Origin: Escherichia phage SKA49 | Sequence record: NC_079180.1 | DNA length: 51,548 nt | Strand: one strand, 5' to 3' | Shown: positions 1 through 51,548 of the stretch, one piece after another | How the letters are laid out: the number at the start of each line of letters is the position of its first letter | Position numbering within the stretch: the first letter of the stretch is position 1 | Made by a program: the position numbers and the translations under genes | Notes under the pieces: generated by a model | Told to the model about the DNA's origin: nothing | Databases searched by the model: none | Seen by the model: the letters and a program-made list of their open reading frames with translations, nothing else

Positions 1-170
1 GCTCACTTCGCCCGCTTTATATTATAATTTTATTTTGGGCCAGCGGGGAGGGGAAGTTGTGACATTATTATTTTAAAATTTTTTATCTCCGAGGAGGGGA
101 AGCCCAACGTCCTATCGGACTTAAAATACGGTCCCTACCCCAACTTTTTCCTACAGCCTATCGGCTTTCA
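1..170. repeat. left-end non-coding repeat region
   Basis: G-rich motif GGGGAGGGGAAG at about 45-56 and GAGGAGGGGAAG at 91-102; 12-bp palindromes GTCCTATCGGAC (109-120) and AGCCTATCGGCT (155-166); AT-rich runs; no ORF. Confidence 0.35.
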
Positions 171-250
171 AACAACACCAAGTTAGGCGCTTCGCTTATA
201 AGTCAAGGTCAAAGGCAATCAGAGTACGCTGTTGTAATGTGCTAGTCTCA

Positions 251-270
251 CCATTAGTTGGTTGTGATTA
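251..270 (+). promoter_or_regulatory. variant of the phage promoter-like motif (CCATTAGTTGGTTGTGATT) upstream of the RNAP gene
   Basis: Matches the core CATTAGTTGG-TGTGA shared by seven other intergenic copies; lies 60 nt upstream of the RNAP start. Confidence 0.4.
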
Positions 271-330
271 TGAATAGGCTACGCAAGTCTAATCCGTTTC
301 AGTTAAATCATAATCAATTGGAGACTTATC

Positions 331-2445
331 ATGACTAACGAAGAATACCGTGCACTGGCTGCTGATGGCGCTCGCTTGAAAGAAGAAGGCCAAGGTTGGA
401 AAGACGTGCTCGATACGATGGACCGTTGCAACCAGATGGTAGATGAAATCACCTCCGTTACACAAACCGAAACTAAAACCGAAACTAAATTGGAGACTCG
501 CAAAATGACAACTATCTCAACTCAAACTATCAAATCCGTTGTCCCTGCTATCACTGCTCTGGTATATCGTGCCAAAGAGAAACAGAACTACATGCAGCCT
601 CAGACCTGTGCTATTGCTGCTCTTGCAATCTTTAAGATGATGACCTCATTCACTCGTGATGACGTTGTTCCTGCCATTGCGATGGTTGAGCTGGCTTCTG
701 CTTCTATTGCTGATGCCAACCGCTACAACAACGACTTGAAAGCAATGCACTATGTTGACCCAGCTATCAACCTCATTGGTCTGGCTAAGCACTTCGGCTT
801 CATTACCATGAACGAAGACAAGTCATTCCAACAGACTGACACATGGGTTGAACTGGTTACAACCAAAGACACAGCAGTGCCATTCACTGAGCGTGTTACA
901 TCTGAATCTCGTCGCAAGCCTTTCGTTAAAGGTGGCAAAGTTAAGCCATCCAAAACTTTGAAAGCTGCAATCGAATTCCTGCAAGATACTGAGTACCATG
1001 TGGAGACTGAGATGGTTCGCATCATCCAGTCCATGATTGAACAGCGTACTTATGGTGGCTTGCAGATGCCAGAAGCAATCCAGACTGAACTCCATGTTTG
1101 GAACAATGCTGTAGCAATGATGAATCAGGACACACTGTATTCTGACTACTTTGCTGACAACCGTGGTCGCCTGTATCATGTAGCATGTGCTGGTCCTAAC
1201 CCACAATCCTCTGACTTTGCTCGTTGCTTGTATTCTCACAATGTTGAGAACATCGTTAAGAAGTTTAACGAAGATGGTTCTACTACCATTGCATACAACA
1301 TGTTCATGGCAGAGCTGGAAGATATTTCCGGTGGTGAATGGTGCAGTGCTAAACGTCTGACCTATGTTGCTCAGAATCCAGCTGGTTCACTTGCTCGCAT
1401 GATGAACATGCCTAAAGCTGAACGTCCTTCTAAGCCATTCACTTATGTTCGTCTGGCTCTGGATTGGTTCAAGTTTGAGACTACAGGTGAATGCGATTCT
1501 CGTGTAGGCTTTGGCTTAGATGCTAAATGTTCTGGTACTCAATATCTGGCATTCATTGCTGGTAACATGGAAATGGCTCGTGCAACAGGTCTGGTTGATT
1601 CTGAGACTAAAGCATCTGACCCATACCAGTTGAGTCTTCGTGAACTGTTGAAGCTGCTGGACAAGTCTTCAATGAAACCTTCTGTTGAAATCATGGATGA
1701 ATTCTTGAACCCTAAAGCTGGTCGTAAGTTTATCAAAACTCCGTACATGGCTATTCAATATGGTGGTGGTAAAGCTGCATTAACTGGTTCATCTGACTTC
1801 ATTAGCTACATGACAGAAGCGCTCCAGATTCCTATGGAGAAAGCTGAGGCATTTGCTGAACTGTGTGTAGAAGCAATCCATAACGCATTGGGTGCTAAGA
1901 TTAACATGTTCATCGAGAAAGCTGCTGATGCTGCATACAACCGTTGTGTTGAACTCAACAAAGAGTACATCACATATCGTCACACTGATGGTCAGGTTGT
2001 AATGAAGCCTTGCTTCCCATCTCGTGAAATCTGTGAGGCATTCAGCATTCGTGTTGACTCACAAACTCGTGTTATCTTTGGCCAGATTCAGGAGAATAAG
2101 CCTTGGACCATTCGTGAATCCAATCCAACTAAAGAAGAATTCAAGCGTACTTTCGTTGTTAACTACATTCAAGGTATTGACGCATTGGTTGCTCGTACTG
2201 TTGCAGTTAAGGCTAAAGAAGCTGGTCTTCGTGGCTTCACTTCAATCCATGATTGTTTCCGTTGCTGTCTGGCAGATGCTCCACGTATGATGGAAGTTAT
2301 TCGTGCAGCATATGTTGAAATCTTTGTAACCAACAATCAATTCGAGAATCTGTCTAAGCAACTCGGTGGCATTCAGATGTATCATGAGAACATCGTAACC
2401 GAAGAGCTTCTGATGAGCGAACACGCTTACTACTTCTGTCAATAA
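331..2445 (+). CDS. T7-type single-subunit DNA-dependent RNA polymerase (compact, 704 aa)
   Basis: Motif A-like FGLDAKCSGTQYLA, motif B-like GRKFIKTPYMAIQYGGG, motif C TSIHDCF with catalytic Asp; GGAG RBS before ATG. Confidence 0.85.
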   Translation: MTNEEYRALAADGARLKEEGQGWKDVLDTMDRCNQMVDEITSVTQTETKTETKLETRKMTTISTQTIKSVVPAITALVYRAKEKQNYMQPQTCAIAALAIFKMMTSFTRDDVVPAIAMVELASASIADANRYNNDLKAMHYVDPAINLIGLAKHFGFITMNEDKSFQQTDTWVELVTTKDTAVPFTERVTSESRRKPFVKGGKVKPSKTLKAAIEFLQDTEYHVETEMVRIIQSMIEQRTYGGLQMPEAIQTELHVWNNAVAMMNQDTLYSDYFADNRGRLYHVACAGPNPQSSDFARCLYSHNVENIVKKFNEDGSTTIAYNMFMAELEDISGGEWCSAKRLTYVAQNPAGSLARMMNMPKAERPSKPFTYVRLALDWFKFETTGECDSRVGFGLDAKCSGTQYLAFIAGNMEMARATGLVDSETKASDPYQLSLRELLKLLDKSSMKPSVEIMDEFLNPKAGRKFIKTPYMAIQYGGGKAALTGSSDFISYMTEALQIPMEKAEAFAELCVEAIHNALGAKINMFIEKAADAAYNRCVELNKEYITYRHTDGQVVMKPCFPSREICEAFSIRVDSQTRVIFGQIQENKPWTIRESNPTKEEFKRTFVVNYIQGIDALVARTVAVKAKEAGLRGFTSIHDCFRCCLADAPRMMEVIRAAYVEIFVTNNQFENLSKQLGGIQMYHENIVTEELLMSEHAYYFCQ

Positions 2446-2453
2446 GAGAAACA

Positions 2454-2497
2454 GGGCTGTCATCGAAAGGTGATGGCCCTTTCTTTATTCTTTATTA
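2454..2497 (+). terminator. intrinsic terminator after RNAP gene
   Basis: Hairpin GGGCTGTCAT-CGAAAG-GTGATGGCCC (with G-T pairs) followed by TTTCTTTATTCTTTATT. Confidence 0.55.
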
Positions 2498-2525
2498 ATT
2501 AAATCCTTTAATTCCCAATATTCAA

Positions 2526-3300
2526 GCAATATTGCTGCATGTAATATTGTTTCAATATTCGACATTAGTTGGATGTGAAGTAACAGAATACGGAGAAGTA
2601 TTCCGCATGTCATGTTGAATCATTCTAGAAACATTCAGCATGTCAGCTTTGAGTTACAGCGTTGTAATGATGTGGCAATCATTGAACTCCCTGGGAAGGC
2701 CACCTACAGTTCCAGCAACCATGACTTAGAGTAGGAATATCTATCCGAAACTTGGACTTCATTGTAGTTTGGTGTGCTTCATCGTGAGAAAGGTAGCGAC
2801 AACTTTCATAAGCAAATAGCATGACTCATTCCAGACAAACTTGGAACAGCTCATGTAGTACCAGCATGTTCAATTGCGACAATATTGCTCCATCTCCTAT
2901 TATAAAGGCCCACCCACAAGCCGGGAGATAACTTTGGTAATATTGGAACTTTTGGACATGCTTCTTTCTTTCAATCAGAATTCGAAAGAAGAGAAGAGTC
3001 GGAGCAAAGCCTCTCGTTTACACGCAGAAGCCGCCCCGATTTTGAGCAACAAATATTGTGACAATATTGTCGCAGTATGGCATGTAAATATTGCTACAAA
3101 TTGGCATGTTAGAATGTGGCAGAATTGTTAGAGGACTAATCACCTCGAAGATACAATCGTCTGCCAATCTGGCATGTTAATTTTGTAACAGTATTTGTGC
3201 CAATTTCGCATGTAGTATTTAACCCAATATTCTTGCAACCCGCATGAATACTGGCTTTCAGCCAAGCGAAGGCTTTATCATCGCATGTAATATTGTGACA
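2526..3300. repeat. cluster of AT-rich palindromic motifs (CAATATTG, GACAATATTGTC) and GCATGTAATATTG-like repeats
   Basis: CAATATTG or near copies at about 2527, 2545, 2877, 3049, 3058, 3087, 3294, 3302; (G/C)GCATGT(A/T)A-TATT at about 2536, 3080, 3102, 3169, 3205, 3282. Confidence 0.5.
2562..2580 (+). promoter_or_regulatory. phage promoter-like motif ACATTAGTTGGATGTGAAG
   Basis: Conserved about 19-bp motif in an intergenic position, one of eight copies. Confidence 0.55.
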
Positions 3301-3508
3301 ATATTGGGATAAAACCCTTTATTTAAATCATTTAGTTTATTAATTAAATGGTCGGTTTTCTGTACATAGGTATTCAGCTGTTTGTGCCAAATACAAACAA
3401 GTTGGCTGCTTCTACAGAACTCCAGTGCTACAAATGTTCGTGCCAATCTGCTGCAATTTATCTCATTTGGCGGGGTAATATTGTATTAGGTTGGTACGTC
3501 ATTATTTC

Positions 3509-3529
3509 GATTAGTTGCATGTGAATAAG
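3509..3529 (+). promoter_or_regulatory. degenerate promoter-like motif GATTAGTTGCATGTGAATAAG
   Basis: Partial match to the ACATTAGTTGGATGTGAAG consensus, upstream of the early gene cluster. Confidence 0.3.
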
Positions 3530-3717
3530 ACCAAATCTCTGTAAATTCTGTGACAGATTTTAGAGAGATTATGTCTCCAAGCTAATCATTGTAGTTTTTA
3601 GACACTTTGTGTGTCACATATATAGCCTGTGAAAAACGTGTGGTATATTGCTGGATTGCGACGCGCCCACCAGACTAGGAAGTCACTGACGGCGGCACAC
3701 ACAGGAATACTATATAA

Positions 3718-3780
3718 CTCCCTACAACTTTAAGGTGGATTGAGGTAAGACAAGACCTCCACAATCGTTCTGTAGGGAGT
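3718..3780 (+). promoter_or_regulatory. 9-bp inverted repeat (CTCCCTACA ... TGTAGGGAG) with nested GTGGA/TCCAC stem, upstream of first early gene
   Basis: Perfect reverse-complement arms 3718-3726 and 3772-3780 separated by 45 nt; candidate RNA structure or processing site. Confidence 0.35.
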
Positions 3781-3804
3781 TTTCCTTTAACTTTGGAGAA
3801 TAAA

Positions 3805-4053
3805 ATGGATACTGTGATTAAAGCTGCTTGTTTCAAAGACCTGCAAGATGGTCAAATCTTCACTGTTCGTTCTGTGAAGTGGATTAAAGTAAATGAGTCA
3901 GATAAGTACAATGCTGTAAAGTTCTTTGATTCAAGCAAAGCATGTACTTTTAGCGACAATATTGTTGTCAATATTGAAGTCGAATTAATTCCTGATGACG
4001 GAGATGTTGAAGCAACTCTTCGTAACACTGCTGGATATAACGAGGGATTCTAA
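3805..4053 (+). CDS. hypothetical early protein (82 aa)
   Basis: ATG with GGAG RBS 6 nt upstream; track ORF begins at TTG 3793. Confidence 0.6.
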   Translation: MDTVIKAACFKDLQDGQIFTVRSVKWIKVNESDKYNAVKFFDSSKACTFSDNIVVNIEVELIPDDGDVEATLRNTAGYNEGF

Positions 4054-4296
4054 ATGAATTATGCTTTATATCAATACATCAATCGCGATGGTGTTGTTTC
4101 TCATGCTTTGGTTAATACTGAAACCAGAGCAATAATGTTGGCAGACTTAATATCTTATACATCACTTTACGAAAACAAGCTGGTGTGGAATAATGCCGCA
4201 TATCCTGAATATGTTTGGCAAGCAATCCAGAATGACAAACATCACAAAGTTGTGGCAACTGCCACACATCCAGATTTCTTGAAAGTAAGAGGTTAA
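4054..4296 (+). CDS. hypothetical early protein (80 aa)
   Basis: ATG abuts upstream stop (TAAATG); track ORF. Confidence 0.55.
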   Translation: MNYALYQYINRDGVVSHALVNTETRAIMLADLISYTSLYENKLVWNNAAYPEYVWQAIQNDKHHKVVATATHPDFLKVRG

Positions 4297-4298
4297 CA

Positions 4299-4487
4299 AT
4301 GGACTTCATCGTCTACTTTAAGTTAAATGGTGTGGAGCAAAGATTGTACTTCAATTCTTTACTTCGTTTGCAACAGTGGGCGGAGAAGTTTATTGGTTAC
4401 GACTTTGAATACATCAACGCATGTACACCTGACGAACATGAGGAAATCGTGTTCAGTTCATTAAACCAGATTCTGGAGGCCAAATGA
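4299..4487 (+). CDS. hypothetical early protein (62 aa)
   Basis: AAGAGG RBS before ATG; track ORF. Confidence 0.55.
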   Translation: MDFIVYFKLNGVEQRLYFNSLLRLQQWAEKFIGYDFEYINACTPDEHEEIVFSSLNQILEAK

Positions 4488-4648
4488 AGTTGTCCCACTT
4501 CAAATCTTTTAAATCCTGTGTTTACGCTGCTGCCTATGGCAGTTCAAACAAACGTTTGAAGAAAATGGCTAAAGAAGCAAATCCACGTATGCCTGCTCGT
4601 GAAGTGGCAAGACGTGTTAAATCAATTTACGAATATCTGGAGTATTAA
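4484..4648 (+). CDS. hypothetical small basic protein (54 aa)
   Basis: ATG overlaps upstream stop (ATGA); GGAGG RBS; below the 60-aa track cutoff, found by reading. Confidence 0.4.
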   Translation: MKLSHFKSFKSCVYAAAYGSSNKRLKKMAKEANPRMPAREVARRVKSIYEYLEY

Positions 4649-4831
4649 GTGAGCTATGAGAATCTGCTACTAAGAACTGGTGGTGGGATGCTCATACTGA
4701 CCACACCTGAGTTCCATTTCACGAAGGTTTACTCCGAAGAATTTAAATCCTGGTTCCCAGCAAGTCTAAAAACACGATGGCTTAAAGATTGTGTACTTGT
4801 TGGGAAGAATGTGAAGTTAAGGAACAAATAA
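4649..4831 (+). CDS. hypothetical protein (60 aa, GTG start)
   Basis: GGAG 7 nt before GTG; track ORF. Confidence 0.35.
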   Translation: MSYENLLLRTGGGMLILTTPEFHFTKVYSEEFKSWFPASLKTRWLKDCVLVGKNVKLRNK

Positions 4832-5004
4832 TGAACGACCAGCAATTCAACACATTCATGCAGCAGATTAATCATCAAGAATTGATGGACACTCTCAAAG
4901 GCAAGAAGCCAGTCGAACGTAAATATAGTAAAATTGATAATTATATGCCAACAATCATTGCATGTGTTGGTGTTGCTATTGTTCTCTACTTCCTGGTGAA
5001 ATAA
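4831..5004 (+). CDS. small protein with hydrophobic C-terminal segment (57 aa)
   Basis: AAGGA RBS before ATG 4831; C-terminus TIIACVGVAIVLYFLV looks transmembrane. Confidence 0.45.
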   Translation: MNDQQFNTFMQQINHQELMDTLKGKKPVERKYSKIDNYMPTIIACVGVAIVLYFLVK

Positions 5005-5087
5005 TGGACATTGTTAAGAAATTAGTATTCTGCATTCTAATGTTCCCTCTGGTGCTGCTCGTTGTGGGCAGCTTCTTAATCTTCTAA
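5004..5087 (+). CDS. possible 27-aa hydrophobic peptide MDIVKKLVFCILMFPLVLLVVGSFLIF
   Basis: ATG overlaps upstream stop (TAATG); entirely hydrophobic; below track cutoff. Confidence 0.25.
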   Translation: MDIVKKLVFCILMFPLVLLVVGSFLIF

Positions 5088-5099
5088 TAAGGCAATTCC

Positions 5100-5396
5100 A
5101 TGTCAATTCAGAAATTCCTTGATGTATCAAACGTTGCTAAGAATTCGATTCCAAGCAATCCTGACATTCTGACCTCAATGCGTGTTGATGTTGCACTTCT
5201 GGCTTTGGCTGGTGAGCACATCAATGTACTTGAAAGGCAAGTATATGACTTACAAACTGAATCAGACCGTCGAGCAGAGGTGTTGATTGAGTTCCAGAAA
5301 TCTTACGATGCTCTGCAAGAAGACCGAAACAATTTGCAACAACGGCTTGCAGATGCACTTGAAGAAATCGAAAGGTTAACACCTCCAACCGAATAA
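5100..5396 (+). CDS. hypothetical protein, coiled-coil-like (98 aa)
   Basis: Track ORF; heptad-like C-terminus. Confidence 0.55.
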   Translation: MSIQKFLDVSNVAKNSIPSNPDILTSMRVDVALLALAGEHINVLERQVYDLQTESDRRAEVLIEFQKSYDALQEDRNNLQQRLADALEEIERLTPPTE

Positions 5397-5411
5397 CTAT
5401 TGGGAGTTATT

Positions 5412-5675
5412 ATGGCTACTAAAACCGGAATGATGATTGTCCCAAGCCGTAATAACTCTTTAAGCGGCTTCACTCCGTATAAAATCTATGAAGTAATTTC
5501 TGGCACTGGTGAAGCAAACCTGTCAGAAGTTGCTTTGAAGTTGGGCCGTATGGTCCACTCCGAAATCTCCTGTAACGTAGTTGATGATGAAGGTAAAATC
5601 CGTTTTGTAACAATGGATTTCTTTCGTGAATTTAACCTCAAATCTGAGATAGGTGTTTTATATCATGAAATTTAA
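5412..5675 (+). CDS. hypothetical protein (87 aa)
   Basis: ATG with GGGAG RBS; in frame with track ORF 5400..5675. Confidence 0.55.
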   Translation: MATKTGMMIVPSRNNSLSGFTPYKIYEVISGTGEANLSEVALKLGRMVHSEISCNVVDDEGKIRFVTMDFFREFNLKSEIGVLYHEI

Positions 5676-5892
5676 ATGTGTTGCTTCAACCAAAGATTAT
5701 GTTCCAGTTGGCTTCATCGTTGAAGGTGAAGCTATCTCGCCTTTGGAATTTAAAGTGGCCAAATCGGCTGAGAATGTTTCTCCAGCATTTCGTAAAGGTG
5801 CTGTAGTGCCTATGAATGGTGCATTCTGGACATGGCAGCGTGACCATGAAGCAGAATTTGCAGACATTTGTGAACAAGGCAGTCTTCAATAA
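5665..5892 (+). CDS. hypothetical protein (75 aa)
   Basis: ATG 5665 with AGGTG RBS; in frame with track ORF 5653..5892. Confidence 0.5.
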   Translation: MKFKCVASTKDYVPVGFIVEGEAISPLEFKVAKSAENVSPAFRKGAVVPMNGAFWTWQRDHEAEFADICEQGSLQ

Positions 5893-5898
5893 TTTCCT

Positions 5899-5925
5899 CA
5901 ACCACTTTTGTAATGAGAGTGGTTG
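5899..5925 (+). terminator. hairpin CAACCACT-(11 nt)-AGTGGTTG after gene 5665..5892
   Basis: Perfect 8-bp stem immediately after stop codon; no strong T-run. Confidence 0.3.
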
Positions 5926-5955
5926 CTGAATATTATTAATCAACTTGGAGCATTT

Positions 5956-6246
5956 ATGAAACAGCGCACCCGTTTACAACGCGACCCAGCCACAGGTCGC
6001 TTGTTGCCAGCATATTTGAAAGTTGGTGACTTAGTTTACACTCGTGACTTTGCTTTTGACATTTGCCCAAGCAAAGCATATGAAGTTCTTGCCACCAGCT
6101 TGTCTGGTCCTAAAGTAATATTTGGTGCACTTGAGCCAATCCAGTTAACCGGAACTCAGTTTGTCATTAAAGATGAATCTGGTTGCAATCGTATCTTCAA
6201 TCTTGAAGGTGGTTTATCCAAATGGGAGAAGGTGAAGCGTGGGTAA
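5956..6246 (+). CDS. hypothetical protein (96 aa)
   Basis: ATG with GGAG RBS; in frame with track ORF 5923..6246. Confidence 0.5.
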   Translation: MKQRTRLQRDPATGRLLPAYLKVGDLVYTRDFAFDICPSKAYEVLATSLSGPKVIFGALEPIQLTGTQFVIKDESGCNRIFNLEGGLSKWEKVKRG

Positions 6247-6472
6247 GAATTATATCGAAATGTTTAAGAGAATCTCTTTCAATGGGCGAGAGTTCTTGCT
6301 AAACGATGCAAGGCAAGATGTAGAGCTGTCTGATAAGTACAGCTCCTTATATCAGAGAACCCTTGTAAAATGGACGTTCTCTTATATATCTTACAATCTT
6401 CCAGAAGAGACGCTTGTAATTAGCGGTTCTGGAAATTCAGTTTTGGCAGCTTTGGAGAAACTAAAGCAATGA
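6239..6472 (+). CDS. hypothetical protein (77 aa, GTG start)
   Basis: AGGTGA 5 nt before GTG; track ORF. Confidence 0.45.
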   Translation: MGKNYIEMFKRISFNGREFLLNDARQDVELSDKYSSLYQRTLVKWTFSYISYNLPEETLVISGSGNSVLAALEKLKQ

Positions 6473-6756
6473 ACAAGAATTCAGTCTTACGTTATGTGGG
6501 TAAAACAAACTACAACTTTACCAACGGTAAGAAATACAAAATCGTCGCAGGTCGTGGTGACGGAGTTCCTCGCAACAACGGTACACTCGGTGCGTATATT
6601 CAATCTCCTTTGGGTTTTGTCGTTAATGACGATAACCGCAATTTATGTTATCGTACATTCTCCGATAATTGGGAACTTGTGAAAGATTCTGGTGAAGTTA
6701 GTTGGTATAAACCTGAATCAAACATGGACCCGATTCCAATTTCAAAGGTGATGTAA
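6469..6756 (+). CDS. hypothetical protein (95 aa)
   Basis: ATG overlaps upstream stop; track ORF. Confidence 0.5.
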   Translation: MNKNSVLRYVGKTNYNFTNGKKYKIVAGRGDGVPRNNGTLGAYIQSPLGFVVNDDNRNLCYRTFSDNWELVKDSGEVSWYKPESNMDPIPISKVM

Positions 6757-6954
6757 ATGCGTGTAAATACCCATTTGTACAGCCACAAAAGTCACAGTCC
6801 TATGAACATCTCTGCTGGATGGACTCTGTGGTTTGTTGGTGAAGAATGCAGTCCTTGGCATAACGTCAAATGCAAATTCTTTCCTGTGAAGCCGACCAAA
6901 AAGCAAGTGCGCAAATTACGTAGGAAGTTCATAAACGATTGTAAATCCTGTTAA
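6757..6954 (+). CDS. hypothetical Cys-containing small protein (65 aa)
   Basis: AAGGTGA RBS; track ORF. Confidence 0.45.
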   Translation: MRVNTHLYSHKSHSPMNISAGWTLWFVGEECSPWHNVKCKFFPVKPTKKQVRKLRRKFINDCKSC

Positions 6955-6994
6955 ATTAACAAGGAGCATTCATTGAGTGTTCCTGATTAATCTA

Positions 6995-7013
6995 ACATTA
7001 GTTGGATATGAGG
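6995..7013 (+). promoter_or_regulatory. phage promoter-like motif ACATTAGTTGGATATGAGG
   Basis: Conserved motif about 70 nt upstream of gene 7084. Confidence 0.55.
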
Positions 7014-7083
7014 GACAAAGCTATTCCGTGGTTAGCAATGTCACTGAAACTTAAACTGTAATTAACTTAAGAGAATCTTAATC

Positions 7084-7464
7084 ATGGCACAATATTCAGA
7101 TGTAAACACTGGCATTATCGGTCCTAACGGCTTCAAGAAAGACCCAAAACATCCTGACATTCGTGGACGTATTAACGTTGACGGAATCTGGTATTGGGTA
7201 TCCGGTTGGAACAAGCAAGCAAATGGTAATGAGTTTACCTCACTTGCATTAACCATCATGACCCAAGAACAGGTCGATGAAATGATGCGTAAGCGTGAAG
7301 AGAAAGCTAAAGCCAAAGCTCAACCTCAAGCTGCCGCTCAACAGCAACAGCCTCGACAGCAACCTTCCGCACAACAGCAAGCTCCTGCTCAGCAACAAGC
7401 TCCGCAGTCGTCTGCATACAACCCAAATGAACCACAGGACTTTGACAGCGACATTCCGTTCTAG
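7084..7464 (+). CDS. small protein with bacterial-SSB-type C-terminal tail (ends NEPQDFDSDIPF); candidate mini-SSB or SSB-tail mimic
   Basis: Trp/Gly-rich N-terminal domain, Q/A/P-rich linker, C-terminal acidic tip ending DIPF as in bacterial SSB. Confidence 0.5.
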   Translation: MAQYSDVNTGIIGPNGFKKDPKHPDIRGRINVDGIWYWVSGWNKQANGNEFTSLALTIMTQEQVDEMMRKREEKAKAKAQPQAAAQQQQPRQQPSAQQQAPAQQQAPQSSAYNPNEPQDFDSDIPF

Positions 7465-7585
7465 TGGAGATGCCCTATGAAAATTCTATGTTTTATAGGG
7501 CTACATAATTGGGAAATTTCACACGAAAACGATTATGTAACCATTTGGGTGTGCAGTCACTGTTCAACAATGCGTGAGGAATATC

Positions 7586-8062
7586 ATGGCAAATAAATTT
7601 GTCGAAATACCTGCCAACTTGGTTAAAGCTGGCGACGTATTAGTATACAGCAACAGGGAATATTTAATCGTAAAAGTTCTGCGATTTAGTTCTGTGGTTC
7701 AACTCCAATATTCCGGAGGATACTACAATTTTGAGTTTGGGCGCATAGTAAAAGTGTTGGACAGGCCACCAGCTTCGGGAACTCCAACAATCGAGTTCCC
7801 TAACCAAATAAATCCAGTATTCATTCCTGTGGAGAACAACATGGAAACTTTAAATATCCAAAATGCAATCGAAGCACAACGTATTCTTCTGCAAAAGCTG
7901 GAGCAAATGCTTGATTTAACACAGCTTCCTCCAACAGAAGATGGCAAGATGGCAATTGGCAATGCATCAATTCGCGTGGACAAGGCAACAGTTGTTAAAG
8001 CCGCACGCGATGAAATGAAAGCTGCCGCAAGCAAATCCGCAGAGCTTATCAAGAAATTATGA
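7586..8062 (+). CDS. hypothetical protein (158 aa)
   Basis: ATG with GAGGA RBS; in frame with track ORF 7574..8062. Confidence 0.55.
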   Translation: MANKFVEIPANLVKAGDVLVYSNREYLIVKVLRFSSVVQLQYSGGYYNFEFGRIVKVLDRPPASGTPTIEFPNQINPVFIPVENNMETLNIQNAIEAQRILLQKLEQMLDLTQLPPTEDGKMAIGNASIRVDKATVVKAARDEMKAAASKSAELIKKL

Positions 8063-8221
8063 GAATCTTCTGCAAACTGTTTGGGCATAGTTGGGAGTTG
8101 GTCACAAAGTGGAGAGGTGTGAAAACCTACATGTGTACCTGCTGCCTGAAAATCAAAGAAGAGTAATTAACAGAGGTCATTCCACTTCGAGTGGCCTCGA
8201 TTAATTGTCACTGGAGCATTC

Positions 8222-8572
8222 ATGAAAACTTTATACATTGCACTCACAATTTTGTTCGGGGTATTCGCATTCAAATCAGAAGCATCTGTTCGCAGCTTCC
8301 AGTGTGGCGGGTACAAAATGTCCGTTGAAACAATTACAATGAGCCAGCCACTCATTGCAACAATTTCTTTGCACGAAGGTACTTGGATTGAGATTCCAGA
8401 TAACGGAAATCCAAACCCAATGTCCACAGTGTTCTACAACACACAGAGCAGTAAACTGGCTTTAGTTGGTGTTGACGCTGAGGAACGTTTAGTGCTACAG
8501 ATTTATCGTGACATTGACTTCTTTCATGCCAAATTTCCACTTTTATCAACATATTGTAAGGAAGTTAAATGA
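8222..8572 (+). CDS. predicted secreted protein with N-terminal signal peptide (116 aa)
   Basis: N-terminus MKTLYIALTILFGVFAFKSEA is signal-peptide-like; GGAG RBS. Confidence 0.55.
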   Translation: MKTLYIALTILFGVFAFKSEASVRSFQCGGYKMSVETITMSQPLIATISLHEGTWIEIPDNGNPNPMSTVFYNTQSSKLALVGVDAEERLVLQIYRDIDFFHAKFPLLSTYCKEVK

Positions 8573-8802
8573 CGTCATCCGAATTTACCATTGATGGAGT
8601 ACCATACTTACTTGAATCCAGTTGCGAATATCGTCACTGGTCAGTAATTCGTGACCGAGTAGTTAAATTCTTGGAGCGAGTAGGGAAAGATGCGGCTATT
8701 CTGACTACAGCCACAGTAGAAGGAACAACCGAAATCAATCGGGAGCTTGTATCTTTTAAATTAACCATCAACCCAACAGGAAATCCATTCCGTGAAAGTT
8801 GA
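8569..8802 (+). CDS. hypothetical protein (77 aa)
   Basis: AAGGAAG RBS; ATG overlaps upstream stop. Confidence 0.5.
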   Translation: MTSSEFTIDGVPYLLESSCEYRHWSVIRDRVVKFLERVGKDAAILTTATVEGTTEINRELVSFKLTINPTGNPFRES

Positions 8803-9058
8803 AGAATTAGCTGACCGACTAACGGCAGCAAAGAAAGAGCTTGCAACGCACACCATTCGTGTTAATTCTCTTAAGGCACTCCCTTCTGGTGAGGAAATCT
8901 CACTATTCACAGACAATATTTGGTTTACCATGAATCGTGCGCAGTTTGTTGAGATTCAGGACCAACGTTTGGCTGAACTGGAGCAGAGAGTCAGAAATTA
9001 CGAAGGTTTGTTGCAAACTTTACAAGCAACTCTGGACCAGGAGTTGGGAAATGTCTAA
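8792..9058 (+). CDS. hypothetical coiled-coil protein (88 aa, GTG start)
   Basis: Track ORF; weak RBS. Confidence 0.4.
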   Translation: MKVEELADRLTAAKKELATHTIRVNSLKALPSGEEISLFTDNIWFTMNRAQFVEIQDQRLAELEQRVRNYEGLLQTLQATLDQELGNV

Positions 9059-9467
9059 TGTTAAGTTGGGCCAACGCTCACTTGACCGACTCAAAGGTGT
9101 AAATCCCTCATTAGTGGCAGTTTTCAAGCGTGCATGTGAAACAATGCCGTTTGATGTAACTGTTCTTGAAGGATTGCGCACTTATGAGCGGCAACAAGAG
9201 CTTTTAAAGCAGGGTGCAACCAAAGTTTCAGTTAGCCGACACATGTCAGGCAATGCTTTAGATATTGCACCGTATCCAATTGACTGGAATGACCTCGAAC
9301 GATTCAAAGTTTTAGCTCATCATATGTTCAAAGCTGCAAAAGAGCTTGGAATTACCATTCGTTGGGGTGGGAACTGGGGCCGTATTGATGAAAATCAACC
9401 GTATCCACCACTCGCACCAGGTAAGAAGAAGCTGATTGATATGCCGCACTTCGAACTTCCAGCATAA
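9051..9467 (+). CDS. peptidase M15-family peptidoglycan hydrolase (L-alanyl-D-glutamate peptidase-like)
   Basis: LEGLRTYERQQELLKQGATKVSVSRHMSGNALDIAPYPIDWNDLERF resembles the His/Asp zinc-site block of T5-type endolysins; GGAG RBS; in frame with track ORF 8937..9467. Confidence 0.65.
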   Translation: MSNVKLGQRSLDRLKGVNPSLVAVFKRACETMPFDVTVLEGLRTYERQQELLKQGATKVSVSRHMSGNALDIAPYPIDWNDLERFKVLAHHMFKAAKELGITIRWGGNWGRIDENQPYPPLAPGKKKLIDMPHFELPA

Positions 9468-9487
9468 CTTCATCAATGGAGCATCCG

Positions 9488-10033
9488 ATGGAAAACCAAA
9501 TTAATCAAGCAGTAGAACAGCTTAAGTCCTGGCGTAGAGATGAAACTTTATTGGTTCGTTTCTACACAGGCGAAACTAATTCTGAATTTGTAGATGCGTG
9601 GATTGATGGACTAGCATGGCGCCTTTATGATTTCAGTATGTCCGAATATTTGCATGAAGAATATGGCATTGAGTACCCTGCAACAGGAACTTATGACATA
9701 ATTGAATCAAGAGATGAAGATGTTACAGAGGTTTGCTTTGTTGATGGCCTGTTCAGCCTACGCAAGTATGACAAATTCAATGAGCTTTTAAATGACACTG
9801 ATTTGTTTGTAGTTCTTGCTGCATTCCGTAGTGGTGAAATTGACATTTTCACTGTGAGCAGTTTGAACGACATGTTCATTACTCGTTGTGATTCAATTGC
9901 AGACTACTTCAAAAATTACGATGGGATAGAAGTTCCAGACCATCTTCGTCCATATATTGATTGGGATGCAATCACCAAAGATTACGGCAGTGACTATATC
10001 TTCTCTGAAGGAGTATTGTTCTTAAATGCGTGA
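9488..10033 (+). CDS. hypothetical protein (181 aa; alternative start 9476)
   Basis: Track ORF 9476..10033; GGAG precedes second in-frame ATG at 9488. Confidence 0.5.
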   Translation: MENQINQAVEQLKSWRRDETLLVRFYTGETNSEFVDAWIDGLAWRLYDFSMSEYLHEEYGIEYPATGTYDIIESRDEDVTEVCFVDGLFSLRKYDKFNELLNDTDLFVVLAAFRSGEIDIFTVSSLNDMFITRCDSIADYFKNYDGIEVPDHLRPYIDWDAITKDYGSDYIFSEGVLFLNA

Positions 10034-10265
10034 TTTAAATATTGCTGAACTTGAGGCTGGATTGATTGTTCACCACCAGCCTCGAAACACTTTCTATCGT
10101 ATTCTTGGGCCTACAAAGATTAAAACTCACTGCGGAAGTTGGGTGGATGGGTTTGCTTACCAAGAAGTTAAGAAGTACGGGGACCATACTTTCTTAAGTA
10201 TTGATTCTTCTACTATCTACACACGACCGAAAGAGCTATTCGACTCAGATTGGAAAACGCTATAG
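10026..10265 (+). CDS. hypothetical protein (79 aa)
   Basis: Track ORF overlapping upstream stop. Confidence 0.5.
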   Translation: MRDLNIAELEAGLIVHHQPRNTFYRILGPTKIKTHCGSWVDGFAYQEVKKYGDHTFLSIDSSTIYTRPKELFDSDWKTL

Positions 10266-10334
10266 TTCCAGGCGGGTTTCTTCGAAGTGCCAAGCGGGTT
10301 TTGTGCTCGCATTGGCCTTCGGCTTTAGTCTGAA

Positions 10335-10353
10335 ACATTAGTGGGATTTGATT
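10335..10353 (+). promoter_or_regulatory. phage promoter-like motif ACATTAGTGGGATTTGATT
   Basis: Preceded by CTGAA as in other copies; intergenic. Confidence 0.45.
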
Positions 10354-10476
10354 CTGACCACTTAGGGGAAGAAAGGCATTATACACTTATCGCCAAATGG
10401 GTGTCAAGCACTTTCTTCATTTATTTAATTTTATTCTTATTATTCTTTTTGTTTGGAATATTGGAATAATTCTGAA

Positions 10477-10495
10477 ACATTAATTGGAATTGAAG
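10477..10495 (+). promoter_or_regulatory. phage promoter-like motif ACATTAATTGGAATTGAAG
   Basis: Preceded by TCTGAA; intergenic, second copy in the same spacer. Confidence 0.45.
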
Positions 10496-11134
10496 AGACA
10501 ACATCAGATAAGAGCTTTGTAACTAGGTAGTCCGTCTGGTACCAAGACGTGTGAGAACGTTCGATTCGTTCTACAAAGCTCTTTTCGATGGAATGTTTCC
10601 ATCATATACATTTATCTTTTTAACATAGGCCAAAGGGCCGGAATACTTATTCGCAGAAAAGCTATTCACTTGTTATAGGCGATGTATTGGGATGAATTGG
10701 AACTAAATAAGCAAGCTGCTAGGGCTGAATAATTAGAGGGGTAATGCCTCATGCTTATGTTAGTCATTCGAAAATAGGTTTGTGCCACAAGCTGCTGGTG
10801 CTCTGAGGAAGTCGGACAAACAGGGCTTAGAGTGGCATAATCCGCACAAAATCGCGCCACCAGCTATGCCAAAGCAGGTGGATTGGGTGAATGTATTGGG
10901 AAGGGTTGCAAAGCCTCTGCGACACGCCTGAGCCGCAAGGCGACGACACTCATGTGATTAGCGTATCGCACCCTAACGGGAGTAACCCTTCGCCAATGCA
11001 GTTATCCAGAATTGACACAAACGGTAGGCAGTGGTCCGATTTTCGGCCTTCCTGTGCTACTCTGTGGCCTGTTTCATGGGCCAAAAGATGAGAAGAGAAG
11101 TCACAAACACTGAATCGAAAATTGGAGAGTTCCT

Positions 11135-11452
11135 ATGATTCGTAAGCATTCTGCCAAAGTTTTAACATTGAGAAATGTTGAAAGAGCTTTTAGTGATAGT
11201 GTTGAAGAAACACTACACTTCGTACTTATTGGTGGGTCATGGTATTACAATGGTACGTCTAACTTAAACCATTTGAGTAAGTCTCACAAAGATGGTTTTT
11301 GGGAATATGATATTAAATATATTCTCGAAGATAGTCCAAAGTTCAGCCTCGGTGAAATAAAAAGAAGTTTCTACCACGGCCCAAACAAGTCCATGCAAAT
11401 TGCAACACGTGAGTGGACATCAAATCAACGAGCTTATGGAGAGCAATATTAA
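11135..11452 (+). CDS. hypothetical protein (105 aa)
   Basis: GGAGAG RBS; track ORF. Confidence 0.55.
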   Translation: MIRKHSAKVLTLRNVERAFSDSVEETLHFVLIGGSWYYNGTSNLNHLSKSHKDGFWEYDIKYILEDSPKFSLGEIKRSFYHGPNKSMQIATREWTSNQRAYGEQY

Positions 11453-11760
11453 TGGCTCGCAAAACATTGAAGCAAAAACTTCGAAAACAGATTCGTGAAA
11501 TCAAATCTGCTGCCGACCAGGAACATGAATTGGCTGGCATCACAATTAACTTTGAACTCCAGGCAATGCAAGCTGTTGCTTTAGGTCATGGCCTTATGAC
11601 CACACTCATTCATGCCAAGAATGTGCTGGGAGTAAACAACGAAGATTACCAAACCATTGAGAAAGTGGCGCAAGAGCGTATTTCGCAGTGCTTGGTGAAA
11701 TTAGTTGATATGGGAATTCCTGCTGAAGAAGCAAATCACCGAATCTTACAAGGCCACTAA
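11452..11760 (+). CDS. hypothetical basic helical protein (102 aa)
   Basis: ATG overlaps upstream stop (TAATG); in frame with track ORF 11413..11760. Confidence 0.5.
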   Translation: MARKTLKQKLRKQIREIKSAADQEHELAGITINFELQAMQAVALGHGLMTTLIHAKNVLGVNNEDYQTIEKVAQERISQCLVKLVDMGIPAEEANHRILQGH

Positions 11761-11761
11761 A

Positions 11762-12436
11762 ATGTCTTATCATGATGATGACAAAGAGATTGCACTATCA
11801 ACGTGTAAGCAATGGCTCAATGATAATGATGCCGTCTATCTTGCCAAGGAAGATGTTATCATTATGTGGGTCCATTTTAATCCAGAATCAAAGCGCGGTG
11901 AGTGGCAACGCTACAAGATGAAAGAGGCTTGTCGCATAATTAAAGCCACACGCGCTGGCTTCTCTGCTATGAAATACATCAAGCCAGAGATGCTGATGCT
12001 TGCTGCACAGGAAGAAGAACGTGCATACAAGCAAGCTGTTAAATCTCGTTCAACTGTTCCTCCAGAGTTCTTTAATTTGGAGCGCGCTGGACACTTCAAC
12101 AATTTAGAAATGTTGACACTGTGCCTGTTGCAAGAATTAGTTGGAAGAGGACAAAACATTGAAGCTGTTTGTCTTGGAGAACTCATGAAAGAGTTGTTCT
12201 CGGCAAAGGGCTTTGCTGTGCCAAATCGAACTTTACGCTGGAAATTGTTGCGAGCAGTCGCGCAAGAAGCTGGTGTAGTTGTTCGTGACAGAACAAACCG
12301 ACTTACTGTAACTGGAGTTGGGCGTTTTGTAGCAATCCAGATTGAGGGTTATGACGAATCAATCATCACTGAACTCACTGTCGCTGAGACAAAGGATTTA
12401 GTAAATAAAACACTAGAACGATTCAATAGATATTGA
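11762..12436 (+). CDS. hypothetical protein (224 aa)
   Basis: ATG directly after upstream stop; in frame with track ORF 11705..12436. Confidence 0.5.
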   Translation: MSYHDDDKEIALSTCKQWLNDNDAVYLAKEDVIIMWVHFNPESKRGEWQRYKMKEACRIIKATRAGFSAMKYIKPEMLMLAAQEEERAYKQAVKSRSTVPPEFFNLERAGHFNNLEMLTLCLLQELVGRGQNIEAVCLGELMKELFSAKGFAVPNRTLRWKLLRAVAQEAGVVVRDRTNRLTVTGVGRFVAIQIEGYDESIITELTVAETKDLVNKTLERFNRY

Positions 12437-12465
12437 GTCGTTTGACGAATCAGAGCAGTTCTGAA

Positions 12466-12484
12466 ACATTAGTTGGATGTGGAA
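12466..12484 (+). promoter_or_regulatory. phage promoter-like motif ACATTAGTTGGATGTGGAA
   Basis: Best consensus copy; about 75 nt upstream of the codon-optimised gene 12560. Confidence 0.6.
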
Positions 12485-12559
12485 AGAGAAAGGCTCTTTA
12501 ATTTTATCTAAGTCACGTCACCGTGGCGTGCAAAACTATTCAATATAAGGTATATACAA

Positions 12560-12898
12560 ATGGCTAAGATTGTAACCGTAACTCAGTACGAAGCTAACGA
12601 TGGTTCCCTGTTCCTGACCGAAGCAGAGTGTAATGCACATGACTTCAAACTGGAAAACGGTGCTAAAATTGAGAAAGCTGCCGAAGCGTACCTGAACACC
12701 GTTGGCGCTATCGACCGTTCTCGCTCCATGCAGAAGAACACCATCGAGCAGTTCCTGGCATTCTACCTGCCGTGGGTTGAATCTGGTGAGCCGGAAGTTG
12801 AGCGTACTAAGTTCGATACTCCGAAAGAAGCTAAAGTTGCTGACGCAAGTGTTGCAGAAGCTGCCGAAGCTGCTGTTGAAGAAGCTCCGGTATTCTAA
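12560..12898 (+). CDS. small acidic protein with host-optimal codon usage (112 aa)
   Basis: AAGG RBS; codons dominated by CTG/CCG/CGT/GGT; strongly acidic, C-terminus AEAAEAAVEEAPVF. Confidence 0.7.
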   Translation: MAKIVTVTQYEANDGSLFLTEAECNAHDFKLENGAKIEKAAEAYLNTVGAIDRSRSMQKNTIEQFLAFYLPWVESGEPEVERTKFDTPKEAKVADASVAEAAEAAVEEAPVF

Positions 12899-13795
12899 GT
12901 TGCCGATGGCAAACTTGAGAGACTAAGCTAAATCGATCTGGCATGCACTGGAAGTTTCCGGTGCTGCCTTGAACCCATTCCAGAGTGAGTGGGCTTCAAT
13001 TTGTACATAATTCAAACACCAGTGCATGAGCCTTCGACGGAAGGCAATGTTGGGAAATTTGTTGTGTACAAATTGAAGTAGTTTTCTGAGTCTTACGACG
13101 GGCCTAAACTGCCTGGAGTTATTGCGACTGTTTTATTCATTTAAAATAAATGCAAATGATTCTGAAATGCGAGTTGCGGCTTAATTAAATTTAAGTCCTC
13201 TCCGTGGTCTTCCAATCCCACGTAACCAAATTTGGCGCATTGTGGCTTCGAGATGTGATTAATAAATCGGAGCAATAATTAATTTGTATTCTGCGATGCA
13301 AAGCAGGCTTAAGTCCTCCAGTGCGCGTGGGGATGTGACAGAGTACAAACTTAATTATGCAGTTGGATATTTCTAGAGGACGGACGAGCACACTGGAATG
13401 TCTTCAATTGGTTTAGTGTGAGAAGCTATGCCAATTTGAAACGTAACTCCTTGGGGAAGTGCTCCTCTGGATTTCCCTCCACGCAGGAATCTCAAGCCTG
13501 TGGCAGTGACTTCGAAGCTGCACTGCGTAACCTAATTCACCCTAAAGTGAATTGCCCTGAGCATGGAAATAAACTGCTCAAACCGATGGTATCTACAAAG
13601 GTAGATTAAATCAGGTTGCCTGTTGGTACTTGGGTTCAACACCTGCTTGCACTCGCAAAGTAGTGCCTCGTACCTGAGATGAAGTGAGTCGGGACCATCA
13701 ATCCCACGTTATGTCAAAACACAGTAGGCGACTCACGGATTCTACAAGCCTCGCAGTTCGGGAAAACCTGCGTTATCAAAACCCCCCACCTATTT

Positions 13796-13887
13796 GGACG
13801 AGTAGCTCAGAAGGTTTGCATTGTGCTCAGTCAGGTAGAGCAATCTGTTCGACAGATGTGTCGTTGGTTCGAATCCAACCTCGTCCA
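13796..13887 (+). tRNA. tRNA-like element (possible tRNA gene or pseudogene; isotype undetermined)
   Basis: Perfect 7-bp acceptor stem GGACGAG/CTCGTCC, canonical T-arm GTTGG-TTCGAAT-CCAAC, discriminator A; core about 19 nt longer than standard, with duplicated GCTCAG flanking a 20-nt insert. Confidence 0.4.
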
Positions 13888-13917
13888 CCCATTTTCAACA
13901 ATAAACATGGAGTCCTC

Positions 13918-14058
13918 ATGGACATTGATGCACTAGACAATTTGGACTTCGGTGCTGCCGAAGAAGCAATTGAAGAACTCAAGAAAAAGCAGGACGAAGA
14001 AGCAATCGTTCCTGGTGCTGGCGATAATGACTGCTCAAGCGGTGCGTGTGCCATCTAA
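13918..14058 (+). CDS. possible small acidic protein (46 aa)
   Basis: ATG with GGAG RBS 7 nt upstream; C-terminal part of track ORF 13684..14058, whose 5' part overlaps the tRNA-like element. Confidence 0.3.
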   Translation: MDIDALDNLDFGAAEEAIEELKKKQDEEAIVPGAGDNDCSSGACAI

Positions 14059-14066
14059 GGTGATTT

Positions 14067-14303
14067 ATGCAACAGCTTAAATCAGTAATTCTTGGCGTCC
14101 TGACTGCATTTGGTATTATCATTGCAGTGTTCCTCAAAGGCAAAAGCTCAGGCAAAGCCGAGGAGCGTCAGGAAGCCAAAGAGAAGCAATTCGATTCCAT
14201 TAAAGAATCTATCGAGATTAAAACGCATGTTCAGAAAGAAGTGTCTAGCAGTTCTGATAGCAATGTCGATAGTGAGTTGCTCTCAAAGTGGGTTCGTAAG
14301 TGA
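14067..14303 (+). CDS. small membrane protein (N-terminal TM helix, charged C-terminus; 78 aa)
   Basis: AAGGTGA RBS; TM segment SVILGVLTAFGIIIAVFL. Confidence 0.45.
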   Translation: MQQLKSVILGVLTAFGIIIAVFLKGKSSGKAEERQEAKEKQFDSIKESIEIKTHVQKEVSSSSDSNVDSELLSKWVRK

Positions 14304-14436
14304 TTATTGCTTAATTGCACAACCAATCTATTTGGATGTTGCAGAAGTGAAAATCTTATCACGCGAAACCAAAACACAGATTCTAGTCCACAATGAAACG
14401 TGGGCACAAAAGTGTTCTCAACTTACCCGACAGTGA
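14227..14436 (+). CDS. possible lipoprotein (69 aa) overlapping the 3' end of 14067..14303 in another frame
   Basis: Signal-like MFRKKCLAVLIAMSIVSC with lipobox-like IVSC; weak RBS. Confidence 0.25.
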   Translation: MFRKKCLAVLIAMSIVSCSQSGFVSDYCLIAQPIYLDVAEVKILSRETKTQILVHNETWAQKCSQLTRQ

Positions 14437-15499
14437 GTGAACAAGATGAGCCTGTTGCATCTATAAATAAGTACAGTGAAACAAATGCTCGCCATCGCAT
14501 TTCATTTGGCAGTCCGGTACGGGACTTTAAACACACGTATATCATAGTCGAGGGAGTGCGCGACTTTAAATAACGAGACTCTAGCTACTTGTAGCATAGT
14601 AGGTGTAATTCCTGGTGCTCTGGGCATAACACATGATAAATTGCTGCCTCCTAGGATTGGAACGTCCCGCTACACATCGTTAGTGTGAGAAGGTTAGTCC
14701 ACCGAGACAAAGGCTTGCGGCTTGACTCCGGCCAAAGAAGAAAACGGCGTGCTTGAGAACGAAGCTCCGATGACTCCGTAAAGTCAACGTAATGAACGCG
14801 AAAAGTTCAGGTGGTCACTTCCTAAAACAGTGTCCGAGAGCATCCTCGCCAAAGTGCTTGAGAACGTTAGCTCTGTCTTGCCAGCATTAATGGCACGTTG
14901 GCCGCGTAAAGGCCACAGCGTCTGACCAACGTATCGGTCACCAAATTCAATGGATTCGTAGAGTTAATTAAACCTGCACGATGGGATAGGGATATAGCAT
15001 CCGAGGCCGACTGTGTAATTGCTGGCTTACTATAAACCAGCCGAATCCGCCAAATCAATGGGCTAGTGCAAATGTCAGTCACTAGAAGATGTGTTGCAAA
15101 ACGTCTTCCATGATGTGCAAAGTGTCAGTCACGTGCCCGCCAATTTCCTCCAACAGTTATGCCTCTGTTCAAAAGGCTCAAGAGAGCGTCTGGCATACCG
15201 TAGCGATACGGCTTAGTTGCGCTGATTGTGTTGTGCAGAAAGAAAGTTCAGGCTTTCGTTTGGGTTACTCCTCATCCCGAAGTTAGCTGGATTCAAAATC
15301 CAGACTATGTTCCTATACACATGAAATATGCAAGTCGAGGGTTCTTAATGTTCAAACATGATGCGAGCATTAAGCGGGTTTATACTTTTCCCCGATGGTC
15401 CCCATAAACAAGGCTGATTCACTTGGGCGGTTCGAATCAAATTTAATAAGTGTTTTGTAATACTCAGGGCACTTACTTAAATTTTAACTGGAGAGAAAC

Positions 15500-15730
15500 A
15501 TGAAAACTGCTGAAATTGCCGAAGAGATTTATAAGGCCGTAATAGCCAACCAAATCACAAGTGAAGTCCTGCACATGGATATTGAAGAAGTTCGCAATGC
15601 CTTTGGTGGTTTTGCAATCTTGTCAATAGAAGCTGCGGAAGCACTGACAAACACGTACAATCAACGCGAATATGAAAAGCGTTCTGTACTAAATGCGTCG
15701 ATGAAAGAAATTCAGGCGTCATTAAAATAA
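15500..15730 (+). CDS. hypothetical protein (76 aa)
   Basis: GGAGAG RBS; track ORF. Confidence 0.55.
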   Translation: MKTAEIAEEIYKAVIANQITSEVLHMDIEEVRNAFGGFAILSIEAAEALTNTYNQREYEKRSVLNASMKEIQASLK

Positions 15731-15786
15731 TACCATTATCATGGTGCGGAGCTAATTAATCTCCCACCATATGAACCGGAGAGCAA

Positions 15787-16437
15787 ATGATTACTGCAAC
15801 ACTCGTTGACCACATGGGCAGCGACCTCACCACTGTTAATGCTGCACGAGTTTCTTATGGTGCAGAGTCGCATGAAATATCTTTACGTGACGAGAAGCTG
15901 ATTGAGTTTCTTGCAAAGCATAAGCACATTACGCCGTTTCGCCACGCACAGGTAACATTGCGTTGCAAAGCTCCAATCTTCATTGCACGTCAGCTTGGCA
16001 AACATCAAACTGGCTTTAGTTGGAATGAGGTTAGCCGTCGTTACAAAGATGGCGAAGCAATCTCTATTGAATGCTTTGTACCAGGTGTTGTATTTGGTCG
16101 TCCTGAAAAGTTGATGACTCAGACTGCACAACCGTTGCCACAAGATTTTGCTGACGATATTCATTATCGCATGGAAAGCCATAACAAGGCTTGCATCGCA
16201 GAGTATGAAACGTTAATTGGTTTGGGGATTGCCCCAGAGCAAGCTCGCATGGTTCTCCCACAATCCATGATGACTGAATGGATTTGGACTGGCTCACTTT
16301 ATGGCTGGGCATCTATGTATAATCAACGTTCCTCCGAACATGCGCAATATGAAGTTCGCTTGTTTGCGGAAGAAGTGAATAAAATCATGTCAGAACTGTT
16401 CCCAATTTGTTGGAAGGCTCTGACCAACCAGGAATAA
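15787..16437 (+). CDS. thyX: ThyX-like flavin-dependent thymidylate synthase (divergent)
   Basis: ARQLGKHQTGFSWNEVSRRY resembles the ThyX RHRx7S signature, with KHQ in place of RHR; N-terminal AARVSYG block. Confidence 0.55.
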   Translation: MITATLVDHMGSDLTTVNAARVSYGAESHEISLRDEKLIEFLAKHKHITPFRHAQVTLRCKAPIFIARQLGKHQTGFSWNEVSRRYKDGEAISIECFVPGVVFGRPEKLMTQTAQPLPQDFADDIHYRMESHNKACIAEYETLIGLGIAPEQARMVLPQSMMTEWIWTGSLYGWASMYNQRSSEHAQYEVRLFAEEVNKIMSELFPICWKALTNQE

Positions 16438-16441
16438 ATAA

Positions 16442-18205
16442 ATGAACGTCAAGCAATGTGTGGCTAAGATTAAGCACGATGTACCAGACTGTAAATCCAC
16501 ATCTGGCAAGTCTTTACAGGTTTGGTTGAATGTCGATGAAGCTGGTAATAAGAACTTCTCTGGTTACTGCTTTGCGTGTGGCGTTCTAGTACCAAATCCT
16601 TATGGCAATAATCCGGAGAACATTCCAGAGATTAAAGTCAAAACTCCAGAAGAAATTCAGGAAGAAGTTGATGAAATCACTGCTTGTCCTCCGTTTGATT
16701 TAACCCATCGCAGCATCGAGCCAGAATTCTGGAAAGCTGCTGGTGTCCGACTTCTGTATTCAGAGTATGATGGAAAGACTCCAAATGCTCTGGCACATGG
16801 CTACACCAAAAATGGTAAACTTGTTCGTTGGAAGATTAAACTTCTGAACAAGAAAGTTATGTGGTCAGTTGGCGACACTCAGGGTAACGACCCTTACAAC
16901 TGGATGGCTGCAAAAGCAATTGGCGGTAAGACACTGTTCATCACAGAAGGTGAAGAAGACTGCATCGCATTGCGTCAAATCCTCAAAACTATGAACCGTG
17001 GTGGTGCATATGAAGATTTGGATTTTGCTGTAATTAGTTTGAGTGACGGAAGTGATTCCGTACACAAATGCTTGTCGCCAGTTGCAGAAGAAATTAAGCA
17101 ACGTTGGGAGCAGGTTGTTATCGTATTTGATGATGATGAACCTGGACGTAAAGCTGCAAAAGAAGCGTGTCGATTGTTGCCTGGTGCAATGATTGCAACA
17201 CTTCCAGCTAACGATGCCAACGATTGTTTGAAGCGTGGCTTGCTCAAAGCTACTCAATCTGCTGTTGTGTTCCGTGCTGCTCGTCCTCTGCCTACAGCAC
17301 TTGTCAACAAAGAACTTCTTATGGAAGAGCTTGATGACGAGGTTGAACAGGGTGTGGACTATCCTTGGCCCAAGCTAACTGACTTAATGTTTGGTCAACG
17401 TCGAGCCGAAGTTATTACAATCGGTGGTGCAGAAGGTGGTGGTAAAACTACCTTGTCCCGTCAGATTGTGCATCACAACATTACCAAGCACGATTGGGGA
17501 GTGTTTACTGCATACATGGAGGAAACTCCTACAGAAACATTGCGCCGAATGGCTGGCCTTAATGACAACTTGCCATATTGGGAACCTGCGTTTACTCGTG
17601 AAGACCCTCGATATGATGAAGCTAAGTTCCGTCAAACTGCTGCGAAGATGCTTCGTAACATGGAGATTTGGGACCGCAAGCAAGCTGGAGAAGACCCTTA
17701 TGAAACCTGGGATGGGTTAAAGACGATTCTTCGTCAGATTGGACCAGACATTGATATGTTTGTCCTTGATAACTTAACCTACTTATCGGAAGGGATTTCT
17801 GCGTCAGAGAAGAACGACTTTCTGGGCAAGCTGTATGCAGACATTACAAAGTTAGCAGACCAGTACCAGTTCCACGTGAATATTCTGTCGCACCTTAACC
17901 CTGTGGCAAAAGGTCAACGACCTCATGAGGATGGTGGACGTATTAAGAAGTCAGACTTTACTGGCTCACGTGCTGCTGCTAAATATTCTCATGGTATGTT
18001 CGGCTTTGAGCGTAATAGCCAGGCAGTTGACCCAAACTGTTCTATTATTCGTTCCATCAAAGCTCGTAAGAGTGGTAAAACAGAAGGCTTCAAGACGTAT
18101 TATGACACCGAATCTGGTCGAATTATTCAACGTTCTTGGGATGACTCTCTGTTCGAAACTAAAGAGATTGTTCAACTTACTAAGAAGAACGGTCCACACC
18201 AATAA
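16442..18205 (+). CDS. DNA primase/helicase (zinc-finger, TOPRIM and DnaB-like helicase domains)
   Basis: Zn-binding SGYCFACGV; TOPRIM LFITEGEEDCIAL and VFDDDEPGRKAA; Walker A GGAEGGGKTT; Walker B-like MFVLDNLT. Confidence 0.85.
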   Translation: MNVKQCVAKIKHDVPDCKSTSGKSLQVWLNVDEAGNKNFSGYCFACGVLVPNPYGNNPENIPEIKVKTPEEIQEEVDEITACPPFDLTHRSIEPEFWKAAGVRLLYSEYDGKTPNALAHGYTKNGKLVRWKIKLLNKKVMWSVGDTQGNDPYNWMAAKAIGGKTLFITEGEEDCIALRQILKTMNRGGAYEDLDFAVISLSDGSDSVHKCLSPVAEEIKQRWEQVVIVFDDDEPGRKAAKEACRLLPGAMIATLPANDANDCLKRGLLKATQSAVVFRAARPLPTALVNKELLMEELDDEVEQGVDYPWPKLTDLMFGQRRAEVITIGGAEGGGKTTLSRQIVHHNITKHDWGVFTAYMEETPTETLRRMAGLNDNLPYWEPAFTREDPRYDEAKFRQTAAKMLRNMEIWDRKQAGEDPYETWDGLKTILRQIGPDIDMFVLDNLTYLSEGISASEKNDFLGKLYADITKLADQYQFHVNILSHLNPVAKGQRPHEDGGRIKKSDFTGSRAAAKYSHGMFGFERNSQAVDPNCSIIRSIKARKSGKTEGFKTYYDTESGRIIQRSWDDSLFETKEIVQLTKKNGPHQ

Positions 18206-18212
18206 CAGAGCT

Positions 18213-18244
18213 GCTACGCTGCATGGTTCGCCCACCAGCGTAGC
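18213..18244 (+). promoter_or_regulatory. stable hairpin GCTACGCTG-(14 nt)-CAGCGTAGC between helicase and polymerase genes
   Basis: Perfect 9-bp inverted repeat; candidate RNA processing or attenuation site. Confidence 0.3.
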
Positions 18245-18270
18245 CCTCACCAATCCATTGGAGCCATACT

Positions 18271-20205
18271 GTGTTGTATCCTTGGGAAAATATGTATGCC
18301 AGTGACATTGAAACAACTGGCCTGTTGGAGCAAATGCGCAAGCAAGCTGCACCACGTCTTCACAACATCGGATATATTGATGTTCTGACTCGTGAAGAAA
18401 CTGTAATAGAATGGACCGACAGAAAATCTATCCAGGCATTTCTGGATACAGGCCCAACACTAATCATGCACAACGGCGCAACCTTTGACTTTGAAGCACT
18501 GAGGTTCCTTGGTTACGACGTTTCAAAATGTACACTAGTTGATACCTTGTTTATCAGTTGGTATCTGCAACCTCGTCGTGTTAAGCACGGTTTAGAAGGT
18601 TACGGCGAAGAGTTTGGTGTGCCAAAACCAGTCATTGAGGATTGGGAAAATCAAACTCAAGAAGAGTACAACCATCGTGTGATGGAAGACTGCAAGATTC
18701 AGTTGAAGCTGTGGGAACAGCAATACATTCAACTCTTGAAGATTTATAAATCTCCTAGCGAAGTTAAGCGCTTCGTTGAATATCTGATGACAAAAGCTCG
18801 TCAACAAGTTATTCAACAACGTACTCGCTGGAAGTTAAACATTGAGAAGGCATTGGCATTTAAGGCCAAGCTGGAACCAATGATTAAAGAGAAGACGGAC
18901 GCATTGGAAGCATCAATGCCACGTATTCCAGAATATGTTATCAAAACCCGTCCAGCTAAATGCCACAAGTTGAACGGACAACTGTCTGCCGCTGGTATTA
19001 AGTGGAAGGCTATATGTGATGCGAACGGTTTGGATTGGAAAGACCCAGAGATAGGTATCAGAATCTTAAAGGGCTATAAAGAACCGAACGCTGGTTCTCA
19101 CGTACAGATTAAGGATTGGTTGTTCAGCTTAGGTTGGGAACCAGAAACATTTAAGTTTGACCGCAATAAGGAAACAGGTGAAACCCGCCAGATTCCTCAA
19201 ATCACTGTGAAGGATGAAGATGGCAATCCTGAAATATGTCCAAGCCTGCATAAGTTGGCGGAAAGAAACCCCGAATCTGGTATTCAACATCTTATTGGGA
19301 TGGGCGTGTATAAACACCGTCTCTCTGTTGTTAATGGTTTCCTTCGCGACGTCGATGAAGACGGATACCTTACTGCACGATGTGGTGGCCTTACCAATAC
19401 TTTACGTCTTAAACACCGCGAACTTGTTAACCTCCCTTCTATTCGTGTATTTGGCGGTGAAGAACTGCGTTCAATGTTGGAAGCGTGGCGCGAAGACTAC
19501 GAACAGTTAGGCTCTGACTTGTGCTCACTGGAAGACCGTTGTAAACACCACTTCCAATGGATGTATGACCCTGAATACGTTAAGAAGCAGTTGGCACCAG
19601 ACTATGATGCTCACCTTGCAATTGGCGTAATTGGTGGATTTATTACAGAACAGGAATCTCAGGACCACAAGGACGGAATTAAGAAGTGTAAACAACGTCC
19701 AATGTTTAAGACCACAAACTATGCTTGTCAGTATGGTGCTGGTGTGCCAACTGTAGCTCGTTCTGCTGGCTGTGACCAGACTACTGCTGCACGACTGCAT
19801 AAAGCATATTGGGACTTGAACTGGTCTATTAAAGAGATTGCTGCAAACACCAAAGTTATCACAGTTGATGGTCAGATGTGGCAACAGAATCCAGTAAACA
19901 AATTCTGGTATTCATTGCGTACAGAGAAAGACCGCTTCTCCACATTGTGTCAGGGTACTGGTGCATATGTGTTTGATGTTTGGTGTAACAACATCATTGC
20001 AATTTGTAATGAACGTTGGGGATGTGACCCACTTCTGTCTGGACAATTCCACGATGAATTGATTCTCCAGGTTAAGAAAGGTTTCCGTGATTTGTGGACG
20101 GACTTGCTTAATGAAGCAATGGACCGAACCAACAAAGAACTTAAACTCAATCGTGATTGTGCATGTGATGTACAATTTGGCGACAACTACGCGGAGATTC
20201 ACTAA
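18271..20205 (+). CDS. family A DNA polymerase with 3'-5' exonuclease motifs
   Basis: Exo I DIETTGL, Exo II HNGATFDFEAL, motif B KQRPMFKTTNYACQYG, motif C FHDE; GTG start with GGAG RBS (alternative ATG 18292). Confidence 0.85.
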   Translation: MLYPWENMYASDIETTGLLEQMRKQAAPRLHNIGYIDVLTREETVIEWTDRKSIQAFLDTGPTLIMHNGATFDFEALRFLGYDVSKCTLVDTLFISWYLQPRRVKHGLEGYGEEFGVPKPVIEDWENQTQEEYNHRVMEDCKIQLKLWEQQYIQLLKIYKSPSEVKRFVEYLMTKARQQVIQQRTRWKLNIEKALAFKAKLEPMIKEKTDALEASMPRIPEYVIKTRPAKCHKLNGQLSAAGIKWKAICDANGLDWKDPEIGIRILKGYKEPNAGSHVQIKDWLFSLGWEPETFKFDRNKETGETRQIPQITVKDEDGNPEICPSLHKLAERNPESGIQHLIGMGVYKHRLSVVNGFLRDVDEDGYLTARCGGLTNTLRLKHRELVNLPSIRVFGGEELRSMLEAWREDYEQLGSDLCSLEDRCKHHFQWMYDPEYVKKQLAPDYDAHLAIGVIGGFITEQESQDHKDGIKKCKQRPMFKTTNYACQYGAGVPTVARSAGCDQTTAARLHKAYWDLNWSIKEIAANTKVITVDGQMWQQNPVNKFWYSLRTEKDRFSTLCQGTGAYVFDVWCNNIIAICNERWGCDPLLSGQFHDELILQVKKGFRDLWTDLLNEAMDRTNKELKLNRDCACDVQFGDNYAEIH

Positions 20206-20450
20206 TGGTTGTTGTATCTATATTCGACAAAGTGGACCATTTACACTTTGTCAATAAAGGCGAAGACGCACGGGAAGCTGTGCTGTCTGTAATTACCGAG
20301 AATGCTGAAACATTATTTGGAAGTGATTCTGCTACCAATTCAGTGTATCAGGCATTCATTAAAACTTTATCTGGTCCTGTCGTCAATGAGCAAGAGTTAA
20401 TCTCTTGTATGAACGACCTGGACTTCTCCCTAGTTATCACTCAACTGTAA
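20205..20450 (+). CDS. hypothetical protein (81 aa)
   Basis: ATG overlaps polymerase stop; track ORF. Confidence 0.5.
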   Translation: MVVVSIFDKVDHLHFVNKGEDAREAVLSVITENAETLFGSDSATNSVYQAFIKTLSGPVVNEQELISCMNDLDFSLVITQL

Positions 20451-20466
20451 TTTAAAGGTACTCAAA

Positions 20467-21333
20467 ATGGCATTTGCTGCTCCTACACTGGCCTCGAACA
20501 AGACTCCTTCTGCTGCACCATTACTGGAAGCGGGTGGTTATCCTGCTCGTGTTTGCCGTATTATCGACCTGGGCTTACAGCCTGGTTCTGCTAAATATCC
20601 TACCCCGTCTCTGAAACTTCTGGTGACTTTCGAACTGCTCGACGAGTACATGAAAGAAGTTGACAGTGAAGGTAAAATGGTCATGGTTCAAGACCCAGAC
20701 GAAGATGACGGCATCATGATGGCGAAGAATCTTGAAGACAAGCCGCGTTGGTTTGACTTTGAGTTTACCTATAATGCTGACGGCTTCATGGGAGAGAACT
20801 CCCACATCTACAAATTCGCTAAGGCGATTGATGCACTGGAAGTTAAACCTAATCTGGAACAAGGCATTCAGGGCCATCCTGCCAAGAACCTGCCGGATTG
20901 GTTGGGCGAACCTCTGATTGTTGGCATTGTTCAGTATACCAAGCAGTCAGGTAAGAATGCGGGTCAGGTTGCGAACAAAGTTGCTACCTTCTCTCCGATG
21001 AAATCCAAAGAGAAGAAAGAAGCCAAAGCTCTGGTTAACCCGACTGTCTTCTTCGACATGTCCGAGCCGGACCTGGAAGTATTCAACAAACTGCCAGGTG
21101 GCGAATCTCCGTATGCAATCAAGAACCGTATCACTTCCGGTGTTGATTTCTACAAGACTAAGCTGTCTGCACTGTTAGGTGGCAAACCTGCTGATGATGG
21201 TGCTGTACCGAATCAGGCTTCTGATGAAGAAGTTGATGCAGCTATGAAAGCTGAACTAGAAGCACAAGCTGCTGCGAAAGCACAGCGTGAAGCTGAAGGT
21301 GGTGCTGCTGGCGGCACAGGTATGCCCTTCTGA
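20467..21333 (+). CDS. abundant replication-module protein of unknown function (288 aa); candidate ssDNA-binding or annealing protein
   Basis: Host-optimal codons; C-terminus ends Gly/Ala-rich then MPF; followed by strong terminator. Confidence 0.55.
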   Translation: MAFAAPTLASNKTPSAAPLLEAGGYPARVCRIIDLGLQPGSAKYPTPSLKLLVTFELLDEYMKEVDSEGKMVMVQDPDEDDGIMMAKNLEDKPRWFDFEFTYNADGFMGENSHIYKFAKAIDALEVKPNLEQGIQGHPAKNLPDWLGEPLIVGIVQYTKQSGKNAGQVANKVATFSPMKSKEKKEAKALVNPTVFFDMSEPDLEVFNKLPGGESPYAIKNRITSGVDFYKTKLSALLGGKPADDGAVPNQASDEEVDAAMKAELEAQAAAKAQREAEGGAAGGTGMPF

Positions 21334-21347
21334 TTGTTGAACAATAT

Positions 21348-21372
21348 GGCTCCTTCGGGAGCCTTTAATTTT
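21348..21372 (+). terminator. rho-independent terminator
   Basis: GGCTCC-TTCG-GGAGCC hairpin followed by TTTAATTTT. Confidence 0.7.
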
Positions 21373-21381
21373 GGAGTTTAA

Positions 21382-21810
21382 ATGAAGTGTTGTCGCATTT
21401 GTGGTGAATCCAAACCTCTTACTGACTTTGGTTGCACCAAGAAGAGTAAGGATGGTCGTGATACTATGTGCAAATCTTGCAAGAATGTGAGAAGCAGACA
21501 GCATTACAATCTAAACTCTAGTAGGATAAAAGAGCATCAACGAACTTACCTGGCAAGCAATAAAGAAACCAAGTATGCGTCGTCTGCTGCATATCGTAAT
21601 GGCTTCCCAAACAAAATTCGTGCACACCGTATGGTGAATGATGCGCTGCGAAGAGGGAAGATTTCAAAACAACCTTGTGAGTGCTGCGGAAACTTATCAG
21701 CGATTGCTCACCACGATGATTACCTCAAGCCAATGGTTGTACGTTGGCTGTGCAGAAAGCACCACGCTGAATGGCACAGAGATAATGGAGAAGCACTAAA
21801 TGGCAAGTAA
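21382..21810 (+). CDS. HNH endonuclease
   Basis: N-terminal CxxC...CxxC and CECCGNLSAIAHHDDYLKPMVVRWLCRKHHAEWH. Confidence 0.65.
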   Translation: MKCCRICGESKPLTDFGCTKKSKDGRDTMCKSCKNVRSRQHYNLNSSRIKEHQRTYLASNKETKYASSAAYRNGFPNKIRAHRMVNDALRRGKISKQPCECCGNLSAIAHHDDYLKPMVVRWLCRKHHAEWHRDNGEALNGK

Positions 21811-22825
21811 GAAGAAAATCCTTTTGCTGGTCGATTTTGATATGGTGGCATTTAGTCATTGTGCGGCAGAAGAATTTGGGAAAGAGCCAGAAGATATAAA
21901 TTTCTCAAAGATTCAAATGTCAATGGACTCTAAGATGGAGTTCTTGTCGAAGCGTTCTGGCGCAACTCATGTTATGGGTTTCGTATCTCCTTCTAAGACA
22001 ATGCGAAACGTGTTTGCCGAAAATTATAAAGGCAATCGAGATAACGTGTGGCGTCCAGAAAACTTAAAGAATGCCAAGGCCCACTTGCTTGTTGCATGGA
22101 ATGGGTATTGGATGAAAGGTCTGGAAGCAGATGACCTTCTCGCTGTATTCGCACGTCATGAATACGAAATGACAATGGGTAAACGTAATGAGATTAAGAG
22201 CCTCACTCGTATTGGTCCGTGCACATATGACGAAGTCTGGATTGCATCGTTGGACAAAGACTTGCGCCAAATCGGGCAGAATGGTGGTGTTGGTCCAGTA
22301 ATCAAACATTACCAATGGGAACGAGAAACCCAGGGTATTGGTGAGAAGGTTGTAACTCCTCAGGATTACGGCGAACTCAAACTAATCATCAAGGACAATG
22401 GCAAGTCGAAGAAGAAAGAAGTCAAAGGCAATGGCCCTAAATTCTTCTTGCATCAATTGCTTATTGGCGACTCAACGGATAACGTTATGGGTTGCGGAGT
22501 TCTTGAAGAAAGAATTTACAAAACTGGTGCCAAAGCCGGAGAAACTTATTTCCGTCGTGATGGCATTGGTGCAGTTGCTTCATTCGAAATGCTGGATGGT
22601 ACAACATCCTATGCAGAAGGTTTGAAGAAAGTTATTGGTGCATACATTATGCGCTTCGGAGATGGTTGGGAACAAGAGCTGCTCAAAGTGGGCCGTCTTG
22701 TTTACATGCACCATCAAATTGAAAAGGGTAATTGTGTTCGCTTGTGGCATTACAAGAACATTAACGAATACTTTGACCTTAAAGAGAATCGTATCCTCAC
22801 TCAAGAAGAGTATCTCCAGAAATAA
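21800..22825 (+). CDS. 5'-3' exonuclease / flap endonuclease
   Basis: ILLLVDFDMVAFS, GLEADDLLAVFA and LIGDSTDNVMGCG resemble Pol I 5'-exonuclease motifs. Confidence 0.8.
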   Translation: MASKKKILLLVDFDMVAFSHCAAEEFGKEPEDINFSKIQMSMDSKMEFLSKRSGATHVMGFVSPSKTMRNVFAENYKGNRDNVWRPENLKNAKAHLLVAWNGYWMKGLEADDLLAVFARHEYEMTMGKRNEIKSLTRIGPCTYDEVWIASLDKDLRQIGQNGGVGPVIKHYQWERETQGIGEKVVTPQDYGELKLIIKDNGKSKKKEVKGNGPKFFLHQLLIGDSTDNVMGCGVLEERIYKTGAKAGETYFRRDGIGAVASFEMLDGTTSYAEGLKKVIGAYIMRFGDGWEQELLKVGRLVYMHHQIEKGNCVRLWHYKNINEYFDLKENRILTQEEYLQK

Positions 22826-22836
22826 TTGGAGTTGGA

Positions 22837-23361
22837 ATGGCTTACGGTTATTGTGGAACGGAAGCCAAGTTTGTATCTTGGCTCCAATCTGCTATTCGAA
22901 GTGTTTGGTCTAAACACCCAAGCAAACTCGCGCTGATACAATCTCGACGCATTGCATTGAAGGTCGGCGATTCAAAGAAACCAATCTTCCACATTCAATG
23001 CTACCATTGCAAGAAGTTGTATAAGCTCAAAGAGATTGAAGTAAACCACAAAGTTCAGGTTGGTGGGCTCCTTAAGTTGGAAGACCTACACCGCTTTGTG
23101 GACAACCTTCTACTGGTTCAGCCAGAAGATTTGGAATTGCTGTGTAAAGATTGTCACGGCATTATTACATACATGGAACGATATGGTGTATCCCGACGTG
23201 ATGCAGTCATTGAGAAGAAGTGTATTGCATTTGCCAAATTAACTGACGAAGAGCAAATTGCCAAGTGCAATCTTGCTAAAATAGAGCCAGTTCCTAAAAC
23301 CAAAATCGGACGCAAGAATGCTGTTCGAGAATACCTGAGAAAGAATCTTAATGTCTATTAA
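22837..23361 (+). CDS. HNH-like endonuclease domain protein
   Basis: CYHCKK...EVNHKVQVGG...LCKDCHG arrangement. Confidence 0.55.
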   Translation: MAYGYCGTEAKFVSWLQSAIRSVWSKHPSKLALIQSRRIALKVGDSKKPIFHIQCYHCKKLYKLKEIEVNHKVQVGGLLKLEDLHRFVDNLLLVQPEDLELLCKDCHGIITYMERYGVSRRDAVIEKKCIAFAKLTDEEQIAKCNLAKIEPVPKTKIGRKNAVREYLRKNLNVY

Positions 23362-24106
23362 GCTCCTCGATGACGGTACAAGATACACAAAGGCTCACGC
23401 ACATGATTGGGAAGACCCAGACTGCCGTATCAAAGGGCGCTGTGAACTCTTCATCAAGATTGACGGAATTCGAGCTATCCGTAATAAATCAGGTAGTGTC
23501 TGGAGTCGTAATTCCAAACCCCTACCTCATTTGGACCACTTACAGTTCAGAGATGCTGAGATATTCCGTAATAGTTGGAATGAGACTTCTAGCATCCTCG
23601 GACGTATTGACCCGCCAAGCATCCCACTAACCCAGGACAATGTGTATGAGTTGAGTGATGGTGCTGTTGACCCACGCCTGTACATCGGCTGGTGCAAAGA
23701 CCCAAGCAATGAAAACCTTAAGGCATTGATGGATAAATATCTGGCGCTTGGTCATGAAGGTATCATTGTCCGTGATGCAAGAGGTAAATGGTGGAAGATT
23801 GTACCATATAAATACGCCGATGTGAAGATTACTGGTATGAAAGAAGGTACTGGTGCTCTTAAAGGTATGTGTGGTTCTATCTCCTCGAACTACGGCAGTG
23901 CTGGTTCAATGGTGAAAGATTGTCTGGCAGACCACGGCATTCCAGAATCTAACACATTGATTCGTAAGTGGTTGTGGGAACATCGCCACGAACTAATTGG
24001 TTCGATTATGCAAGTTCGATATCGTGAGAAGACAGAAGCTGGTAAGTTCCGGTTCCCGTCACTCGTCCGTTTACGTGCAGACAAAAGTGAGGAAAGTTTT
24101 GATTAA
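23351..24106 (+). CDS. ATP-dependent DNA ligase (compact)
   Basis: Motif I FIKIDGIRA (KxDG); LGHEGIIVRDARGKWWKIVPYKYADVKI resembles motifs IV-V. Confidence 0.75.
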   Translation: MSIKLLDDGTRYTKAHAHDWEDPDCRIKGRCELFIKIDGIRAIRNKSGSVWSRNSKPLPHLDHLQFRDAEIFRNSWNETSSILGRIDPPSIPLTQDNVYELSDGAVDPRLYIGWCKDPSNENLKALMDKYLALGHEGIIVRDARGKWWKIVPYKYADVKITGMKEGTGALKGMCGSISSNYGSAGSMVKDCLADHGIPESNTLIRKWLWEHRHELIGSIMQVRYREKTEAGKFRFPSLVRLRADKSEESFD

Positions 24107-24725
24107 ACGATTAGCTGTTATTCTCAATGGACCTCCTGGCTGCGGCAAAGACACCATTGCAAATAAGATTGTTGCTGCTGAGGAACCTTACTTCCTCGGC
24201 AAACGCAAATTCATTAAACACCAGTTTAAGGATGCACTGTATGAGCATACTGCCAAACACTTTCAAGTTGATGTGGACAAGTTTATCCACTACGCTTCGG
24301 ACCGTGACCTCAAAGACTCTATCTCCCTTGCAGGTCTTGGTGGCAGAACACCTCGTCAGGCTCTTATTCACGTTAGCGAAGACGTGTATAAACCTCGCCA
24401 CGGACAAGACTACTTCGGTAAGGTTGAGGCTGCTCGTGTTGAAGAACTCGCGGGGCGTATGGGTGGCATTATTAATGTCATTTATCCCGATGGCGGTTTT
24501 GGTGATGAAGTCGTTGCCATTGAGTCTGCTTATGATTTTGTCCTCATTGTGCGTTTGCATCGTGATGGTTTTGATTTCACGGGCGATTCTCGCAGATACA
24601 TCAACCTCCCAGACACACCTACCCGCGTAACAGTGGATGAACATCTAGTTGATGGTAAAGTGGGTGATTCTGTATTCAAAGTGTTCAACTGGATTGAACG
24701 CGTAACTTATCAAGTAGAGAAATAA
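24099..24725 (+). CDS. deoxynucleoside monophosphate kinase-like P-loop protein (start uncertain: TTG 24099 or GTG 24087)
   Basis: P-loop LNGPPGCGKDT resembling T4 gp1 GxxRSGKDT; GAGGA before TTG; in frame with track ORF 23997..24725. Confidence 0.55.
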   Translation: MIKRLAVILNGPPGCGKDTIANKIVAAEEPYFLGKRKFIKHQFKDALYEHTAKHFQVDVDKFIHYASDRDLKDSISLAGLGGRTPRQALIHVSEDVYKPRHGQDYFGKVEAARVEELAGRMGGIINVIYPDGGFGDEVVAIESAYDFVLIVRLHRDGFDFTGDSRRYINLPDTPTRVTVDEHLVDGKVGDSVFKVFNWIERVTYQVEK

Positions 24726-24727
24726 TC

Positions 24728-25327
24728 ATGTCTTGTATGACCCAAGTTGTTGCAGTTAAACGAGTGCATCCTAATGCGAAATTACCTGTGTACGCTACTG
24801 CTGGCGCTGCTGCTGCTGACGTTTGCACTATCTCCGATAGCACTGTTGTTATCAATCCCGGCTGCTCTGCTGTTTTCGATACAGGCCTCCAATTCGAGAT
24901 TCCAGTTGGATACGAACTCAAAGTACATAGCCGTTCTGGTCATGGCTTTAAGTCTGGTATTCGCTTGGCAAACTGCACAGGAATTCTGGACTCCGATTAT
25001 CGTGGTAATCTTATGGTTAAGCTGCACAATGACTCGGACACAGCCTTTGTGGTTCAACCAGGTGAACGTATTTGTCAGGTGCAAGTTAGTAAAGCTACTC
25101 AACACCATTTCGTTGAAGTTGACAGCTTGAATGAAACTGCTCGTGGTGTAGGTGGCTTTGGTTCTACTGGACGTGTAGAAGTTGGTCAGTACGACCCAAG
25201 TCTTATCGTTCCATCAAACGGCTCACACTCGCACAGCATGTCTGTTGTTGGCGAAGGCACAACGGCCTTTGTTTCAGGAACAACTTCAATTGGTACCCAC
25301 ACTCGCGGGGCCGAACGTTACAAATAA
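24728..25327 (+). CDS. dut: dUTP pyrophosphatase
   Basis: dUTPase motifs RSGHG, GILDSDYRG, GERICQ, RGVGGFGSTG. Confidence 0.9.
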   Translation: MSCMTQVVAVKRVHPNAKLPVYATAGAAAADVCTISDSTVVINPGCSAVFDTGLQFEIPVGYELKVHSRSGHGFKSGIRLANCTGILDSDYRGNLMVKLHNDSDTAFVVQPGERICQVQVSKATQHHFVEVDSLNETARGVGGFGSTGRVEVGQYDPSLIVPSNGSHSHSMSVVGEGTTAFVSGTTSIGTHTRGAERYK

Positions 25328-25345
25328 ATCTGGAACCTATCTGAA

Positions 25346-25675
25346 ATGAAACTGTCCTCACCTGTTGTAGTAAATAGCCGCAAAGTTAGATTTGCATATC
25401 TCAAGTCCAATGTCACCTCCACTGGTGGCGGGACTTATCTCACCCGTGCACTTGCAGTTCGCAACGAAACAGGTGCGGATGTTATCGTTTTCATGCTCCC
25501 TCATGGTGAAAACACAATCAAGAACGTCGAACGTATCAAGCGTGGGCGCGAAGATTTAATGTCGGCTGTTAAGCCGCTGATACTGCCATTTAAGATTGTG
25601 GTGGTTGTTGGTTCTACCCAAACATATCTGGAAGATTTCTATAAAGATATGGCCTGGAGCGATATTAAATATTAA
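25346..25675 (+). CDS. hypothetical protein (109 aa)
   Basis: Track ORF upstream of packaging module. Confidence 0.5.
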   Translation: MKLSSPVVVNSRKVRFAYLKSNVTSTGGGTYLTRALAVRNETGADVIVFMLPHGENTIKNVERIKRGREDLMSAVKPLILPFKIVVVVGSTQTYLEDFYKDMAWSDIKY

Positions 25676-25692
25676 GCGACACGCGTAATTAT

Positions 25693-25710
25693 GGAGGCTA
25701 TCTGGCCTCC
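25693..25710 (+). promoter_or_regulatory. hairpin GGAGGC-TATCTG-GCCTCC nested in GCGAC...GTCGC inverted repeat
   Basis: Perfect 6-bp stem in the 55-nt spacer before gene 25731. Confidence 0.3.
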
Positions 25711-25730
25711 TATCTTATTCGGAGTCGCTT

Positions 25731-25916
25731 ATGCGCACAATACAATGTCCTAACTGCCATTATGAAATTGCAGAAGATGATTTCATAACGCAGCAATGTC
25801 CTATCTGTGATTCATACATGCCACTAAACCGCCTGTATTTAAAGGCCGATTCTGGTTTAGGCAGCATCATTCGCATCAATCCCGTGCAAACTCAGCCATT
25901 AGTGGATTGTGATTAA
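25731..25916 (+). CDS. small zinc-ribbon protein (CPNCH...CPICD)
   Basis: Two CxxC pairs; GGAG RBS. Confidence 0.5.
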   Translation: MRTIQCPNCHYEIAEDDFITQQCPICDSYMPLNRLYLKADSGLGSIIRINPVQTQPLVDCD

Positions 25917-25936
25917 AAAACAAAGAGAACGAATCA

Positions 25937-27955
25937 ATGTCAAAGACTGATGACCTCGGACCGGAGTTTAATGATACAGTAGCCTCGTATCTTGCCAAGC
26001 ACTACGGTGACGTATTAAAAGTCTCAAGAGAAAGATTCTGTATTCTATCTTTGCCATTGCTCCGTCGATATATTTCAGAAAATACTGCAATAGTTGACAG
26101 CTATGAAGAACAAATTCAAGCAGAGTTAGAAGGCCAGGGTCTTGAAAACGATGCTGTATTGCGTTCCGTTTTCAGAGCACAACTTGAGCGTCTTCGCTCT
26201 GGCGACAAGAAAGACTCGACTGCCTATGCAGATGAGTTGAAGAAAGGTATTCAAGCAGGTGTTACTGACCGTGTTGCAGGTTCCACATTAGAGGAGCCAA
26301 ACTCGGAGCATGATAACACCGATGAACTTGTAGACAAGATTCTGCATGACCCACACAATGTGGACCCAACTGTAATCCCTGCCAAGGTTGCAGAACGTGT
26401 TCGCAAAATCTTGATGAAAAGTTTCGAAGCCTTTGGTAAATGGCAGTTCCATATTCAGATGGGATTTCCATTTCAAGCACAAGACTTTCACGATGTAATA
26501 TTCAGTGTTGGTCAGAAGGTTGTTGATGGTGAAATTGACCGCTTAATAGTGACAATTCCTCCACGACACTCTAAGACTCAGCTTATGAGTATTGCATTGC
26601 CCTTGTATTCATTTTGCCACAATGAATCAAGCCATAACATTATCACCTCGTATGCAGAAGACGTTGTTCTTGAATCGAGTGGTTACATTCGTGCTGTAAT
26701 GATGGACCCACTGTTCCAACGCATATTCCCGAAGGTGAGAATCGACCCTAACAAACGTTCTCTTGAACGCTGGGGTACAACCAAAGCTGGAGTTATGCAC
26801 GCAGTACCTACTGGTGGTAAGCTAACTGGTAAAGGTGCTGGACTTCTTGTTGCAAAATACTCCGGTTGTTTCGTGGTGGATGACGTTATCAAGCCGAAAG
26901 ATGCCTACTCTGACACAGTTCGAGCAGAAATCAACGACCGATTTGATAACACCTTTATGTCACGTCTTGCCAACGATGGTTGCATAACTGATTCGTACGG
27001 AAACCAAATTAAGTGTGCCCGTACACCAATGGTTATCATCATGCAGCGAGTCCATGACCAGGATTTAGTTGGTTATATACTCCGTGGTGGCTCTTCTGAT
27101 AAATATCATTACCTCAATATCCCAGCGATTATTGAGAAAGGTGTCGGAAGTGCTGAATGGTATGATAAGTTAATCAAGAAGCAGAACTACACTCATGCTA
27201 TACCCATTCTGTATAATTTGAACAGGAAGGAAGAGAAGTCTGCATTATGGCCTTCACGTAAGAGTTTAGAATCTCTGGAGGCAATGAAAGAGTCTAACCC
27301 ATACACATACAATTCACAGTATGCTGGCGACCCATCTGCACAAGGCCATGGCCTTATCAAAGAAGATTGGTGGCAAGAGTATGAGCCAGACGTTTTCGAC
27401 AGAAGTCGCATAGTCAGAAGTTTTATTACAGCGGATACGGCATCAACTGCCAAATCCTATTCTGATTATTCGGTCCTTAAGCATTGGGGCGTGACTAAAG
27501 AGCGTGACGTTTATTGTTTAGATATTATGCTCGGTAAGTTTGAAACTCCAGAACTCAAGACTGCTATCATCGACTTCTGGAACAAATGCAACAAGTTGGA
27601 CTTGAAATGCGTAGGTTGTATTCCTCGTGCATTGTACATGGAAGACAAGTCTGCCGGACAATTCTTGAACCAACAATTTATCAGAGATGGGAGTGTCCGA
27701 GTTTTACCATTGCCTCGTGATGGCATTAATGGTAATGACAAGGTAACTCGATTCCTTAACGCAATCCCATATTTCTCGCAAAAGAGAATATTCTTCCCTG
27801 CTGGTCATGAACACATCGACCACGTTAGACGTGAAATACTTGGATTCACTTCTTTGGGTAGTGGTACTGGACACGACGATTGTGTCGATAACGTTTCAGA
27901 TATGGTTGCAATCGAATTCTCAGGCCCAAGTGCCAACTACTCCGCATGGATGTAA
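25937..27955 (+). CDS. terminase large subunit
   Basis: Walker A-like PRHSKT, Walker B VVDD, nuclease Asp blocks ITADTAS and GHDDCVDN. Confidence 0.85.
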   Translation: MSKTDDLGPEFNDTVASYLAKHYGDVLKVSRERFCILSLPLLRRYISENTAIVDSYEEQIQAELEGQGLENDAVLRSVFRAQLERLRSGDKKDSTAYADELKKGIQAGVTDRVAGSTLEEPNSEHDNTDELVDKILHDPHNVDPTVIPAKVAERVRKILMKSFEAFGKWQFHIQMGFPFQAQDFHDVIFSVGQKVVDGEIDRLIVTIPPRHSKTQLMSIALPLYSFCHNESSHNIITSYAEDVVLESSGYIRAVMMDPLFQRIFPKVRIDPNKRSLERWGTTKAGVMHAVPTGGKLTGKGAGLLVAKYSGCFVVDDVIKPKDAYSDTVRAEINDRFDNTFMSRLANDGCITDSYGNQIKCARTPMVIIMQRVHDQDLVGYILRGGSSDKYHYLNIPAIIEKGVGSAEWYDKLIKKQNYTHAIPILYNLNRKEEKSALWPSRKSLESLEAMKESNPYTYNSQYAGDPSAQGHGLIKEDWWQEYEPDVFDRSRIVRSFITADTASTAKSYSDYSVLKHWGVTKERDVYCLDIMLGKFETPELKTAIIDFWNKCNKLDLKCVGCIPRALYMEDKSAGQFLNQQFIRDGSVRVLPLPRDGINGNDKVTRFLNAIPYFSQKRIFFPAGHEHIDHVRREILGFTSLGSGTGHDDCVDNVSDMVAIEFSGPSANYSAWM

Positions 27956-27957
27956 AT

Positions 27958-28170
27958 ATGGCGGTTATCACTCGTTTAGATGCCCGCTCACGCAAGAACA
28001 ACTCCTTCCAGATTCAGGATTTGGAAGGAAACATTTTATGTGTGATTGAGGCAGTTTCTACCACAGAGAGCGACTGTGTTAAGTTAAAGCACGAGTCAAA
28101 TCTGCGACTCCACACCTCCGACAACATCCAAATTGTTAAGGGTAATGGAACTATTCTGAGGAAGAAATAA
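27958..28170 (+). CDS. hypothetical protein (70 aa)
   Basis: ATG directly after terminase stop; in frame with track ORF 27946..28170. Confidence 0.45.
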   Translation: MAVITRLDARSRKNNSFQIQDLEGNILCVIEAVSTTESDCVKLKHESNLRLHTSDNIQIVKGNGTILRKK

Positions 28171-29486
28171 TGACTTCCAAGAAGAAAAACAATCTTTCTG
28201 TTAAAGTTGCAGATGGGTTAGAAAACCTTGTAACGGGGTTGGGCGGTCAAGCAGATAAGTCTACTTTCAACCAGTGGACTTTCTCAAACAAGAACGCGAA
28301 CTATCGCGAACTTATGAACCGCTTCCGTGAGGACTGGGTTGCACAGAAAGTGTGTACCGTCATTCCTCAAGATATGACGCGTAAGTGGCGGCATATTGAT
28401 AGTGAAGAAGGACGCAAAGCGGATAAGAAACTTCGTATTCGTAAGCTGTTCCGTGAAGCATATCAATGGGCCAGATTGTATGGTACTTCATTTGTTCTGC
28501 TCGACCTGAAAGGTACGGGCAAACTTGATACACCATTGCGACTGGATAACTTGAAGACTGGATGTATTAAATCCATGAGAGTTATTGACCGCTCACGCTT
28601 ATTTGCCGCAGGGACTATGGTTCTGGACCCTTTGAGTCCTCACTATGGTTTGCCAGAGTATTACACTTTGGCCGGATATCCCGGCTATATCCACTACACT
28701 CGTTTTCTTCGGTTCGAGGGTACTGAACTGCCGCTGTTCGAATTCCAACGTAACATGTGGTATTCCGATTCGGTACTTATTCCACTGCTGAAAACGATTG
28801 ACCAATTCTACACAACTGCCGCTGCTGCTGCCAGCCTTGCCCAAGAAGCCACCATTGATGTGGTAACTGTTGAAGGCTTACAATCTCTGCTTACATCGCC
28901 GGAAGGTGAAGCTGCTGTGATGAAGCGCTTCAAACTTATGAAGCTGGCAAAGAGTATTTATAACGTCCTAATTCTCGACAATACTGAGAAGTATGACACC
29001 AAGTCAATTGCACTATCTGGTGTGAAAGATTTGATTTGGGAATACTTGAAGATAGTTGCTGCCGCAGTTGGTATTCCGGCTACACGTTTCCTTTCTGCAT
29101 CTCCAGACGGTATGAATGCTACGGGCGAATCTGACCTCGTAAACTATATCGACTTGTTGACAGGCTTGCAGACTTCTGTGTTCGACCCTCGTTTAGATGT
29201 GGTAGACAAGATTGTCCAGGCGCACTTTGGCATTGAAGAATATAACTACGAATGGTTAGACATCTTCCCTGAATCCAATGTTGAGAAAGCGAAGCGAGCT
29301 AAAGATTTGGCATTCGCTGTTGACCTGTTGGTTAACAATGGCACCATAACTACCGAAGTTGCAAACGAAGTCATGTTCCATTCGGGCGTGTTCGGCACTT
29401 GTGACCTTGGCAAGCCAAATCCTAATCCTCCTAACATCCAAAAGGGTAACGCAAGTGAAGCAAAACCAAAACCTGGTTCAGCTTAA
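28170..29486 (+). CDS. portal protein
   Basis: 438 aa, immediately after terminase and before scaffold/capsid genes. Confidence 0.7.
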   Translation: MTSKKKNNLSVKVADGLENLVTGLGGQADKSTFNQWTFSNKNANYRELMNRFREDWVAQKVCTVIPQDMTRKWRHIDSEEGRKADKKLRIRKLFREAYQWARLYGTSFVLLDLKGTGKLDTPLRLDNLKTGCIKSMRVIDRSRLFAAGTMVLDPLSPHYGLPEYYTLAGYPGYIHYTRFLRFEGTELPLFEFQRNMWYSDSVLIPLLKTIDQFYTTAAAAASLAQEATIDVVTVEGLQSLLTSPEGEAAVMKRFKLMKLAKSIYNVLILDNTEKYDTKSIALSGVKDLIWEYLKIVAAAVGIPATRFLSASPDGMNATGESDLVNYIDLLTGLQTSVFDPRLDVVDKIVQAHFGIEEYNYEWLDIFPESNVEKAKRAKDLAFAVDLLVNNGTITTEVANEVMFHSGVFGTCDLGKPNPNPPNIQKGNASEAKPKPGSA

Positions 29487-30519
29487 CGACGAAGATACCG
29501 TGAATGAAGTAGTTTTGTTGAACGACAAGGCTACTTTAACGACCCGTCGTTTACGTGACTCTGGCGAAATGATTGCAGAATGCACCATCGCTCGTACTGG
29601 CATCATGCTGTACAAAGCGAAAGAACTTGGTGAAATTGCAAAACATCTGGACCCAGAATCTATTTGCCGTGTTCGTACCAAGCCGGAAGTATTATTTGAC
29701 GAAGCAACCATCGAAGGCTGTCGTTCAATTCCGGTTACTATCGGCCATCCGAAAGATGATGTTAACATCAAGAACAACAAAGAACTCCAGAAAGGGTTCA
29801 TCGAAGGGCGTCCAGTTGCAGACGGCTCTTTCTTGGCTGCATCAATCGTTTTGAATGACGAGCAAGCTGTTCGATTAGTTGATTCTGGTGTTGACCAAAT
29901 CTCCTTGGGCCATAATGCTAAACTGGCTGTATCAGAAGATGGTGAAGCCGACTTCGATAAAGTTCGCATTATCCCTAACCATGTTGCAATTGTTGTTCGT
30001 GGTCGTGCTCAGACTACTCGCATTGGTGACTCTGGTGAAGAGATTGCCATTGTTGATAAGGCAACCTTTGATGTTGTTGAAGCAGAGCGTGATGCAGCGC
30101 TTGACAAGATTAGTGTCCTTGAACAGAAACTTGCTGATGCAGAAACTGCACGACTATCCGATGAAGCTATTCAGGCTGAGGTAGACAAACGTGTAGTTGC
30201 TCGTACAGCATTGCTTGTTGATGTGGCCCGTCTTGGCGACGAGTTCTCCAACCTCGATTTCTCCGGCAAGACCGATGCAGAAATTAAGTTGGCTGTAGTT
30301 AATAAATTGCATGACAAGGATTTCAGCGATAAGAGCGAAGACTATATCTCCGCCCGTTTCGATGCAGCTCTTGAAGATTGCGATTCCATTACTTTGGGAG
30401 ATGCCCTGAATCAGTCTATGCAATTCGCTGCTAAGAAAGATTCAGAAGCTCGTAAACCTAAAGTTTCTATTTCCGAAGAAGCTAACAAACGTCGTTTAGA
30501 ACGCTTCAACTCTTTATAA
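29455..30519 (+). CDS. prohead protease/scaffolding protein (putative; GTG start uncertain)
   Basis: Between portal and capsid genes; C-terminal coiled-coil ISVLEQKLADAETARLSDEAIQAEVDKR. Confidence 0.5.
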   Translation: MKQNQNLVQLNDEDTVNEVVLLNDKATLTTRRLRDSGEMIAECTIARTGIMLYKAKELGEIAKHLDPESICRVRTKPEVLFDEATIEGCRSIPVTIGHPKDDVNIKNNKELQKGFIEGRPVADGSFLAASIVLNDEQAVRLVDSGVDQISLGHNAKLAVSEDGEADFDKVRIIPNHVAIVVRGRAQTTRIGDSGEEIAIVDKATFDVVEAERDAALDKISVLEQKLADAETARLSDEAIQAEVDKRVVARTALLVDVARLGDEFSNLDFSGKTDAEIKLAVVNKLHDKDFSDKSEDYISARFDAALEDCDSITLGDALNQSMQFAAKKDSEARKPKVSISEEANKRRLERFNSL

Positions 30520-30528
30520 GGTAAGACA

Positions 30529-31002
30529 ATGCCAAAGCAAGATTGGTCTATTAATACTGGTGAAGCATATGCAGGTGAACAATACGGCCTGGCTACCACC
30601 AACTCCCAGCGCCTGACTTACGTTGCCGAAGAAGAAATGGCAAACTTTGGTCTGGCTGTTGTTCAAGGCACGGCATCTAATCAGGTTAAACCTGGTATTG
30701 GAGCAGACGGTACTGTTCTGGGCGTTACTATGCGCCAGCTTAACATCGAATCTGCCACCCGTCCTGGTGACGGTACTGTTGCAATCAAAGTTGGTTGGCC
30801 TCTGGGTGTTATGCTGTCTGGCCCAATCATGGTCAAACTGAAAGCCGCAATCACCGACAAGAACATTGGTGTATCCACTAAAGGTGAATTTGGTGGCGTT
30901 GGTGCTGGCTATACTAAAGCAACCAACCTGACTGCACTGCGTTATCCGGCTTCCGCTGGCGATGTTGTTCCGGTCATGATTAACGTAGTCCCAAAGCCGT
31001 AA
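30529..31002 (+). CDS. head decoration protein-like structural protein (157 aa; zero-frame product)
   Basis: Host-optimal codons; position between scaffold and major capsid genes as for lambda D. Confidence 0.6.
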   Translation: MPKQDWSINTGEAYAGEQYGLATTNSQRLTYVAEEEMANFGLAVVQGTASNQVKPGIGADGTVLGVTMRQLNIESATRPGDGTVAIKVGWPLGVMLSGPIMVKLKAAITDKNIGVSTKGEFGGVGAGYTKATNLTALRYPASAGDVVPVMINVVPKP

Positions 31003-31295
31003 CGCCACCTCCATCTCCTACAGTATCTGCTGTAGCAGGAGTTGTAACTGCTGACGCATCTGTATCTGATGCTACTGTAACTGTGGACAAGCTGTTTAAG
31101 TTTGAGAACTCCACAGCAACAGACTATAACTTCACTGTTACGCCTCCCGTGACTGGTGTTTCTGTGGCGGCAAACGGCACTGTGACTGTTCTGAATGAAA
31201 CGACTACTGATACCTCTGCCACGATTAAGGCAACAAACAAAACAACCTCCAGCGTGACTGCAACTAAAGAAATTGCTATTACGCCGAAGTCTTAA
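30529..31295 (+). CDS. predicted -1 frameshift product: decoration protein fused to C-terminal Ig-like domain (about 254 aa)
   Basis: Slippery heptamer C_CCA_AAG at 30990-30996; -1 frame stop TAA 30981-30983 immediately upstream; -1 frame open to 31295 with no start codon or RBS before GTG 31083; Pro-rich linker TPPPSPT then beta-rich T/S/V domain; frame confirmed against minus-strand track ORFs. Confidence 0.55.
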
Positions 31296-31303
31296 GTTGT
31301 GAT

Positions 31304-31324
31304 GGCGCAATTAATAGTTGCGCC
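31304..31324 (+). promoter_or_regulatory. hairpin GGCGCAA-TTAATAG-TTGCGCC upstream of major capsid gene
   Basis: Perfect 7-bp stem. Confidence 0.3.
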
Positions 31325-31350
31325 TCACCAAACAAAACGGATTAATTTAC

Positions 31351-32358
31351 ATGCCTAAGATGATTAAACTGGCGGACGGTTCTGAATTCGAACTGAACGA
31401 CGCCATCGCTCGTATTCAGGATTCTGGTACTGTTCCTCTGAATGATGACGACGCAGTATTCTTTCAACGCCAGCTTGAGTTCATTGAAGCTCAAACTTAC
31501 GACACTCTGTATCCAGAACTGGAGGCTCGTGCTGCTTTCGGTGTGGACACTACTGGTGGTGCTGGCGTAAACACTCTGACCTACCGTTCTTACAACCATG
31601 TTGGTAAAGCACAGGTAATTAACGCTCGTGCAACCGACCTGCCGAAGTCCAGCATTTCTGGTAAAGAATACAGCATCCCTGTTAAGTCTGTTGGTACTGC
31701 ATTCGACTACGATATTGACGAAGTGGCTTCTGCTGCTGTTACTGGCCTCCCGCTGGAAACCCGTAAAGCAAATGCTGCCATCCGTGGTTACGAGCAGTAT
31801 GTTAACTCCGCTGCATGGTACGGCGATAAAGCTAACGGCTTTGTTGGCTTCTTCGAAAACCCAGACATCACCAAAGCAACTGTTGCTCAGGGTGCTGGCA
31901 AGTCTACCAAGTGGGCCGAGAAGACTCCGACCGAAGTTATTGCCGACCTGACTGCTGCTGTGTCTGCAATGTATGCTTCTACTCTGAAAATCATGCGCCC
32001 GGACGAAATCTGGATGCCTGTTGAGCATGAGCAGTACATCTTCAACACTGCACGTTCTGAACAGTCTGACAAGACGATTGGTCAGTTCTTCATTGACAAC
32101 AACCAGTTCATCAACTCCCGCGATAAAATCAAGGGTCTGAACGCAATCAAAGGTCACGGCGATGCTGGCTCTGATTGCTTCGTTGTTGTTTGCCGCAATG
32201 CAATGGGCAACCGTACCTTCCGTCTGCGTGAACCTCTGCCGCTGACCTGGCAACCGGTACAGCTTCATGGCCTGGTTTATGAAGTTCCTGGTCGTGGTCG
32301 TTTCGCTGGCTTCCAAGCGATGTATCCGGCAGCAATCTCCATCAACTCCGGCATCTGA
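31351..32358 (+). CDS. major capsid protein (start uncertain; track ORF begins TTG 31318)
   Basis: Strongly host-optimal codons; follows portal-scaffold-decoration genes; followed by stable hairpin. Confidence 0.7.
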   Translation: MPKMIKLADGSEFELNDAIARIQDSGTVPLNDDDAVFFQRQLEFIEAQTYDTLYPELEARAAFGVDTTGGAGVNTLTYRSYNHVGKAQVINARATDLPKSSISGKEYSIPVKSVGTAFDYDIDEVASAAVTGLPLETRKANAAIRGYEQYVNSAAWYGDKANGFVGFFENPDITKATVAQGAGKSTKWAEKTPTEVIADLTAAVSAMYASTLKIMRPDEIWMPVEHEQYIFNTARSEQSDKTIGQFFIDNNQFINSRDKIKGLNAIKGHGDAGSDCFVVVCRNAMGNRTFRLREPLPLTWQPVQLHGLVYEVPGRGRFAGFQAMYPAAISINSGI

Positions 32359-32364
32359 TAAATA

Positions 32365-32384
32365 GGGCGGGACTGTTCTCGCCC
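32365..32384 (+). terminator. stable hairpin GGGCGGGA-CTGT-TCTCGCCC after capsid gene
   Basis: 8-bp stem including one G-T pair; no T-run. Confidence 0.4.
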
Positions 32385-32404
32385 ATAACTTAAGAGAAAT
32401 AGTA

Positions 32405-32845
32405 ATGCAGATTAAGAACAACGAATCACGCAATCTTCAATTCTTCTTCTATAAGAAGGGAAAGTCTGGCAAATCTGAGTTAGACTTTATTCACATTCCT
32501 GGTGGCGCAACTGTAGAAATCGACGATGAAATCTACAAATCTCTTACGGAATCTTTGACGGAAGTTGAAGAACTGCGCGAAGAAGTGGTTCCGCTTGATG
32601 ACGAGAATATCGGTGCTTCTGTTAAGACCGGTAAAGAAGCTCTTGTCATTAAAGAGTATTACAGCACTGGCAAAACTCGCAAAGTCAACTTGGTTAAAGA
32701 AGCAATCAAAGCTGGCTCTCTTACCATTGTTGAACGTGTGAAAGTTGGTATGCCTGACATTGATGCTATTCTGACTAAGAATGGTATTGATATTAAGGGT
32801 ATGCCGGAAGACGTTAAACTGGCACTCTACGATAAGTTGGCGTAA
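32405..32845 (+). CDS. structural (head/neck) protein, hypothetical
   Basis: Track ORF in morphogenesis module. Confidence 0.5.
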   Translation: MQIKNNESRNLQFFFYKKGKSGKSELDFIHIPGGATVEIDDEIYKSLTESLTEVEELREEVVPLDDENIGASVKTGKEALVIKEYYSTGKTRKVNLVKEAIKAGSLTIVERVKVGMPDIDAILTKNGIDIKGMPEDVKLALYDKLA

Positions 32846-33235
32846 ATGATAACACTAACCGATTTGGTTAAACGTTATCCGGCAATGGCTGACATGACCC
32901 CAGAGCGTTTTGATATCTTAGTTGAAGATGCGAAACTTATCATGGGGACAATCGAATCGCGTTGGTGTGGGTTTTATGACCCAGCTATGGCATCACTTGT
33001 GGCGCATTGGTCTGCAACAATTGACGACCTAATGCCTGGTGATGCCGCAATGCCAGCTATGCCTGTTAGTCGTACCGATGTGGACGATGTTCAGGTAGAG
33101 TTTAGCGACCGAATCATTTCAACAATTCCTTATGTTGAAGCTGATTTCATGTCTACTGTGTACGGTCAACGTTACTTGCAATGGCGGCGAATGGCATTTG
33201 CTGGGCCGAGGGTTAGCCCTGGGTCACAGTTTTGA
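32846..33235 (+). CDS. head-tail connector/adaptor protein (putative)
   Basis: Track ORF, position only. Confidence 0.45.
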   Translation: MITLTDLVKRYPAMADMTPERFDILVEDAKLIMGTIESRWCGFYDPAMASLVAHWSATIDDLMPGDAAMPAMPVSRTDVDDVQVEFSDRIISTIPYVEADFMSTVYGQRYLQWRRMAFAGPRVSPGSQF

Positions 33236-33594
33236 TTAACCAGCGTCGAGCATTCAACCGCTACACAACCACTCGTATGTATCTTGAGGTATATCAAGAG
33301 GGTTACTACGATGACAAAAATAATTGGGTTGGTGATTCATATGCTCCAAAGAAACCCATCCGATGTACTCCCATACCTTATGGTGACAGGGATTCTGGCG
33401 TAAGCGGCCAATCGCTTAAAGCTACAGAAGTCGGAGAGCGCCAACCTGCATTCATGCAAGTACATTCCCGAACTGAAATGCCGATGAAGTCTATCCTTAC
33501 TATCTACGGCCTTCGTTATAAAGTTATTTCTGTTTCTGACTACAAGGCGGCTGGGTTCTTTGAAGTTATTGCTGCCAAGGAGTTAGAGAAATGA
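33232..33594 (+). CDS. head-tail joining protein (putative)
   Basis: Track ORF, position only. Confidence 0.45.
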   Translation: MINQRRAFNRYTTTRMYLEVYQEGYYDDKNNWVGDSYAPKKPIRCTPIPYGDRDSGVSGQSLKATEVGERQPAFMQVHSRTEMPMKSILTIYGLRYKVISVSDYKAAGFFEVIAAKELEK

Positions 33595-34103
33595 TTTACG
33601 ATGAAGATATTCAGGCGATTAAGGATATTGTGGACGTCTGTGTGGGCGTCCCACGCTTCTCCTATGAGATGCAGGTAAACGCACCTCGACCATCTGATAA
33701 CTATGCCGCAATAAAGTGTGTGTCGTCAGTTAATCCAGGCTTTGATGAAACTCGAATCGAAGTCCGTAATGGCGAGGAGGTATTTGTTACGAGAGGGATT
33801 CGAATTCTAACTTTCTATATTCTCTTCTCACGTCGTGGGAGTGAATATGTTAAGTTCGACAATTCCTTCTTCCGTCCAGATGTTCAGGCCATGCTTAAAA
33901 GTAAAGGCTTTGCAACACTCGACAAAAATCCACTGAATCTTGCCTCGTTAACTCTTGAGACGAATTGGGAATTCCGAGAAGGAATCCAAATCAAATTCAA
34001 TGTTCTGCGTGAAGACGTAATGAATATTGGAACAATGTCTGACGCCAGTGTTGGCGGCAAATTCTATGATGGTGGTGAACCCATCCTAATTAAGGGAATC
34101 TAA
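33591..34103 (+). CDS. tail completion/neck protein (putative)
   Basis: Track ORF, position only. Confidence 0.45.
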   Translation: MIYDEDIQAIKDIVDVCVGVPRFSYEMQVNAPRPSDNYAAIKCVSSVNPGFDETRIEVRNGEEVFVTRGIRILTFYILFSRRGSEYVKFDNSFFRPDVQAMLKSKGFATLDKNPLNLASLTLETNWEFREGIQIKFNVLREDVMNIGTMSDASVGGKFYDGGEPILIKGI

Positions 34104-35552
34104 ATGGCAATTCCAATTTCCGATATCATCCAGGTCAACATTGCGGTATCTCCGAATGCTGTTGCCGTGGAAGGTTTTGGTCCTCTGCTCTTTCTTTCGA
34201 AGGAGTTTAAACCGACTGCTGCCGAAGTAGTTCCTGTTCGTCAATATACGAGCATGGCTGCGGTGTCTGCGGATTTCCCATCCGGTGAAATCTATAATGC
34301 AGCTTTGGCGTGGTATTCTCAGAAACCTACTCCGAAATATTTCCTGGTTGGTGCAATCACTCATGAAGACGTGGTTCCTGCAACTGCTGGCACTATCACT
34401 GCTTCTACTGCTGCAAACCTGGACGACATTAAGGCTGTAACCTCTGGTGTAATTTCCATCAACATCAACGGCGTTGATATGCACACTGGTGCTATCAACT
34501 TCTCTACCGTAACAGACTTTGCTGGTGCTGCTTCTGCAATGACTGCTGCATTCGTGACTGCTGGCATTCCTGCAACCGTCTCCCAGACTACTGGTGTGTT
34601 CAAAATCACTACCAACCTGACTGGCGACACTGCTGTTATCGGTGATGTATACGGCACTGCTGCAAGTGCTTTCAAGCTGGATGCAAACTCAAGTCCAGTA
34701 TTTGCCCAGGGTAAAGACGAACAGTCTATTGGTTCTGACCTGTCTGCAATTCTGAACTCCACTTACAACTTCTTCTTCGTTGCTATTGACCGTAAGTACC
34801 GCGGCGGCGCCTCTGGTGATAACCAGATGACTGTTGCTAAGTGGGCAGAAGCGAACGAGAAAGTGTTCGGCTGGGCTGACAGTGACCCGCAGATTCTGGT
34901 TGTTGGTGCAGAGTCTAGCTTTAAGCGCGCCAAAGAACAGAACCTCCAGCGTACCTTGCTGGTTTATGATGCGTCTGATAATGGCGACGAATATCCAGAA
35001 ATCTCCATCCTTGGTCGTGCATCAACTGTCAACTTCAACGTTGCAAACTCTTCGCTTGTCCTGGCGTTCAAACAGGGTCCGGCTATCAAGACTGCTGACC
35101 TGTCTCCGAACCAGCTTGCTGCCCTCGAACGTGTAAATGGTAACGCATTCATCAACGTTGGTGGGAACACTATGTTCTACAACGGCAAGATGGCTGACGG
35201 CACTTGGTTCGATACCGTTCAGGGTGTGTCTTGGCTGACCTCCAAGATTCGTGCGAACGTGTTCAACCTGTTCTATACCTCCACTACCAAGATTCCTTGG
35301 ACGGATACCGGCGTTGCCCTGGTCAACCAGCAAGTAACTCTGGCACTGGAACTGGCTGTAACCAATGGTCTGATTGCCCCAGGTTACGACAATGAAGGCA
35401 ACTTCTACCCAGATGGCTACAAAGTCTTGTCTACCGACTTGGCTCTGATGCAATCTCAGAAAGGTGCTCGAATCTGGGAAGGTACTTCCTTCATTGCAAT
35501 TGGCTCTGGCGCATTGCAGGGTGCAGTTATCTCCGGCAACTTCGTTCAGTAA
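34104..35552 (+). CDS. tail sheath protein
   Basis: 482 aa, host-optimal codons, directly before tube, chaperone and tape-measure genes. Confidence 0.6.
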   Translation: MAIPISDIIQVNIAVSPNAVAVEGFGPLLFLSKEFKPTAAEVVPVRQYTSMAAVSADFPSGEIYNAALAWYSQKPTPKYFLVGAITHEDVVPATAGTITASTAANLDDIKAVTSGVISININGVDMHTGAINFSTVTDFAGAASAMTAAFVTAGIPATVSQTTGVFKITTNLTGDTAVIGDVYGTAASAFKLDANSSPVFAQGKDEQSIGSDLSAILNSTYNFFFVAIDRKYRGGASGDNQMTVAKWAEANEKVFGWADSDPQILVVGAESSFKRAKEQNLQRTLLVYDASDNGDEYPEISILGRASTVNFNVANSSLVLAFKQGPAIKTADLSPNQLAALERVNGNAFINVGGNTMFYNGKMADGTWFDTVQGVSWLTSKIRANVFNLFYTSTTKIPWTDTGVALVNQQVTLALELAVTNGLIAPGYDNEGNFYPDGYKVLSTDLALMQSQKGARIWEGTSFIAIGSGALQGAVISGNFVQ

Positions 35553-35563
35553 GGGTGCGATAA

Positions 35564-36019
35564 GTGAAACAATATTCTTTCTATAATACCGACCTCATTA
35601 TCGACGGTGCTCGCGTAGATGGTTTTACCTCTGGTAACGCCATCATCACTGCTCGTCGTAATGCACCTCAGCACCTGCCAGTGATTGACGCGTATGGTAA
35701 GTTGGCTGTGGCTACCACGGCTGACTTGTCTGGTACTATTACGTTCCCGCTTCTGCAAACCGCAGACTGGAACGAAATCCTATACAACCGTGCTCAGCTC
35801 ACTCAGGCAACTGGCTTGTCTGGCAATAAATCTTTGTGGACTCCACTACAGATTCAAATTGTTGACAAGATGGGTGATGTGCTGGTCAATGGTGTAAACG
35901 GCGCTATCTTGCAGCAACCTGCAATTCAGCGTGGTGTGTCCTTCACGTCTAACGTGTGGTCTATCTTTGTAGAGCGCCTCCAGATTAAGACTGGTTCTTA
36001 TCCGGAAATTGGCGTTTAA
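35564..36019 (+). CDS. tail tube protein (GTG start)
   Basis: 151 aa between sheath and chaperone genes. Confidence 0.55.
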   Translation: MKQYSFYNTDLIIDGARVDGFTSGNAIITARRNAPQHLPVIDAYGKLAVATTADLSGTITFPLLQTADWNEILYNRAQLTQATGLSGNKSLWTPLQIQIVDKMGDVLVNGVNGAILQQPAIQRGVSFTSNVWSIFVERLQIKTGSYPEIGV

Positions 36020-36030
36020 TTGGAGTAAGT

Positions 36031-36489
36031 ATGGCTTGTGAATTGCTTCAACGTGAATTCACAAACTCCAAAGGCGAAACAGTGTTAGTCGTTGTTCGAC
36101 AATTGTCGGCTTCGGCTGCACTGTCTCTTCACGCGGAGTTGGTAAGCAAGTTAGGCTCACGAGTATTTCCATTCATCGAAGGTAAATATAACTTCGCTGA
36201 TATTATATACTTGATGCAGCAAGTAGAGCATACCGTATTCACAGAATTGTTTAAGCGTGTTATCAGCATGCACTCGTCCATAGACGGACAAGAAATCAAA
36301 CCTGCATTATATGATATGCAGTTCAATGGCGAATTGATGTTGTCTTGCCATGTCTTTGCTTTCGTGCTCGAAGCAAACTTCCTTGATTTTTTCAAGCAAG
36401 GGCTCGAAATCCACGAACAGAGACGATTGGAGGCGGAGGAAGCATCCAAGCTGGCAGAGCAGAAGAATTCGAGTCCGGAGACAGTTTAG
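36031..36489 (+). CDS. tail assembly chaperone (zero-frame product)
   Basis: Position between tube and tape-measure genes; contains slippery site near 3' end. Confidence 0.55.
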   Translation: MACELLQREFTNSKGETVLVVVRQLSASAALSLHAELVSKLGSRVFPFIEGKYNFADIIYLMQQVEHTVFTELFKRVISMHSSIDGQEIKPALYDMQFNGELMLSCHVFAFVLEANFLDFFKQGLEIHEQRRLEAEEASKLAEQKNSSPETV

Positions 36490-36665
36490 TATCCCTGTTC
36501 CCCGACATAAAATATTTTCTGCATCGTCCTATAATCGAAGACAGTTCTCTCTGCAAGTTACGTGAATTGCAAGATGGAACCTATTCGATTATGGACTTAT
36601 TGCTATTCCACGACATTCTCGATTTGCGTAAGAAACTCGAACCAGTAGATGAAGACAATGGCTAA
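36031..36665 (+). CDS. predicted -1 frameshift product of tail assembly chaperone (G-T / E-E'-like)
   Basis: Slippery heptamer T_TTT_TTC at 36387-36393; -1 frame stop TGA 36384-36386 immediately upstream; -1 frame open for 93 codons to TAA 36663-36665, overlapping the tape-measure start. Confidence 0.5.
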
Positions 36666-39600
36666 TCAAAAAGATTTAATGAAGTTGAGCGTTAATGAGT
36701 TAATTGCATTAGGCTCTCAAAGCGGTCTGACTTTCCATGCTGGTATGAAGAAGTCGCACATGGTTCAACAACTTAGTGCGAGCGCTGCTTCGGGATGGCT
36801 GGATACAAATGCAGAATTAATGGGTGGGTCGTTTGAAGATGACAGTTTAATTACTGAATCTTTGGGCGACTCTTCCATGATTTCAGACGCTGCCCACATT
36901 GCACAAGTGCTTTCAAGTGCTGGCTACACAGAAGCATTTCATGCAGCAATGAATGGCCCAACACACCATGTAGAAGCTGTTCACGCATACATGGAAAGGC
37001 TTGGTGTCAACACAGATGATGTGTGGATGCACATGCCAAAGCCAAATCCGAACTTACCGCAAGGTAGCTTCAACATGCTTAATGCCTATATGCGAGATAC
37101 TTTGCAAGGGCATCAAGATATTATGCCAGAAATCCCAGGCCACTATGCTGGGGATATTATGGCTGAATACTCCACCAACCGTGGAAACATTGCTGACTCA
37201 TATAACTACATGGCTCACATGTATGTTGACCGTGAGCAATACAGCAATCATGAACAATACGCAAGAGACATTAGTCGAGTTGCCAAACGTCTGGAACAAG
37301 AGTTACCCGCAGCCTTTAAGGAAGTTGGGTATACCTCGGCCTCTAATGTAGGAAATAAATCGGCCCCACATATTTCTTACATGGATGCACTTCCTCAGAT
37401 TGGTTCTCCTTCAATTGTTTCTGGCATTGCACATCCTCGTGCACCTCTTAACGCATCTGGACTTCCTCTTGGTTCTTATGGTTCTGGCATAAATCCAGAA
37501 TACTCCCTCACTGCATCATTAACTGGTGGCACTGGTTGGAGTGAACCAAGCAAGGCTTTATATTCCTCTATTAGTGAAGCTGTTAAATCTGCTGCCAAAG
37601 TTTATTCTGGTTCCAAAGGGATGATGAATACTCGTCACGAAGTATCTGACCGTGACATGATTATGGACAGCGCAACTCGCTATACAGATTTGGAAGAAGC
37701 CAGAAGCGGGTACGAAAACCTTCGTTCTGAACTTGCAGATGAACCGGCTTATTCTGCATCGAGTGTTCGAGCTATTCTCGAAAACACTTATGACAAAATG
37801 GATTCCGAACCTGTTCGCATTCCAAAGATGAAGGGAGCATCTCAGCGAGTCGAAAAAGATTCGCAATCAACATCTACAGAATTTACAGCACAACTTGGAG
37901 AGGCCACCAATTGGAACTCTGCAAGAATGCGTCGTGAGGAAATTGCGATTGCAAATATGGATAGTGCTGGATTCCGTGATGTATCAGACTATGGTACAGG
38001 ACGTTCCGAGTCTCCCGTCAGATTCCATGACTTAGAACAGGGCAGCCAAGAGTGGCTAGACTTCCGTAAAAACTATGACATAACTGGTTCAACTGTTGGA
38101 ACTTTCTTAGGAAACAACCCATACACCCGACCTTGGGCGGGAATGATTGACAAGATTGGTCTATCTCGTAGTAAAGAGCACAGCGATTTCACTAAGAAGA
38201 TGTTCGCTGATGGTCACAGGACGGAAGAAGAAGCACGCGCTCGTGTTGGTAAGGAATTTGGATTCGATATCAAACAAACTGGCGCTATAACAAATGACAA
38301 CTATCCCGCCTTCATGTATTCTCCTGATGGTCTTATTGGCGATGATGCCATTTGGGAGCACAAGAATCCGCAAAGGGCTGGTAAGTTTGCTGACCTTCTT
38401 AAAGGCGACCATCCAGATTACATGGACCAAATTCAATTTGGTATGCACGTTTCTGGCCGTTCTCGTGCTTTGTTCTCACAAACCATCAACGACGAAACAC
38501 GTTCACAGTGGATTGAGAAGGACGAAGGATGGTACGAGAGAAACAGAAATCGCCTTGATTCTGTTCTTGGCCGTCTTGATGCTGGGCGAGAGTTTGTTAG
38601 AAACAATGCTGGACTAGACCGAGAAGAACTGATTGCTGGTGCAAGAAGTGCAATGACTGGTGATGGTATCTGGAAGGATATTCGTCAAAGGTCAACTCGT
38701 GGCTACTCTGCCATTGCTGGAACTCCAGAAGACCCATTTATTGGTTCACGTTCTTCGTACAATCCAAAGGCATCATATTCTGACTACCAGCCAAACTTTG
38801 TAATGCACGAGCAAAACTTTCCAGCAACCACAGGAAACGGTGATACTGGAAACGACTCGATGGCATTGTCTGTTAAGAAAGGTATCCTTGCTGCTCAGGA
38901 AGAAAACAGGCAGAAGGGTATTGGTGCAGATGCAGACTTTAATGGCAAAGCCGATTCAATGGGTTGGGACCGCGAAAGATTTGATGCTGCCAATGGCGGT
39001 GGATATTCTGGCGGTGGTGGTGGTCGTGGCGGCAACTTCACAAGCGGTGGCAACTACTATGATGACTACGGTCGCATGGGTGGTTCACTAGCTGCTGGCA
39101 TTGCTGGAGGTAGTATTGGTTCAGCAACCAACGGAGTTATGCAAGCATTAATGGCAACTCCTGCGGGACGTATGGCTGCTGTAGGCATTGGTGCTATTCA
39201 GATTGGCAATGAAGCTGCTGAATACATGAATGACTTTATCGGCAACTCGCTTGATGCTGGCGTGATAAATCCTAATGAATACTCTTCTATGTCGCAAGGC
39301 TTGGAGATGTTAGGACTCAACTCACAACAAGCGGCACGTCTGAATCAAACCACACATAGTGCCTACAACACCATGCTTAACGGCGACCCCAGCGCCGCTG
39401 TGAACATCGTTCGCGGCAGTAGGGGATTGCTCACCATAGGTGATATTCGTGCGACAGGCGGCGACCCTGTGGCCCTAGCTCGCATCATGCAGGAAAGGGG
39501 CAAGGAGCGTGGCTGGAGTCAGGCCCGTATCGCAGGTGCTGCCGAAATGGCTGGCCTGAATGGGATGGCGCGAGCCTACGACCGCACGGAATACAGCCAT

Positions 39601-40374
39601 GAGCAAGCTGGTTCGGTGGTAGAAGCGGGTAGAAACTCTGACTTTGCCGAAGGTATGGCCCAGTCGGAAATGTTGCAGGGAAGCCGCGCACGGATGCTGC
39701 CGAGCTACAACGTGCCACAAAGTGTCTTATCTAACGGTGCTTCCGTATTCGAGGCTGGCAGTGATTCACTTGATAGTGTACGCACTGGATTCAATAATAC
39801 GCGAGAATTTGCTGGAAGTGTTTACGACTTTATCGCCCAGGAAGAATCTGGCGGTCGTGAATATAACAAAGATGGTTCTCGTGTAACAAGTCGTACTGGT
39901 GCTCGTGGGATAATGCAGATTCTTCCTTCAACAGCTCGTGACCCAGGATTTGGAATCAGGCCGTCTGATGGAACTCCGGAAGATGATGCACGAGTTGGTC
40001 GTGAATATTATGACGCAATGTACAAGCGTTATGGCGACCACGAAAAGGCAATGGCTGCTTACACCGATGGTCCTGGAACTGTTGACAAAGCTGTTGATAA
40101 GAATGGGCTGGATTGGCTAACTGCTGTTCCTGTACAAGCACAGAATCGCGTCAAAGCATTCCGTGAATGGGCCAAGTCTTCTCAGACTTTGGAAGAAGGT
40201 GCTACAGGGTTTACTCGCAATGGAATGTCGTACGGTCAAACCCAAACTGTTGTTAATGTTAAGATTGATGCTAAGGTCAACAACCAGACTGCTTCTGCTA
40301 CAGTGGCAATTCCTGGTGGTCAGACTGTGACTCAACAAATGAACATGCACAATGGTGCGCAACAAAGAAGATAA
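36649..40374 (+). CDS. tape-measure-like large virion protein with C-terminal lytic transglycosylase domain
   Basis: Transglycosylase motifs QEESGG, GARGIMQILPSTA, AYTDGPGTV; Gly-rich segment; N-terminal Rho_N-like LSVNELIALGSQSGL; mid-region YqaJ-like motifs ITGSTVG...NPY, EHKNP, DQIQFGMHVSG. Confidence 0.6.
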   Translation: MKTMANQKDLMKLSVNELIALGSQSGLTFHAGMKKSHMVQQLSASAASGWLDTNAELMGGSFEDDSLITESLGDSSMISDAAHIAQVLSSAGYTEAFHAAMNGPTHHVEAVHAYMERLGVNTDDVWMHMPKPNPNLPQGSFNMLNAYMRDTLQGHQDIMPEIPGHYAGDIMAEYSTNRGNIADSYNYMAHMYVDREQYSNHEQYARDISRVAKRLEQELPAAFKEVGYTSASNVGNKSAPHISYMDALPQIGSPSIVSGIAHPRAPLNASGLPLGSYGSGINPEYSLTASLTGGTGWSEPSKALYSSISEAVKSAAKVYSGSKGMMNTRHEVSDRDMIMDSATRYTDLEEARSGYENLRSELADEPAYSASSVRAILENTYDKMDSEPVRIPKMKGASQRVEKDSQSTSTEFTAQLGEATNWNSARMRREEIAIANMDSAGFRDVSDYGTGRSESPVRFHDLEQGSQEWLDFRKNYDITGSTVGTFLGNNPYTRPWAGMIDKIGLSRSKEHSDFTKKMFADGHRTEEEARARVGKEFGFDIKQTGAITNDNYPAFMYSPDGLIGDDAIWEHKNPQRAGKFADLLKGDHPDYMDQIQFGMHVSGRSRALFSQTINDETRSQWIEKDEGWYERNRNRLDSVLGRLDAGREFVRNNAGLDREELIAGARSAMTGDGIWKDIRQRSTRGYSAIAGTPEDPFIGSRSSYNPKASYSDYQPNFVMHEQNFPATTGNGDTGNDSMALSVKKGILAAQEENRQKGIGADADFNGKADSMGWDRERFDAANGGGYSGGGGGRGGNFTSGGNYYDDYGRMGGSLAAGIAGGSIGSATNGVMQALMATPAGRMAAVGIGAIQIGNEAAEYMNDFIGNSLDAGVINPNEYSSMSQGLEMLGLNSQQAARLNQTTHSAYNTMLNGDPSAAVNIVRGSRGLLTIGDIRATGGDPVALARIMQERGKERGWSQARIAGAAEMAGLNGMARAYDRTEYSHEQAGSVVEAGRNSDFAEGMAQSEMLQGSRARMLPSYNVPQSVLSNGASVFEAGSDSLDSVRTGFNNTREFAGSVYDFIAQEESGGREYNKDGSRVTSRTGARGIMQILPSTARDPGFGIRPSDGTPEDDARVGREYYDAMYKRYGDHEKAMAAYTDGPGTVDKAVDKNGLDWLTAVPVQAQNRVKAFREWAKSSQTLEEGATGFTRNGMSYGQTQTVVNVKIDAKVNNQTASATVAIPGGQTVTQQMNMHNGAQQRR

Positions 40375-40380
40375 GGAGTT

Positions 40381-40406
40381 GGGGAGAAATCCCCAGCTTT
40401 CCTTTT
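40381..40406 (+). terminator. intrinsic terminator (GGGGA-GAAA-TCCCC then AGCTTTCCTTTT)
   Basis: GNRA tetraloop hairpin with T-rich tail directly after tape-measure stop. Confidence 0.55.
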
Positions 40407-40425
40407 ACATTAGTTGAACATGTAT
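40407..40425 (+). promoter_or_regulatory. phage promoter-like motif ACATTAGTTGAACATGTAT
   Basis: Immediately after terminator, 23 nt before baseplate gene 40448. Confidence 0.45.
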
Positions 40426-40447
40426 TAATTTCAATAGGTATATCGCA

Positions 40448-41542
40448 ATGCCGTGGATGCGCAGAGTTGAGATAATTGTTTCTCGTAAAGATGACCCAAG
40501 TGTGCAGACGATATTCAAATCACATCGAATTGATTTCGAAGTTCGTTCTACTGTTGGGTGGCCCGCCGATACGGCAAACGTAACTCTGTTCAACTTGTCT
40601 TTGGAAGAAGTTAAGTTCTTGCAGGATAAGTCCTATGGAGATATGTATATCGAAATTCGTGCAGGGTATGCAGAAGATGAACGTGGTGCTTCTTCTGGTG
40701 GCGTTAAAAACTACCGAAGGTCTGAATCTTCTAGCAATGTTATCGAAGTAAATACTTCACTGCCTACGCTATTCTCTGGGATAATTACAAACGCAGTTGG
40801 CTACAGAAAGCCCCCTGAACATATCACACAATTATTCTGCATTTCGAAAGCGTATGGTGCATCAACCGACTTCTCCCAAATGAGGGCAATCCCTACTGGC
40901 TCAACCTTGAAGGATGCTATTCGCTCTATGTGTTTGGACTATGGCTTCAATACCATATCCACATTTGGCGTAGAAGATGAGGTAATGAATCAAGTTATGC
41001 CTCGTGGTCGTGTGTTCCATGATACATTCCTAATTGAGTTTCGTGCGATGTTGGGAGAATACAATCTCCTGTTTTCTGTAACTACTGGTGAGGTACAGAT
41101 ATTCCCAGATACCTTTGGGGATAAAGATGCAGTAAACAGAATGTCCAAAGACCGTGAACCAATCAAGTTGGATGCCAACTCAGTTATTGGAAACCCTGTT
41201 GCTGGAATTTGTACCTACACACTTAGCACCTTCCTGAACCCAGCATACCAGCCAGGGATGATTCTTGATGTTTCACCGCTACTGGGAACTCAGCTCCTTG
41301 CAAATGGTGTGACGGCAATACAGGGCGATGGCGTTGTTCTTAACACCGACCAATCTGTATTCCGATGGGCTGTTGAAGATAAATACTTCATCATGGAAGT
41401 TGTTCATAAAGGTTCTACACACGCCATTGATTATAAGACTTCCATCACTGCAATACTTGGTGGCAATACTATGATGGGTGGTAAAGAGGCTGCGTGGCAA
41501 GAAATGTATGCCAATAGTGGCATGGCTATGGAGTCATTCTAA
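40448..41542 (+). CDS. tail/baseplate protein (Mu gpN / P2 gpD-like position)
   Basis: 364-aa ORF directly after tape measure. Confidence 0.45.
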   Translation: MPWMRRVEIIVSRKDDPSVQTIFKSHRIDFEVRSTVGWPADTANVTLFNLSLEEVKFLQDKSYGDMYIEIRAGYAEDERGASSGGVKNYRRSESSSNVIEVNTSLPTLFSGIITNAVGYRKPPEHITQLFCISKAYGASTDFSQMRAIPTGSTLKDAIRSMCLDYGFNTISTFGVEDEVMNQVMPRGRVFHDTFLIEFRAMLGEYNLLFSVTTGEVQIFPDTFGDKDAVNRMSKDREPIKLDANSVIGNPVAGICTYTLSTFLNPAYQPGMILDVSPLLGTQLLANGVTAIQGDGVVLNTDQSVFRWAVEDKYFIMEVVHKGSTHAIDYKTSITAILGGNTMMGGKEAAWQEMYANSGMAMESF

Positions 41543-42444
41543 TGTCTATTTTCGATACAAACTTAGTTGATAGTGCTGCTGGTGTACTAAAGAACTTTAG
41601 CTACGGGCATCACCCTTCAATTGTTATGTGGTCCAACGGAGTAGTTGACCAAAAGGAAGATGATGAGTCTTTCCTTGGAAGCATAACTGGTGGCGTGTCC
41701 CGTGCACTGGAAAGTATCCCGCTTGTTGGTGATTCTCTTCCAGAAAGTTTTAGCTCTTTTAAGTTTGATGCAATGGTTAGTGAGGAACACGAAGCCGCAT
41801 CAACTGTAACCAAGTTTCCTGTAAGTTCTGGCTTTCTTGTCAGTGACCATGTTATCAACCAGAACCGGGTCTTGAAGTTAACTGCTGTTGCTGTCAACAT
41901 GCAAAACTCTTCAATGTGGTCTGCCTCACTACAGGGCTTGTCTGTAGCAACTGGTGCAATCTTCAACTCCCCAGCTTTGTCTGTTATGGGGAGTGCAATT
42001 GGCGCTGTTGCTTCAACATTTGAAACAAGCAACCGAATTCAATCAACCTATGATTTGTTTAACAATTTCCGAACGACAGGAAAGAAGCTCTACATATCCA
42101 CAATACTCGGCCCGTATCTGAATTGTGTAGTGACGTCAATCAAGGCGAAGCACGACAAGAACACTTCGGCAATGCTGGCAGTAGAGATTTTGTTGGAAGA
42201 GCTTCAAACAATAGGCACGGATGCCTTGGCGGTGGAAGCAAGAAAGGCAATGGAATCAATGTATGACTATTCCGACTTTGCCAAGACTGCAACAAACTTA
42301 GGCATGGGTGCGCTTGGTGGCGTTCCTCTCCCAGGATTGGGTGATGTATTTGGTGTATCTTCTGTGACACAACTTGCCAACCTTAAAGGCAAACTTGAGT
42401 TACTTAATTCTCCAGTATCTTCTGTTAAGGGTGTTCTCCTGTGA
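41542..42444 (+). CDS. baseplate hub protein (putative)
   Basis: Position between tape measure and spike genes. Confidence 0.4.
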   Translation: MSIFDTNLVDSAAGVLKNFSYGHHPSIVMWSNGVVDQKEDDESFLGSITGGVSRALESIPLVGDSLPESFSSFKFDAMVSEEHEAASTVTKFPVSSGFLVSDHVINQNRVLKLTAVAVNMQNSSMWSASLQGLSVATGAIFNSPALSVMGSAIGAVASTFETSNRIQSTYDLFNNFRTTGKKLYISTILGPYLNCVVTSIKAKHDKNTSAMLAVEILLEELQTIGTDALAVEARKAMESMYDYSDFAKTATNLGMGALGGVPLPGLGDVFGVSSVTQLANLKGKLELLNSPVSSVKGVLL

Positions 42445-42809
42445 CAAACGCTGAAACACAAGCACAGGCATTTAATGAAATCATTAGCCTTCTTCCTACA
42501 GGCTACGTGAAGACTGTCCCGTTTGATGTTTCCAAGGATGTATCCTTTGAGTTCTCTGGCGTCACAGTTAAAATGTCTGCCCTTTATTTAAACACGTATT
42601 TGAACTGCTACATGTTTGACCTGGCCTGGGGAGCGACGAATAAAATATTCGGAATCCCCATCCGTTGTGGTATTGACATTCTTGAACAATACTCGACGCC
42701 ACTTCCAAACATGTATGCAACAAATACGATATTCCCTGGACAAGAGGTTGTGAGCTACAAGCAACTTTCTCTGTTCATTATTGATGCGAGTGTTCTTGAA
42801 CGTGGCTAG
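42441..42809 (+). CDS. baseplate-associated small protein (GTG start)
   Basis: Track ORF. Confidence 0.4.
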   Translation: MTNAETQAQAFNEIISLLPTGYVKTVPFDVSKDVSFEFSGVTVKMSALYLNTYLNCYMFDLAWGATNKIFGIPIRCGIDILEQYSTPLPNMYATNTIFPGQEVVSYKQLSLFIIDASVLERG

Positions 42810-43596
42810 TCATAACAACAATCAAAATGCTCCAGATATTAATACCAGTTATCCAGGGCATATCTACAACTTTGATGCTGTAACGCAAACGTGTGAAGTA
42901 CAACTTGCAATAGAAAACTTGTTTGTTGGATATGCAGAAGCGTATTCATTACAACCTAAACAAAGATTGCAAGGAGTTCCGGTTCAATTCATTCAGGGTG
43001 GTGGGTGGAGTTTGACTCACCCTGTTCCTGACGGTACTCCATGCTATGTACACTTCTCACAGCGTGGTATCGACCACTGGTTATCAGAGAACAAGGATGC
43101 TGCTGGAATGATTGGTTCAAGACCTTCACCAGCATTCAGTCAACTGTTCTCGCACAATGCTGCCGTATGTACGATTGGTACTCAGCCGATTCCAAAAGTT
43201 ATTGCCGGATTTGCTGGTGATGTTACAGAACTTCGTAATGCAGACAGAAGCCAGCGACTGACAATGCACGCAAGTGGTTTAATTGAAATCATTACGGGTG
43301 CTGCCAAAATTCAAATCACGAAAGATTCGGAGATTTTAATTGAAGTTACGTCGCAAGCAACAGTTAAAGCGCCGCAGATTACTCTGGACGGCGACACAAC
43401 AGTCACCAAATCATTAACTGTTTTAGGTGGCATGGCTGTATCTGGAACCAAGAATGGTTCTACTGCAACGTTCACTGGCAACTTCAAGATGGACGGCAAC
43501 ATGACTCAAACTGGCTCCCTCACCCTTAATGGTATTAAGGTTGATGGTCACACCCACACTAACCCAGAAGGCGGCGATGTTGGGCCGATGAAATAA
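42784..43596 (+). CDS. baseplate central spike protein (gpV-like)
   Basis: C-terminal IKVDGHTHTNPEGG His-x-His tip; in frame with track ORF 42781..43596. Confidence 0.55.
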   Translation: MRVFLNVASHNNNQNAPDINTSYPGHIYNFDAVTQTCEVQLAIENLFVGYAEAYSLQPKQRLQGVPVQFIQGGGWSLTHPVPDGTPCYVHFSQRGIDHWLSENKDAAGMIGSRPSPAFSQLFSHNAAVCTIGTQPIPKVIAGFAGDVTELRNADRSQRLTMHASGLIEIITGAAKIQITKDSEILIEVTSQATVKAPQITLDGDTTVTKSLTVLGGMAVSGTKNGSTATFTGNFKMDGNMTQTGSLTLNGIKVDGHTHTNPEGGDVGPMK

Positions 43597-43967
43597 TGGC
43601 TGGTAATTTAGCTTTAGATTCAAACCACGACATTATTATTGGGCGTGGTGCAACACGTATATCGGGGGCCGCTCAGGTGGCCCAACTGGTTAAGTGCAGA
43701 CTGTTAACATTATTTGGCGAGTGGGCTTTGGATGACACTATCGGTCTTCCTTGGTATGAGTCCATATTCACCAAACAGGTTCGTGTATCCGATATAGAAT
43801 CCGCTGTTGCAAACATTATTCGTGGCACTGCGGGAGTTCAGCAACTCTTGTCTATTGACATTGATGCTGACTTCCGAACTCGCCAACTTAATATTTCATT
43901 CGTAGCCATCTCTGACTATGGCGATATTTCGGAAACTGTAACATGGCTACAATACAGTATGGCGTAA
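43596..43967 (+). CDS. baseplate wedge protein (gpW/gp25-like)
   Basis: 123 aa, directly before J-like gene; LTLFGEW...D..GLPW pattern. Confidence 0.5.
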   Translation: MAGNLALDSNHDIIIGRGATRISGAAQVAQLVKCRLLTLFGEWALDDTIGLPWYESIFTKQVRVSDIESAVANIIRGTAGVQQLLSIDIDADFRTRQLNISFVAISDYGDISETVTWLQYSMA

Positions 43968-45100
43968 CAGAAGACGGGTTTGTAAGAAAGCCCGTTACAG
44001 AAGTTGTTAAAAGTCTTAATAACAAATTCATTGCAGCGTTTGGTGCTAACTTCGATGTAAGTCCTGAATCCCCAGATGGGCAGGTTATCGGAATAGTTGC
44101 TGACGAAATCGCAACATGCTGGGAGCAAGCTCAGCAAGTATTTAACGCATATCGACCTGGCGCTGTTGAAGGAGTCGGACTTGATAACGTTTGCGAACTT
44201 ACCAATACTAAGCGATATGTTAATAAACCATCCCAAGCAACTGTGTATTGCGACGGTACTGTTGGCACTTTGGTTCCTGCTGGCTCGCTTGTTAGTGATG
44301 GTAGTCGTCAGTTTAGGCTAGATACTGATGTAACCTTACCTGGTGATGTTACCGTTATCGCAACAGAGCCTGGAGAGTATTACATTGCTGCTAATACAAT
44401 CATTAACATAGTGACACCTATTGCTGGCTGGACTTCTGTAACCAACCCAACAATTGGTACAACTGGTATTGACTATGAATCAGACCCAGAACTCCGAGCA
44501 CGCCGTGACAAAACAACGGCAGTCAATTCAGCCACGACAGCAGAAGCCATCTATGCTTCACTCGCTGACCTTGATATTGATTACATTCGTGTTCGTGATA
44601 ATGATACCGATGCTGCTATTGGCAGTCAGCCTCCAGGCACTGTCTTTGTTGTAGTTGATGGCGGCACAAGTAACGATATTGCTCGACGCATTTATAATGC
44701 CAAAACTGGTGGTGTTCCTACTCATGGTGACATTGAAATCACAATCAATGACTCTCGTGGCTACCCGCACCCAATCAAGTTCAGTCGGCCAGTTCGTACC
44801 CCAATCTTTGTCAAAGGTACTTTCCGTCGTCGTTCTTCTGCAAACATTAGTTCCAATGATGCTGCTGAAAGATTGCGAGAAGCTGCCATTGCATATTTAA
44901 ACAGCTTACAGCCTGGTGATGATGTAGTTTGGTCAAACATGTTTGGGCCGATTATGTCTGCCGTGCAATATATTGAAGTTGATTCGTTGTTCATTGGCCT
45001 GTCTGCAAATCCGACAAGCACTGCAACAATTGAACTCGACATTGATAAGCGCGCCCAAGGTCTGGAAGCTAATATCAAATTCACTGACGTAACGGTGTAA
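43943..45100 (+). CDS. baseplate J-like protein
   Basis: 385 aa, position in baseplate module. Confidence 0.6.
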   Translation: MATIQYGVTEDGFVRKPVTEVVKSLNNKFIAAFGANFDVSPESPDGQVIGIVADEIATCWEQAQQVFNAYRPGAVEGVGLDNVCELTNTKRYVNKPSQATVYCDGTVGTLVPAGSLVSDGSRQFRLDTDVTLPGDVTVIATEPGEYYIAANTIINIVTPIAGWTSVTNPTIGTTGIDYESDPELRARRDKTTAVNSATTAEAIYASLADLDIDYIRVRDNDTDAAIGSQPPGTVFVVVDGGTSNDIARRIYNAKTGGVPTHGDIEITINDSRGYPHPIKFSRPVRTPIFVKGTFRRRSSANISSNDAAERLREAAIAYLNSLQPGDDVVWSNMFGPIMSAVQYIEVDSLFIGLSANPTSTATIELDIDKRAQGLEANIKFTDVTV

Positions 45101-45101
45101 C

Positions 45102-45743
45102 ATGGCTACTAAACATGGCTTGGAGATGTTGTTATCTCAGTATTACAACTCGCCAAACTTAAAGAAGTATATTTCAATCTTTGTTGAAGAGTTTGCGGAA
45201 GTTAAACAAGCCATGTCCGATTCTGTAAAGTATCGCTACCTTGCAGATTCCTTTGGCGTCATGGTTGACGACATTGCCTATATTGTTGGCACTGAACGTG
45301 TAATCTACGGCGCCGAAGCTCTCGGATACTTTGGCTTCTATCGTGACCCGTCTGCATTCCCAGCTGGGGATGACAACGACCCAGATATTGGCGGCATACT
45401 TAAGTCCGATTATGATAAAGATTCTGGCGACTTTATTCGTACAGACTTGCAACTTAAGAATGCTATCAAGGCCAGGATTACCAAAATCACTGGCAACTGT
45501 AATATCGAGCAAATCATTACATACCTTGAGCTTCTAATTGGGCGTGACTTAGACCTTGAAATCAAAGAAGGGTTTAAGCGTATGGACTACATTGTCCACG
45601 AAAGTTTGTCTGTTGCTGATAAGGTTATGCTGGCCCACACGATTCCACAATTTAAACCTGTGGGAATCACTGTAACACTTCGAGATAATAATGGCGTTAT
45701 CGACCTGGTGTTCAGTTCTAAAGACTACCCGCCGGAGACATGA
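45102..45743 (+). CDS. baseplate protein (gpI / Mu gp48-like)
   Basis: 213 aa following J-like gene. Confidence 0.45.
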   Translation: MATKHGLEMLLSQYYNSPNLKKYISIFVEEFAEVKQAMSDSVKYRYLADSFGVMVDDIAYIVGTERVIYGAEALGYFGFYRDPSAFPAGDDNDPDIGGILKSDYDKDSGDFIRTDLQLKNAIKARITKITGNCNIEQIITYLELLIGRDLDLEIKEGFKRMDYIVHESLSVADKVMLAHTIPQFKPVGITVTLRDNNGVIDLVFSSKDYPPET

Positions 45744-46888
45744 TGACTAAACGCTTAACATTTAAATTCCCTTGGGCGCAAGATGGTGAAATTGCTGACC
45801 CAGACTTAGACACAACCAACCCAAGTTATGTTGCAAACCGATATGCAAGCATGGGCTGGGAAGCTGAGAAGCCACCAAACGAATGGCAGAACTTCTTAAC
45901 ACAGATTAGTGATTTAAAGATTATGTCTTTACTCTTCTCTGGTGTGGCAGAGTTTGATAGTAGTGTTACATATCAAACTGGTGCAGTGTCTGTTCTCAAT
46001 GGTGTTGTGCAAATTAAGGTTGCCTCTGGCTGGGAACAAATCCTAGACATGAAGACTGTAGATTATCTAAATGATGTTGCAGCATTGAAACTCATTTATG
46101 ACAATCACATGGCTACCGAGAATCCGCACAACGACACAGTTGATACGCTGGTGGATAAAGGAAGAACAAAGGCAAATATTGATATTGCCTTTGGGAGTGC
46201 TACCGACCCTCAAACAATTGTTTATCACAAATTGCAACAAGGTCGTGTTCACCAGGAAACTCCAGAGCAGGTTGGCACTCTTCCAACATCTGGTGGTACA
46301 TTCACTGGTCCTGTGTCGTTCCTTGCTGGGATGAAATTTGCGACAGACAACACTGTTAGTATGAACGGTGCAACAGGTCGTTTGGAACTTCGTAGTGGTA
46401 GTCGTATTCTGTCTATTGATGCTCTAGGAAATGTTGTCTGGAGCATAGTTGGTGGTGAAGAATATCCCGTGATGACGGAGCTGAATTACTCAGAGTTTCA
46501 GATTCGTTGGGGAAACAGATTTGCCCTACCGACACCATACTTGAGTATGAACCTATCAGCCAGTATTAACGATGCTTGCTCTGTTCGTGGTTGGAAGATT
46601 TCAACAACGGGAACACCAGTATTTCACCCTATGGGTGGGTTGAAGATGGATGACAATACTGTAACCTTCTCCGGATTTGATGTTTCTTGTCCAACCACAA
46701 TAGTGGCCTTTACAAGAAATGCTTCCGGCACTCTTGGGAGAGGTAACTCTGATGCTCCGTCTGGTGGTTATACAAGCCTTAACACACTCCTTACGAATCT
46801 TGGAATAGTTGATGCTGCTTACGTCGTGAGTATCACTTGCTATCCAACATTAACCGCTTATCAGAAATCAATGTTAGTGAGGCCATAA
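45740..46888 (+). CDS. tail fibre protein
   Basis: 382 aa after baseplate genes. Confidence 0.5.
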   Translation: MMTKRLTFKFPWAQDGEIADPDLDTTNPSYVANRYASMGWEAEKPPNEWQNFLTQISDLKIMSLLFSGVAEFDSSVTYQTGAVSVLNGVVQIKVASGWEQILDMKTVDYLNDVAALKLIYDNHMATENPHNDTVDTLVDKGRTKANIDIAFGSATDPQTIVYHKLQQGRVHQETPEQVGTLPTSGGTFTGPVSFLAGMKFATDNTVSMNGATGRLELRSGSRILSIDALGNVVWSIVGGEEYPVMTELNYSEFQIRWGNRFALPTPYLSMNLSASINDACSVRGWKISTTGTPVFHPMGGLKMDDNTVTFSGFDVSCPTTIVAFTRNASGTLGRGNSDAPSGGYTSLNTLLTNLGIVDAAYVVSITCYPTLTAYQKSMLVRP

Positions 46889-48279
46889 TGGCGCTTCGTC
46901 CTAAATTAAATCGCGTATGGACTTCAAATAACACTGTTGCCAGACGTGACCCAGGGGATGCAAAGTATCTCCAAGGTTGGGTTGCTGAGATACCAACCTA
47001 TCAAGTTTTAAACTATTTGCAGTATAAAGTTGATACCACAATGCTTGCTCAGGCGGAACGTGGAATCTTCGAGTGGGGTGGTGATGTTTCTTATGGTGTT
47101 GGCAGTTTGGCTTGGGACGAAACAAACAAAACTATTTATGTTTGTACTGTAACAAACCCAAGCAAGACTTTGGCCCCAAGTGCCAACCCAGCACAATGGA
47201 GTCCGAGCGCCATTCAGGTATCTCGTGCCAACTATGACTCTGTTGTATCTGCAATCAATACCCATATTGCAAACCGAGCAAACCCTCACCAAGTAACTGC
47301 TGCACAGGTTGGTACATACAACCGTGCTGAAATGGATGCACTTGTATCCAACTATCGAGCAATGGTGTTGGCGCATGCCTCTGACTACAACAACCCACAT
47401 AAGCTAACTGCTGTTCAAGTTGGTGCTGTTCCTGTAACTGGTGGTGAGTATACTGGTCAGGTAACTATGCCGACCGCCTACTTCAATGCCTCCAAGACTG
47501 CACAACTGTTGCAAGACAATGGACTATGGTTGAAGAATGGCAACTACTTACTAGGTATTAACGGTACGACAGGGAATCCCGAAGCAGGAACTGCTGCAAG
47601 CAAGTCCAGGATAGTCACAGAATCTAACTTCCCAGACTTGAAAGCTGCACAAGAGCCTAAATATGCAGTAGAAGCGCCATACTATGAAATGGCACTAATA
47701 GGTTCTGTAAACATACTTCGTGGCGCAGGAACATTCAGTACCGGAGACTCCGAGCCTATGTACTTGGCATCATCTGGGAATGCTCTAACATTCGACAGCA
47801 CACCAACCAGCCCAGCACAGAGATTCGAAGCCTCTTCACAACTTCCTGCTAGCTCAAGTATTACAGTCTGTGCCGATGTTATGAGGGTGTCACAGTCTGA
47901 TACGAGTGATGGCAACTGGCAGCTGAGTTTCGGCACCGCAGATTTCAATATCACTATTGGGTACAATGGGTATACGACCATCAGGTTCAGAGGCCCAACA
48001 GGAGGTATTGTTGCAATGCAGGGGGTAATCTCCCAAGATTTGAAAACTGTTGGTGTGTGGAACAGGTTGTCGGCAACACTTTCTGGAAGCACTATTAAGG
48101 TGTTTGTAAACGGTGTACTGCTATTCTCCAGAGAGCAAGAAGTGGGTGTTGCAGTTGGGAGAGCGCCATTTATAACTAAATGGAGTATGGTTGGGGCTAC
48201 CACAAACTCTAGAATATCTATTAGGTCTTTTAGGTTGTGGAACTCGGCACTAACAGACAAACAAATTTCAACTTTATAG
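46888..48279 (+). CDS. tail fibre protein
   Basis: ATG with GAGG RBS; in frame with track ORF 46837..48279. Confidence 0.5.
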   Translation: MALRPKLNRVWTSNNTVARRDPGDAKYLQGWVAEIPTYQVLNYLQYKVDTTMLAQAERGIFEWGGDVSYGVGSLAWDETNKTIYVCTVTNPSKTLAPSANPAQWSPSAIQVSRANYDSVVSAINTHIANRANPHQVTAAQVGTYNRAEMDALVSNYRAMVLAHASDYNNPHKLTAVQVGAVPVTGGEYTGQVTMPTAYFNASKTAQLLQDNGLWLKNGNYLLGINGTTGNPEAGTAASKSRIVTESNFPDLKAAQEPKYAVEAPYYEMALIGSVNILRGAGTFSTGDSEPMYLASSGNALTFDSTPTSPAQRFEASSQLPASSSITVCADVMRVSQSDTSDGNWQLSFGTADFNITIGYNGYTTIRFRGPTGGIVAMQGVISQDLKTVGVWNRLSATLSGSTIKVFVNGVLLFSREQEVGVAVGRAPFITKWSMVGATTNSRISIRSFRLWNSALTDKQISTL

Positions 48280-48287
48280 GATTCAAA

Positions 48288-49361
48288 ATGGCTAAAGGTT
48301 ATTCTTTAGATGCGCTAGTTCAAGAGCACTACATTAAAGATGCAGTTGGTTTAGATGTCAGCAATATAAATGATAAGTGGGGCGCGGATAATGTAGGGAC
48401 ATTCTTCCAAAACCTGCATGTAAATGCAACAGTTGAGAACGGGTATCCTTACGGAGCCTCGGCAGGCAACTTGGAAGTGCTACTTACTAATGCCGGTACT
48501 CTTGATAACTGCGTACAGAGATACACAAACTTTAATGATTTAAGAATGTGGATTCGCTCTCAAGACCGTGGAGCTGGAAACAGGACTTGGACACCTTGGA
48601 TGGAGCTTATAAATGCGAACAACATTTATAAAGCAATCTACCCAATTGGAATTGTTCTCCAGTTTGACAATGCCACCAACCCAAATAACTCCTTCACAGG
48701 AACATCTTGGGTACAAATCGTAGATGGTCGCTCTGTTCGTGCAGCGTCTTCTGCGGAAGTTGGCACTGAACTTGGTCAGATTGGTGCGATTGTTGGTGAA
48801 GATGAAGTTACCATTGCTGTGGCTAACCTCCCATCCCACACTCACAACATGCGTAACCATACACACTCCATCGCGTCCCACACACACACTATGGCCCACA
48901 CGCACTCAATCAACCACGACCACGGTGCAGTGACCTCAAGTTCAGGTGGTGCTCACACGCACAGCTTAAGCGGCACTGCTGCTTCTGCTGGTGCACACCA
49001 ACACACAGAAGGTTCGCCGTTTACTGGTGATGTCAATTTTGGTGCTACCTCAAGCACCAGTAAGAATAATATCAAAGACTGGTTGTACAGCCCATCTACA
49101 AGATACCCGCTAACCTCATCTTCCGGTGCCCATACACACAGTGTTAGTGGAACTGCCAACTCTGCTGGCGCTCACACGCACTCTGTAGACCTGCCTAACT
49201 TCACTGGCACTAGCGGAGGCTCTAGCGCAGGAAGCACTGGTGGAACAGCTTTGACAACTGGTGCTCCTAGCTCTAACGAATCGGATGCGACTGGTGGTGG
49301 CTCTAAGCTGACCGTCCGTAACGCCTCACACTATTATGCCCTCTGGAAACGAGTGGCTTAA
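48288..49361 (+). CDS. tail fibre protein with collar-like domain and HxH repeat tract
   Basis: HTHNMRNHTHSIASHTHTMAHTHSINHDH followed by GGAHTHS and GAHTHS repeats; ATG with AGGA RBS; in frame with track ORF 48237..49361. Confidence 0.55.
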   Translation: MAKGYSLDALVQEHYIKDAVGLDVSNINDKWGADNVGTFFQNLHVNATVENGYPYGASAGNLEVLLTNAGTLDNCVQRYTNFNDLRMWIRSQDRGAGNRTWTPWMELINANNIYKAIYPIGIVLQFDNATNPNNSFTGTSWVQIVDGRSVRAASSAEVGTELGQIGAIVGEDEVTIAVANLPSHTHNMRNHTHSIASHTHTMAHTHSINHDHGAVTSSSGGAHTHSLSGTAASAGAHQHTEGSPFTGDVNFGATSSTSKNNIKDWLYSPSTRYPLTSSSGAHTHSVSGTANSAGAHTHSVDLPNFTGTSGGSSAGSTGGTALTTGAPSSNESDATGGGSKLTVRNASHYYALWKRVA

Positions 49362-49369
49362 GGAAAATA

Positions 49370-49711
49370 ATGGAACGATTATCCATTCAGATGTTTATCG
49401 ACCTCATGCACCAATATGGTGTTTGGCATGGATTGCTGGCTGGTCTGACGGCTTTAATCCGTGGGGCATATGAAAGTGAGGGATTAAGCAAAGCGTTGCT
49501 GGATGCAGCGCTATGCAGCTTGATTGGCCTGTTTGCCTTTCATGTTGCTGGCACATTTGAAACTTTTACGACTAACGTCACAATGCAGTTAGTTCTGGCT
49601 ATCGTGATTGGTGTCATTGGTGCTAACCTCATTATCACAACTGTCAGGGAAAGTTTCTCTGGCGCAATCAAACAACTTAACCCTTTAACGTGGTTCAAGA
49701 AGGCACGATGA
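49370..49711 (+). CDS. holin (lambda S-like)
   Basis: AAGGA RBS; 113 aa with hydrophobic segments GLLAGLTALI, LCSLIGLFAFHVAG, LVLAIVIGVIGANLIITTV. Confidence 0.65.
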   Translation: MERLSIQMFIDLMHQYGVWHGLLAGLTALIRGAYESEGLSKALLDAALCSLIGLFAFHVAGTFETFTTNVTMQLVLAIVIGVIGANLIITTVRESFSGAIKQLNPLTWFKKAR

Positions 49712-49728
49712 AATGATAAGGAACTCGA

Positions 49729-50283
49729 ATGCTATCATTCAAAGTCCTTGCACTTCTGGCAGCTTTAGTTCACATCAACGCCCCAGCTTCGGTTGGGGCA
49801 GTGAATTCTGCTATTACAGATTTTGCAAGTCATTCTTATTTAAATGGAAGTCTGAAACTATCTTCTTCACAACGCAAAGAGCTAGAATGCTACACTAAAG
49901 TTATCTGGTATGAAGCTCGCGGAGAAGACAAACATGGAAAGATTCTGGTAGCTAATGTCGTCCGTAATAGAACTGAGTTCGGGAAGCCATTCGCTAACAC
50001 CGTTTGTGATGTTGTCTATCAACGCAATCAATTTGCATGGACACGAGAAGCAAAGAAGAAGAATGCTCAATGGAAGCATGTAGCAAAGATTAATTATGCC
50101 ACAGAACAACAACAAGTTCTGGACACCATTAGTGTTGCAATCTCTTTTGTACTATTTAATCAACCCTCTGTCACCAAAGCAACCCACTTTTGTACAGCAT
50201 CTGAGAAGTGCAACTTCAAGAATGTTAAAGGTCTGGGACGTTATGGTGGCCATAAATTCTATGAGTATCTAGGAAATCTGTAA
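49729..50283 (+). CDS. SleB/CwlJ-like cell wall hydrolase with N-terminal signal sequence (endolysin candidate)
   Basis: [25 protein letters not shown]...[15 protein letters not shown]; N-terminus [24 protein letters not shown]; AAGGA RBS. Confidence 0.7.
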
Positions 50284-51383
50284 TGGCTTACACTACCTTT
50301 TCACAAACCAAGAATAACCAACTACTAGAGCCAATGTTCTTTGGTCAGAACGTTAACGTTGCTCGATATGACCAACAGAAGTACAGCATCTTCGAGAAGT
50401 TAATCGAGAAGCAGTTGTCTTTCTTTTGGCGACCTGAGGAGGTTGATGTTAGCCAGGACCGAATTGACTATGCTGGTCTTCCTGAGTGTGAGAAACACAT
50501 TTTCACCAGCAATTTACGATACCAAATCTTGCTTGATTCCATTCAGGGACGTGGGCCAACTACAGTTTTGCTACCAATTGTGAGCATTCCTGAGCTTGAA
50601 ACTTGGATTGAAACTTGGTCATTCTCAGAGACAATTCACTCTCGTTCTTACACGCATATTATTCGCAATATTGTCACCGACCCAAGCGTCATCTTTGATG
50701 AAATTGTGGAGAATGAGCATATTAAAATGCGTGCAATTGGCATCTCCCAATATTATGACGAGCTTCAACACCTGACTTCCATGTGGCATCTGCATGAAGA
50801 TAAAGTTTCTCTTCGTGAGCTTAAGAAGAAGCTGTATTTATGCCTAATGTCCATCAATGCACTGGAAGCAATTCGCTTTTATGTCAGTTTTGCTTGCTCA
50901 TTTGCCTTCGCTGAACGCAAGTTAATGGAAGGAAATGCCAAGATTATTCGCTTAATTGCTCGTGATGAAGCGCTCCATTTGACCGGAACTCAACACATGC
51001 TGAACCTTCTTGCAAGCGGTGCTGATGACCCAGAAATGGCCGAAATTGCTAAAGAATGCCGCCAAGAATGCCAAGAAATGTTCGAAAATGTGGCCCAACA
51101 AGAGAAAGATTGGGCTGATTATTTGTTCAAAGATGGCTCAATGATTGGCTTAAACAGGCAAATTCTGTGCGGATATGTGGAATATATTACAAATATTCGT
51201 ATGCAAGCAGTTGGATTGGATGCTCCATTCAAAGGTGCTACTAACCCGATTCCTTGGATTAACGCATGGTTGAATTCGGATGCTGTACAAGTTGCTCCAC
51301 AAGAAACGGAGATTAGTTCGTACCTTGTTGGGCAGATTGACTCCGAAGTTGACACCAATGCTCTAGGCGGATTTGAACTATGA
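50283..51383 (+). CDS. nrdB: class Ia ribonucleotide reductase beta subunit
   Basis: Near-colinear with enterobacterial NrdB as I recall it: [54 protein letters not shown]-terminal [13 protein letters not shown]; one short internal deletion. Confidence 0.85.
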
Positions 51384-51470
51384 TTGGGTACGGTGAAGGC
51401 TGACGTTTGTCAGTTAATATGTGAGAAGAGATTCGATGCGTTAGCGTCGTTTCTCTTTGAACTAGAATAA

Positions 51471-51548
51471 AATAAGTAAGTTAAATATTACTTATTCCCA
51501 ATATTGCTACAATATTAAGAGTAATATTAGGAATGCGTAAAGTTCAAA
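51471..51548. repeat. right-end non-coding region with 9-bp AT-rich hairpin and three AATATT(G/A) motifs
   Basis: AATAAGTAA-GTTAAATA-TTACTTATT hairpin; CCAATATTGCTACAATATTAAGAGTAATATTAGG echoes the 2.5-3.3 kb cluster. Confidence 0.35.

Follow-up and report, generated by a model that had tools for sequence, protein, structure and literature searches.

Lambda exonuclease (Red-alpha) and LHK-Exo (Laribacter hongkongensis) are nucleases of the YqaJ family (PF09588): free-standing, cytoplasmic proteins of ~200-230 aa that are made after infection and paired with an annealase. For lambda Exo, a need for double-stranded ends carrying a 5' phosphate is well established. Tape-measure proteins set tail length, and several of them carry cell-wall-degrading domains or help build a membrane conduit; enzymatic or cell-wall-active examples include T5 pb2, those of mycobacteriophage TM4 and its relatives, and staphylococcal and lactococcal tape measures. 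In other phages, virion proteins are proposed or shown to enter the cell with the DNA and act on its ends, such as the injected end-binding proteins T4 gp2 and Mu N. 80alpha gp44, also ejected, attaches to genome ends, protects them and helps the genome to circularise (PMC7290940).

The protein we describe here, from Escherichia phage SKA49, shares traits with all of these. Its YqaJ domain is of the same family as lambda Exo and LHK-Exo but, unlike them, is embedded (aa 456-690) in a 1241-aa tail protein, and a scan of 10 ORFs turned up no annealase gene to go with it. As with T5 pb2 and the TM4 types, the ruler follows a G/GT chaperone and contains a peptidoglycan-degrading entry domain, here a lytic transglycosylase (SLT); as far as is known, the cargo domains described so far act on the cell wall, whereas SKA49 adds a DNA nuclease. 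Like T7 gp16, an internal core/ejection protein, it would be a virion protein that is ejected and has a lytic transglycosylase of the Slt type, and a T7-like RNA polymerase is common to SKA49's phage family and T7. T7 gp16 differs in being stored in the podovirus capsid, in having its transglycosylase at the N-terminus and in lacking a nuclease domain, and we detected no homology between the two proteins beyond the SLT core. The action that we propose on DNA ends, with protection from host exonucleases and circularisation upon entry, recalls 80alpha gp44, T4 gp2 and Mu N; these, however, bind ends without nuclease chemistry and outside tape measures, while the SKA49 protein is predicted to resect, and it has no sequence relationship to any of the three. 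The published descriptions of Chaseviridae phages that we consulted call the protein a tail fibre, a structural protein or a tape measure and do not mention a nuclease. Our literature search found no paper describing the nuclease of the Chaseviridae tape measure and, among searchable papers, no description of any tape measure with a DNA nuclease domain.

The gene in the tape-measure slot

The window (the whole stretch of DNA that was analysed, 51,548 nucleotides, NC_079180.1) is nearly the whole genome of a Chaseviridae myophage (Carltongylesvirus, ST32-like). Its tail genes follow the order terminator, sheath, tube, TAC (PF21822), the ORF at 36649-40374, Dit-like, Pam3 gp18-like plug, spike and Baseplate_J, and annotation of this cluster gave no other large ORF. 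The following features surround the start of the gene:

36031..36489, + strand: tail assembly chaperone gene (G-like), 152 aa, directly 5' of the large ORF; Pfam PF21822 Phage_TAC_15, E 3.5e-18
36387..36393, + strand: slippery heptamer T_TTT_TTC for a -1 programmed frameshift of the G/GT type, in the 0 frame of the chaperone gene
36393..36665, + strand: T-like -1 frame extension, 90 codons, ending within the start of the tape-measure ORF
36649..40374, + strand: ORF in the tape-measure slot, 1241 aa; probable true start ATG 36658

A preliminary description of this DNA had reported the 1241-aa ORF on this strand and placed it in the tape-measure position, and both statements hold. The ORF is present, with the second ATG (36658) as its probable start since MAN... 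opens most homologues, and it lies where a tape-measure gene is expected, 3' of a -1 frameshifting G/GT chaperone and 5' of the Dit-like (distal-tail) and baseplate genes. The -1 frame is open from the slip site itself to its stop at 36663-36665 and contains no ATG, GTG or TTG start; its counterpart in ST32 is 'gp65', annotated with a CTG start. T_TTT_TTC is also in frame at five related loci, some of them distant (L004, L005, L006, L008 and L009), where the arrangement of chaperone, frameshift and tape measure is likewise kept.

The product matches PHROG 19855 over its full length, and its gene is 97.6% identical in nucleotides to ST32 gp66. We found 91 homologues of the 1241-aa protein. The Chaseviridae orthologues are 36-98% identical over their full length and have a common domain order, and the SKA49 tape measure is the same protein as ST32 gp66, phiEcoM-GJ1 gp62, Mangalitsa gp68 and the proteins of 4HA13 and PP101 (all PHROG 19855). 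In database records the gene goes by "tail fiber" or "virion structural protein", and it appears as 'putative tail fiber' or 'tail fiber protein' in ST32, phiEcoM-GJ1, DE15, SA91KD, Bp7 and flopper. That these labels are right and the product is a tail fibre is hardly credible: the gene is placed between the frameshifting chaperone and the Dit-like/baseplate genes, the protein has SLT and nuclease domains instead of any fibre-like domain, distinct fibre genes lie downstream (45740-49361), and the records of Mangalitsa, PP101 and 4HA13 say tape measure. At 1.5 A per residue, a ruler of 1241 aa would measure ~186 nm, for reported tails of 110-166 nm; without the nuclease and SLT domains, ~890 aa would give ~130 nm. 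The AF2 model consists of many short helices and disordered linkers, with no classic long coiled coil. The product of 36649-40374 is best explained as a modular tail tape-measure protein of a Chaseviridae myophage.

Domains of the tape-measure protein

Along the protein we distinguish the following parts:

36667..36789, + strand: N-terminal helix-extended-helix, SAP/Rho_N-like, aa 7-47
36880..37788, + strand: helical domain of unknown function, aa 78-380
38014..38718, + strand: lambda-exonuclease/YqaJ PD-(D/E)xK domain, aa 456-690
38326-38328, 38356-38358 and 38362-38364, + strand: nuclease catalytic residues D560, E570 and K572
38746..39078, + strand: low-complexity Gly-rich linker, predicted disordered, aa 700-810; pLDDT <50, lowest conservation, indels
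39079..39213, + strand: Gly/Ala-rich, moderately hydrophobic stretch, aa 811-855
39223..39648, + strand: conserved helical domain, aa 859-1000; pLDDT ~90
39823..40185, + strand: Slt70-type lytic transglycosylase, aa 1059-1179; catalytic E1066 at 39844-39846
40246..40371, + strand: conserved C-terminal beta-strand tail, aa 1200-1241

The mid-protein region had been likened to YqaJ/lambda-exonuclease PD-(D/E)xK nucleases, and sequence, profile and predicted fold bear this out. Pfam YqaJ PF09588 matches aa 468-604 (E 1.9e-13; 51.4 bits, the cut-off being 22) over positions 1-149 of the 150-position profile; NCBIfam TIGR03033 reaches 55.4 bits, under its stricter cut-off of 68; and in PHROG the domain matches RecE-like exonuclease families. 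A family profile compared with the PDB finds 3syy at E 1.7e-16 and lambda Exo at E 8.8e-7, and the domain is predicted to adopt a PD-(D/E)xK fold with the three-dimensional shape of lambda Exo. D560, E570 and K572 align with lambda D119, E129 and K131 (the PD-(D/E)xK triad), E526 with lambda E85, and R473, S481 and Q594 with R28, S35 and Q157 of the 5'-phosphate pocket. The motifs quoted in the preliminary description are genuine and fall on functional positions of this alignment: ITGSTVG contains T479 and S481 (lambda T33 and S35), SPDG...WEHK the triad, and YMDQIQFGM Y591, Q594 and Q596 (lambda Y154, Q157 and Q159). Across 76 homologues, with identity down to 36%, R473, S481, E526, D560, E570, K572, Y591 and Q594 are invariant, and the motifs are largely retained in more distant tape-measure-slot proteins (962-1534 aa), all of them 3' of a TAC_15 gene. 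The two findings named beforehand as refuting the nuclease, a fold other than PD-(D/E)xK and motif residues that vary among homologues, both failed to appear. Judged by these residues, the domain is catalytically intact and apparently active. One close relative of the domain, the free-standing P0103, is fused to a T7 gp5.9 RecBCD-inhibitor domain, which we take as a hint towards the role proposed below.

For the C-terminal lytic transglycosylase, Pfam and PDB profiles agree with the earlier claim. SLT PF01464 matches aa 1061-1152 (E 6.7e-13; 48.7 bits, the cut-off being 21.3) and, like that to YqaJ, this match is far past chance. Profile matches in the PDB are Slt70 and P. aeruginosa Slt at ~E 1e-5, and weakly T7 gp16 (6yt5_G, E 0.066). 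The catalytic Glu in its E-S motif, GxMQ and AYxxG are all present: E1066 and S1067, which lie in QEESGG, show no variation in 38 sequences and reach at least 90% conservation in the alignments of 76 sequences, and Q1090 (GIMQ), A1137, Y1138 and G1141 (AYTDG) are invariant or nearly so. The domain has a pLDDT of 80-90 in the AF2 model; its top Foldseek matches, Cj0843 and Slt, reach E 7e-3 to 1e-2, modest values owing to disorder in the remainder of the model.

At the N-terminus the model predicts two helices joined by an extended linker containing Gly and Leu, with SAP/Rho_N similarity at the level of the fold. The Rho_N/SAP-like element that had been proposed here thus stands for fold and weak profile but not as a Pfam family, searches of aa 1-60 and of aa 1-450 at cut-offs up to E 10 giving no match to Rho_N (PF07498) or any other model. 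The poly-Gly tract, also reported before, is located at aa 781-800. The adjoining aa 811-855 hold the protein's top Kyte-Doolittle 19-residue window (1.2, under the usual transmembrane threshold) and are a possible membrane-interacting segment, to which we attach low confidence. The helical domain at aa 859-1000 is among the best-conserved blocks and is found also in the distant P0159. The C-terminus is conserved, with three strands predicted at low pLDDT, and by analogy with other tape measures this tail may dock into the baseplate hub.

Exchange of the nuclease domain between close relatives

Comparison with contig L004 delimited one further feature:

37999..38750, + strand: recombination cassette, coinciding with the nuclease domain

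Nucleotide identity between the two, 95-100% elsewhere, drops to 58-76% solely within this interval, and the protein-level identity profile drops in the same place. Among near-identical genes (flanks 98-100%), nuclease alleles are just 55-63% identical, with the catalytic residues fixed, and the cassette has been swapped independently several times. The nuclease domain acts as a recombination cassette, newly recognised here, and its exchange with catalytic residues unchanged is evidence of selection on the domain. There is no difference in kind between SKA49 and its Chaseviridae orthologues: SKA49 carries one particular cassette allele.

These alleles bear on whether the YqaJ fold is a catalytic unit at all. 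It could be a non-catalytic module, either a plug or clamp that binds DNA ends and keeps hold of the genome end or guides it, or extra ruler length. Motifs embedded in mycobacteriophage tape measures add to tail length, the N-terminal half with its SAP/Rho_N-like N-terminus resembles a DNA-binding unit, and ejection proteins that bind ends without nuclease activity exist (80alpha gp44). Yet the residues aligned to the metal, catalytic and 5'-phosphate sites of lambda Exo do not vary across 76 sequences while identity elsewhere in the domain falls to 55-63%, and they are retained in distant relatives as well. An invariant site amid a diverging domain would not be expected of a relic or a purely structural module, and we regard a non-catalytic role as improbable.

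Proposed delivery and action of the nuclease

The 4HA13 orthologue (P0025, 63% identical, 1204 aa) ranked second among the proteins of CsCl-purified virions, its peptides covering 64-67% of the sequence (PMC9699118). The same preparation contained SSB too, hence non-structural proteins (PMC9699118), and this coverage is no proof that the nuclease segment itself is virion-borne. The nuclease could also act late, in the producing cell and before assembly, in recombination or concatemer processing, with the whole protein moonlighting or its N-terminal half cleaved off; the fusion would then serve co-expression and not delivery. Tape-measure protein is produced late and in large amounts, the annotated phage genome has no separate YqaJ/RecE-type gene, and the disordered Gly-rich linker (aa 700-810) lies between the halves, so that proteolytic processing there is conceivable; such processing is known for some tape measures, e.g. 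lambda gpH. We nonetheless find a late role distinctly unlikely: coverage of 64-67% of the 1204-aa orthologue exceeds what the C-terminal half (~515 aa) alone could give, the fusion is kept at the same position lineage-wide, no relative among those recovered has the halves as separate genes, and a dedicated T7 gp6-like exonuclease is already encoded.

We propose instead, at slightly less than an even chance, that the nuclease of the expelled tape measure resects the ends of the incoming linear phage genome, aiding annealing and/or evasion of RecBCD. Upon sheath contraction the tape measure would leave the tube ahead of the DNA and its C-terminal transglycosylase would cleave peptidoglycan; the N-terminal half would exit last, adjoin the leading DNA end and enter the cell with it. 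A difficulty for this reading is the myophage tube lumen, which at ~4 nm should not admit a folded nuclease of ~26 kDa, let alone a trimeric ring; the domain would have to pass unfolded and refold inside the cell. Tape measures in phages with solved tails are trimers; if this one is too, its copy number would suit the trimeric ring of lambda Exo and LHK-Exo. The refolded nuclease would remove the 5' strand of the incoming genome, baring complementary 3' tails through which the terminal repeats could anneal into a circle or concatemer, and turning blunt ends, the preferred substrate of RecBCD, into long 3' overhangs. Chaseviridae genomes are linear and terminally redundant, with direct repeats of ~3 kb (PMC12842549); the repeat lies outside the window. 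Several points count against end resection: a trimeric tape measure would mean a single trimer per virion, yet annealing of repeats requires resection at both ends; the phage has a separate 5'-3' exonuclease gene, the T7 gp6-like one (21800-22825, PHROG 107); and the model has short helices where a tape measure would classically have a long coiled coil. The scan of 10 ORFs revealed no protein for single-strand annealing.

A virion-delivered nuclease might also target DNA other than the phage genome (host, plasmid, prophage, superinfecting phage or defence-system DNA), as a takeover or anti-defence effector. Catalytic residues are intact in a virion-associated protein, and cassette exchange around a fixed active site is expected of a part engaged in an arms race with the host. 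Against such targets, lambda-type exonucleases require free double-stranded ends with a 5' phosphate, and the pocket residues aligned to lambda R28 and S35 are conserved in the tape-measure nuclease; few copies per virion, at most, would reach a cell; no partner endonuclease is evident within the protein (Pfam, PHROG); and the closest DNA end upon delivery would be the phage's own. We therefore hold such an effector to be unlikely. The preliminary description had suggested a role in genome ejection or against host DNA; since a circular chromosome has no free ends, we think it likelier that the nuclease would act on the ends of the phage DNA as it comes in than that it would attack the host's. 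A fuller version of end resection is possible, if rather doubtful: once ejected, the tape-measure chains would refold as a lambda-Exo-like ring on the leading genome end, resect that end and shield it from RecBCD before phage expression, and start circularisation or concatemer formation, the exchange of cassettes reflecting an arms race against host factors able to inhibit or sense the ring.

The sequence of this locus suggests that the virus may inject a DNA-end-processing enzyme along with its genome. If the nuclease is delivered with the DNA, a pre-made virion enzyme, and not early gene products, would carry out end resection, repeat annealing and escape from RecBCD, which bears on the old question of how linear genomes with terminal redundancy survive the opening minutes of infection and become circular in that time. 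It would be the first DNA-acting enzyme shown to travel through a phage tail within the tape measure, and would extend the cargo of contractile tails from wall-active to DNA-acting enzymes, with relevance to engineered phage and tailocin delivery. Whatever its role, the "tail fiber" label that many database records use for the gene needs correcting. Cassette-like exchange of the nuclease among near-identical phages points to a surface of interaction with the host; as Chaseviridae (phiEcoM-GJ1, ST32) are candidates for therapy and biocontrol, the nuclease cassette could influence host range, and its alleles offer an easy natural experiment through allele swaps.

Tape-measure identity of the large ORF

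The large ORF (36649-40374, + strand) is real and comprises 1241 codons. At the DNA level, it matches gp66 of Escherichia phage ST32 over its full length with 97.6% identity; about 12 other coliphages match it at 93-97% identity, Mangalitsa at 83%, and phiEcoM-GJ1 partially. The matching phages belong to the Chaseviridae, subfamily Cleopatravirinae, genus Carltongylesvirus. The gene order of the window follows that of ST32 from the T7-like RNA polymerase (331-2445) at one end to the RNR small subunit (50283-51383) at the other, so that the window represents nearly the whole genome. Judging from homologues, which mostly begin MAN..., the true start would probably be the second ATG, at 36658. 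The names that databases give to this ORF vary ("tail fiber", "virion structural protein", "hypothetical protein", "tape measure protein"), and PHROG 19855 ("virion structural protein") covers the protein end to end; it already stands in databases as an orthologue group, and both of its Pfam domains are computable. One relative is found in record PP952070.1, 'Staphylococcus phage Pel53' (host Staphylococcus hyicus), with ~90% nucleotide identity to this E. coli Chaseviridae gene and a protein 77% identical to that of the window over the full length. The Staphylococcus host of this record looks doubtful.

Tail genes of the window, in order

neck terminator (PF23961), before the sheath
sheath (DUF3383, E217 gp31-like), after the terminator
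tube protein, between sheath and tail assembly chaperone
36031-36489, tail assembly chaperone (PF21822), directly upstream of the large ORF
36387-36393, slippery heptamer T_TTT_TTC, in frame within the chaperone gene
large ORF
364-aa protein, next after the large ORF
Dit-like protein, after the 364-aa protein
Pam3 gp18-like plug, after the Dit-like protein
spike N-domain protein, between the plug and Baseplate_J
Baseplate_J protein, last of the listed neighbours

Opening exactly at the heptamer, the -1 frame stays open for 90 codons; its stop (36663-36665) already lies within the beginning of the large ORF. This extension lacks a usual start codon; in ST32 it is annotated as a separate small ORF, 'gp65', which begins at CTG. 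The predicted GT-like product would have ~211 aa (36031-36665), and the frameshift appears to have been left unannotated in public records. Five related loci, some of them distant, also have an in-frame T_TTT_TTC, and in each the -1 extension that follows spans 83-96 codons and stops where the large gene starts. Tape-measure genes are classically recognised by such a chaperone with a G/GT-type frameshift just ahead of them, as in lambda, and annotations of the tail gene cluster contain no second large ORF. Calling the ORF a "tail fiber" is therefore an error, and a tail fibre is a scarcely credible reading of this protein. The tape-measure position proposed in the preliminary description is right, with the frameshifting chaperone upstream and baseplate genes downstream. 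The orthologue from phage 4HA13 (63% identical) ranks second in CsCl-purified particles, with 64-67% peptide coverage, in a preparation that also contains SSB (PMC9699118).

Nuclease and transglycosylase domains

The preliminary description had also noted motifs resembling YqaJ/lambda-exonuclease nucleases in the middle of the protein, and sequence, profile and predicted fold bear out such a domain. Pfam YqaJ matches aa 468-604 over the whole model (E 1.9e-13, well above threshold), and RecE-like exonuclease PHROG families match too. Searching the PDB with the single sequence retrieved LHK-Exo (3syy) at E 2.4e-6; with a profile of 38 homologues, the E-value for 3syy improved to 1.7e-16, and lambda exonuclease was retrieved as well (E 8.8e-7). 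For aa 456-690, AlphaFold2 modelling of aa 1-700 with 76 homologues gives a pLDDT of 89-98, and the top Foldseek matches of the model are lambda Exo and LHK-Exo (E 4e-8, TM-score 0.80). Residue correspondences were taken from HMMER alignments.

Residues of the 1241-aa protein and their counterparts in lambda Exo

W469, R473: W24, R28 (R28 is the 5'-phosphate-binding Arg)
T479, S481: T33, S35
E526, R530: E85, R89
D560: D119
E570: E129
K572: K131
Y591, Q594, Q596: Y154, Q157, Q159

All of these residues are invariant in the alignments of 38 and 76 homologues, down to 36% identity. A PD-(D/E)xK fold is thus clearly predicted, with its motif residues conserved. The fold could instead serve as a non-catalytic end-binding or spacer module, yet the invariance of the catalytic residues argues against this reading, which we consider improbable.

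The C-terminal lytic transglycosylase was likewise confirmed (Pfam SLT, aa 1061-1152, E 6.7e-13). Its catalytic pair, E1066-S1067, shows no variation across 38 sequences, and its conservation in the 76-sequence alignments is at least 90%. GIMQ and AYTDG are further conserved motifs. The family profile of the protein matches Slt70-type enzymes at ~E 1e-5 and, weakly, T7 gp16. A second model (aa 690-1241) reaches a pLDDT of 80-90 in SLT and of ~90 in a helical domain, itself conserved, that spans aa 859-1000; Foldseek matches the model best to two soluble lytic transglycosylases, Cj0843 and Slt. The genome also holds two endolysin-like genes, one in the early region (8937-9467, PHROG 465) and a late one adjoining the holin (49729-50283), bringing the predicted cell-wall-active functions to three.

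Between the two enzymes, the linker at aa 700-810, including the poly-Gly tract, shows low model confidence, poor conservation and many indels. It is followed by a Gly/Ala-rich region (aa 811-855) that is the most hydrophobic stretch of the protein; a classical transmembrane helix found no support, the maximum Kyte-Doolittle 19-residue mean of 1.2 being below the transmembrane threshold. Pfam gave no match at E 10 on aa 1-60, 1-450, 690-1060 or the C-terminal 74 aa, and the Rho_N-like N-terminus proposed from the sequence was hence not confirmed at family level. We regard the domain architecture and the tape-measure identity of the protein as very nearly certain.

Spread and exchange of the nuclease domain

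In a large protein collection, all 91 homologues have ~1200-1280 aa, apart from incomplete ones, and for nearly all of them the precomputed domains include both YqaJ and SLT. In five homologues without a precomputed YqaJ, placed in the 38-sequence alignment, the catalytic residues are invariant too. When the nuclease domain alone was searched exhaustively with HMMER against 1.8 billion cluster representatives, the matches fell into three tiers. The first consists of 11 representatives below E 1e-30, ten of them tape-measure-sized (1208-1284 aa) and one of 840 aa; the second, of proteins of 962-1534 aa in which the embedded domain occupies a comparable place. Free-standing YqaJ proteins (200-600 aa) form the third, ranking after both embedded tiers. 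Most second-tier proteins tested have Pfam YqaJ, usually with SLT; P0134, one of those tested, had no Pfam match. The second-tier proteins largely retain the W..R, G..E..R, (S/A)PDG, ExK and Y.DQ.Q..M motifs; two have SVDG in place of (S/A)PDG, and deviations in the first one or two motifs occur in the two members that diverge most. At each of the five second-tier loci examined, a TAC_15 chaperone gene immediately precedes the nuclease-bearing gene; the four longer loci share the same E217-like tail gene order. The embedded nuclease is not an accident of one genome: its presence in homologues and second-tier loci alike indicates an old, fixed feature of the tape measure throughout the lineage.

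A distant metagenomic scaffold (L006) first looked like a case of a nuclease protein split from its tape measure. Its nuclease-bearing protein has 962 aa and no detectable SLT domain, and the stretch separating it from the chaperone (4869-8000) contains uncalled ORFs of 515 and 350 aa. These are interrupted by N runs, and with such runs in the region the scaffold counts neither for nor against a split.

The nuclease domain is exchanged as a cassette, which is a new observation. Compared to the window protein, a homologue from a 53-kb contig (P0006) is only 45-72% identical over aa 441-720, against 98-100% on either side (aa 1-440 and 721-1241). The DNA of the contig (L004) tells the same: 95-100% identity on both flanks, and 58-76% only in 37999-38750, i.e. 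the nuclease domain. Pairwise comparison of 89 full-length homologues revealed nine pairs, from about four independent events, in which both flanks are >93% identical and the nuclease domains only 55-63%, as well as 29 pairs sharing a nuclease allele (>93% identical) between flanks that are <80% identical. From pair to pair, identity in the N-terminal flank tracks identity in the C-terminal flank (correlation 0.79) more closely than nuclease identity tracks either (only 0.43-0.56). Such exchange explains an oddity in the literature, the tape-measure genes of ST32 and phiEcoM-GJ1 being only 76% identical amid neighbours that are 99-100% identical (PMC6266442). Catalytic residues are unchanged across these exchanges: around a frozen active site, lineages shuffle the remainder of the domain. 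From these sequence comparisons, the pattern suggests selection from interacting host factors.

The same contig differs from the window elsewhere. There is a second mosaic patch in the sheath gene (34100-34850; nucleotide identity 61-85%, surrounding genes 93-100%), and identity is much lower in the baseplate genes from ~40400 onward (59-90%).

Genome ends and a possible role for the nuclease

According to the ICTV profile, the linear genomes of Chaseviridae are non-permuted and terminally redundant, their long terminal repeats span ~3 kb, and tails measure 116-166 nm (PMC12842549); a review gives 110-130 nm. Throughout the window (1-51548) we found no long direct repeat, and the window is ~1.5 kb shorter than ST32, hence the second repeat copy is either absent or collapsed, perhaps together with some of the first. 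A further hint toward DNA ends comes from P0103 (577 aa), among the closest free-standing relatives of the nuclease, in which YqaJ is fused to a C-terminal T7 gp5.9 RecBCD-inhibitor domain (PF25708, E 1.6e-18), which connects this nuclease clade with RecBCD and the biology of DNA ends. A tblastn search of the window with the P0103 C-terminus, a weak test, gave no convincing match to such an inhibitor (best E 0.06). Many other nuclease-domain matches (500-640 aa) combine an N-terminal YqaJ with an uncharacterised C-terminal ~350 aa.

In several phages the tape measure fills the tube lumen and leaves first on infection, with its C-terminus at the tail tip and its N-terminus near the DNA end. In our proposed mechanism, the C-terminal transglycosylase would open the peptidoglycan, the conserved helical domain, together with the Gly/Ala-rich region, would aid membrane passage, and the leading genome end would enter together with the N-terminal half (SAP-like motif and nuclease). 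The nuclease would then refold and may trimerise, since tape measures are trimers in phages with solved tails and both lambda Exo and LHK-Exo are trimeric. By resecting the 5' strand, it could, given the 3-kb direct repeats, leave ends that are ready to anneal and that RecBCD would use poorly. We advance the full scenario, in which the nuclease is delivered and acts on the ends of its own phage, tentatively, as one that falls somewhat short of probable.

Several points weigh against it. A folded domain should not fit the ~4 nm lumen, so the nuclease must travel unfolded, and one trimer cannot process both genome ends. Furthermore, 10 early and middle ORFs of the window scanned with PHROGs (SSB, an anti-restriction protein, a dNMP kinase, unknowns) include the phage's own T7 gp6-like exonuclease, and no single-strand annealing protein was detected among them. 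There are rival readings too. The domain could be an effector delivered against host, competitor or defence DNA, which we deem unlikely. The nuclease might also act late, inside the producing cell, or the N-terminal half might be processed, a reading that seems to us quite unlikely.

The nearest functional parallels to a tape-measure nuclease are injected end-binding proteins; T4 gp2 and Mu N belong here. Another is gp44 of 80alpha (PMC7290940). We found no mention of the nuclease domain in the published Chaseviridae descriptions consulted, nor any description of one within a tape measure in full-text literature searches; where co-mentions of 'YqaJ' and 'tape measure' were traced, they referred to separate genes. 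The 1241-aa protein belongs among enzyme-carrying tape measures. What appears to have gone unrecognised so far is the presence of an intact lambda-type exonuclease, swapped as a cassette, in the tape measures of an entire phage family.

What the first reader, a model, noticed from the sequence alone, without database searches (positions are those of the whole stretch)
40381..40425. Back-to-back terminator and promoter-like motif between tape-measure and baseplate genes
A GNRA-loop hairpin with T-rich tail is followed immediately by a promoter-like motif 23 nt before the next gene, suggesting transcriptional re-initiation or a stoichiometry control point inside the tail operon.
Basis: seen in the sequence. 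Interest (0 to 1): 0.35.

Follow-up and report, generated by a model that had tools for sequence, protein, structure and literature searches.

The report
Conserved terminator–phage-promoter junction in tail genes
Between the tape-measure and baseplate-hub genes of this phiEcoM-GJ1-like coliphage lies an ordinary transcription stop hairpin, followed four bases later by a weak copy of the phage's own RNA-polymerase promoter; the pair is conserved across a phage subfamily, and the promoter half was already annotated as putative in 2008.

Summary

- **Hairpin.** Directly after the tape-measure stop codon (40372-40374) there is an 11-pair hairpin with a GAAA loop (40375-40400) and a T-rich tail.
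- **Promoter motif.** At 40405-40424 lies TTACATTAGTTGAACATGTA, 23 nt before the hub ATG (40448). It does not match the sigma-70 consensus. It is the ortholog of 'putative phage promoter 9' annotated in phiEcoM-GJ1, and a divergent member of a motif family with eight stronger plus-strand copies in the window.
- **Conservation.** Every Cleopatravirinae genus examined keeps the pair. The hairpin changes sequence but not structure: 9 of 10 pairs show compensatory changes, and loops are mostly GAAA or UUCG. The promoter-to-ATG block is better conserved than the flanking coding DNA.
- **Absence.** Two more distant chaseviruses examined, BUCT696 (Nefertitivirinae) and ZPAH14 (Shantouvirus), have no spacer at all.

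Best reading: a partial intrinsic terminator ends the head/tail-tube transcription unit, and a weak phage-polymerase promoter starts the baseplate/fibre unit.

Weak points: I found no transcript mapping for any chasevirus, and the promoter's score alone is barely above chance. This is an ordinary kind of element, of low to moderate interest.

The parts
36649..40374 (+). Upstream gene: 1241-aa tape-measure-position virion protein with a C-terminal lytic transglycosylase region; stop TAA at 40372-40374
   Evidence: ORF list. phrog_19855 covers the full length, and endolysin/transglycosylase families match aa ~1057-1214. Annotated 'tape measure protein' in Mangalitsa.
40375..40400 (+). Terminator hairpin: GGAGTTGGGGA / GAAA / TCCCCAGCTTT (11 pairs including G-U, GNRA tetraloop)
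   Evidence: A hairpin is conserved at this position in all Cleopatravirinae relatives examined. In a 12-sequence alignment 93% of cells are paired and 9 of 10 pairs show compensatory changes, with 0 of 500 shuffles as high. Four further phages fold to a hairpin on their own.
40398..40406 (+). T-rich tail TTTCCTTTT (would be the U-tract of the terminator); overlaps the last stem bases and the first two bases of the promoter 20-mer
   Evidence: In 15 relatives the 12 nt after the stem are 52% T against 27% T genome-wide.
40405..40424 (+). Phage-RNAP promoter-family site TTACATTAGTTGAACATGTA, ortholog of phiEcoM-GJ1 'putative phage promoter 9'; divergent variant (TTGAA instead of TTGGA)
   Evidence: Annotation in EF460875 and OL960574; family in GJ1; family in the window; core TTAnTnGAAnnTG invariant or nearly so across 14 relatives.
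40425..40447 (+). Conserved leader TTAATTTCAATAGGTATATCGCA with Shine-Dalgarno-like AGGT at 40436-40439, 8 nt before the ATG
   Evidence: The promoter-to-ATG block is 85-97% identical where flanking coding DNA is 65-76% identical. No significant RNA structure (z = +0.28). An RBS is annotated at the same spot in Mangalitsa.
40448..41542 (+). Downstream gene: baseplate hub (364 aa), first gene of the baseplate/tail-fibre block that runs tightly packed to 51383
   Evidence: phrog_196 baseplate hub, E = 1.9e-49; ORF coordinates.
51426..51457 (+). Next terminator-like hairpin on the + strand in a spacer (AAGAGATTCGATGCGTTAGCGTCGTTTCTCTT), after the last gene; probable end of the unit started at 40405-40424
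   Evidence: The ORFs of 90 aa or more from 40448 to 51383 abut or overlap (largest gap 17 nt), leaving no room for a spacer hairpin.
331..2445 (+). [quoted passage not shown]
   Evidence: phrog_414 RNA polymerase, E = 1.2e-97; N-terminal comparison with GJ1 and Myduc.
2557..2580 (+). Representative consensus member of the promoter family (ACATTAGTTGGATGTGA, 0 mismatches). Other members have 24-nt PWM windows starting at 246, 3503, 6990, 10330, 10472, 12461 and 20305, with a further candidate at 25891

Best explanation

Termination: RNA made through the head, sheath, tube and tape-measure genes folds into the GAAA-loop hairpin (40375-40400). At the following U-rich stretch a fraction of polymerases, phage or host, terminate. 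This works like T7 T-phi, which is hairpin-dependent and deliberately leaky.

Re-initiation: four bases after the stem, a divergent and probably weak copy of the phage promoter (40405-40424) recruits free phage polymerase. That polymerase starts a new transcript around 40420-40426, carrying a short conserved leader and Shine-Dalgarno sequence. The transcript covers the baseplate hub, baseplate, tail-fibre and last genes up to the hairpin at 51426-51457.

Net effect: expression of the baseplate/fibre block is set partly by its own promoter instead of only by read-through, and the weak promoter is shielded from occlusion by incoming polymerases.

Shown: the sequence elements, their membership in a repeated motif family, structure-preserving evolution of the hairpin, and sequence-preserving evolution of the motif and leader. 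Inferred: that the hairpin terminates, that the motif is a promoter, the start site, and the quantitative effect.
For: - **Genome identity.** 82-89% nucleotide identity to Carltongylesvirus phages. An RNAP gene is present.
- **Prior annotation.** The orthologous 20-mer is annotated 'putative phage promoter 9' in phiEcoM-GJ1 and in SA91KD, also 23 nt before the hub gene.
- **Motif family.** The window has 8 plus-strand copies within 3 mismatches of ACATTAGTTGGATGTGA, against 0.21 expected. The site at 40402 keeps all the highest-information positions (CATTAGTTG.A..TG).
- **Cross-genus family.** The same motif family occurs in PM1, Myduc and Y2. PM1's junction site carries the GTAG variant that two other PM1 sites share.
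- **Hairpin.** Its stability is among the best few in the genome. It has a GNRA loop and a T-rich tail and begins one base after the stop codon.
- **Covariation.** 93% of cells are paired, 9 of 10 pairs show double changes, and no shuffle or slid register comes near. Loops are GAAA or UUCG in 12 of 15 distinct variants.
- **Tails.** The tails stay T-rich, 52% against 27%.
- **Contrast in constraint.** Hairpin sequence is 55-59% identical, while the promoter-to-ATG block is 85-97% identical, in relatives whose flanking genes are 65-76% identical.
- **Published precedent.** T7, T3 and SP6 polymerases terminate at RNA hairpins, and in those genomes terminators lie as little as 14 bp from a start site (PMC11347151). 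T7's natural terminator is 62% efficient in vivo (PMC9157156).
Against: - I found no transcript 5' or 3' end mapping for any chasevirus. The ICTV profile states that chasevirus promoters 'have not yet been identified' (PMC12842549).
- The PWM score of the site (15.1 bits) is barely above the best chance hits (14.6 and 14.0). About 20% of shuffled genomes contain a hit that good.
- The site has A where the other family members have a near-invariant G (TTGAA against TTGGA).
- The U-tract is interrupted (UUUCCUUUU here, worse in GJ1, PM1 and L008), so termination may be weak.
- Conservation extends through the whole leader, more than a promoter alone needs.
- Two more distant chaseviruses (BUCT696, Nefertitivirinae; ZPAH14, Shantouvirus) do without the spacer entirely, so the module is not essential to this gene order.
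Confidence: 0.65

Rival explanations
1. The promoter is real, but the hairpin is not mainly a terminator. Instead it acts as a 3'-end protective or processing stem that stabilises the upstream head/tail message against 3'-5' exonucleases, or as a pause site.
For: The U-tract is interrupted or short in several relatives (GJ1 TTACTTTAAC, L008 TCTACTTAAA, PM1 CTCTACTTAA). A similar hairpin without a T tail follows the major capsid gene at 32365-32384. Covariation shows only that the RNA (or single-strand) structure matters, not what it does.
Against: The tails are nevertheless consistently pyrimidine- and T-rich (52% T). Stable GNRA and UUCG tetraloops on 9-11 bp GC-rich stems directly followed by T runs are the classic intrinsic-terminator form. 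The stem is too short for an RNase III substrate, which needs about two helical turns (established knowledge). A protective 3' stem needs some event to create the 3' end there, and termination is the simplest.
Confidence: 0.15
2. The conserved 39-nt block is not a promoter. It is a translation-initiation or regulatory leader for the hub gene, for example a binding site for a translational regulator. The hairpin is a leaky attenuator inside one long late transcript, and the resemblance to the promoter family is partly fortuitous.
For: The PWM score is at background level (15.1 against 14.6 and 14.0; 0.23 hits per shuffled genome). There is a G-to-A change at a near-invariant family position. 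Conservation covers the entire leader down to the Shine-Dalgarno sequence, well beyond the annotated 20-mer. In Myduc the motif sits only about 8 nt from the ATG.
Against: The positions that stay invariant across 14 divergent relatives (TTA.T.GAA..TG) are the high-information positions of the independently trained promoter PWM. PM1's and Y2's junction sites share variants (GTAG, TTTA) with other promoter-family sites in the same genome. The leader shows no significant structure. A hit this good in plus-strand spacers (my rough figure of about 5 kb in all) is expected only about 0.01 times. That estimate scales the 0.23 hits per 103 kb.
Confidence: 0.15
3. The motif is a host sigma-70 promoter, the generic meaning of 'promoter-like'.
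For: TTGAAC (40414-40419) and TATTAA/TATATC-like hexamers are present.
Against: The consensus scan finds no sigma-70-like site in 40375-40447. The possible hexamer pairs have 13- or 19-nt spacers, or a -10 lacking the key A2 or T6. One arrangement would start transcription downstream of the ATG (read from the sequence).
Confidence: 0.03
4. Chance co-occurrence of a hairpin and a motif, with no function.
For: The terminator-like scan overall finds no more hits than in shuffles (15 against 15.8). The motif score alone is marginal.
Against: Both elements are retained at the same junction in Carltongylesvirus, Suwonvirus, Myducvirus, Loessnervirus, Faunusvirus and unclassified metagenomic relatives, with compensatory stem changes.
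Confidence: 0.02

Closest known systems
'Putative phage promoter 9' of Escherichia phage phiEcoM-GJ1 (GenBank EF460875, 41980-41999; Jamalludeen et al. 2008), re-annotated in vB_EcoM_SA91KD (OL960574)
   Same: Orthologous site. It lies at the same junction (tape-measure-position gene to hub gene), at the same 23-nt distance from the ATG, and 17 of 20 bases are identical (TAACATTAGTTGAATATGTA against TTACATTAGTTGAACATGTA).
   Different: Those records annotate only the promoter, as a prediction, and do not annotate the hairpin. The closest relative, Mangalitsa, annotates neither element in this spacer. The 2008 paper itself could not be read here.
Bacteriophage T7 T-phi terminator after gene 10, with late promoters further downstream; SP6 terminators with start sites as close as 14 bp
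   Same: A single-subunit phage RNAP, a hairpin plus U-run terminator placed inside the late (structural) gene block, leaky by design, with re-initiation at a phage promoter downstream (PMC9157156; PMC11347151). The placement of T-phi after the T7 capsid gene is from my own knowledge.
   Different: Here the host phage is a myovirus. The terminator follows the tape-measure gene rather than the major capsid gene. The promoter starts 4 nt after the stem. The promoter sequence (CATTAGTTGGATGTGA family) is unrelated in detail to T7 or SP6 promoters. Nothing here is experimentally mapped.
Bacterial intrinsic (Rho-independent) terminators
   Same: A GC-rich 9-11 bp stem, a stable GNRA or UUCG tetraloop, a T-rich tail, and a position just after a stop codon.
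   Different: The U-tract is interrupted by CC. The polymerase expected late in infection is the phage enzyme, not the host enzyme.
Predicted phage-RNAP promoters of Pectobacterium phage PP101 and other Chaseviridae
   Same: [quoted passage not shown]
   Different: These are predictions only. I could not see from the text whether a site at the tape-measure/hub junction is among them.

Membership tests
[quoted passage not shown] | The genome encodes a single-subunit RNAP | tested here: met
   ORF 331..2445 matches phrog_414 RNA polymerase, E = 1.2e-97. An RNAP is annotated in GJ1, Myduc, PM1 and Y2.
[quoted passage not shown] | A roughly 17-20 nt motif repeated on the coding strand far more often than chance | tested here: met
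   Eight plus-strand copies within 3 mismatches against 0.21 expected, and none on the minus strand.
[quoted passage not shown] | This particular site matches the family consensus | tested here: inconclusive
   It has 4 mismatches to the 17-mer. The PWM score is 15.1 bits against 21.8-31.3 for the training sites scored with the same PWM (9.8-26.4 when each is left out in turn) and 14.6 for the best background hit. Shuffled genomes give 0.23 such hits each.
[quoted passage not shown] | Intergenic, correctly oriented, shortly upstream of a gene or gene block, and conserved there in relatives | tested here: met
   23 nt before the hub ATG. The core is kept in 14 divergent relatives. The block is better conserved than flanking coding DNA.
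[quoted passage not shown] | A primary transcript 5' end, or RNAP-dependent initiation in vitro | not testable with these tools
   Full-text searches found no chasevirus transcript-mapping study, and none of the chasevirus papers I opened reports one. The ICTV profile says the promoters are not yet identified.
Intrinsic (hairpin-dependent) transcription terminator | A stable GC-rich stem-loop | tested here: met
   Eleven pairs with a GAAA loop; -18.0 kcal/mol in 32 nt, the extreme 0.02% of windows.
Intrinsic (hairpin-dependent) transcription terminator | A U-rich tract immediately 3' of the stem | tested here: met
   TTTCCTTTT (7 T of 9, interrupted). Relatives have 52% T in 12 nt against 27% background, with variable quality.
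Intrinsic (hairpin-dependent) transcription terminator | Sense orientation at the end of a gene or operon | tested here: met
   The stem begins one base after the TAA of the 1241-aa gene, on the same strand.
Intrinsic (hairpin-dependent) transcription terminator | Structure under selection (covariation) | tested here: met
   Nine of 10 pairs have compensatory changes; 93% of cells are paired against 39-54% in slid registers; 0 of 500 shuffles reach the observed value. Caveat: the rows were centred on each sequence's own loop.
Intrinsic (hairpin-dependent) transcription terminator | RNA 3' ends or a drop in read-through at the site | not testable with these tools
   No transcript data available.
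Sigma-70 promoter | -35 and -10 hexamers with a 16-18 nt spacer | tested here: not met
   No site in 40375-40447 passes the 9-of-12 consensus scan.
Any curated RNA family (Rfam 15) | A covariance-model match at or above the gathering score | tested here: not met
   Only two chance-level matches: sraA 20.3 bits and SIB 16.9 bits, each against a gathering score of 56.

The most novel reading that the evidence does not exclude
The junction site may represent a separate, specially regulated class of chasevirus promoter rather than just a weak copy. Its TTGAA variant is kept in almost every genus, and its 25-nt leader is more conserved than the neighbouring protein-coding DNA. That pattern could mean the baseplate/fibre unit is switched or timed by a factor that reads the leader or the variant promoter. 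Candidates would be a phage-encoded modifier of RNAP specificity or a translational regulator. In that case the adjacent terminator would serve to make the unit fully dependent on that switch.
Probability: 0.12. Interest if true: 0.45.

Novelty: new member of a known kind. Interest (0 to 1): 0.22.

Why it matters
This is mainly an annotation gain.

- It gives a well-supported transcription-unit boundary in the late region of Chaseviridae. The ICTV profile still states that the promoters of this family are unidentified.
- It shows by comparative evidence that the 2008 'promoter 9' prediction is under selection, together with a terminator that is not annotated in the four relatives' records I inspected here (GJ1, SA91KD, Mangalitsa, Myduc).
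- The covarying hairpins and the promoter variants from several genera are ready-made test substrates for anyone characterising the chasevirus RNA polymerase, for example as an orthogonal expression system.

It does not change how phage transcription is understood. Leaky hairpin terminators followed closely by phage promoters are known from T7 and SP6-type phages.

Tried and rejected
- **Sigma-70 reading.** Rejected by the scan and by hand inspection of the hexamers and spacers.
- **Known RNA family.** Nothing in Rfam.
- **Structured leader or riboswitch-like element downstream of the motif.** The fold of 40422-40500 is no better than shuffles (z = +0.28).
- **General rule that every phage promoter is preceded by a hairpin.** Only weakly supported (mean -14.3 against -11.0 kcal/mol; Mann-Whitney p = 0.03, or 0.09 without this site), so not claimed.
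- **RNase III site.** The stem is too short (established knowledge), so not pursued.
- **Polymerase hand-off from terminator to the adjacent promoter by sliding.** Disfavoured, because T7, T3 and SP6 polymerases leave the DNA completely at terminators (PMC11347151).
- **16-sequence hairpin alignment (A3).** MAFFT shifted three rows by one column, so the covariation count rests on the 12-sequence alignment A2. The four extra phages were checked by individual folds.
- **The primary paper on phiEcoM-GJ1.** Not available in the library.
- **Transcript mapping for chaseviruses.** Searches for transcript data and for promoter or terminator descriptions found no transcript mapping, only predictions.

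Full report
**What the window is**

The 1.4 kb around the finding is 82-89% identical to Escherichia phages Mangalitsa, flopper, ST32 and phiEcoM-GJ1. These belong to the genus Carltongylesvirus, family Chaseviridae. [quoted passage not shown] In the window, ORF 331..2445 matches phrog_414 'RNA polymerase' with E = 1.2e-97.

The gene upstream of the finding (36649-40374, 1241 aa) sits where a tape-measure gene would. It carries a C-terminal lytic-transglycosylase region and is annotated 'tape measure protein' in Mangalitsa. The gene downstream (40448-41542) is a baseplate hub (phrog_196, E = 1.9e-49). All long ORFs lie on the plus strand.

**Checking the observation**

The sequence reads as follows:
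- TAA stop at 40372-40374.
- GGAGTTGGGGA (40375-40385), GAAA (40386-40389), TCCCCAGCTTT (40390-40400).
- Tail TTTCCTTTT (40398-40406).
- TTACATTAGTTGAACATGTA (40405-40424), then 23 nt, then ATG at 40448.

The hairpin is the top terminator-like hit, with 11 pairs, in 32000-51548. The scan as a whole finds no more hits than shuffles do (15 against 15.8), so it is not evidence by itself. Folding 40360-40450 gives -22.3 kcal/mol, z = -3.17. A 32-nt sliding fold of both strands gives -18.0 kcal/mol here, a value reached by 19 of about 103,000 windows, which on the plus strand fall in six places including this one.

No sigma-70-like site lies in the spacer, and there is no Rfam match.

**What the motif is**

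In phiEcoM-GJ1 the orthologous 20-mer (TAACATTAGTTGAATATGTA, 23 nt before the hub gene) is annotated 'putative phage promoter 9'. SA91KD carries the same annotation. GJ1's nine annotated sites share the pattern xAACATTAGTTGGATGTGAA.

The window has eight plus-strand copies within three mismatches of ACATTAGTTGGATGTGA, at 251, 2562, 3508, 6995, 10335, 10477, 12466 and 20310. The chance expectation is 0.21, and there are none on the minus strand.

The site in question has four mismatches. A PWM trained on the eight copies gives it 15.1 bits, which is rank 10. Rank 9 is a further candidate at 25891, just before the terminase gene. The score is only just above the best background hits (14.6 and 14.0 on the gene-less strand). 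Shuffled genomes contain 0.23 hits that good, and 20% contain at least one. On score alone the site is therefore marginal.

It does keep every high-information position of the family (CATTAGTTG.A..TG). The differences are TTGAA in place of TTGGA and the bases after TG.

**Comparative evidence**

I collected the junction from relatives in several ways:
- the hub protein in viral and metagenome contigs;
- tblastn against phage records;
- annotated regions.

Every Cleopatravirinae relative has the same order of elements: stop codon, tetraloop hairpin, pyrimidine/T-rich tail, [A/T]TTA[G/T]T[T/A]G motif, short leader, start codon. This covers Carltongylesvirus, 4HA13, Suwonvirus PM1, Myducvirus, Loessnervirus Y2 and Fifi44, Faunusvirus, the unclassified Aeromonas phage phiA050, and several uncultured contigs.

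*Hairpin.* Its sequence is almost completely replaced between lineages:
- GAGTTGGGGA-GAAA-TCCCCAGCTT
- GGTGTCGGGA-TTCG-TCCCGGCATC
- GGCGTCAGTC-TTCG-GGCTGGCGCT
- AGTGCGGGGC-TTCG-GCCCCGTGCT
- GGAGGTTGGGC-GAAA-GCCCACTTCC

On a gap-free 12-sequence alignment, 93% of cells pair and 9 of 10 pairs show changes on both sides. No shuffle of 500 reaches the observed values, and slid registers give only 39-54% pairing. One caveat is that I centred each row on its own loop.

Loops are GAAA or UUCG in 12 of 15 distinct variants. Tails are 52% T against 27% genome-wide.

*Motif and leader.* The contrast with the hairpin is informative. In relatives whose flanking coding DNA is 65-76% identical to the window, the hairpin plus tail is 55-59% identical, whereas the 39 nt from the motif to the ATG are 85-97% identical. 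So the hairpin is constrained in shape, and the motif and leader are constrained in sequence. Across 14 divergent relatives the invariant or nearly invariant columns are TTA.T.GAA..TG.

*Same family in other genera.* PM1, Myduc and Y2 each carry the same promoter family elsewhere in their genomes. PM1's junction site has a GTAG variant shared with two other PM1 sites, and Y2's has the TTTA variant seen in other Y2 sites.

*Absence.* In BUCT696 (Nefertitivirinae) and ZPAH14 (Shantouvirus) the two genes overlap (TAAATG) and there is no spacer.

**Mechanism**

The best reading is a leaky intrinsic terminator that ends the unit containing the terminase, head, sheath, tube and tape-measure genes. 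That unit would be fed by the sites at 20310 and probably 25891. Four bases later a weak phage-polymerase promoter starts the unit 40448-51383. The genes in that unit abut or overlap, leaving no room for spacer hairpins, and it ends at the hairpin 51426-51457.

Hairpin-dependent termination is shared by T7, T3 and SP6 polymerases. After it, the enzyme leaves the DNA and re-initiates from solution. In those genomes terminators lie 14-1742 bp from the nearest start site (PMC11347151). T7's natural terminator is only 62% efficient in vivo (PMC9157156).

By analogy, the module would decouple baseplate and fibre expression from upstream read-through and protect a weak promoter from occlusion. The start site (about 40420-40426) and all quantitative effects are inferred.

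The stoichiometry argument is plausible for sheath and tube against baseplate. It does not explain why the low-copy tape-measure gene lies upstream of the terminator.

**Rivals**

- The hairpin is a 3'-end stabiliser or pause site rather than a terminator (0.15).
- The conserved block is a translational or regulatory leader rather than a promoter (0.15). This is supported by the marginal PWM score and by conservation running through the whole leader. It is opposed by the agreement between the invariant columns and the high-information positions of the PWM.
- Sigma-70 promoter (0.03).
- Chance (0.02).

The leader has no significant predicted structure (z = +0.28). Hairpins upstream of the other family members are only weakly enriched (p = 0.03-0.09), so I do not claim a general rule.

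**What is known, and novelty**

The promoter half has been a GenBank annotation since the 2008 phiEcoM-GJ1 paper, which I could not read. PP101 authors likewise 'hypothesised' eight consensus promoters (PMC6989608). The ICTV profile says chasevirus promoters 'have not yet been identified' (PMC12842549).

The ST32 paper does not use the words 'promoter' or 'terminator' at all. The Mangalitsa announcement reports a single predicted terminator for the genome and no promoters. Mangalitsa annotates neither element in this spacer.

The terminator and its covariation are not annotated in the four relatives' records I inspected here (GJ1, SA91KD, Mangalitsa, Myduc). Even so, the element is a standard kind, and close terminator-promoter pairs are known in SP6 and T7-type phages.

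Verdict: real, conserved, functionally plausible, and ordinary. It is a new member of a known kind, with interest about 0.2.

Noticed in passing
window 246-269 and 331-2445: A good promoter-family site (27 bits) lies upstream of the RNA polymerase ORF. Similar sites precede the RNAP gene in GJ1 (573, not annotated there), Myduc (174) and PM1 (186). This suggests the phage polymerase can transcribe its own gene. The window's RNAP ORF also has a 58-codon in-frame extension upstream of the start used in GJ1 and Myduc (probable true start at 505).
   Followed up: partly
window 25891-25914: A promoter-family candidate (CTCAGCCATTAGTGGATTGTGATT, 20.4 bits, rank 9) ends 22 nt before the terminase large-subunit ATG (25937). 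It overlaps the 3' end of a small Cys-rich ORF (25731-25915). Myduc has a comparable site 30 nt before its terminase gene. No promoter is annotated before the terminase gene in phiEcoM-GJ1, where an HNH endonuclease gene occupies that position.
   Followed up: partly
window 2453-2480: A strong terminator-like hairpin lies directly after the RNAP stop codon (GGGCTGTCATC-GAAA-GGTGATGGCCC followed by tctttattcttt; -19.5 kcal/mol), about 80 nt before the consensus promoter at 2562. Other hairpins in spacers are at 21348-21364, 25693-25711, 32365-32384 (right after the major capsid gene, no T tail) and 51426-51457.
   Followed up: no
window 40425-40447: The leader between the motif and the hub ATG is more conserved than the neighbouring coding DNA (85-97% against 65-76% identity), yet it has no significant predicted structure. 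The reason is unexplained.
   Followed up: partly
window 36649-40374 (aa 453-647): The tape-measure-position protein matches RecE/YqaJ-like exonuclease families (phrog_434, E = 8e-19) in its middle, in addition to the C-terminal transglycosylase. The homolog in Aeromonas phage ZPAH14 is annotated 'exonuclease / yqaJ'. This may be a shared repeat or coiled-coil region rather than an enzyme.
   Followed up: no
L031 (Aeromonas phage BUCT696) 380-386; L032 (ZPAH14) 323-329: In the Nefertitivirinae and Shantouvirus relatives examined, the tape-measure-position gene and the hub gene overlap (TAAATG) with no spacer. The terminator-promoter module is therefore specific to the Cleopatravirinae among the chaseviruses I looked at.
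   Followed up: yes
window 36031-36565: Overlapping ORFs 36031..36489 and 36350..36565 lie just upstream of the tape-measure gene. They have the layout of tail-assembly-chaperone genes that use a programmed frameshift.
   Followed up: no

Follow-up and report, generated by a model that had tools for sequence, protein, structure and literature searches.

The stretch of DNA analysed here (the window, 51,548 nt, NC_079180.1) is from Escherichia phage SKA49 (Carltongylesvirus, Chaseviridae). Its region 30000-51548 has about 88-90% DNA identity to Carltongylesvirus phages such as Mangalitsa, ST32, flopper and phiEcoM-GJ1, and the relatives have the syntenic gene order of baseplate wedge, baseplate protein, fibre 1, fibre 2, 357-aa fibre, holin, endolysin and nrdB. 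Fibre 1 (45740-46888, + strand) and fibre 2 (46888-48279, + strand) are N-terminal paralogues, with the N-terminal part of each belonging to phrog_8147, and their genes overlap by 1 nt (TGATG). Fibre 2 also has a C-terminal Laminin_G_3/ConA-like lectin domain, and its N-terminal half matches the short tail fibre gp92 of Pakpunavirus P7-1 (PDB 9ZD7, E=8e-10). Since these two fibres are encoded upstream of the 357-aa fibre (called fibre 3 below), SKA49 has three fibre-like proteins. Directly 3' of the fibre 3 gene lies the lysis cassette (49370-50283), composed of a holin (Phage_holin_3_1, phrog_126) and a SleB-type cell-wall hydrolase that has a hydrophobic N-terminus and is annotated in Mangalitsa as a SAR endolysin, with nrdB following. 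No tail-fibre chaperone gene of the T4 gp38 type is adjacent to the fibre 3 gene or lies between it and the holin gene.

The fibre 3 gene (48288-49361, + strand) is an intact open reading frame from ATG to TAA, encoding, with the stop codon included in these coordinates, 357 aa. As read from the sequence, a Shine-Dalgarno element AGGA (48278-48281, + strand) is present 6 nt 5' of the ATG and overlaps the fibre 2 stop codon; a ribosome-binding site is annotated at the equivalent place in Mangalitsa, and the annotated homologues have the same start position. The whole gene matches phrog_2097 tail fiber (E=6e-39), its product is annotated in SKA49 as "putative tail fiber protein" (database entry P0001, 100% identity), and more than 2,000 database proteins are related to it. 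The SKA49 genome paper calls the ORF a chimeric tail fibre and assigns it a "pyocin knob" domain; a term search of the paper gives no mention of the His motifs (PMC10282059).

The protein contains 21 His among its 357 residues and nine HxH motifs, starting at aa 184, 191, 198, 204, 210, 223, 237, 282 and 296. The dense tract quoted in the preliminary description, HTHNMRNHTHSIASHTHTMAHTHSINHDH, is found exactly at aa 184-212, and the spaced repeats that it named are located at aa 220-226 (GGAHTHS) and at aa 280-285 and 294-299 (GAHTHS), with a further GAHQHT at aa 235-240. In 20,000 residue shuffles of the protein, nine or more HxH motifs were never reached, the maximum being six, and among the ORFs in the six frames of the window no other His-ladder protein is found, all the others having at most two HxH. 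A recent long tandem duplication as the source of the repeats is rejected, because the DNA repeat search gives only short CAC-ACN-CAC codon echoes.

Domain layout, conservation and mosaicism

The protein begins with a peptide, MAKGYSLDALVQE (aa 1-13, 48288-48326, + strand), that is at least 90% conserved in the sets of 56 to 120 homologues, where the next domain is variable. These 13 residues are nearly invariant and unlike the N-termini common to fibres 1 and 2. The peptide is presumed to be an element that docks the fibre to the virion, the mode of attachment to the baseplate being presumed likewise. Docking onto the C-termini of fibres 1 and 2 was considered and rejected: those C-termini are variable and show no co-variation with the knob of fibre 3, as in flopper, where the knob is SKA49-like, yet the C-terminal half of fibre 2 is not.

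Following the peptide is a knob-like beta domain (aa 16-110, 48333-48617, + strand), which has the beta-sheet fold of pyocin and phage fibre knobs, is variable and exchanged by recombination, and in SKA49 is flopper-like. The N-terminal part of the collar domain (YPIG...NPNN...LP, aa 111-183, 48618-48836, + strand) has the gp10/gp11/gp12/gp37 fold. The collar is split, with the needle inserted in it and the C-terminal strand closing it. The outgoing needle strand (aa 184-240, 48837-49007, + strand) is aligned to T4 gp37 883-931 and carries seven HxH, of which five are 6-7 residues apart and are followed by two GxHxH at 13-14 residues. Then comes a hypervariable stretch, the presumed head or tip (aa 241-278, 49008-49121, + strand), with a mean identity of 18% versus 64-82% in the flanks. 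The returning needle strand (aa 279-338, 49122-49301, + strand) has GxHxH at 282 and 296 and then a conserved Gly/Ser/Thr-rich stretch. The C-terminal strand (aa 339-357, ending in KLTVRNASHYYALWKRVA; 49302-49358, + strand) closes the collar and is highly conserved; the pattern N..QPY....W.R.A is common to the relatives, and the C-terminus of T4 gp37 is VKNIAFNYIVRLA.

Two AlphaFold2 (AF2) models were made. The first, with 56 close homologues, is confident only for aa 20-110 (overall pLDDT 58), and Foldseek with it gives only weak matches. The second is a monomer of aa 105-357 with 90 diverse sequences, where the pLDDT is 90-96 for the collar, 92-95 for the last 14 residues, which are packed against the collar, 51-78 for the needle arms and below 50 for the head, the latter having no confident fold.

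Conservation was calculated with the best 120 database homologues (52-87% identity) and also with the 56-homologue set. Among the former, 119 have nine HxH and one has ten. All 18 motif His are invariant in both sets, so a lack of conservation of the repeats, by which the preliminary description said it would be refuted, does not occur, and among the best 120 the Gly two residues before motifs 6-9 is invariant too. The mean identity of these 120 homologues to SKA49 is 0.82 in the dense HxH tract, 0.64 around motifs 6-7, 0.74 around motifs 8-9 and 0.79 in the Gly/Ser-rich stretch after them, and it is 0.18 at aa 241-278 between motifs 7 and 8. A much more diverse alignment, with identities as low as about 28%, still shows LPxHxH, the first motif, without variation, and in it motifs 6 and 8 keep a conservation of at least 90%.

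The fibre region is mosaic. Through fibres 1 and 2 the DNA identity to Mangalitsa is 0.9-1.0. At the junction of fibres 2 and 3 (48280-48300) it falls from 0.93 to 0.56 while the value for flopper climbs from 0.59 to 0.91, giving a sharp recombination junction, and over aa 5-104 of fibre 3 it is 0.50-0.56 to Mangalitsa and 0.79-0.91 to flopper. The identity to Mangalitsa recovers at the collar, and in the head the values are 0.42 (Mangalitsa), 0.36 (flopper) and 0.78 (phiEcoM-GJ1). As the breakpoints are located at the gene start, the knob/collar border and the head, the exchange follows the domain borders.

Two further features of the upstream genes are noted here. The lectin-like half of fibre 2 (47600-48280) has about 90% identity to Mangalitsa and phiEcoM-GJ1 and 0.36-0.6 to flopper; it is a separate exchange module that does not co-vary with the knob of fibre 3. 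In fibre 1 an isolated dip of 100 nt is present at 46100-46200, with an identity to Mangalitsa of 0.64 versus 0.93-0.98 in the flanks, which may reflect either the exchange of a small patch or an indel.

Homology to T4 gp37 and comparison with known fibres

With the SKA49 fibre as a single sequence, phmmer gives no match in the PDB. With the family profile, hmmsearch against the PDB gives the T4 gp37 tip (2XGF) with E=5.1e-8 over aa 182-317, and hhalign against T4 gp37 785-1026 gives a probability of 97.2% with E=3.4e-11. The GxHxH motifs are in register in the profile alignment, which pairs GGAHTHS and GAHQH of SKA49 with GGHTHS and GEHSH of T4, and the two return motifs of SKA49 with GNHSH and GDHSH of T4. 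This motif-to-motif match lends support to the proposal of the preliminary description that metal is coordinated in a trimeric fibre tip as in long tail fibres. The family profile also matches the long tail fibre of cyanophage A-1(L) (8KEC, E=0.007), where a similar dense HxH run occurs directly after "LPSHQH". It is noted that, despite the dense run in 8KEC, the words 'histidine', 'HxH' and 'metal' are absent from the text of the A-1(L) paper (PMC10966104).

In Pfam, aa 114-235 match Gp10_C with 40.9 bits (cut-off 27), while PF07484 Collar, of the gp12/gp37 type, gives no match for SKA49 even at E<=10. For PF03335 Phage_fibre, a 14-residue GxHxH repeat, SKA49 scores 8.7 bits (E=2.9), below the gathering cut-off of 20 bits; the T4 gp37 tip scores 40.7 bits and also matches PF07484, and precomputed PF03335 matches are present in two homologues (P0044 and P0060). 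A weak sub-threshold match of aa 188-240 is to YmaF, a Bacillus family (E=0.06), which may share the HxH repeat. The possibility that the protein is an orthologue of T4 gp10 was rejected, as only the C-domain model matches (aa 114-235) and not the full 602-aa architecture. The gp10 chains in the PDB align to the family profile over only about 30 residues, and the N-terminus of SKA49 is knob-like.

In the T4 gp37 tip (about 811-1026, 2XGF) the collar is split by an out-and-back needle, GxHxH motifs 14 residues apart flank a small variable head, and the C-terminal strand closes the collar; SKA49 has the same arrangement, with the hypervariable stretch in the place of the head. The T4 needle (D11, which includes the head) is inserted in the collar D10, and seven iron atoms lie along it, each bound by three HxH copies (PMC6957217). 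H929 and H931 of T4 gp37 are essential (PMC6957217). Seven to nine motifs are present in the gp37s of the T-even phages (PMC6563267), and SKA49, with nine, has two more than T4 gp37; the site density is similar, with 6.6 residues per site in SKA49 and about 7.7 in T4 gp37. The motifs are also distributed differently: in SKA49 seven of the nine are outgoing, five of them dense, and the return is Gly/Ser-rich, whereas in T4 four of the seven are returning and the outgoing partner is Ser/Thr-rich. Moreover, SKA49 fibre 3 is a stand-alone 357-aa protein while the T4 tip is the end of a 1026-aa fibre, and in SKA49 the collar scores as Gp10_C rather than PF07484 and no gp38-like chaperone gene adjoins, unlike in T4.

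Among the other systems, gp34 of A-1(L) (8KEC, 379 aa) has a gp37-like arm that binds cells (PMC10966104); this arm carries HxH motifs as SKA49 does, with low overall sequence similarity, and gp34 is anchored to the wedge by an N-terminal shoulder domain whereas the N-terminal domain of SKA49 is knob-like. The long (gp27) and short (gp26) tail fibres of Felixounavirus Bas63 end in a collar-needle-head tip (PMC12609058) with six to seven HxH, as SKA49 does with its nine, and tblastn with the SKA49 fibre gives matches in many Felixounavirus genomes; unlike in Bas63, the tip in SKA49 is a separate gene after two fibre genes. In pyocin fibres and central spikes, three HxH copies form an octahedral Fe(II) site (PMC6116203). 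The R-type pyocin fibres (6CL5/6CL6/6CU2) have a single iron site and a lectin-like foot, without the collar-inserted needle of SKA49. The C-terminal collars of T4 gp10, gp11 and gp12 are without its long multi-site needle insertion, and the SKA49 fibre is in turn without the other domains of gp10 and gp12.

Length coupling and motif register of the proposed hairpin

The hairpin was tested with 128 relatives from 50%-identity clusters, and in each the widest gap of the His-motif series was taken as the boundary between the two strands. Counted from the first return motif to the C-terminus, the chain is longer than the outgoing motif span by a median of 17 residues (IQR 15-19). In 118 of the 128 relatives this excess is within ±8 of this value, and in those the slope is 1.02 with r 0.97; with the outliers kept, all 128 give a Pearson coefficient of 0.49 and a Spearman coefficient of 0.75. 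Such a coupling of the outgoing and return lengths was matched in none of 5000 permutations. With both strands counted, the outgoing span per motif has a median of 7.0 residues (10th-90th percentile 6.4-8.2), and the outgoing span is correlated more closely with the total motif number (r=0.88) than with the outgoing motifs alone (r=0.72). The same pattern is fitted by SKA49 (7+2 motifs; span 56, return 76; 6.6 residues per site) and by T4 gp37 (3+4 motifs; span 49). The length coupling and the site density fit an out-and-back trimeric needle that would carry a ladder of His6 metal sites, the out-and-back topology being derived here from sequence-length statistics rather than coordinates.

The positions of the motifs in SKA49 agree with such a ladder. 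In the outgoing series precisely two gaps, of 13 and 14 residues, are of double length, the return has precisely two motifs, 14 apart, and an antiparallel mirror (sum 514-515) drops both return motifs into the double-length gaps. In the AF2 model, strands aa 207-210/305-308 and 225-231/284-290 mirror about 515, like the even-ladder solution. The contact of G964 with H929 reported in T4 gp37 (PMC6957217) suggests, by analogy, that the register may be a few residues off the even ladder.

Among 149 cluster representatives the number of HxH is most often 7 and varies between 0 and 17; 47 of them have dense runs of at least four HxH and 26 have nine motifs, and therefore the arrangement of SKA49 is ordinary within the superfamily. 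Larger numbers are found in three metagenome relatives, P0195 (511 aa), with 17 HxH, nine outgoing and eight returning at a spacing of 14 residues, and P0150 and P0182, with 14 motifs each; all three still obey the relation of a return equal to the outgoing span plus about 17.

Proposed architecture, its alternatives and implications

Based on these results, we propose, with a probability of roughly 0.85, that the product of the gene is a homotrimeric fibre of the T4 gp37 type, having a collar, a needle and a head, with a nine-site metal ladder in the needle and the head as the specificity site. In the model, the chain has five parts: the 13-residue peptide, the knob-like domain, the collar, a hairpin inserted in the collar, and the head at the far end of the hairpin. 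The collar would open at aa 111-183 and be closed by the last 19 residues, and between the two the hairpin would go out over aa 184-240, form the head with aa 241-278 and come back over aa 279-338. In the trimer, six strands would build a thin beta needle, in which the three copies of each HxH would surround the axis and together hold one buried octahedral metal ion with their six imidazoles. SKA49 would thus hold nine sites, seven from the outgoing strand and two from the returning strand in the double-length gaps, at about 6.6 residues per site, and the dense His tract would arise because five consecutive sites come from the outgoing strand; the Gly/Ser/Thr-rich return stretch would pack against this tract. 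The metal ladder would register and stiffen the three chains. We infer the trimer formation and the metal binding of the SKA49 fibre by homology. The ion is Fe(II) in the T4 gp37 and R-pyocin fibres of solved structure (PMC6957217, PMC6116203), and the Zn of gp12 may have come from the preparation as an artefact (PMC6116203); in the SKA49 sites, which would be occupied by analogy, the bound metal could be Zn or another ion.

The preliminary description had taken the His tract as the module that may define receptor binding. The assignment to a tip module holds, and the assignment of specificity to the tract does not, since the tract would be an invariant buried scaffold while the head and the knob vary; that it is a scaffold follows from the invariance of the motif His together with the out-and-back fit. 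Specificity is most likely in the variable head, and perhaps also in the recombining N-terminal knob. The position of the head corresponds to the tip of T4 gp37 (about residues 933-959), where tip residues bind LPS and OmpC (PMC6957217), and aa 241-278 are presumed from the sequence to be the receptor-contact region. In R pyocins, too, the second knob domain is the most diverse region and is linked to the killing spectrum (PMC6116203). Chaseviridae are reported to use LPS (PMC13340011), and by analogy LPS is likely to be the receptor of SKA49; in the literature, no receptor or chaperone data specific to the 357-aa fibre of SKA49 were found.

The metal-ladder structure is left undisputed by the reading, which we regard as unlikely, that the 357-aa protein is not the primary receptor-binding fibre and would, like T4 gp10, gp11 and gp12, be a short fibre or pin held at the baseplate, with a needle whose main use is irreversible anchoring at a late stage or stabilisation of the baseplate, and with the host range set by the upstream fibres 1 and 2, one of which has the lectin-like domain. 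This reading concerns the role only, and with respect to the role, the segment that separates the two collar halves has its homologue in the gp37 needle and not in gp10, the gene is the most diverged and mosaic of the module and has a hypervariable head, together the signature of a specificity determinant, and the similarly sized gp34 of A-1(L) is a receptor-binding long fibre.

By contrast, two other explanations concern the His residues themselves. It could be supposed, as the protein is His-rich and a 'Ferrojan horse' hypothesis has been discussed for marine phage fibres (PMC11705849), that the His are exposed metal chelators or pH sensors, for example displaying iron to siderophore receptors. 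We consider this highly improbable. In every solved relative the HxH ligands lie buried inside the fibre, on its three-fold axis (PMC6957217, PMC6116203); the spacing of one motif per 7 residues and the coupling of the outgoing and return lengths are structural constraints for which an exposed chelating tract has no need; the motif His are invariant while the surface positions between the motifs are variable; and the reported use of LPS by Chaseviridae also speaks against it. The last explanation, that the HxH pattern arose by chance or from low complexity in a frame that is non-coding or was called wrongly, has in its favour the repetitive look of the CAC-ACN-CAC codons and nothing further. 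It is already refuted by the shuffles, none of which reached nine motifs, and by the conservation in more than 2,000 database proteins, with the ORF intact and having its ribosome-binding site and the gene order syntenic in the relatives.

Returning to the gp37-type fibre, it is noted that no new mechanism is involved, the HxH iron ladders of gp37-type tips being well documented in T4 and Felixounavirus, and that the SKA49 fibre is a separately encoded nine-site addition to the known collar-needle-head tips of this type. As the tip module is encoded as a separate 357-aa gene, a more speculative proposal can be made, namely that the free-standing tip is an exchangeable cassette that would dock by its N-peptide, have a swappable knob and head, need no chaperone of the gp38/Tfa type and be registered by its nine-site ladder. 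We regard this proposal as unlikely. It would add a rule for the family, by which about every 7 needle residues a His6 site is supplied by either strand, and if true, this rule could guide the design of needles with a chosen length.

The present analysis gives a structural reading for the main variable fibre of the Carltongylesvirus (Chaseviridae) coliphages, a group under study as therapeutics against avian and urinary pathogenic E. coli. The reading separates an invariant scaffold (aa 184-240 and 279-338), which would be a metal ladder, from the variable knob (aa 16-110) and head (aa 241-278), and it points to the knob and the head as the sensible parts to engineer when the host range is to be changed.

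Follow-up and report, generated by a model that had tools for sequence, protein, structure and literature searches.

We propose, at a probability of roughly 55%, that Escherichia phage SKA49 carries a late lysis cassette in which a holin triggers a SleB-like enzyme that is Sec-exported and most likely cleaved, and for which the spanins are encoded at a distance. The window (the whole stretch of DNA that was analysed, 51,548 nucleotides) is a nearly complete Carltongylesvirus (Chaseviridae) genome with 93-96% identity to published phages, and the phage is a phiEcoM-GJ1-like Carltongylesvirus myophage. The cassette is routine and was already known: the records of relatives carry the names 'holin class I' and 'SAR endolysin' for its two genes. 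The remaining value of the analysis is corrective and practical, and concerns the N-terminus of the hydrolase. All features are listed in Table 1.

Table 1. Position, strand and basis of the lysis-related features in the window
Feature	Coordinates	Strand	Basis
M15 L-alanyl-D-glutamate endopeptidase (T5 endolysin type), 138 aa	9051..9467	+	PHROG 465, Pfam Peptidase_M15_4, PDB matches
i-spanin, 78 aa, N-terminal TM segment (VILGVLTAFGIIIAVFL) then charged periplasmic domain	14067..14303	+	PHROG 1026
o-spanin, 69 aa, lipoprotein signal, lipobox IVS-C18; MFRKKCLAVLIAMSIVSCSQ...	14227..14436	+	PHROG 1275
Holin, 113 aa, lambda-S family, class I	49370..49711	+	Pfam PF05106, PHROG 126, BLASTP to lambda S
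SleB-like (Hydrolase_2) muralytic enzyme precursor, 184 aa	49729..50283	+	Pfam PF07486, PHROG 938, SleB fold
Predicted hydrolase N-terminal export signal, residues 1-24	49729..49800	+	Alignment of 62 homologues, AF2, P1 Lyz/R21 comparison
Terminator-like hairpin and T-run after nrdB	51434..51459	+	Consensus scan

Organisation of the lysis genes

The region 49370-50283 contains exactly two open reading frames, both on the same strand, in the gene order tail fibre, holin, SleB-like hydrolase, nrdB. Spacing is close throughout: the holin starts 8 nt past the tail-fibre stop codon and is preceded by AAGGA, 17 nt separate the holin from the hydrolase, the ribosome-binding sites are of the AGGA type, and the hydrolase stop codon overlaps the start of nrdB. 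A consensus scan found no terminator-like site between the genes of this block, and the first such plus-strand signal outside coding sequence downstream of it is, on weak evidence, the hairpin after nrdB; promoter and terminator scans gave regional counts that did not surpass those of shuffled sequences, and only this hairpin was noted. The genes form a tight operon, in which the holin and hydrolase pair is the late lysis cassette. The initial annotation had described an S-like holin followed by a SleB-like hydrolase at this locus, a description with which Pfam, PHROG and gene order all agree.

The holin matched Pfam PF05106 Phage_holin_3_1, the lambda S family (E 7.5e-8; 33.2 bits, gathering cut-off 23.8), and PHROG 126 holin/anti-holin (E 1e-17). 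It is similar in length to lambda S and was aligned with it by BLASTP at 26% identity over 73 aa (E 5e-7), across three hydrophobic segments. Hydropathy peaks strongly at about residues 42-61 and 70-92 and less so over the first segment (about residues 17-34), which was aligned with TMD1 of lambda S, and the C-terminus is basic in both proteins (...WFKKAR in SKA49). GenBank notes on orthologous holins give 'three TMDs' in some records, and elsewhere two by TMHMM and three by Phobius. The protein is classified as a class I holin, with three predicted transmembrane segments and a charged C-terminus. Apart from the low identity, it differs from lambda S in scoring below the NCBIfam TIGR01594 equivalog cut-off (30.5 vs 55.05 bits) and in having no dual start of the Met-Lys-Met type; a dual-start holin/antiholin was rejected on the latter ground, on the absence of M8 in Myduc and Y2, and on the lack of a Shine-Dalgarno sequence before M8 or M13.

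The hydrolase matched Pfam PF07486 Hydrolase_2 (E 1.3e-15; 58.3 bits, cut-off 27) from residue 65 to 178, over the full profile (positions 1-100 of 100), and PHROG 938 endolysin (E 6e-20). In phmmer alignments with the SleB catalytic domains 4F55 and 4FET, its YEARGE motif was aligned to GESRGE. Its AF2 model (pLDDT 86, pTM 0.80) was searched against the PDB with Foldseek: the only meaningful matches were SleB 4F55 and 4FET (probability 1.00, target TM 0.64-0.65, with an E value of only about 0.02), and the next match had a probability of 0.11. E62 and E66 are invariant in all 62 of 62 homologues, and E62 was aligned with the first Glu of GESRGE, which, from chain numbering, probably corresponds to the published catalytic Glu of SleB. 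The enzyme is probably a lytic transglycosylase, in which E62 is the candidate for catalysis. By its score, far under the NCBIfam TIGR02869 spore_SleB equivalog cut-off (29.1 vs 236.5 bits), it is SleB-like and not a SleB orthologue. Bacillus SleB (4F55, 4FET) shares the catalytic fold and the (Y/G)E(A/S)RGE motif and also carries a signal peptide (depositor name 'prepeptide'). Unlike SleB, the phage enzyme lacks the N-terminal peptidoglycan-binding domain, possesses two cysteines (C54 and C93) that are unmatched in the aligned SleB sequence, and cannot have the spore-specific muramic lactam as its substrate.

The initial annotation had also seen no adjacent spanin genes. This is correct for the cassette, where nrdB follows directly and the overlapping-frame open reading frames in 49336-50283 contained neither a signal nor a lipobox, leaving no spanin in or beside it; it does not extend to the genome, in which a pair is encoded 35 kb upstream (14067-14436). 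The pair was located by homology to Mangalitsa_037/038 and with the supplement of Kongari et al. 2018. The i-spanin matched PHROG 1026 Rz-like spanin (E 3e-19), is 94% identical to Mangalitsa_037 and has its counterpart in the phiEcoM-GJ1 i-spanin of that supplement; the o-spanin matched PHROG 1275 Rz-like spanin (E 1e-17). The two genes overlap by 77 nt in different frames, an overlap also recorded for phiEcoM-GJ1 (Kongari et al., 2018), and form a two-component spanin pair of the overlapped architecture.

The N-terminus of the hydrolase

Signal peptides were called with rules and by sequence comparison; in the motifs below, a hyphen marks the predicted cut. The N-terminus of the SKA49 enzyme can be divided into an n-region (MLSFK, with one Lys; some homologues have none), an h-region (VLALLAALV(HI)) and a c-region (NAPASVGA). 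Kyte-Doolittle hydropathy (19 residues) reaches its maximum of 1.77 over residues 6-25. The same architecture is present in all 62 aligned homologues (44-97% identity), so that the hydrophobic segment is not a chance feature, and the signal-like segment reported initially is borne out. Apolar residues follow one another without interruption over only 9 positions (V6-V14; 9-14 in orthologues), up to H15, N17 and P19. Next comes an Ala/Ser/Gly-rich putative cleavage region, which the 62 homologues retain although their hydrophobic core is free to vary. The AF2 model has a helix at residues 5-14 and a break at 15-21, with pLDDT<50 at 17-20.

Two candidate signal peptidase I sites were identified: A20-S21 (APA-S, Pro at P2) and A24-V25 (VGA-V, Pro at P6). 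The former is the best-conserved A-x-A-S motif, with Ala at the A20 position in 57/60 homologues and Ser at the S21 position in 55/60, next to a variable h-region. Proline is disfavoured from P3 to P1' of a signal peptidase site (PMC2638155), and since it occupies P2 in the SKA49 enzyme and in 37/60 homologues, cleavage at APA-S may be poor. The VGA-V site satisfies the (-3,-1) rule; its conservation is weaker, about 23/62 sequences having Thr, Val or Asn at P1. Every distinct homologue N-terminus has at least one site by this rule without Pro at P2, a result that all homologues pass and that cannot decide the matter, the rule being too permissive in an Ala/Ser/Gly-rich stretch. Some orthologues are plainer: Y2 (MRKFFLLILLLMAVPASA-GT) and Myduc (...TFGASVHA-ESSH) have textbook signal peptides with charged residues next, and P0062 (...FSFQSHA-NFEQ) has a hydropathy maximum of 0.9. 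In the wider clade, a short signal-type N-terminal core was found by a crude rule in 108/149 representatives (<=50% identity), and T5-like homologues are built likewise.

The records of Mangalitsa, DE15, 4HA13 and PP101 name the protein a SAR endolysin, a label that follows from the hydropathy maximum of 1.77 lying above the classical TM threshold of 1.6. If the label were right, the segment of about residues 6-25 would be exported by Sec and left uncleaved, would tether an inactive enzyme to the energised membrane, and would be freed when the holin depolarises it. We regard this as rather unlikely, although tethering would remove the problem of premature lysis, the second half of the segment is rich in Ala/Gly/Ser, the Pro at P2 of APA-S could block signal peptidase, and both curated annotations and a pair of papers use the label. 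In P1 Lyz and phage 21 R (R21; sequences checked by tblastn, 99.5-100%), the SAR domains defined by experiment have 20 uninterrupted apolar residues, 55-65% Gly/Ala/Ser/Thr, a hydropathy of about 2.1 and no likely cleavage site. In contrast, the SKA49 run of 9 is shorter than the unbroken apolar stretch of about 20 residues, rich in Gly/Ala/Ser/Thr, that a SAR segment would need; H, N and P occur within the putative span, and AxA-type sites follow. The Y2, Myduc, P0041 and P0062 orthologues cannot make a 20-residue span and have charged residues right after the AxA site; relatives' annotations conflict, with SAR in Mangalitsa, 4HA13 and DE15 and, from the same annotating group, 'No TMD - endolysin (not SAR)' in Myduc. 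The N-terminal segment also lacks a conserved Cys for disulfide caging of the P1 type, and the partner is a class I holin of the lambda S type, which a SAR enzyme may also have, and not a pinholin. As in P1 Lyz and R21, the SKA49 enzyme is predicted from sequence to be exported by Sec through a hydrophobic N-terminus and independently of the holin, and coupling of activity to depolarisation by the holin is proposed; the catalytic domain of the two SAR enzymes is of the lysozyme type and unrelated to the SleB-like enzyme.

The other extreme, a canonical cytoplasmic and holin-dependent endolysin whose N-terminus is no signal, is highly improbable. The sole point in its favour is the Myduc GenBank note quoted above, which is silent on a signal peptide, and it is opposed by the retention of the n/h/c architecture across the 62 homologues and most of the 149 distant representatives. 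The protein has no Met other than M1, so that the annotated start is likely and the hydrophobic segment would always be in the product. The cysteines also speak against it: C54 and C93 are invariant in the 62 homologues, and 59 of these have C155 together with C161, 3 have neither and none has just one, the all-or-none pattern that a disulfide-bonded pair in an exported protein would be expected to show. The four conserved cysteines suggest periplasmic disulfides. Export as a lipoprotein (no Cys after the h-region) and by Tat (no twin-Arg) were rejected. The evidence favours a cleavable Sec signal peptide over a SAR anchor, and of the two options offered by the initial annotation, Sec-dependent export or a SAR endolysin, the export signal itself holds and the former is preferred. 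There is a precedent in T4 RI, whose claimed SAR domain proved to be a cleavable signal peptide (PMC8385771).

Two hydrolases and a proposed course of lysis

A second muralytic gene is found in the early/middle region of the genome, with no membrane protein adjoining. Its product, an M15 peptidase, matched PHROG 465 endolysin (E 2e-54), Pfam Peptidase_M15_4 (E 4e-8, above cut-off) and, in the PDB, 8Q2G (E 1e-23) and EndoT5 2MXZ (E 7e-20); it has no hydrophobic N-terminus (hydropathy maximum 1.03). The suggestion that the signal on the SleB-like enzyme alters the canonical holin-endolysin logic can be upheld at most in part, since a signal-less M15 peptidase would still need a hole-forming holin.

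The presence of this T5-endolysin homologue raises the alternative that the true endolysin is the M15 peptidase, which would leave the cytoplasm through S-type holes, and that the SleB-like protein is exported as an accessory (e.g. for wall remodelling or lysis completion). A large-hole holin of the lambda S type is needed only for a signal-less enzyme, signal-bearing SleB-like proteins of T5-like phages (T5.083 homologues) lie among early genes outside the lysis cassette, and both enzyme types also occur in rV5-like phages (PMC7344957). We nevertheless think it distinctly unlikely: in all Chaseviridae relatives examined, the SleB-like gene comes straight after the holin gene in the late operon, the classical endolysin position, whereas the M15 gene lies elsewhere with no membrane protein beside it. 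In the rV5 group, moreover, CR3_087 was reported to be implicated in lysis and CB7_83 to be toxic in E. coli (PMC7344957).

With the SleB-like protein retained as the cassette endolysin, the following course can be proposed. The 113-aa holin would accumulate in the inner membrane, and the 184-aa SleB-family enzyme would be synthesised as a precursor bearing a type I Sec signal peptide and exported during late gene expression. Signal peptidase I would most likely cut at about residues 20-24. The product would be soluble in the periplasm, with a mass of about 18.3-18.6 kDa and a pI of 9.5, and would probably contain the disulfides C54-C93 and C155-C161. On holin triggering, the membrane potential would collapse and holes would open, so that the periplasmic enzyme would be unleashed or made more active and the M15 peptidase of the cytoplasm would gain access to the wall; the distant spanin pair would act last and break the outer membrane.

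E. coli does not normally survive a free, soluble and active muralytic enzyme in its periplasm, and a cleaved enzyme would therefore need some restraint. We put forward, as a tentative possibility, that the cleaved enzyme is free in the periplasm through late infection and harmless until the holin collapses the potential, as a Gram-negative counterpart of the Lys44 type, and that an exported glycan-strand cleaver and a holin-released cytoplasmic M15 peptide cleaver make up a two-enzyme, two-route lysis. For Lys44 of Oenococcus phage fOg44, the proposed likeness lies in Sec export, signal removal before lysis and a holin that mainly dissipates the membrane potential (PMC6116005). Lys44 differs in its Gram-positive host and unrelated catalytic domain, and its export and cleavage were demonstrated, whereas those of the SKA49 enzyme are predicted.

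If the enzyme is cleaved and free, the 'SAR endolysin' label, a borderline hydropathy call contradicted inside its own phage group, is wrong for these phages, as the claim of a SAR domain was for T4 RI. A cleaved signal would also provide a tractable E. coli system for the silencing of a soluble periplasmic muralytic enzyme before holin triggering. For antibacterial use, the mature domain should be expressed from about residue 21-25 on, and disulfide formation should be considered.

Relatives and similar systems

The same genes in the same order are found in phiEcoM-GJ1 (gp73/gp74), Mangalitsa (Mangalitsa_079/080), ST32 (ORF77/78) and PP101 (ORF80/81), in Carltongylesvirus and other Cleopatravirinae. 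Identity is 93-96% for the nucleotides of the region and 97-99% for each of the hydrolase and holin proteins; there is no substantive difference, and only the label (cleavable signal or SAR) is in question. A literature search found no experiments on the hydrolase or any of its orthologues. Three publications were set aside: the Pantoea PA1 'Chaseviridae endolysin' paper deals with an unrelated 217-aa lysozyme-like protein, 57_3Lys (2026 preprint) is the endolysin of a different phage and is there termed a class II SAR endolysin, and a 2026 paper on a temperature-dependent coliphage contains no lysis-gene data.

More distant SleB-like hydrolases are encoded by T5-like phages (T5.083 homologues) and Vequintavirinae (CB7_83/CR3_087). 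They have the same domain behind a short signal of the cleavable type and co-occur with a T5-type M15 peptidase. They differ from the SKA49 enzyme in their identity of about 30% and in having no equivalent of the conserved stretch, about 25 residues long, that lies between its signal and catalytic domain, and in the T5-like phages examined the gene is not beside a holin. An exported SleB-like enzyme seems to be paired with a cytoplasmic M15 peptidase repeatedly, in Chaseviridae as well as in T5-like and rV5-like phages, which raises the question why several unrelated lineages combine the two. Among the T5-like signals are those of SE3 (...SSLPAYA-T) and Slocum (...FIAIA-S).

Gene order and relatives of the lysis cassette

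The initial annotation had placed a two-gene lysis cassette at 49370-50283, and this interval indeed brackets two plus-strand ORFs exactly. These are separated by 17 nt, with an AAGGA ribosome-binding site before the hydrolase start. In a terminator scan, which is weak evidence (site counts equal to those of shuffles), no terminator-like site was seen between the tail-fibre, holin, hydrolase and nrdB genes; the first outside coding sequence on that strand was the hairpin after nrdB. Because the four genes are tightly packed without an intervening site of this kind, we infer joint expression late in infection. The late block is closed by nrdB, an odd location for a nucleotide-metabolism gene.

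Coordinates of the lysis genes and neighbouring features (↓, cleavage site)
Feature	Coordinates	Strand	Details
M15 L-Ala-D-Glu endopeptidase	9051-9467	+	138 aa; T5 endolysin homologue; PHROG 465, E 2e-54
tRNA-Leu(CAG)	13795-13891	+	97 nt, unusually long
i-spanin	14067-14303	+	78 aa; N-terminal transmembrane segment; PHROG Rz-like, E 3e-19
o-spanin	14227-14436	+	69 aa; lipobox IVS↓C18; PHROG Rz-like, E 1e-17
Tail-fibre gene	48237-49361		stop 8 nt before holin start
Holin	49370-49711	+	113 aa; starts exactly at cassette start
Hydrolase	49729-50283	+	184 aa; ends at cassette end
Conserved hydrolase segment	49819-49872		FASxSYLNGxLxLSSSQ; residues ~31-48
nrdB	50283-51383	+	ribonucleotide reductase small subunit; ATG overlapped by hydrolase stop (TAATG)
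Hairpin	51434-51449	+	terminator-like

The final 2.5 kb of the window matched Escherichia phages EcoM1, Mangalitsa, TH53, Bp7, ST32 and flopper at 93-96% identity and phiEcoM-GJ1 at 88% (all Chaseviridae, Cleopatravirinae, Carltongylesvirus). The gene pair is named 'holin class I' and 'SAR endolysin' (SAR, signal-anchor-release) in the Mangalitsa, DE15 and 4HA13 records, and 'holin' and 'endolysin' in those of ST32 and phiEcoM-GJ1. A two-gene 'holin-SAR endolysin' module was reported in all phages of this group (PMC6989608), and the SKA49 paper assigned the genus two endolysins, the M15 peptidase and a 'putative SAR endolysin' that clusters with holin and distant spanin (PMC10282059). Since the pair is named in relatives' records and in two papers, the finding is already recorded, at annotation level only; the cassette is essentially identical to these deposited and described modules. 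No experiments on this hydrolase were found in the literature. The sole fresh point is that its 'SAR' label is probably wrong: signal peptide or SAR is the only matter on which the existing record is questionable.

Families of the holin and the hydrolase

The holin had been called S-like, which was upheld by matches to Pfam PF05106, the lambda S family (score over the gathering threshold), and to PHROG 126. It also aligned with lambda S itself across all three hydrophobic segments (73 residues, 26% identity, E 5e-7). The hydropathy profile resembles that of lambda S, its first segment weaker than the other two, which are strong, and the C-terminus is basic; the protein fell under the TIGR01594 equivalog cut-off. 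Unlike lambda S, it lacks a lambda-type dual start: M8 and M13 have no ribosome-binding site ahead of them, and M8 is unconserved in the orthologues of phages Myduc and Y2. In the phage collection the holin was confined to Chaseviridae-type genomes (79 records). The 'pin-holin' label (PMC10282059) is unsupported by the lambda S family assignment.

The SleB-like assignment of the hydrolase was likewise sustained, by Pfam Hydrolase_2 (residues 65-178, E 1.3e-15) and by phmmer against the PDB, where the sole hits were 4F55 and 4FET, both SleB catalytic domains, with YEARGE of the hydrolase aligned to GESRGE. These were also the only meaningful Foldseek matches (probability 1.00, target TM 0.64-0.65) to a confident AlphaFold2 model built from 62 homologues (pLDDT 86, pTM 0.80). 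E62 and E66 are invariant in these homologues (44-97% identity), and E62 is presumably the catalytic Glu, judging from chain numbering and the SleB literature. An orthologue of SleB was ruled out by the TIGR02869 score (29 bits; cut-off 236) and the lack of an N-terminal peptidoglycan-binding domain, so the protein is classed from its sequence as SleB-like.

C54 and C93 are invariant in the homologues, whereas neither position holds a Cys in the aligned Bacillus SleB; C155 and C161 are both kept in 59 homologues and both missing in three, never one alone. This is the pattern expected of disulfides, and thus of a periplasmic protein. Between signal and catalytic domain lies a conserved segment, predicted to be helical (A33, Y37, L38, G40 and Q48 invariant) and missing from T5-like homologues, which could serve in regulation or in association with the membrane.

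The hydrolase N-terminus

The hydrophobic signal-like N-terminus remarked on in the initial annotation has signal-peptide-like architecture, with an n/h/c layout and a conserved Ala/Ser/Gly stretch (M1-LSFK / V6-LALLAALV14-H-I / N17-A-P-A20 / S21-V-G-A24 / V25). We favour a cleaved signal (probability about 0.55-0.65). An uncleaved anchor or SAR domain appears distinctly less probable, as the hydrolase's apolar residues run uninterrupted for 9 positions (9-14 in orthologues) against 20 in P1 Lyz and phage 21 R (sequences confirmed against the phage collection, 99.5-100% identity), whose SAR domains are 55-65% Gly/Ala/Ser/Thr with hydropathy ~2.1, and as His, Asn and Pro fall inside the span that SAR would require. 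AlphaFold2 placed a helix at 5-14 followed by a break, with pLDDT <50 at residues 17-20. Among the 62 homologues the hydrophobic core varies freely and the Ala/Ser/Gly-rich stretch after it is conserved, with Ala at the A20 position in 57/60, Ser at the S21 position in 55/60 and, read from alignment rows, only small or neutral residues (e.g. Ala, Val, Ser, Thr) at -3. Signals of unmistakably cleavable type, followed by charged residues, are predicted in Y2 gp88 (MRKFFLLILLLMAVPASA↓GT), the Myduc orthologue (...LLTFGASVHA↓ESSH) and homologues P0041 (...FFAQSAEA↓MPD) and P0062 (...FSFQSHA↓NFEQ; hydropathy 0.9). For the wider clade, 1.8 billion proteins were searched with a profile and the best 149 representatives (50% identity clusters) taken; by a crude rule these had a short signal-type core (108), a long apolar run (11), a lipobox (2) or no such feature (28, some of them fragments).

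Several features nevertheless speak for the anchor. At P2 of the conserved A-P-A↓S motif the hydrolase and 37/60 homologues carry Pro, a residue disfavoured at signal peptidase sites from P3 to P1' (PMC2638155; similar remark in PMC8385771); the alternative VGA↓V site, with Pro at P6, is well formed in the hydrolase but shows lower conservation. The hydropathy maximum over 19 residues (1.77) exceeds the classical threshold of 1.6. A soluble periplasmic muralytic enzyme also needs restraint, and its silence before lysis would be explained by a SAR tether, or by membrane-potential dependence of the kind documented in Gram-positive phages with secreted endolysins (PMC6116005). Doubt about the label has a precedent in T4 RI, whose 'SAR domain' was shown by experiment to be a cleavable signal peptide (PMC8385771). 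A hydrolase that is not exported at all has very little probability, given the disulfide-type Cys pattern.

Annotations of the orthologues (L002 2105-2659, L007 2143-2688, L009 2155-2709) conflict: SAR in Mangalitsa and 4HA13, but for Myduc 'No TMD - endolysin (not SAR)'. As one group labelled both Mangalitsa and Myduc, the SAR label depends on threshold. None of the GenBank annotations of these three hydrolases mentions a cleavable signal peptide. Plain signals were seen in the T5-like homologues of SE3 (...SSLPAYA↓T) and, after start correction, Slocum (...FIAIA↓S). The annotated Slocum start removes the signal and catalytic Glu region, and these signal-bearing T5.083 homologues lie outside any lysis cassette (L003 2498-2947; L004 ~2456-2905).

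Distant lysis genes and proposed course of lysis

The initial annotation had seen no adjacent spanins; none adjoins the cassette, but a pair is present far from it, at 14067-14436. Its genes overlap by 77 nt, the overlap given for phiEcoM-GJ1 by Kongari et al., and the Mangalitsa orthologues (037/038) are still labelled hypothetical. The M15 peptidase, which has no hydrophobic N-terminus, matched 2MXZ (E 7e-20) and 8Q2G (E 1e-23) in the PDB; its gene lies in the early/middle region, ~40 kb from the holin.

From the family memberships and order of these genes a course of lysis is proposed, in which the export and cleavage of the hydrolase, its disulfides, the timing and the share of each hydrolase in lysis are predictions. 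The hydrolase precursor would be exported by Sec, probably trimmed to ~160-164 residues (18.3-18.6 kDa, pI 9.5) and probably oxidised in the periplasm. Triggering of the S-type holin would depolarise the membrane and open holes, giving the M15 peptidase its exit route, so that glycan strands and peptide stems of the wall could both be cut before the spanin pair removed the outer membrane. The cassette, by family a lambda-S-type holin and a Hydrolase_2 enzyme, would thus behave like an exported-endolysin system.

A signal-bearing SleB-like hydrolase likewise accompanies a T5-type M15 peptidase in rV5-like phages, where a signal peptide, toxicity in E. coli and an implied role in lysis are reported for it (PMC7344957). 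T5-like phages combine a SleB-like homologue with an M15 peptidase that is T5's own endolysin, which brings the lineages with this combination to three, counting the rV5-like phages.

No homologue of Mangalitsa_034 (T4 Imm-like superinfection immunity, 14042-14296) was found in the whole window (tblastn, E<=1e-3); the small genes flanking it are 97% conserved there. The single tRNA detected by ARAGORN, tRNA-Leu(CAG), lies just ahead of the spanin genes; the ST32 paper gives tRNA-Arg in relatives.

Follow-up and report, generated by a model that had tools for sequence, protein, structure and literature searches.

A host-like class Ia ribonucleotide reductase small subunit without a phage large subunit, and a small protein resembling the NrdA tail, in Carltongylesvirus phages

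Escherichia phage SKA49 (NC_079180.1), analysed here as a stretch of 51,548 nucleotides (the window), encodes a host-like small (beta) subunit of class Ia ribonucleotide reductase (RNR), NrdB. We propose, with a probability of about 0.7, that the phage beta2 forms an active hybrid RNR with host alpha2. Since the gene is under strong purifying selection, keeps an intact radical site and is accompanied by no phage alpha subunit, host NrdA would be its sole plausible partner; the physical pairing with NrdA, the enzymatic activity and the benefit to the phage are what we infer from these features. The window is a near-complete genome of the genus Carltongylesvirus (Chaseviridae, phiEcoM-GJ1 group), and the following elements make up its nrdB locus:

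50271..50285, + strand: Shine-Dalgarno-like AGGAAA and ATG overlapping the endolysin stop codon (TAATG), from reading of the sequence
50283..51383, + strand: nrdB, class Ia ribonucleotide reductase beta subunit, 366 aa, from family models, alignment with E. coli NrdB and selection
50796..50807, + strand: site of the 10-residue beta-hairpin deletion, junction between 50801 and 50802, from alignment with E. coli NrdB
51279..51380, + strand: C-terminal beta-tail (equivalent to E. coli D342-L375), predicted to insert into NrdA and carrying E350 and Y356, from alignment and the contact tables of PMC11551348
51434..51459, + strand: terminator-like hairpin and T-run about 50 nt past the nrdB stop, a consensus match only

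The open reading frame at 50283..51383 (+) is intact over its 366 codons. Its product scores 700.8 bits with the NCBIfam equivalog NF006576, 'class Ia RNR subunit beta' (cut-off 346), and 167.5 bits with Pfam PF00268 (cut-off 33.6), and it aligns colinearly over the full length with structures of E. coli NrdB (E ~1e-200). Pairwise, 299/366 residues are identical to E. coli NrdB (81.7%), with a single gap of 10 residues. A sequence-only reading of this DNA had described the gene as a host-like class Ia beta subunit, nearly colinear with enterobacterial NrdB apart from one short internal deletion, and both descriptions hold. The residues on which that reading hinged are in place: the same alignment shows the radical Tyr122 (Y123 in phage numbering) and all six di-iron ligands (D84, E115, H118, E204, E238 and H241). 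The radical-transfer residues W48, E52, D237, E350 and Y356 are present as well. Family models and conserved residues together thus confirm, at the level of sequence, that the phage gene is a class Ia nrdB. With the class Ia NrdB of E. coli and other Enterobacterales (R2; PDB 1MXR, 6W4X, 9DB2) it has in common the ligands, the tyrosyl-radical site, the radical-transfer residues and a predicted alpha-binding tail; it differs from bacterial NrdB by 16 clade-specific changes at sites that are invariant in ten bacterial sequences. Unlike E. coli nrdB, the phage gene has neither nrdA nor yfaE next to it.

The nrdB start codon and the endolysin stop codon overlap by one base (TAATG at 50281-50285), and the same Shine-Dalgarno sequence is listed for ORF79 of phage ST32 (PMC6266442). 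This start/stop overlap gives a predicted coupling of nrdB translation to the late holin-endolysin cassette. A promoter-like repeat of its own was looked for upstream of nrdB and not found. Downstream, the hairpin at 51434..51459 is the probable end of the late transcript, in a window whose count of terminator-like sites is not above the shuffled expectation. It should also be noted that one would expect an enzyme of precursor supply to be made earlier than a place in the late lysis operon implies. Over nrdB and its flanks, phiEcoM-GJ1 is ~86-88% identical to the window at the nucleotide level, and this NrdB is carried by 44 database records with 89.8-99.5% identity.

The sequence-only reading had also held that the 51.5 kb contain no alpha subunit and that little genome lies outside them. 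In Bp10, whose record is written circularly, the last base of the window maps to position 30408 and the first to 30656; by this mapping about 247 bp of genome are missing from the window (about 250-400 bp as an overall estimate), which agrees with the second of these statements. A tblastn search with E. coli NrdA of the window, the Bp10 junction region and Mangalitsa found no alpha subunit, and an equivalent search of the same sequences with E. coli YfaE gave no match. One weak match of the NrdA search proved to be real; it is a 46-aa gene at 13918-14058, to which we return below. In Mangalitsa, the annotation of positions 1-50,000 lists ThyX, dUTPase and a T7-like RNA polymerase, and no nrdA; the last 2.3 kb, known via the features of the nrdB-region match only, hold nrdB and small hypothetical genes, and a terminal repeat of 3.2 kb is predicted in this phage. 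Thus, no nrdA is found just outside the window, as judged from the Bp10 junction region and Mangalitsa. Likewise, neither the complete genome of a close equivalent of Bp10 nor the whole genome of the sister-genus phage 4HA13 yields an NrdA.

Could the phage encode a large subunit too divergent, or too unrelated, to be recognized? Many of its small genes have no known function, which leaves some room for such a protein. However, an RNR alpha subunit requires more than 550 aa, and the open reading frames of at least 400 aa in the window are otherwise assigned, namely to RNA polymerase, primase-helicase, DNA polymerase, terminase, portal, sheath and tape measure, plus a 480-aa frame at 46837-48279 that is placed by its position only, in the baseplate/tail-fibre block, where the Mangalitsa annotation has hypothetical proteins only. 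Together with the outcome of the NrdA search, this makes a cryptic phage alpha subunit extremely improbable.

Selection speaks to a second alternative, that nrdB is in decay, left over from an earlier nrdAB cassette, or is a passenger without function. The missing nrdA would fit such a history, as would an internal deletion whose length differs among relatives. Among five phage nrdB copies, however, dN/dS is 0.02-0.08 with dS up to 0.8, and such low ratios at high dS indicate that the NrdB protein is maintained. The reading frame is intact in 44/44 records, all catalytic residues are kept, none of the deletions breaks the frame, and the codons have adapted fully to the phage. The GC content at third codon positions is 0.414 in phage nrdB, 0.408 in a set of 17 other phage genes and 0.631 in the E. 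coli gene, and the relative synonymous codon usage of phage nrdB correlates at 0.64 with that of phage genes versus 0.18 with that of E. coli nrdAB, bearing out the earlier impression of phage-like codons. Decay or passenger status is, on this analysis of selection, effectively refuted, and we hold it to be hardly credible.

The same comparisons bear on the age of the gene. Between phage and E. coli nrdB, synonymous sites are saturated (pS ~0.9) at a nucleotide identity of ~69-70%. At the protein level, phage NrdB is 77-82% identical to all sampled Enterobacterales NrdB and to Vibrio NrdB, below the 87-94% found when the Enterobacterales sequences are compared with each other; the phage clade sits outside the Enterobacterales crown group and is only marginally nearest to E. 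coli. No nrdB is present in the sister genera, represented by Sabourvirus 4HA13 (a phage of E. coli, whole genome), Suwonvirus PM1 and Myducvirus, whose genomes end with the holin-endolysin genes. Since the sister genera end in this manner without nrdB, the gene is a retained gain. It joined downstream of the lysis cassette at the base of the genus and has been kept since. An old acquisition, as the sequence-only reading had suspected, is supported by the saturated synonymous sites, by the branching outside the crown group and by a gain at the base of the genus.

A 2.6-A structure of E. coli alpha2beta2, for which all direct alpha-beta contacts are listed (PMC11551348, SI Tables S9/S10), allows the surface facing NrdA to be compared residue by residue. 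Phage and E. coli NrdB are identical at 29/32 of the beta residues in direct contact with alpha and at 11/13 of the direct tail contacts, and L370, F373 and L375 are unchanged in the pairwise alignment of the tail; the earlier remark that the C-terminus resembles the NrdA-binding tail is thereby given substance. The changes in the tail are N343A, D368N and D369A, of which N343A and D369A are clade-specific. At two of the three differing contacts, bacteria vary as well, and only N343A alters a bacterially invariant contact. The enrichment of conservation at alpha contacts is suggestive but not significant on its own (29/32 versus 269/343 for the other residues, Fisher p = 0.07); no part of the interface shows decay.

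Allosteric control by dATP involves another part of this surface, where beta I297 packs on alpha I47 in the dATP-inhibited alpha4beta4 ring (PMC11447812). Phage NrdB is unchanged at the residues in contact with the alpha cone domain (I297, S295, M296, N300 and E220), and there is hence no sign that the phage subunit escapes dATP control. Escape from dATP inhibition had been considered and was dropped because all five residues are conserved. Beside this contact patch, phage NrdB carries two clade-specific changes, D302Q and Q306G.

A third alternative is that phage NrdB acts mainly as a dominant-negative or regulatory subunit that sequesters or re-tunes host NrdA, for instance in allosteric control or in the shutdown of host synthesis. 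The conserved alpha-binding surface, the changes D302Q and Q306G near the cone-domain patch together with the lost hairpin, and the late expression expected from a position in the lysis operon would all suit such a role. On the other hand, strong purifying selection has kept Y122, all six metal ligands and the radical-transfer path invariant, although a pure binder would not need them, and the unchanged cone-domain contacts give no sign of escape from the dATP-inhibited alpha4beta4 state. We therefore regard a mainly regulatory subunit as very unlikely.

The single gap in the alignment removes E. coli G173-V182, which lie inside a surface beta-hairpin, so that phage NrdB reads ...HED|KV... across the junction. 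Phage relatives with NrdB forms of 372 aa also exist, and in FXie-2024a one tblastn match covers 369 codons, a figure that gives match length only. The cellular NrdB homologues seen are all 376-378 aa long. In the 368-aa NrdB of Serratia phage PCH45, the same hairpin is 8 residues shorter, independently of Carltongylesvirus. The loss is not universal among phages with an orphan NrdB, as Survivor retains the hairpin. Judged by these alignments, the hairpin is an indel hotspot in phage NrdB, and its repeated loss by orphan subunits points to a host-specific role for this element. The indels seen in phage NrdB are in frame and limited to this one surface hairpin.

According to the hybrid-enzyme model, the phage gene would supply a catalytically competent, radical-generating beta2, whose diferric-tyrosyl cofactor would be assembled with host factors during infection. 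This beta2 would dock on host alpha2 through the conserved C-terminal tail and the body contacts, giving an alpha2(host)-beta2(phage) ribonucleotide reductase. Such a pairing, which the sequence-only reading had also considered probable, gains indirect support from the purifying selection, from the alpha contacts shared with E. coli and from a precedent in poxviruses. The added radical-loaded small subunit could then keep up or raise dNTP synthesis for phage DNA replication, acting alongside the phage's ThyX and dUTPase. The first of these is placed in the window as follows:

15787..16437, + strand: putative flavin-dependent thymidylate synthase (ThyX) homologue, from synteny with Mangalitsa_041 and the open reading frame list

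This homologue would belong to the phage's own dNTP-supply gene set. Pairing across species is not to be assumed, since the RNR subunits of T4 and E. coli are not known to cross-complement. Being 82% identical to host NrdB, the phage protein might instead work as a mixed small subunit, forming heterodimers with host NrdB or replacing radical-depleted host beta2. We consider this unlikely as the main mode of action; moreover, it still needs host NrdA, and is thus a variant of the hybrid model, not a true alternative to it.

The weak match of the NrdA search introduces a second RNR-related gene, at 13918-14058, which the sequence-only reading did not mention:

13918..14058, + strand: 46-aa gene MDIDALDNLDFGAAEEAIEELKKKQDEEAIVPGAGDNDCSSGACAI, with a C-terminus like the E. 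coli NrdA CX4C redox tail ...DDLVPSIQDDGCESGACKI

The gene lies directly after a tRNA and ahead of the spanin genes, with GGAG 5 nt upstream of its ATG. With its final ...VPGAGDNDCSSGACAI, the protein matches the CX4C redox tail at the end of E. coli NrdA; its C-terminal stretch, ...EEAIVPGAGDNDCSSGACAI before the stop, corresponds to ...DDLVPSIQDDGCESGACKI before the stop in E. coli NrdA, and in the tail alignment ...DCSSGACAI-stop stands against ...GCESGACKI-stop. The likeness is confined to the last ~19 residues. Compared with NrdA from a C-terminal anchor, 9/19 residues are identical with a BLOSUM62 score of 51, while the next-best open reading frame end scores 22. The exact P (by convolution) is 8.5e-10 per frame end and 7.7e-7 over 909 six-frame ends, in a test that was post hoc but left a wide margin. 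A search of 2.9 million viral contigs for V-P-x3-D-x2-C-x-S-G-A-C-x-I-stop returned only E. coli NrdA and this mini-gene.

In NrdA, the CX4C tail (C754/C759) re-reduces the active site. The 46-aa protein has the same extreme C-terminal cysteine pair at four-residue spacing; C-x-S-G-A-C-x-I stands at the very C-terminus of both proteins, with V-P and D at equal upstream spacing. Unlike NrdA, however, the mini-protein has no RNR body: the catalytic body of NrdA (a ten-stranded alpha/beta barrel, PF02867) is absent from a protein of 46 aa with no Pfam match, and proteins of this kind are free, of 41-94 aa, with an N-terminal motif of their own, D-I-D-A-L-x-N-x-D-F.

The 46-aa gene differs from its PYps16N counterpart by 8 synonymous and 0 non-synonymous changes, and from that of Mangalitsa by 12 synonymous and 1 non-synonymous; within the tail, codons for Cys, Ser and Asn show synonymous variation only. 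By these substitution counts, the gene is under purifying selection. The records that have it are precisely the 44 with this NrdB, and 4HA13 lacks it. We considered whether it could be the remnant of a captured nrdA 3' end and rejected this: the mini-gene lies between tRNA and spanin genes, 36 kb from nrdB, and at that distance a simple capture of an nrdA'-nrdB fragment is unsupported.

The mini-protein probably acts on the same host enzyme system as NrdB. Our favoured guess, which is speculative, is that it serves as an extra trans-acting tail, through which thioredoxin or glutaredoxin would feed electrons into the active site of NrdA. Re-reduction via the NrdA tail is considered to set the limit on steady-state turnover of the E. 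coli enzyme, and for that reason a trans-acting reducing tail is attractive. It may instead act as a thioredoxin or glutaredoxin decoy, or compete with the host tail in the manner of yeast Sml1, a small protein that reportedly acts on R1 tails (Zhang et al. 2007 PNAS). Sml1 is unrelated to the mini-protein in sequence, and it is an inhibitor. In the active complex, beta Y307, Y310, R315, N330 and N336 lie in contact with the base of the alpha tail, at alpha residues 740-743 (PMC11551348). As an acidic segment of the mini-protein aligns with this alpha stretch, it might dock on beta, a suggestion that we offer as speculation.

Similar proteins occur beyond the genus. A looser scan, for C-x-S-G-A-C-x-I-stop, returned 141 full-length NrdA ends together with non-truncated short open reading frames that have no RNR body. 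A 54-aa type (MSNP.NPLADYF...RVEAMRDGGGEVVDDKDADGCESGACKI) is present in 58 jumbo-phage records, all of them annotated as hypothetical, from phages of Erwinia, Dickeya, Klebsiella, Serratia, Raoultella and Stenotrophomonas. Jumbo phages of the Alexandra, AD1/JA and Miami types are among the carriers of a mini-gene. The version in Serratia phage PCH45, MTQPKDDFDIDALANVDFDAVDKRVEEMQAGGGEVLEPSNKCESGACEI, links the Carltongylesvirus and jumbo-phage groups; against the 46-aa protein of the window it is identical at 20/46 positions by pairwise BLASTP (E = 4e-9), and the two have the N-terminal DIDALxNxDF and the tail in common. A profile search of 5.8 billion proteins found at least 35 clusters of 41-94 aa, none of them named, the next-best weak matches being C-terminal fragments of NrdA. 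Pfam gives no match for the mini-protein, and PHROGs gives only weak matches to families of unknown function. No description of such mini-proteins was found in the literature, and a paper on Dickeya jumbo phages nowhere mentions RNR. Two kinds of lead were set aside: a 6/8 match to the NrdA tail in Proteus phage Myduc (L013:5724-5747), inside a short open reading frame where no gene is annotated, is put down to chance, and the database entries P0007 (a 494-aa 'NrdB') and P0031 (an NrdA-NrdB fusion) are taken to be assembly artefacts.

The whole genome of PCH45 (212,807 bp) carries an NrdB with 80.6% identity to that of E. coli by tblastn, and yields no NrdA at E up to 1; an R2-encoding, R1-less state is therefore met with in this phage and in the window phage. 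Host-like NrdB is also found in the jumbo phages Survivor (77%), pEt-SU, SXP01 and RAY. Phages with a host-like NrdB are for the most part missing from the 41 listed phage records whose NrdA is at least 60% identical to that of E. coli, and these four and PCH45 are not on that list. An orphan host-like NrdB hence looks recurrent among unrelated phages, which suggests that hijacking of the host catalytic subunit may be a general strategy.

Orphan NrdB, hairpin deletion and tail mini-protein occur together in two unrelated lineages, Carltongylesvirus and PCH45, although not in every phage with an orphan NrdB. It is tempting to see in this family of free NrdA-tail copies and in the hairpin-shortened orphan NrdB a two-part kit for taking over host NrdA. 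If so, the host catalytic subunit would run on accessories from the phage, which would supply the generator of the radical together with a further reducing tail acting in trans (or a rival to the host tail). We put this forward tentatively, at somewhat less than even odds. Radical enzymology takes the class Ia RNR of E. coli as its reference system; if the proposal is true, a tail, or a rival to the tail, that acts in trans and occurs in nature would represent a novel type of RNR regulator and could be used directly as a tool. The locus merits an experiment on account of the mini-protein family and of the way it accompanies orphan NrdB.

Part of this picture has been on record for some time. 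The products gp75 of phiEcoM-GJ1 and ORF79 of ST32 are annotated as RNR beta, and the gene was noted as the last open reading frame (PMC6266442). Dwivedi et al. (2013) listed phiEcoM-GJ1 with 'nrdB' only in their Table S1, and stated that nrdB alone is present in two phages and that whether incomplete RNR gene sets function is not known (PMC3653736). Their entry for phiEcoM-GJ1 concerns the same gene in the same phage group as the window. Since this state was tabulated in 2013, the bare finding of an nrdB-only phage is not new. That study gives gene content only, and the analyses of selection, interface, acquisition and mini-protein come from the present work; what appears to be new here is the family of NrdA-tail mini-proteins, along with the finding that it co-occurs with orphan NrdB.

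The closest parallel is found among the poxviruses. Most chordopoxviruses encode R2 only, which forms hybrids with cellular R1 via the R2 C-terminus (Gammon et al. 2010, PMC2900304) and is required for efficient replication (PMC2900304). Phage NrdB resembles this arrangement, exemplified by vaccinia F4, in that the small subunit stands alone, is host-like and keeps the C-terminal residues that bind R1, and the role proposed for both is the same, a boost of dNTP supply through a hybrid enzyme. By this analogy, the hybrid mechanism would be a known kind of viral strategy, here proposed for a phage, and the nrdB-only gene would be the bacterial-virus counterpart of the R2-only strategy. The two cases differ in that ours concerns a bacterial virus and a class Ia bacterial enzyme, and in that the hybrids have been demonstrated in poxviruses, while here they are what we infer from sequence. 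The NrdA-tail mini-protein has no known counterpart in poxviruses and sets the phage arrangement apart from theirs.

Near the nrdB-only question stands a mini-gene whose product carries a tail like that of NrdA. Its surroundings in the window, together with the remaining lysis genes, are as follows.

13795-13891, + strand: tRNA-Leu(CAG), 97 nt, called by ARAGORN, directly upstream of the mini-gene
13918-14058, + strand: mini-gene of 46 aa, the last 19 residues of which resemble the C-terminal CX4C redox tail of E. coli NrdA
14068-14304, + strand: spanin genes (Rz/Rz1-type), directly 3' of the mini-gene, in the early/middle region
49370-50283: holin-endolysin cassette

The mini-gene is under purifying selection, and it was found in all relatives having the window-type NrdB (44/44). 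The equivalent of the adjoining tRNA is annotated in the phiEcoM-GJ1 record as a tRNA-Arg that 'may contain an intron'; its length and the conflicting calls (tRNA-Leu(CAG) versus tRNA-Arg) suggest that this is an unusual tRNA. Since the spanin genes lie 35 kb from the holin-endolysin cassette, the lysis genes are split.

Elsewhere in the window, a long protein and two sets of repeated motifs were recorded.

36649-40374, + strand: tape-measure-type protein, 1241 aa
10329-10351, 10471-10493, 12460-12482 and 20304-20326: 23-nt motif of the TCTGAAACATTAGTGGGATTTGA type, four copies
2511-2559, 3046-3068, 3283-3305 and 51494-51516: repeated motif with AATATTG...CAATATT half-palindromes

The tape-measure-type protein contains a YqaJ-like recombinase/exonuclease domain (residues 468-604) and a lytic transglycosylase domain, an unusual combination. 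All copies of the 23-nt motif belong to the early/replication region and are intergenic; the phage's T7-like RNA polymerase may use them as promoters. The half-palindromic repeats border the RNA polymerase gene, are also found just 3' of nrdB, and are close to the genome ends or the terminal-repeat boundary.

A partial nrdB-like DNA match is present in 202 E. coli plasmid records (e.g. NZ_CP182222.1:50743-50894), which are probably SSU5-type phage-plasmids; phage-plasmids of this type encode an nrdA themselves, 63% identical to that of E. coli. PP952070.1 ('Staphylococcus phage Pel53', stated host Staphylococcus hyicus) is a typical Carltongylesvirus, with identities to the window of 90.6% for NrdB, 92.8% for RNA polymerase and 97.8% for the mini-protein, and the Gram-positive host given is very likely wrong. 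Finally, P0007, a 494-aa 'NrdB' at NCBI, was ruled out as a genuine long NrdB: its repeated PVSYTHLDVYKRQ blocks are translated from the mosaic-end adaptor of the Nextera transposase and from the complement of that adaptor, marking an assembly artefact.

At least 58 jumbo-phage records contain tail-bearing homologues of the mini-protein (41-94 aa), none of them named; these homologues form at least 35 protein clusters, with the consensus ...RVEEM..GGGEVVE.S..C[ED][SG]G[AG]C.I. Among the phage genome stretches examined, they lie at L078:3595-3759, L233:6001-6165 and L237:11024-11173, and further in L041, L056, L075, L085, L088, L099, L112 and L124. In Alexandra-type phages, a thymidylate synthase gene is located ~2 kb downstream of the mini-protein gene.

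Serratia phage PCH45 is another NrdB-only phage, as tblastn found no NrdA in its whole genome (L235-L239).

111024-111173 of the PCH45 record: mini-protein gene
124783-125889 of the PCH45 record: nrdB

Its NrdB (368 aa) is 8 residues shorter at the same surface beta-hairpin that is shortened in the NrdB of the window.
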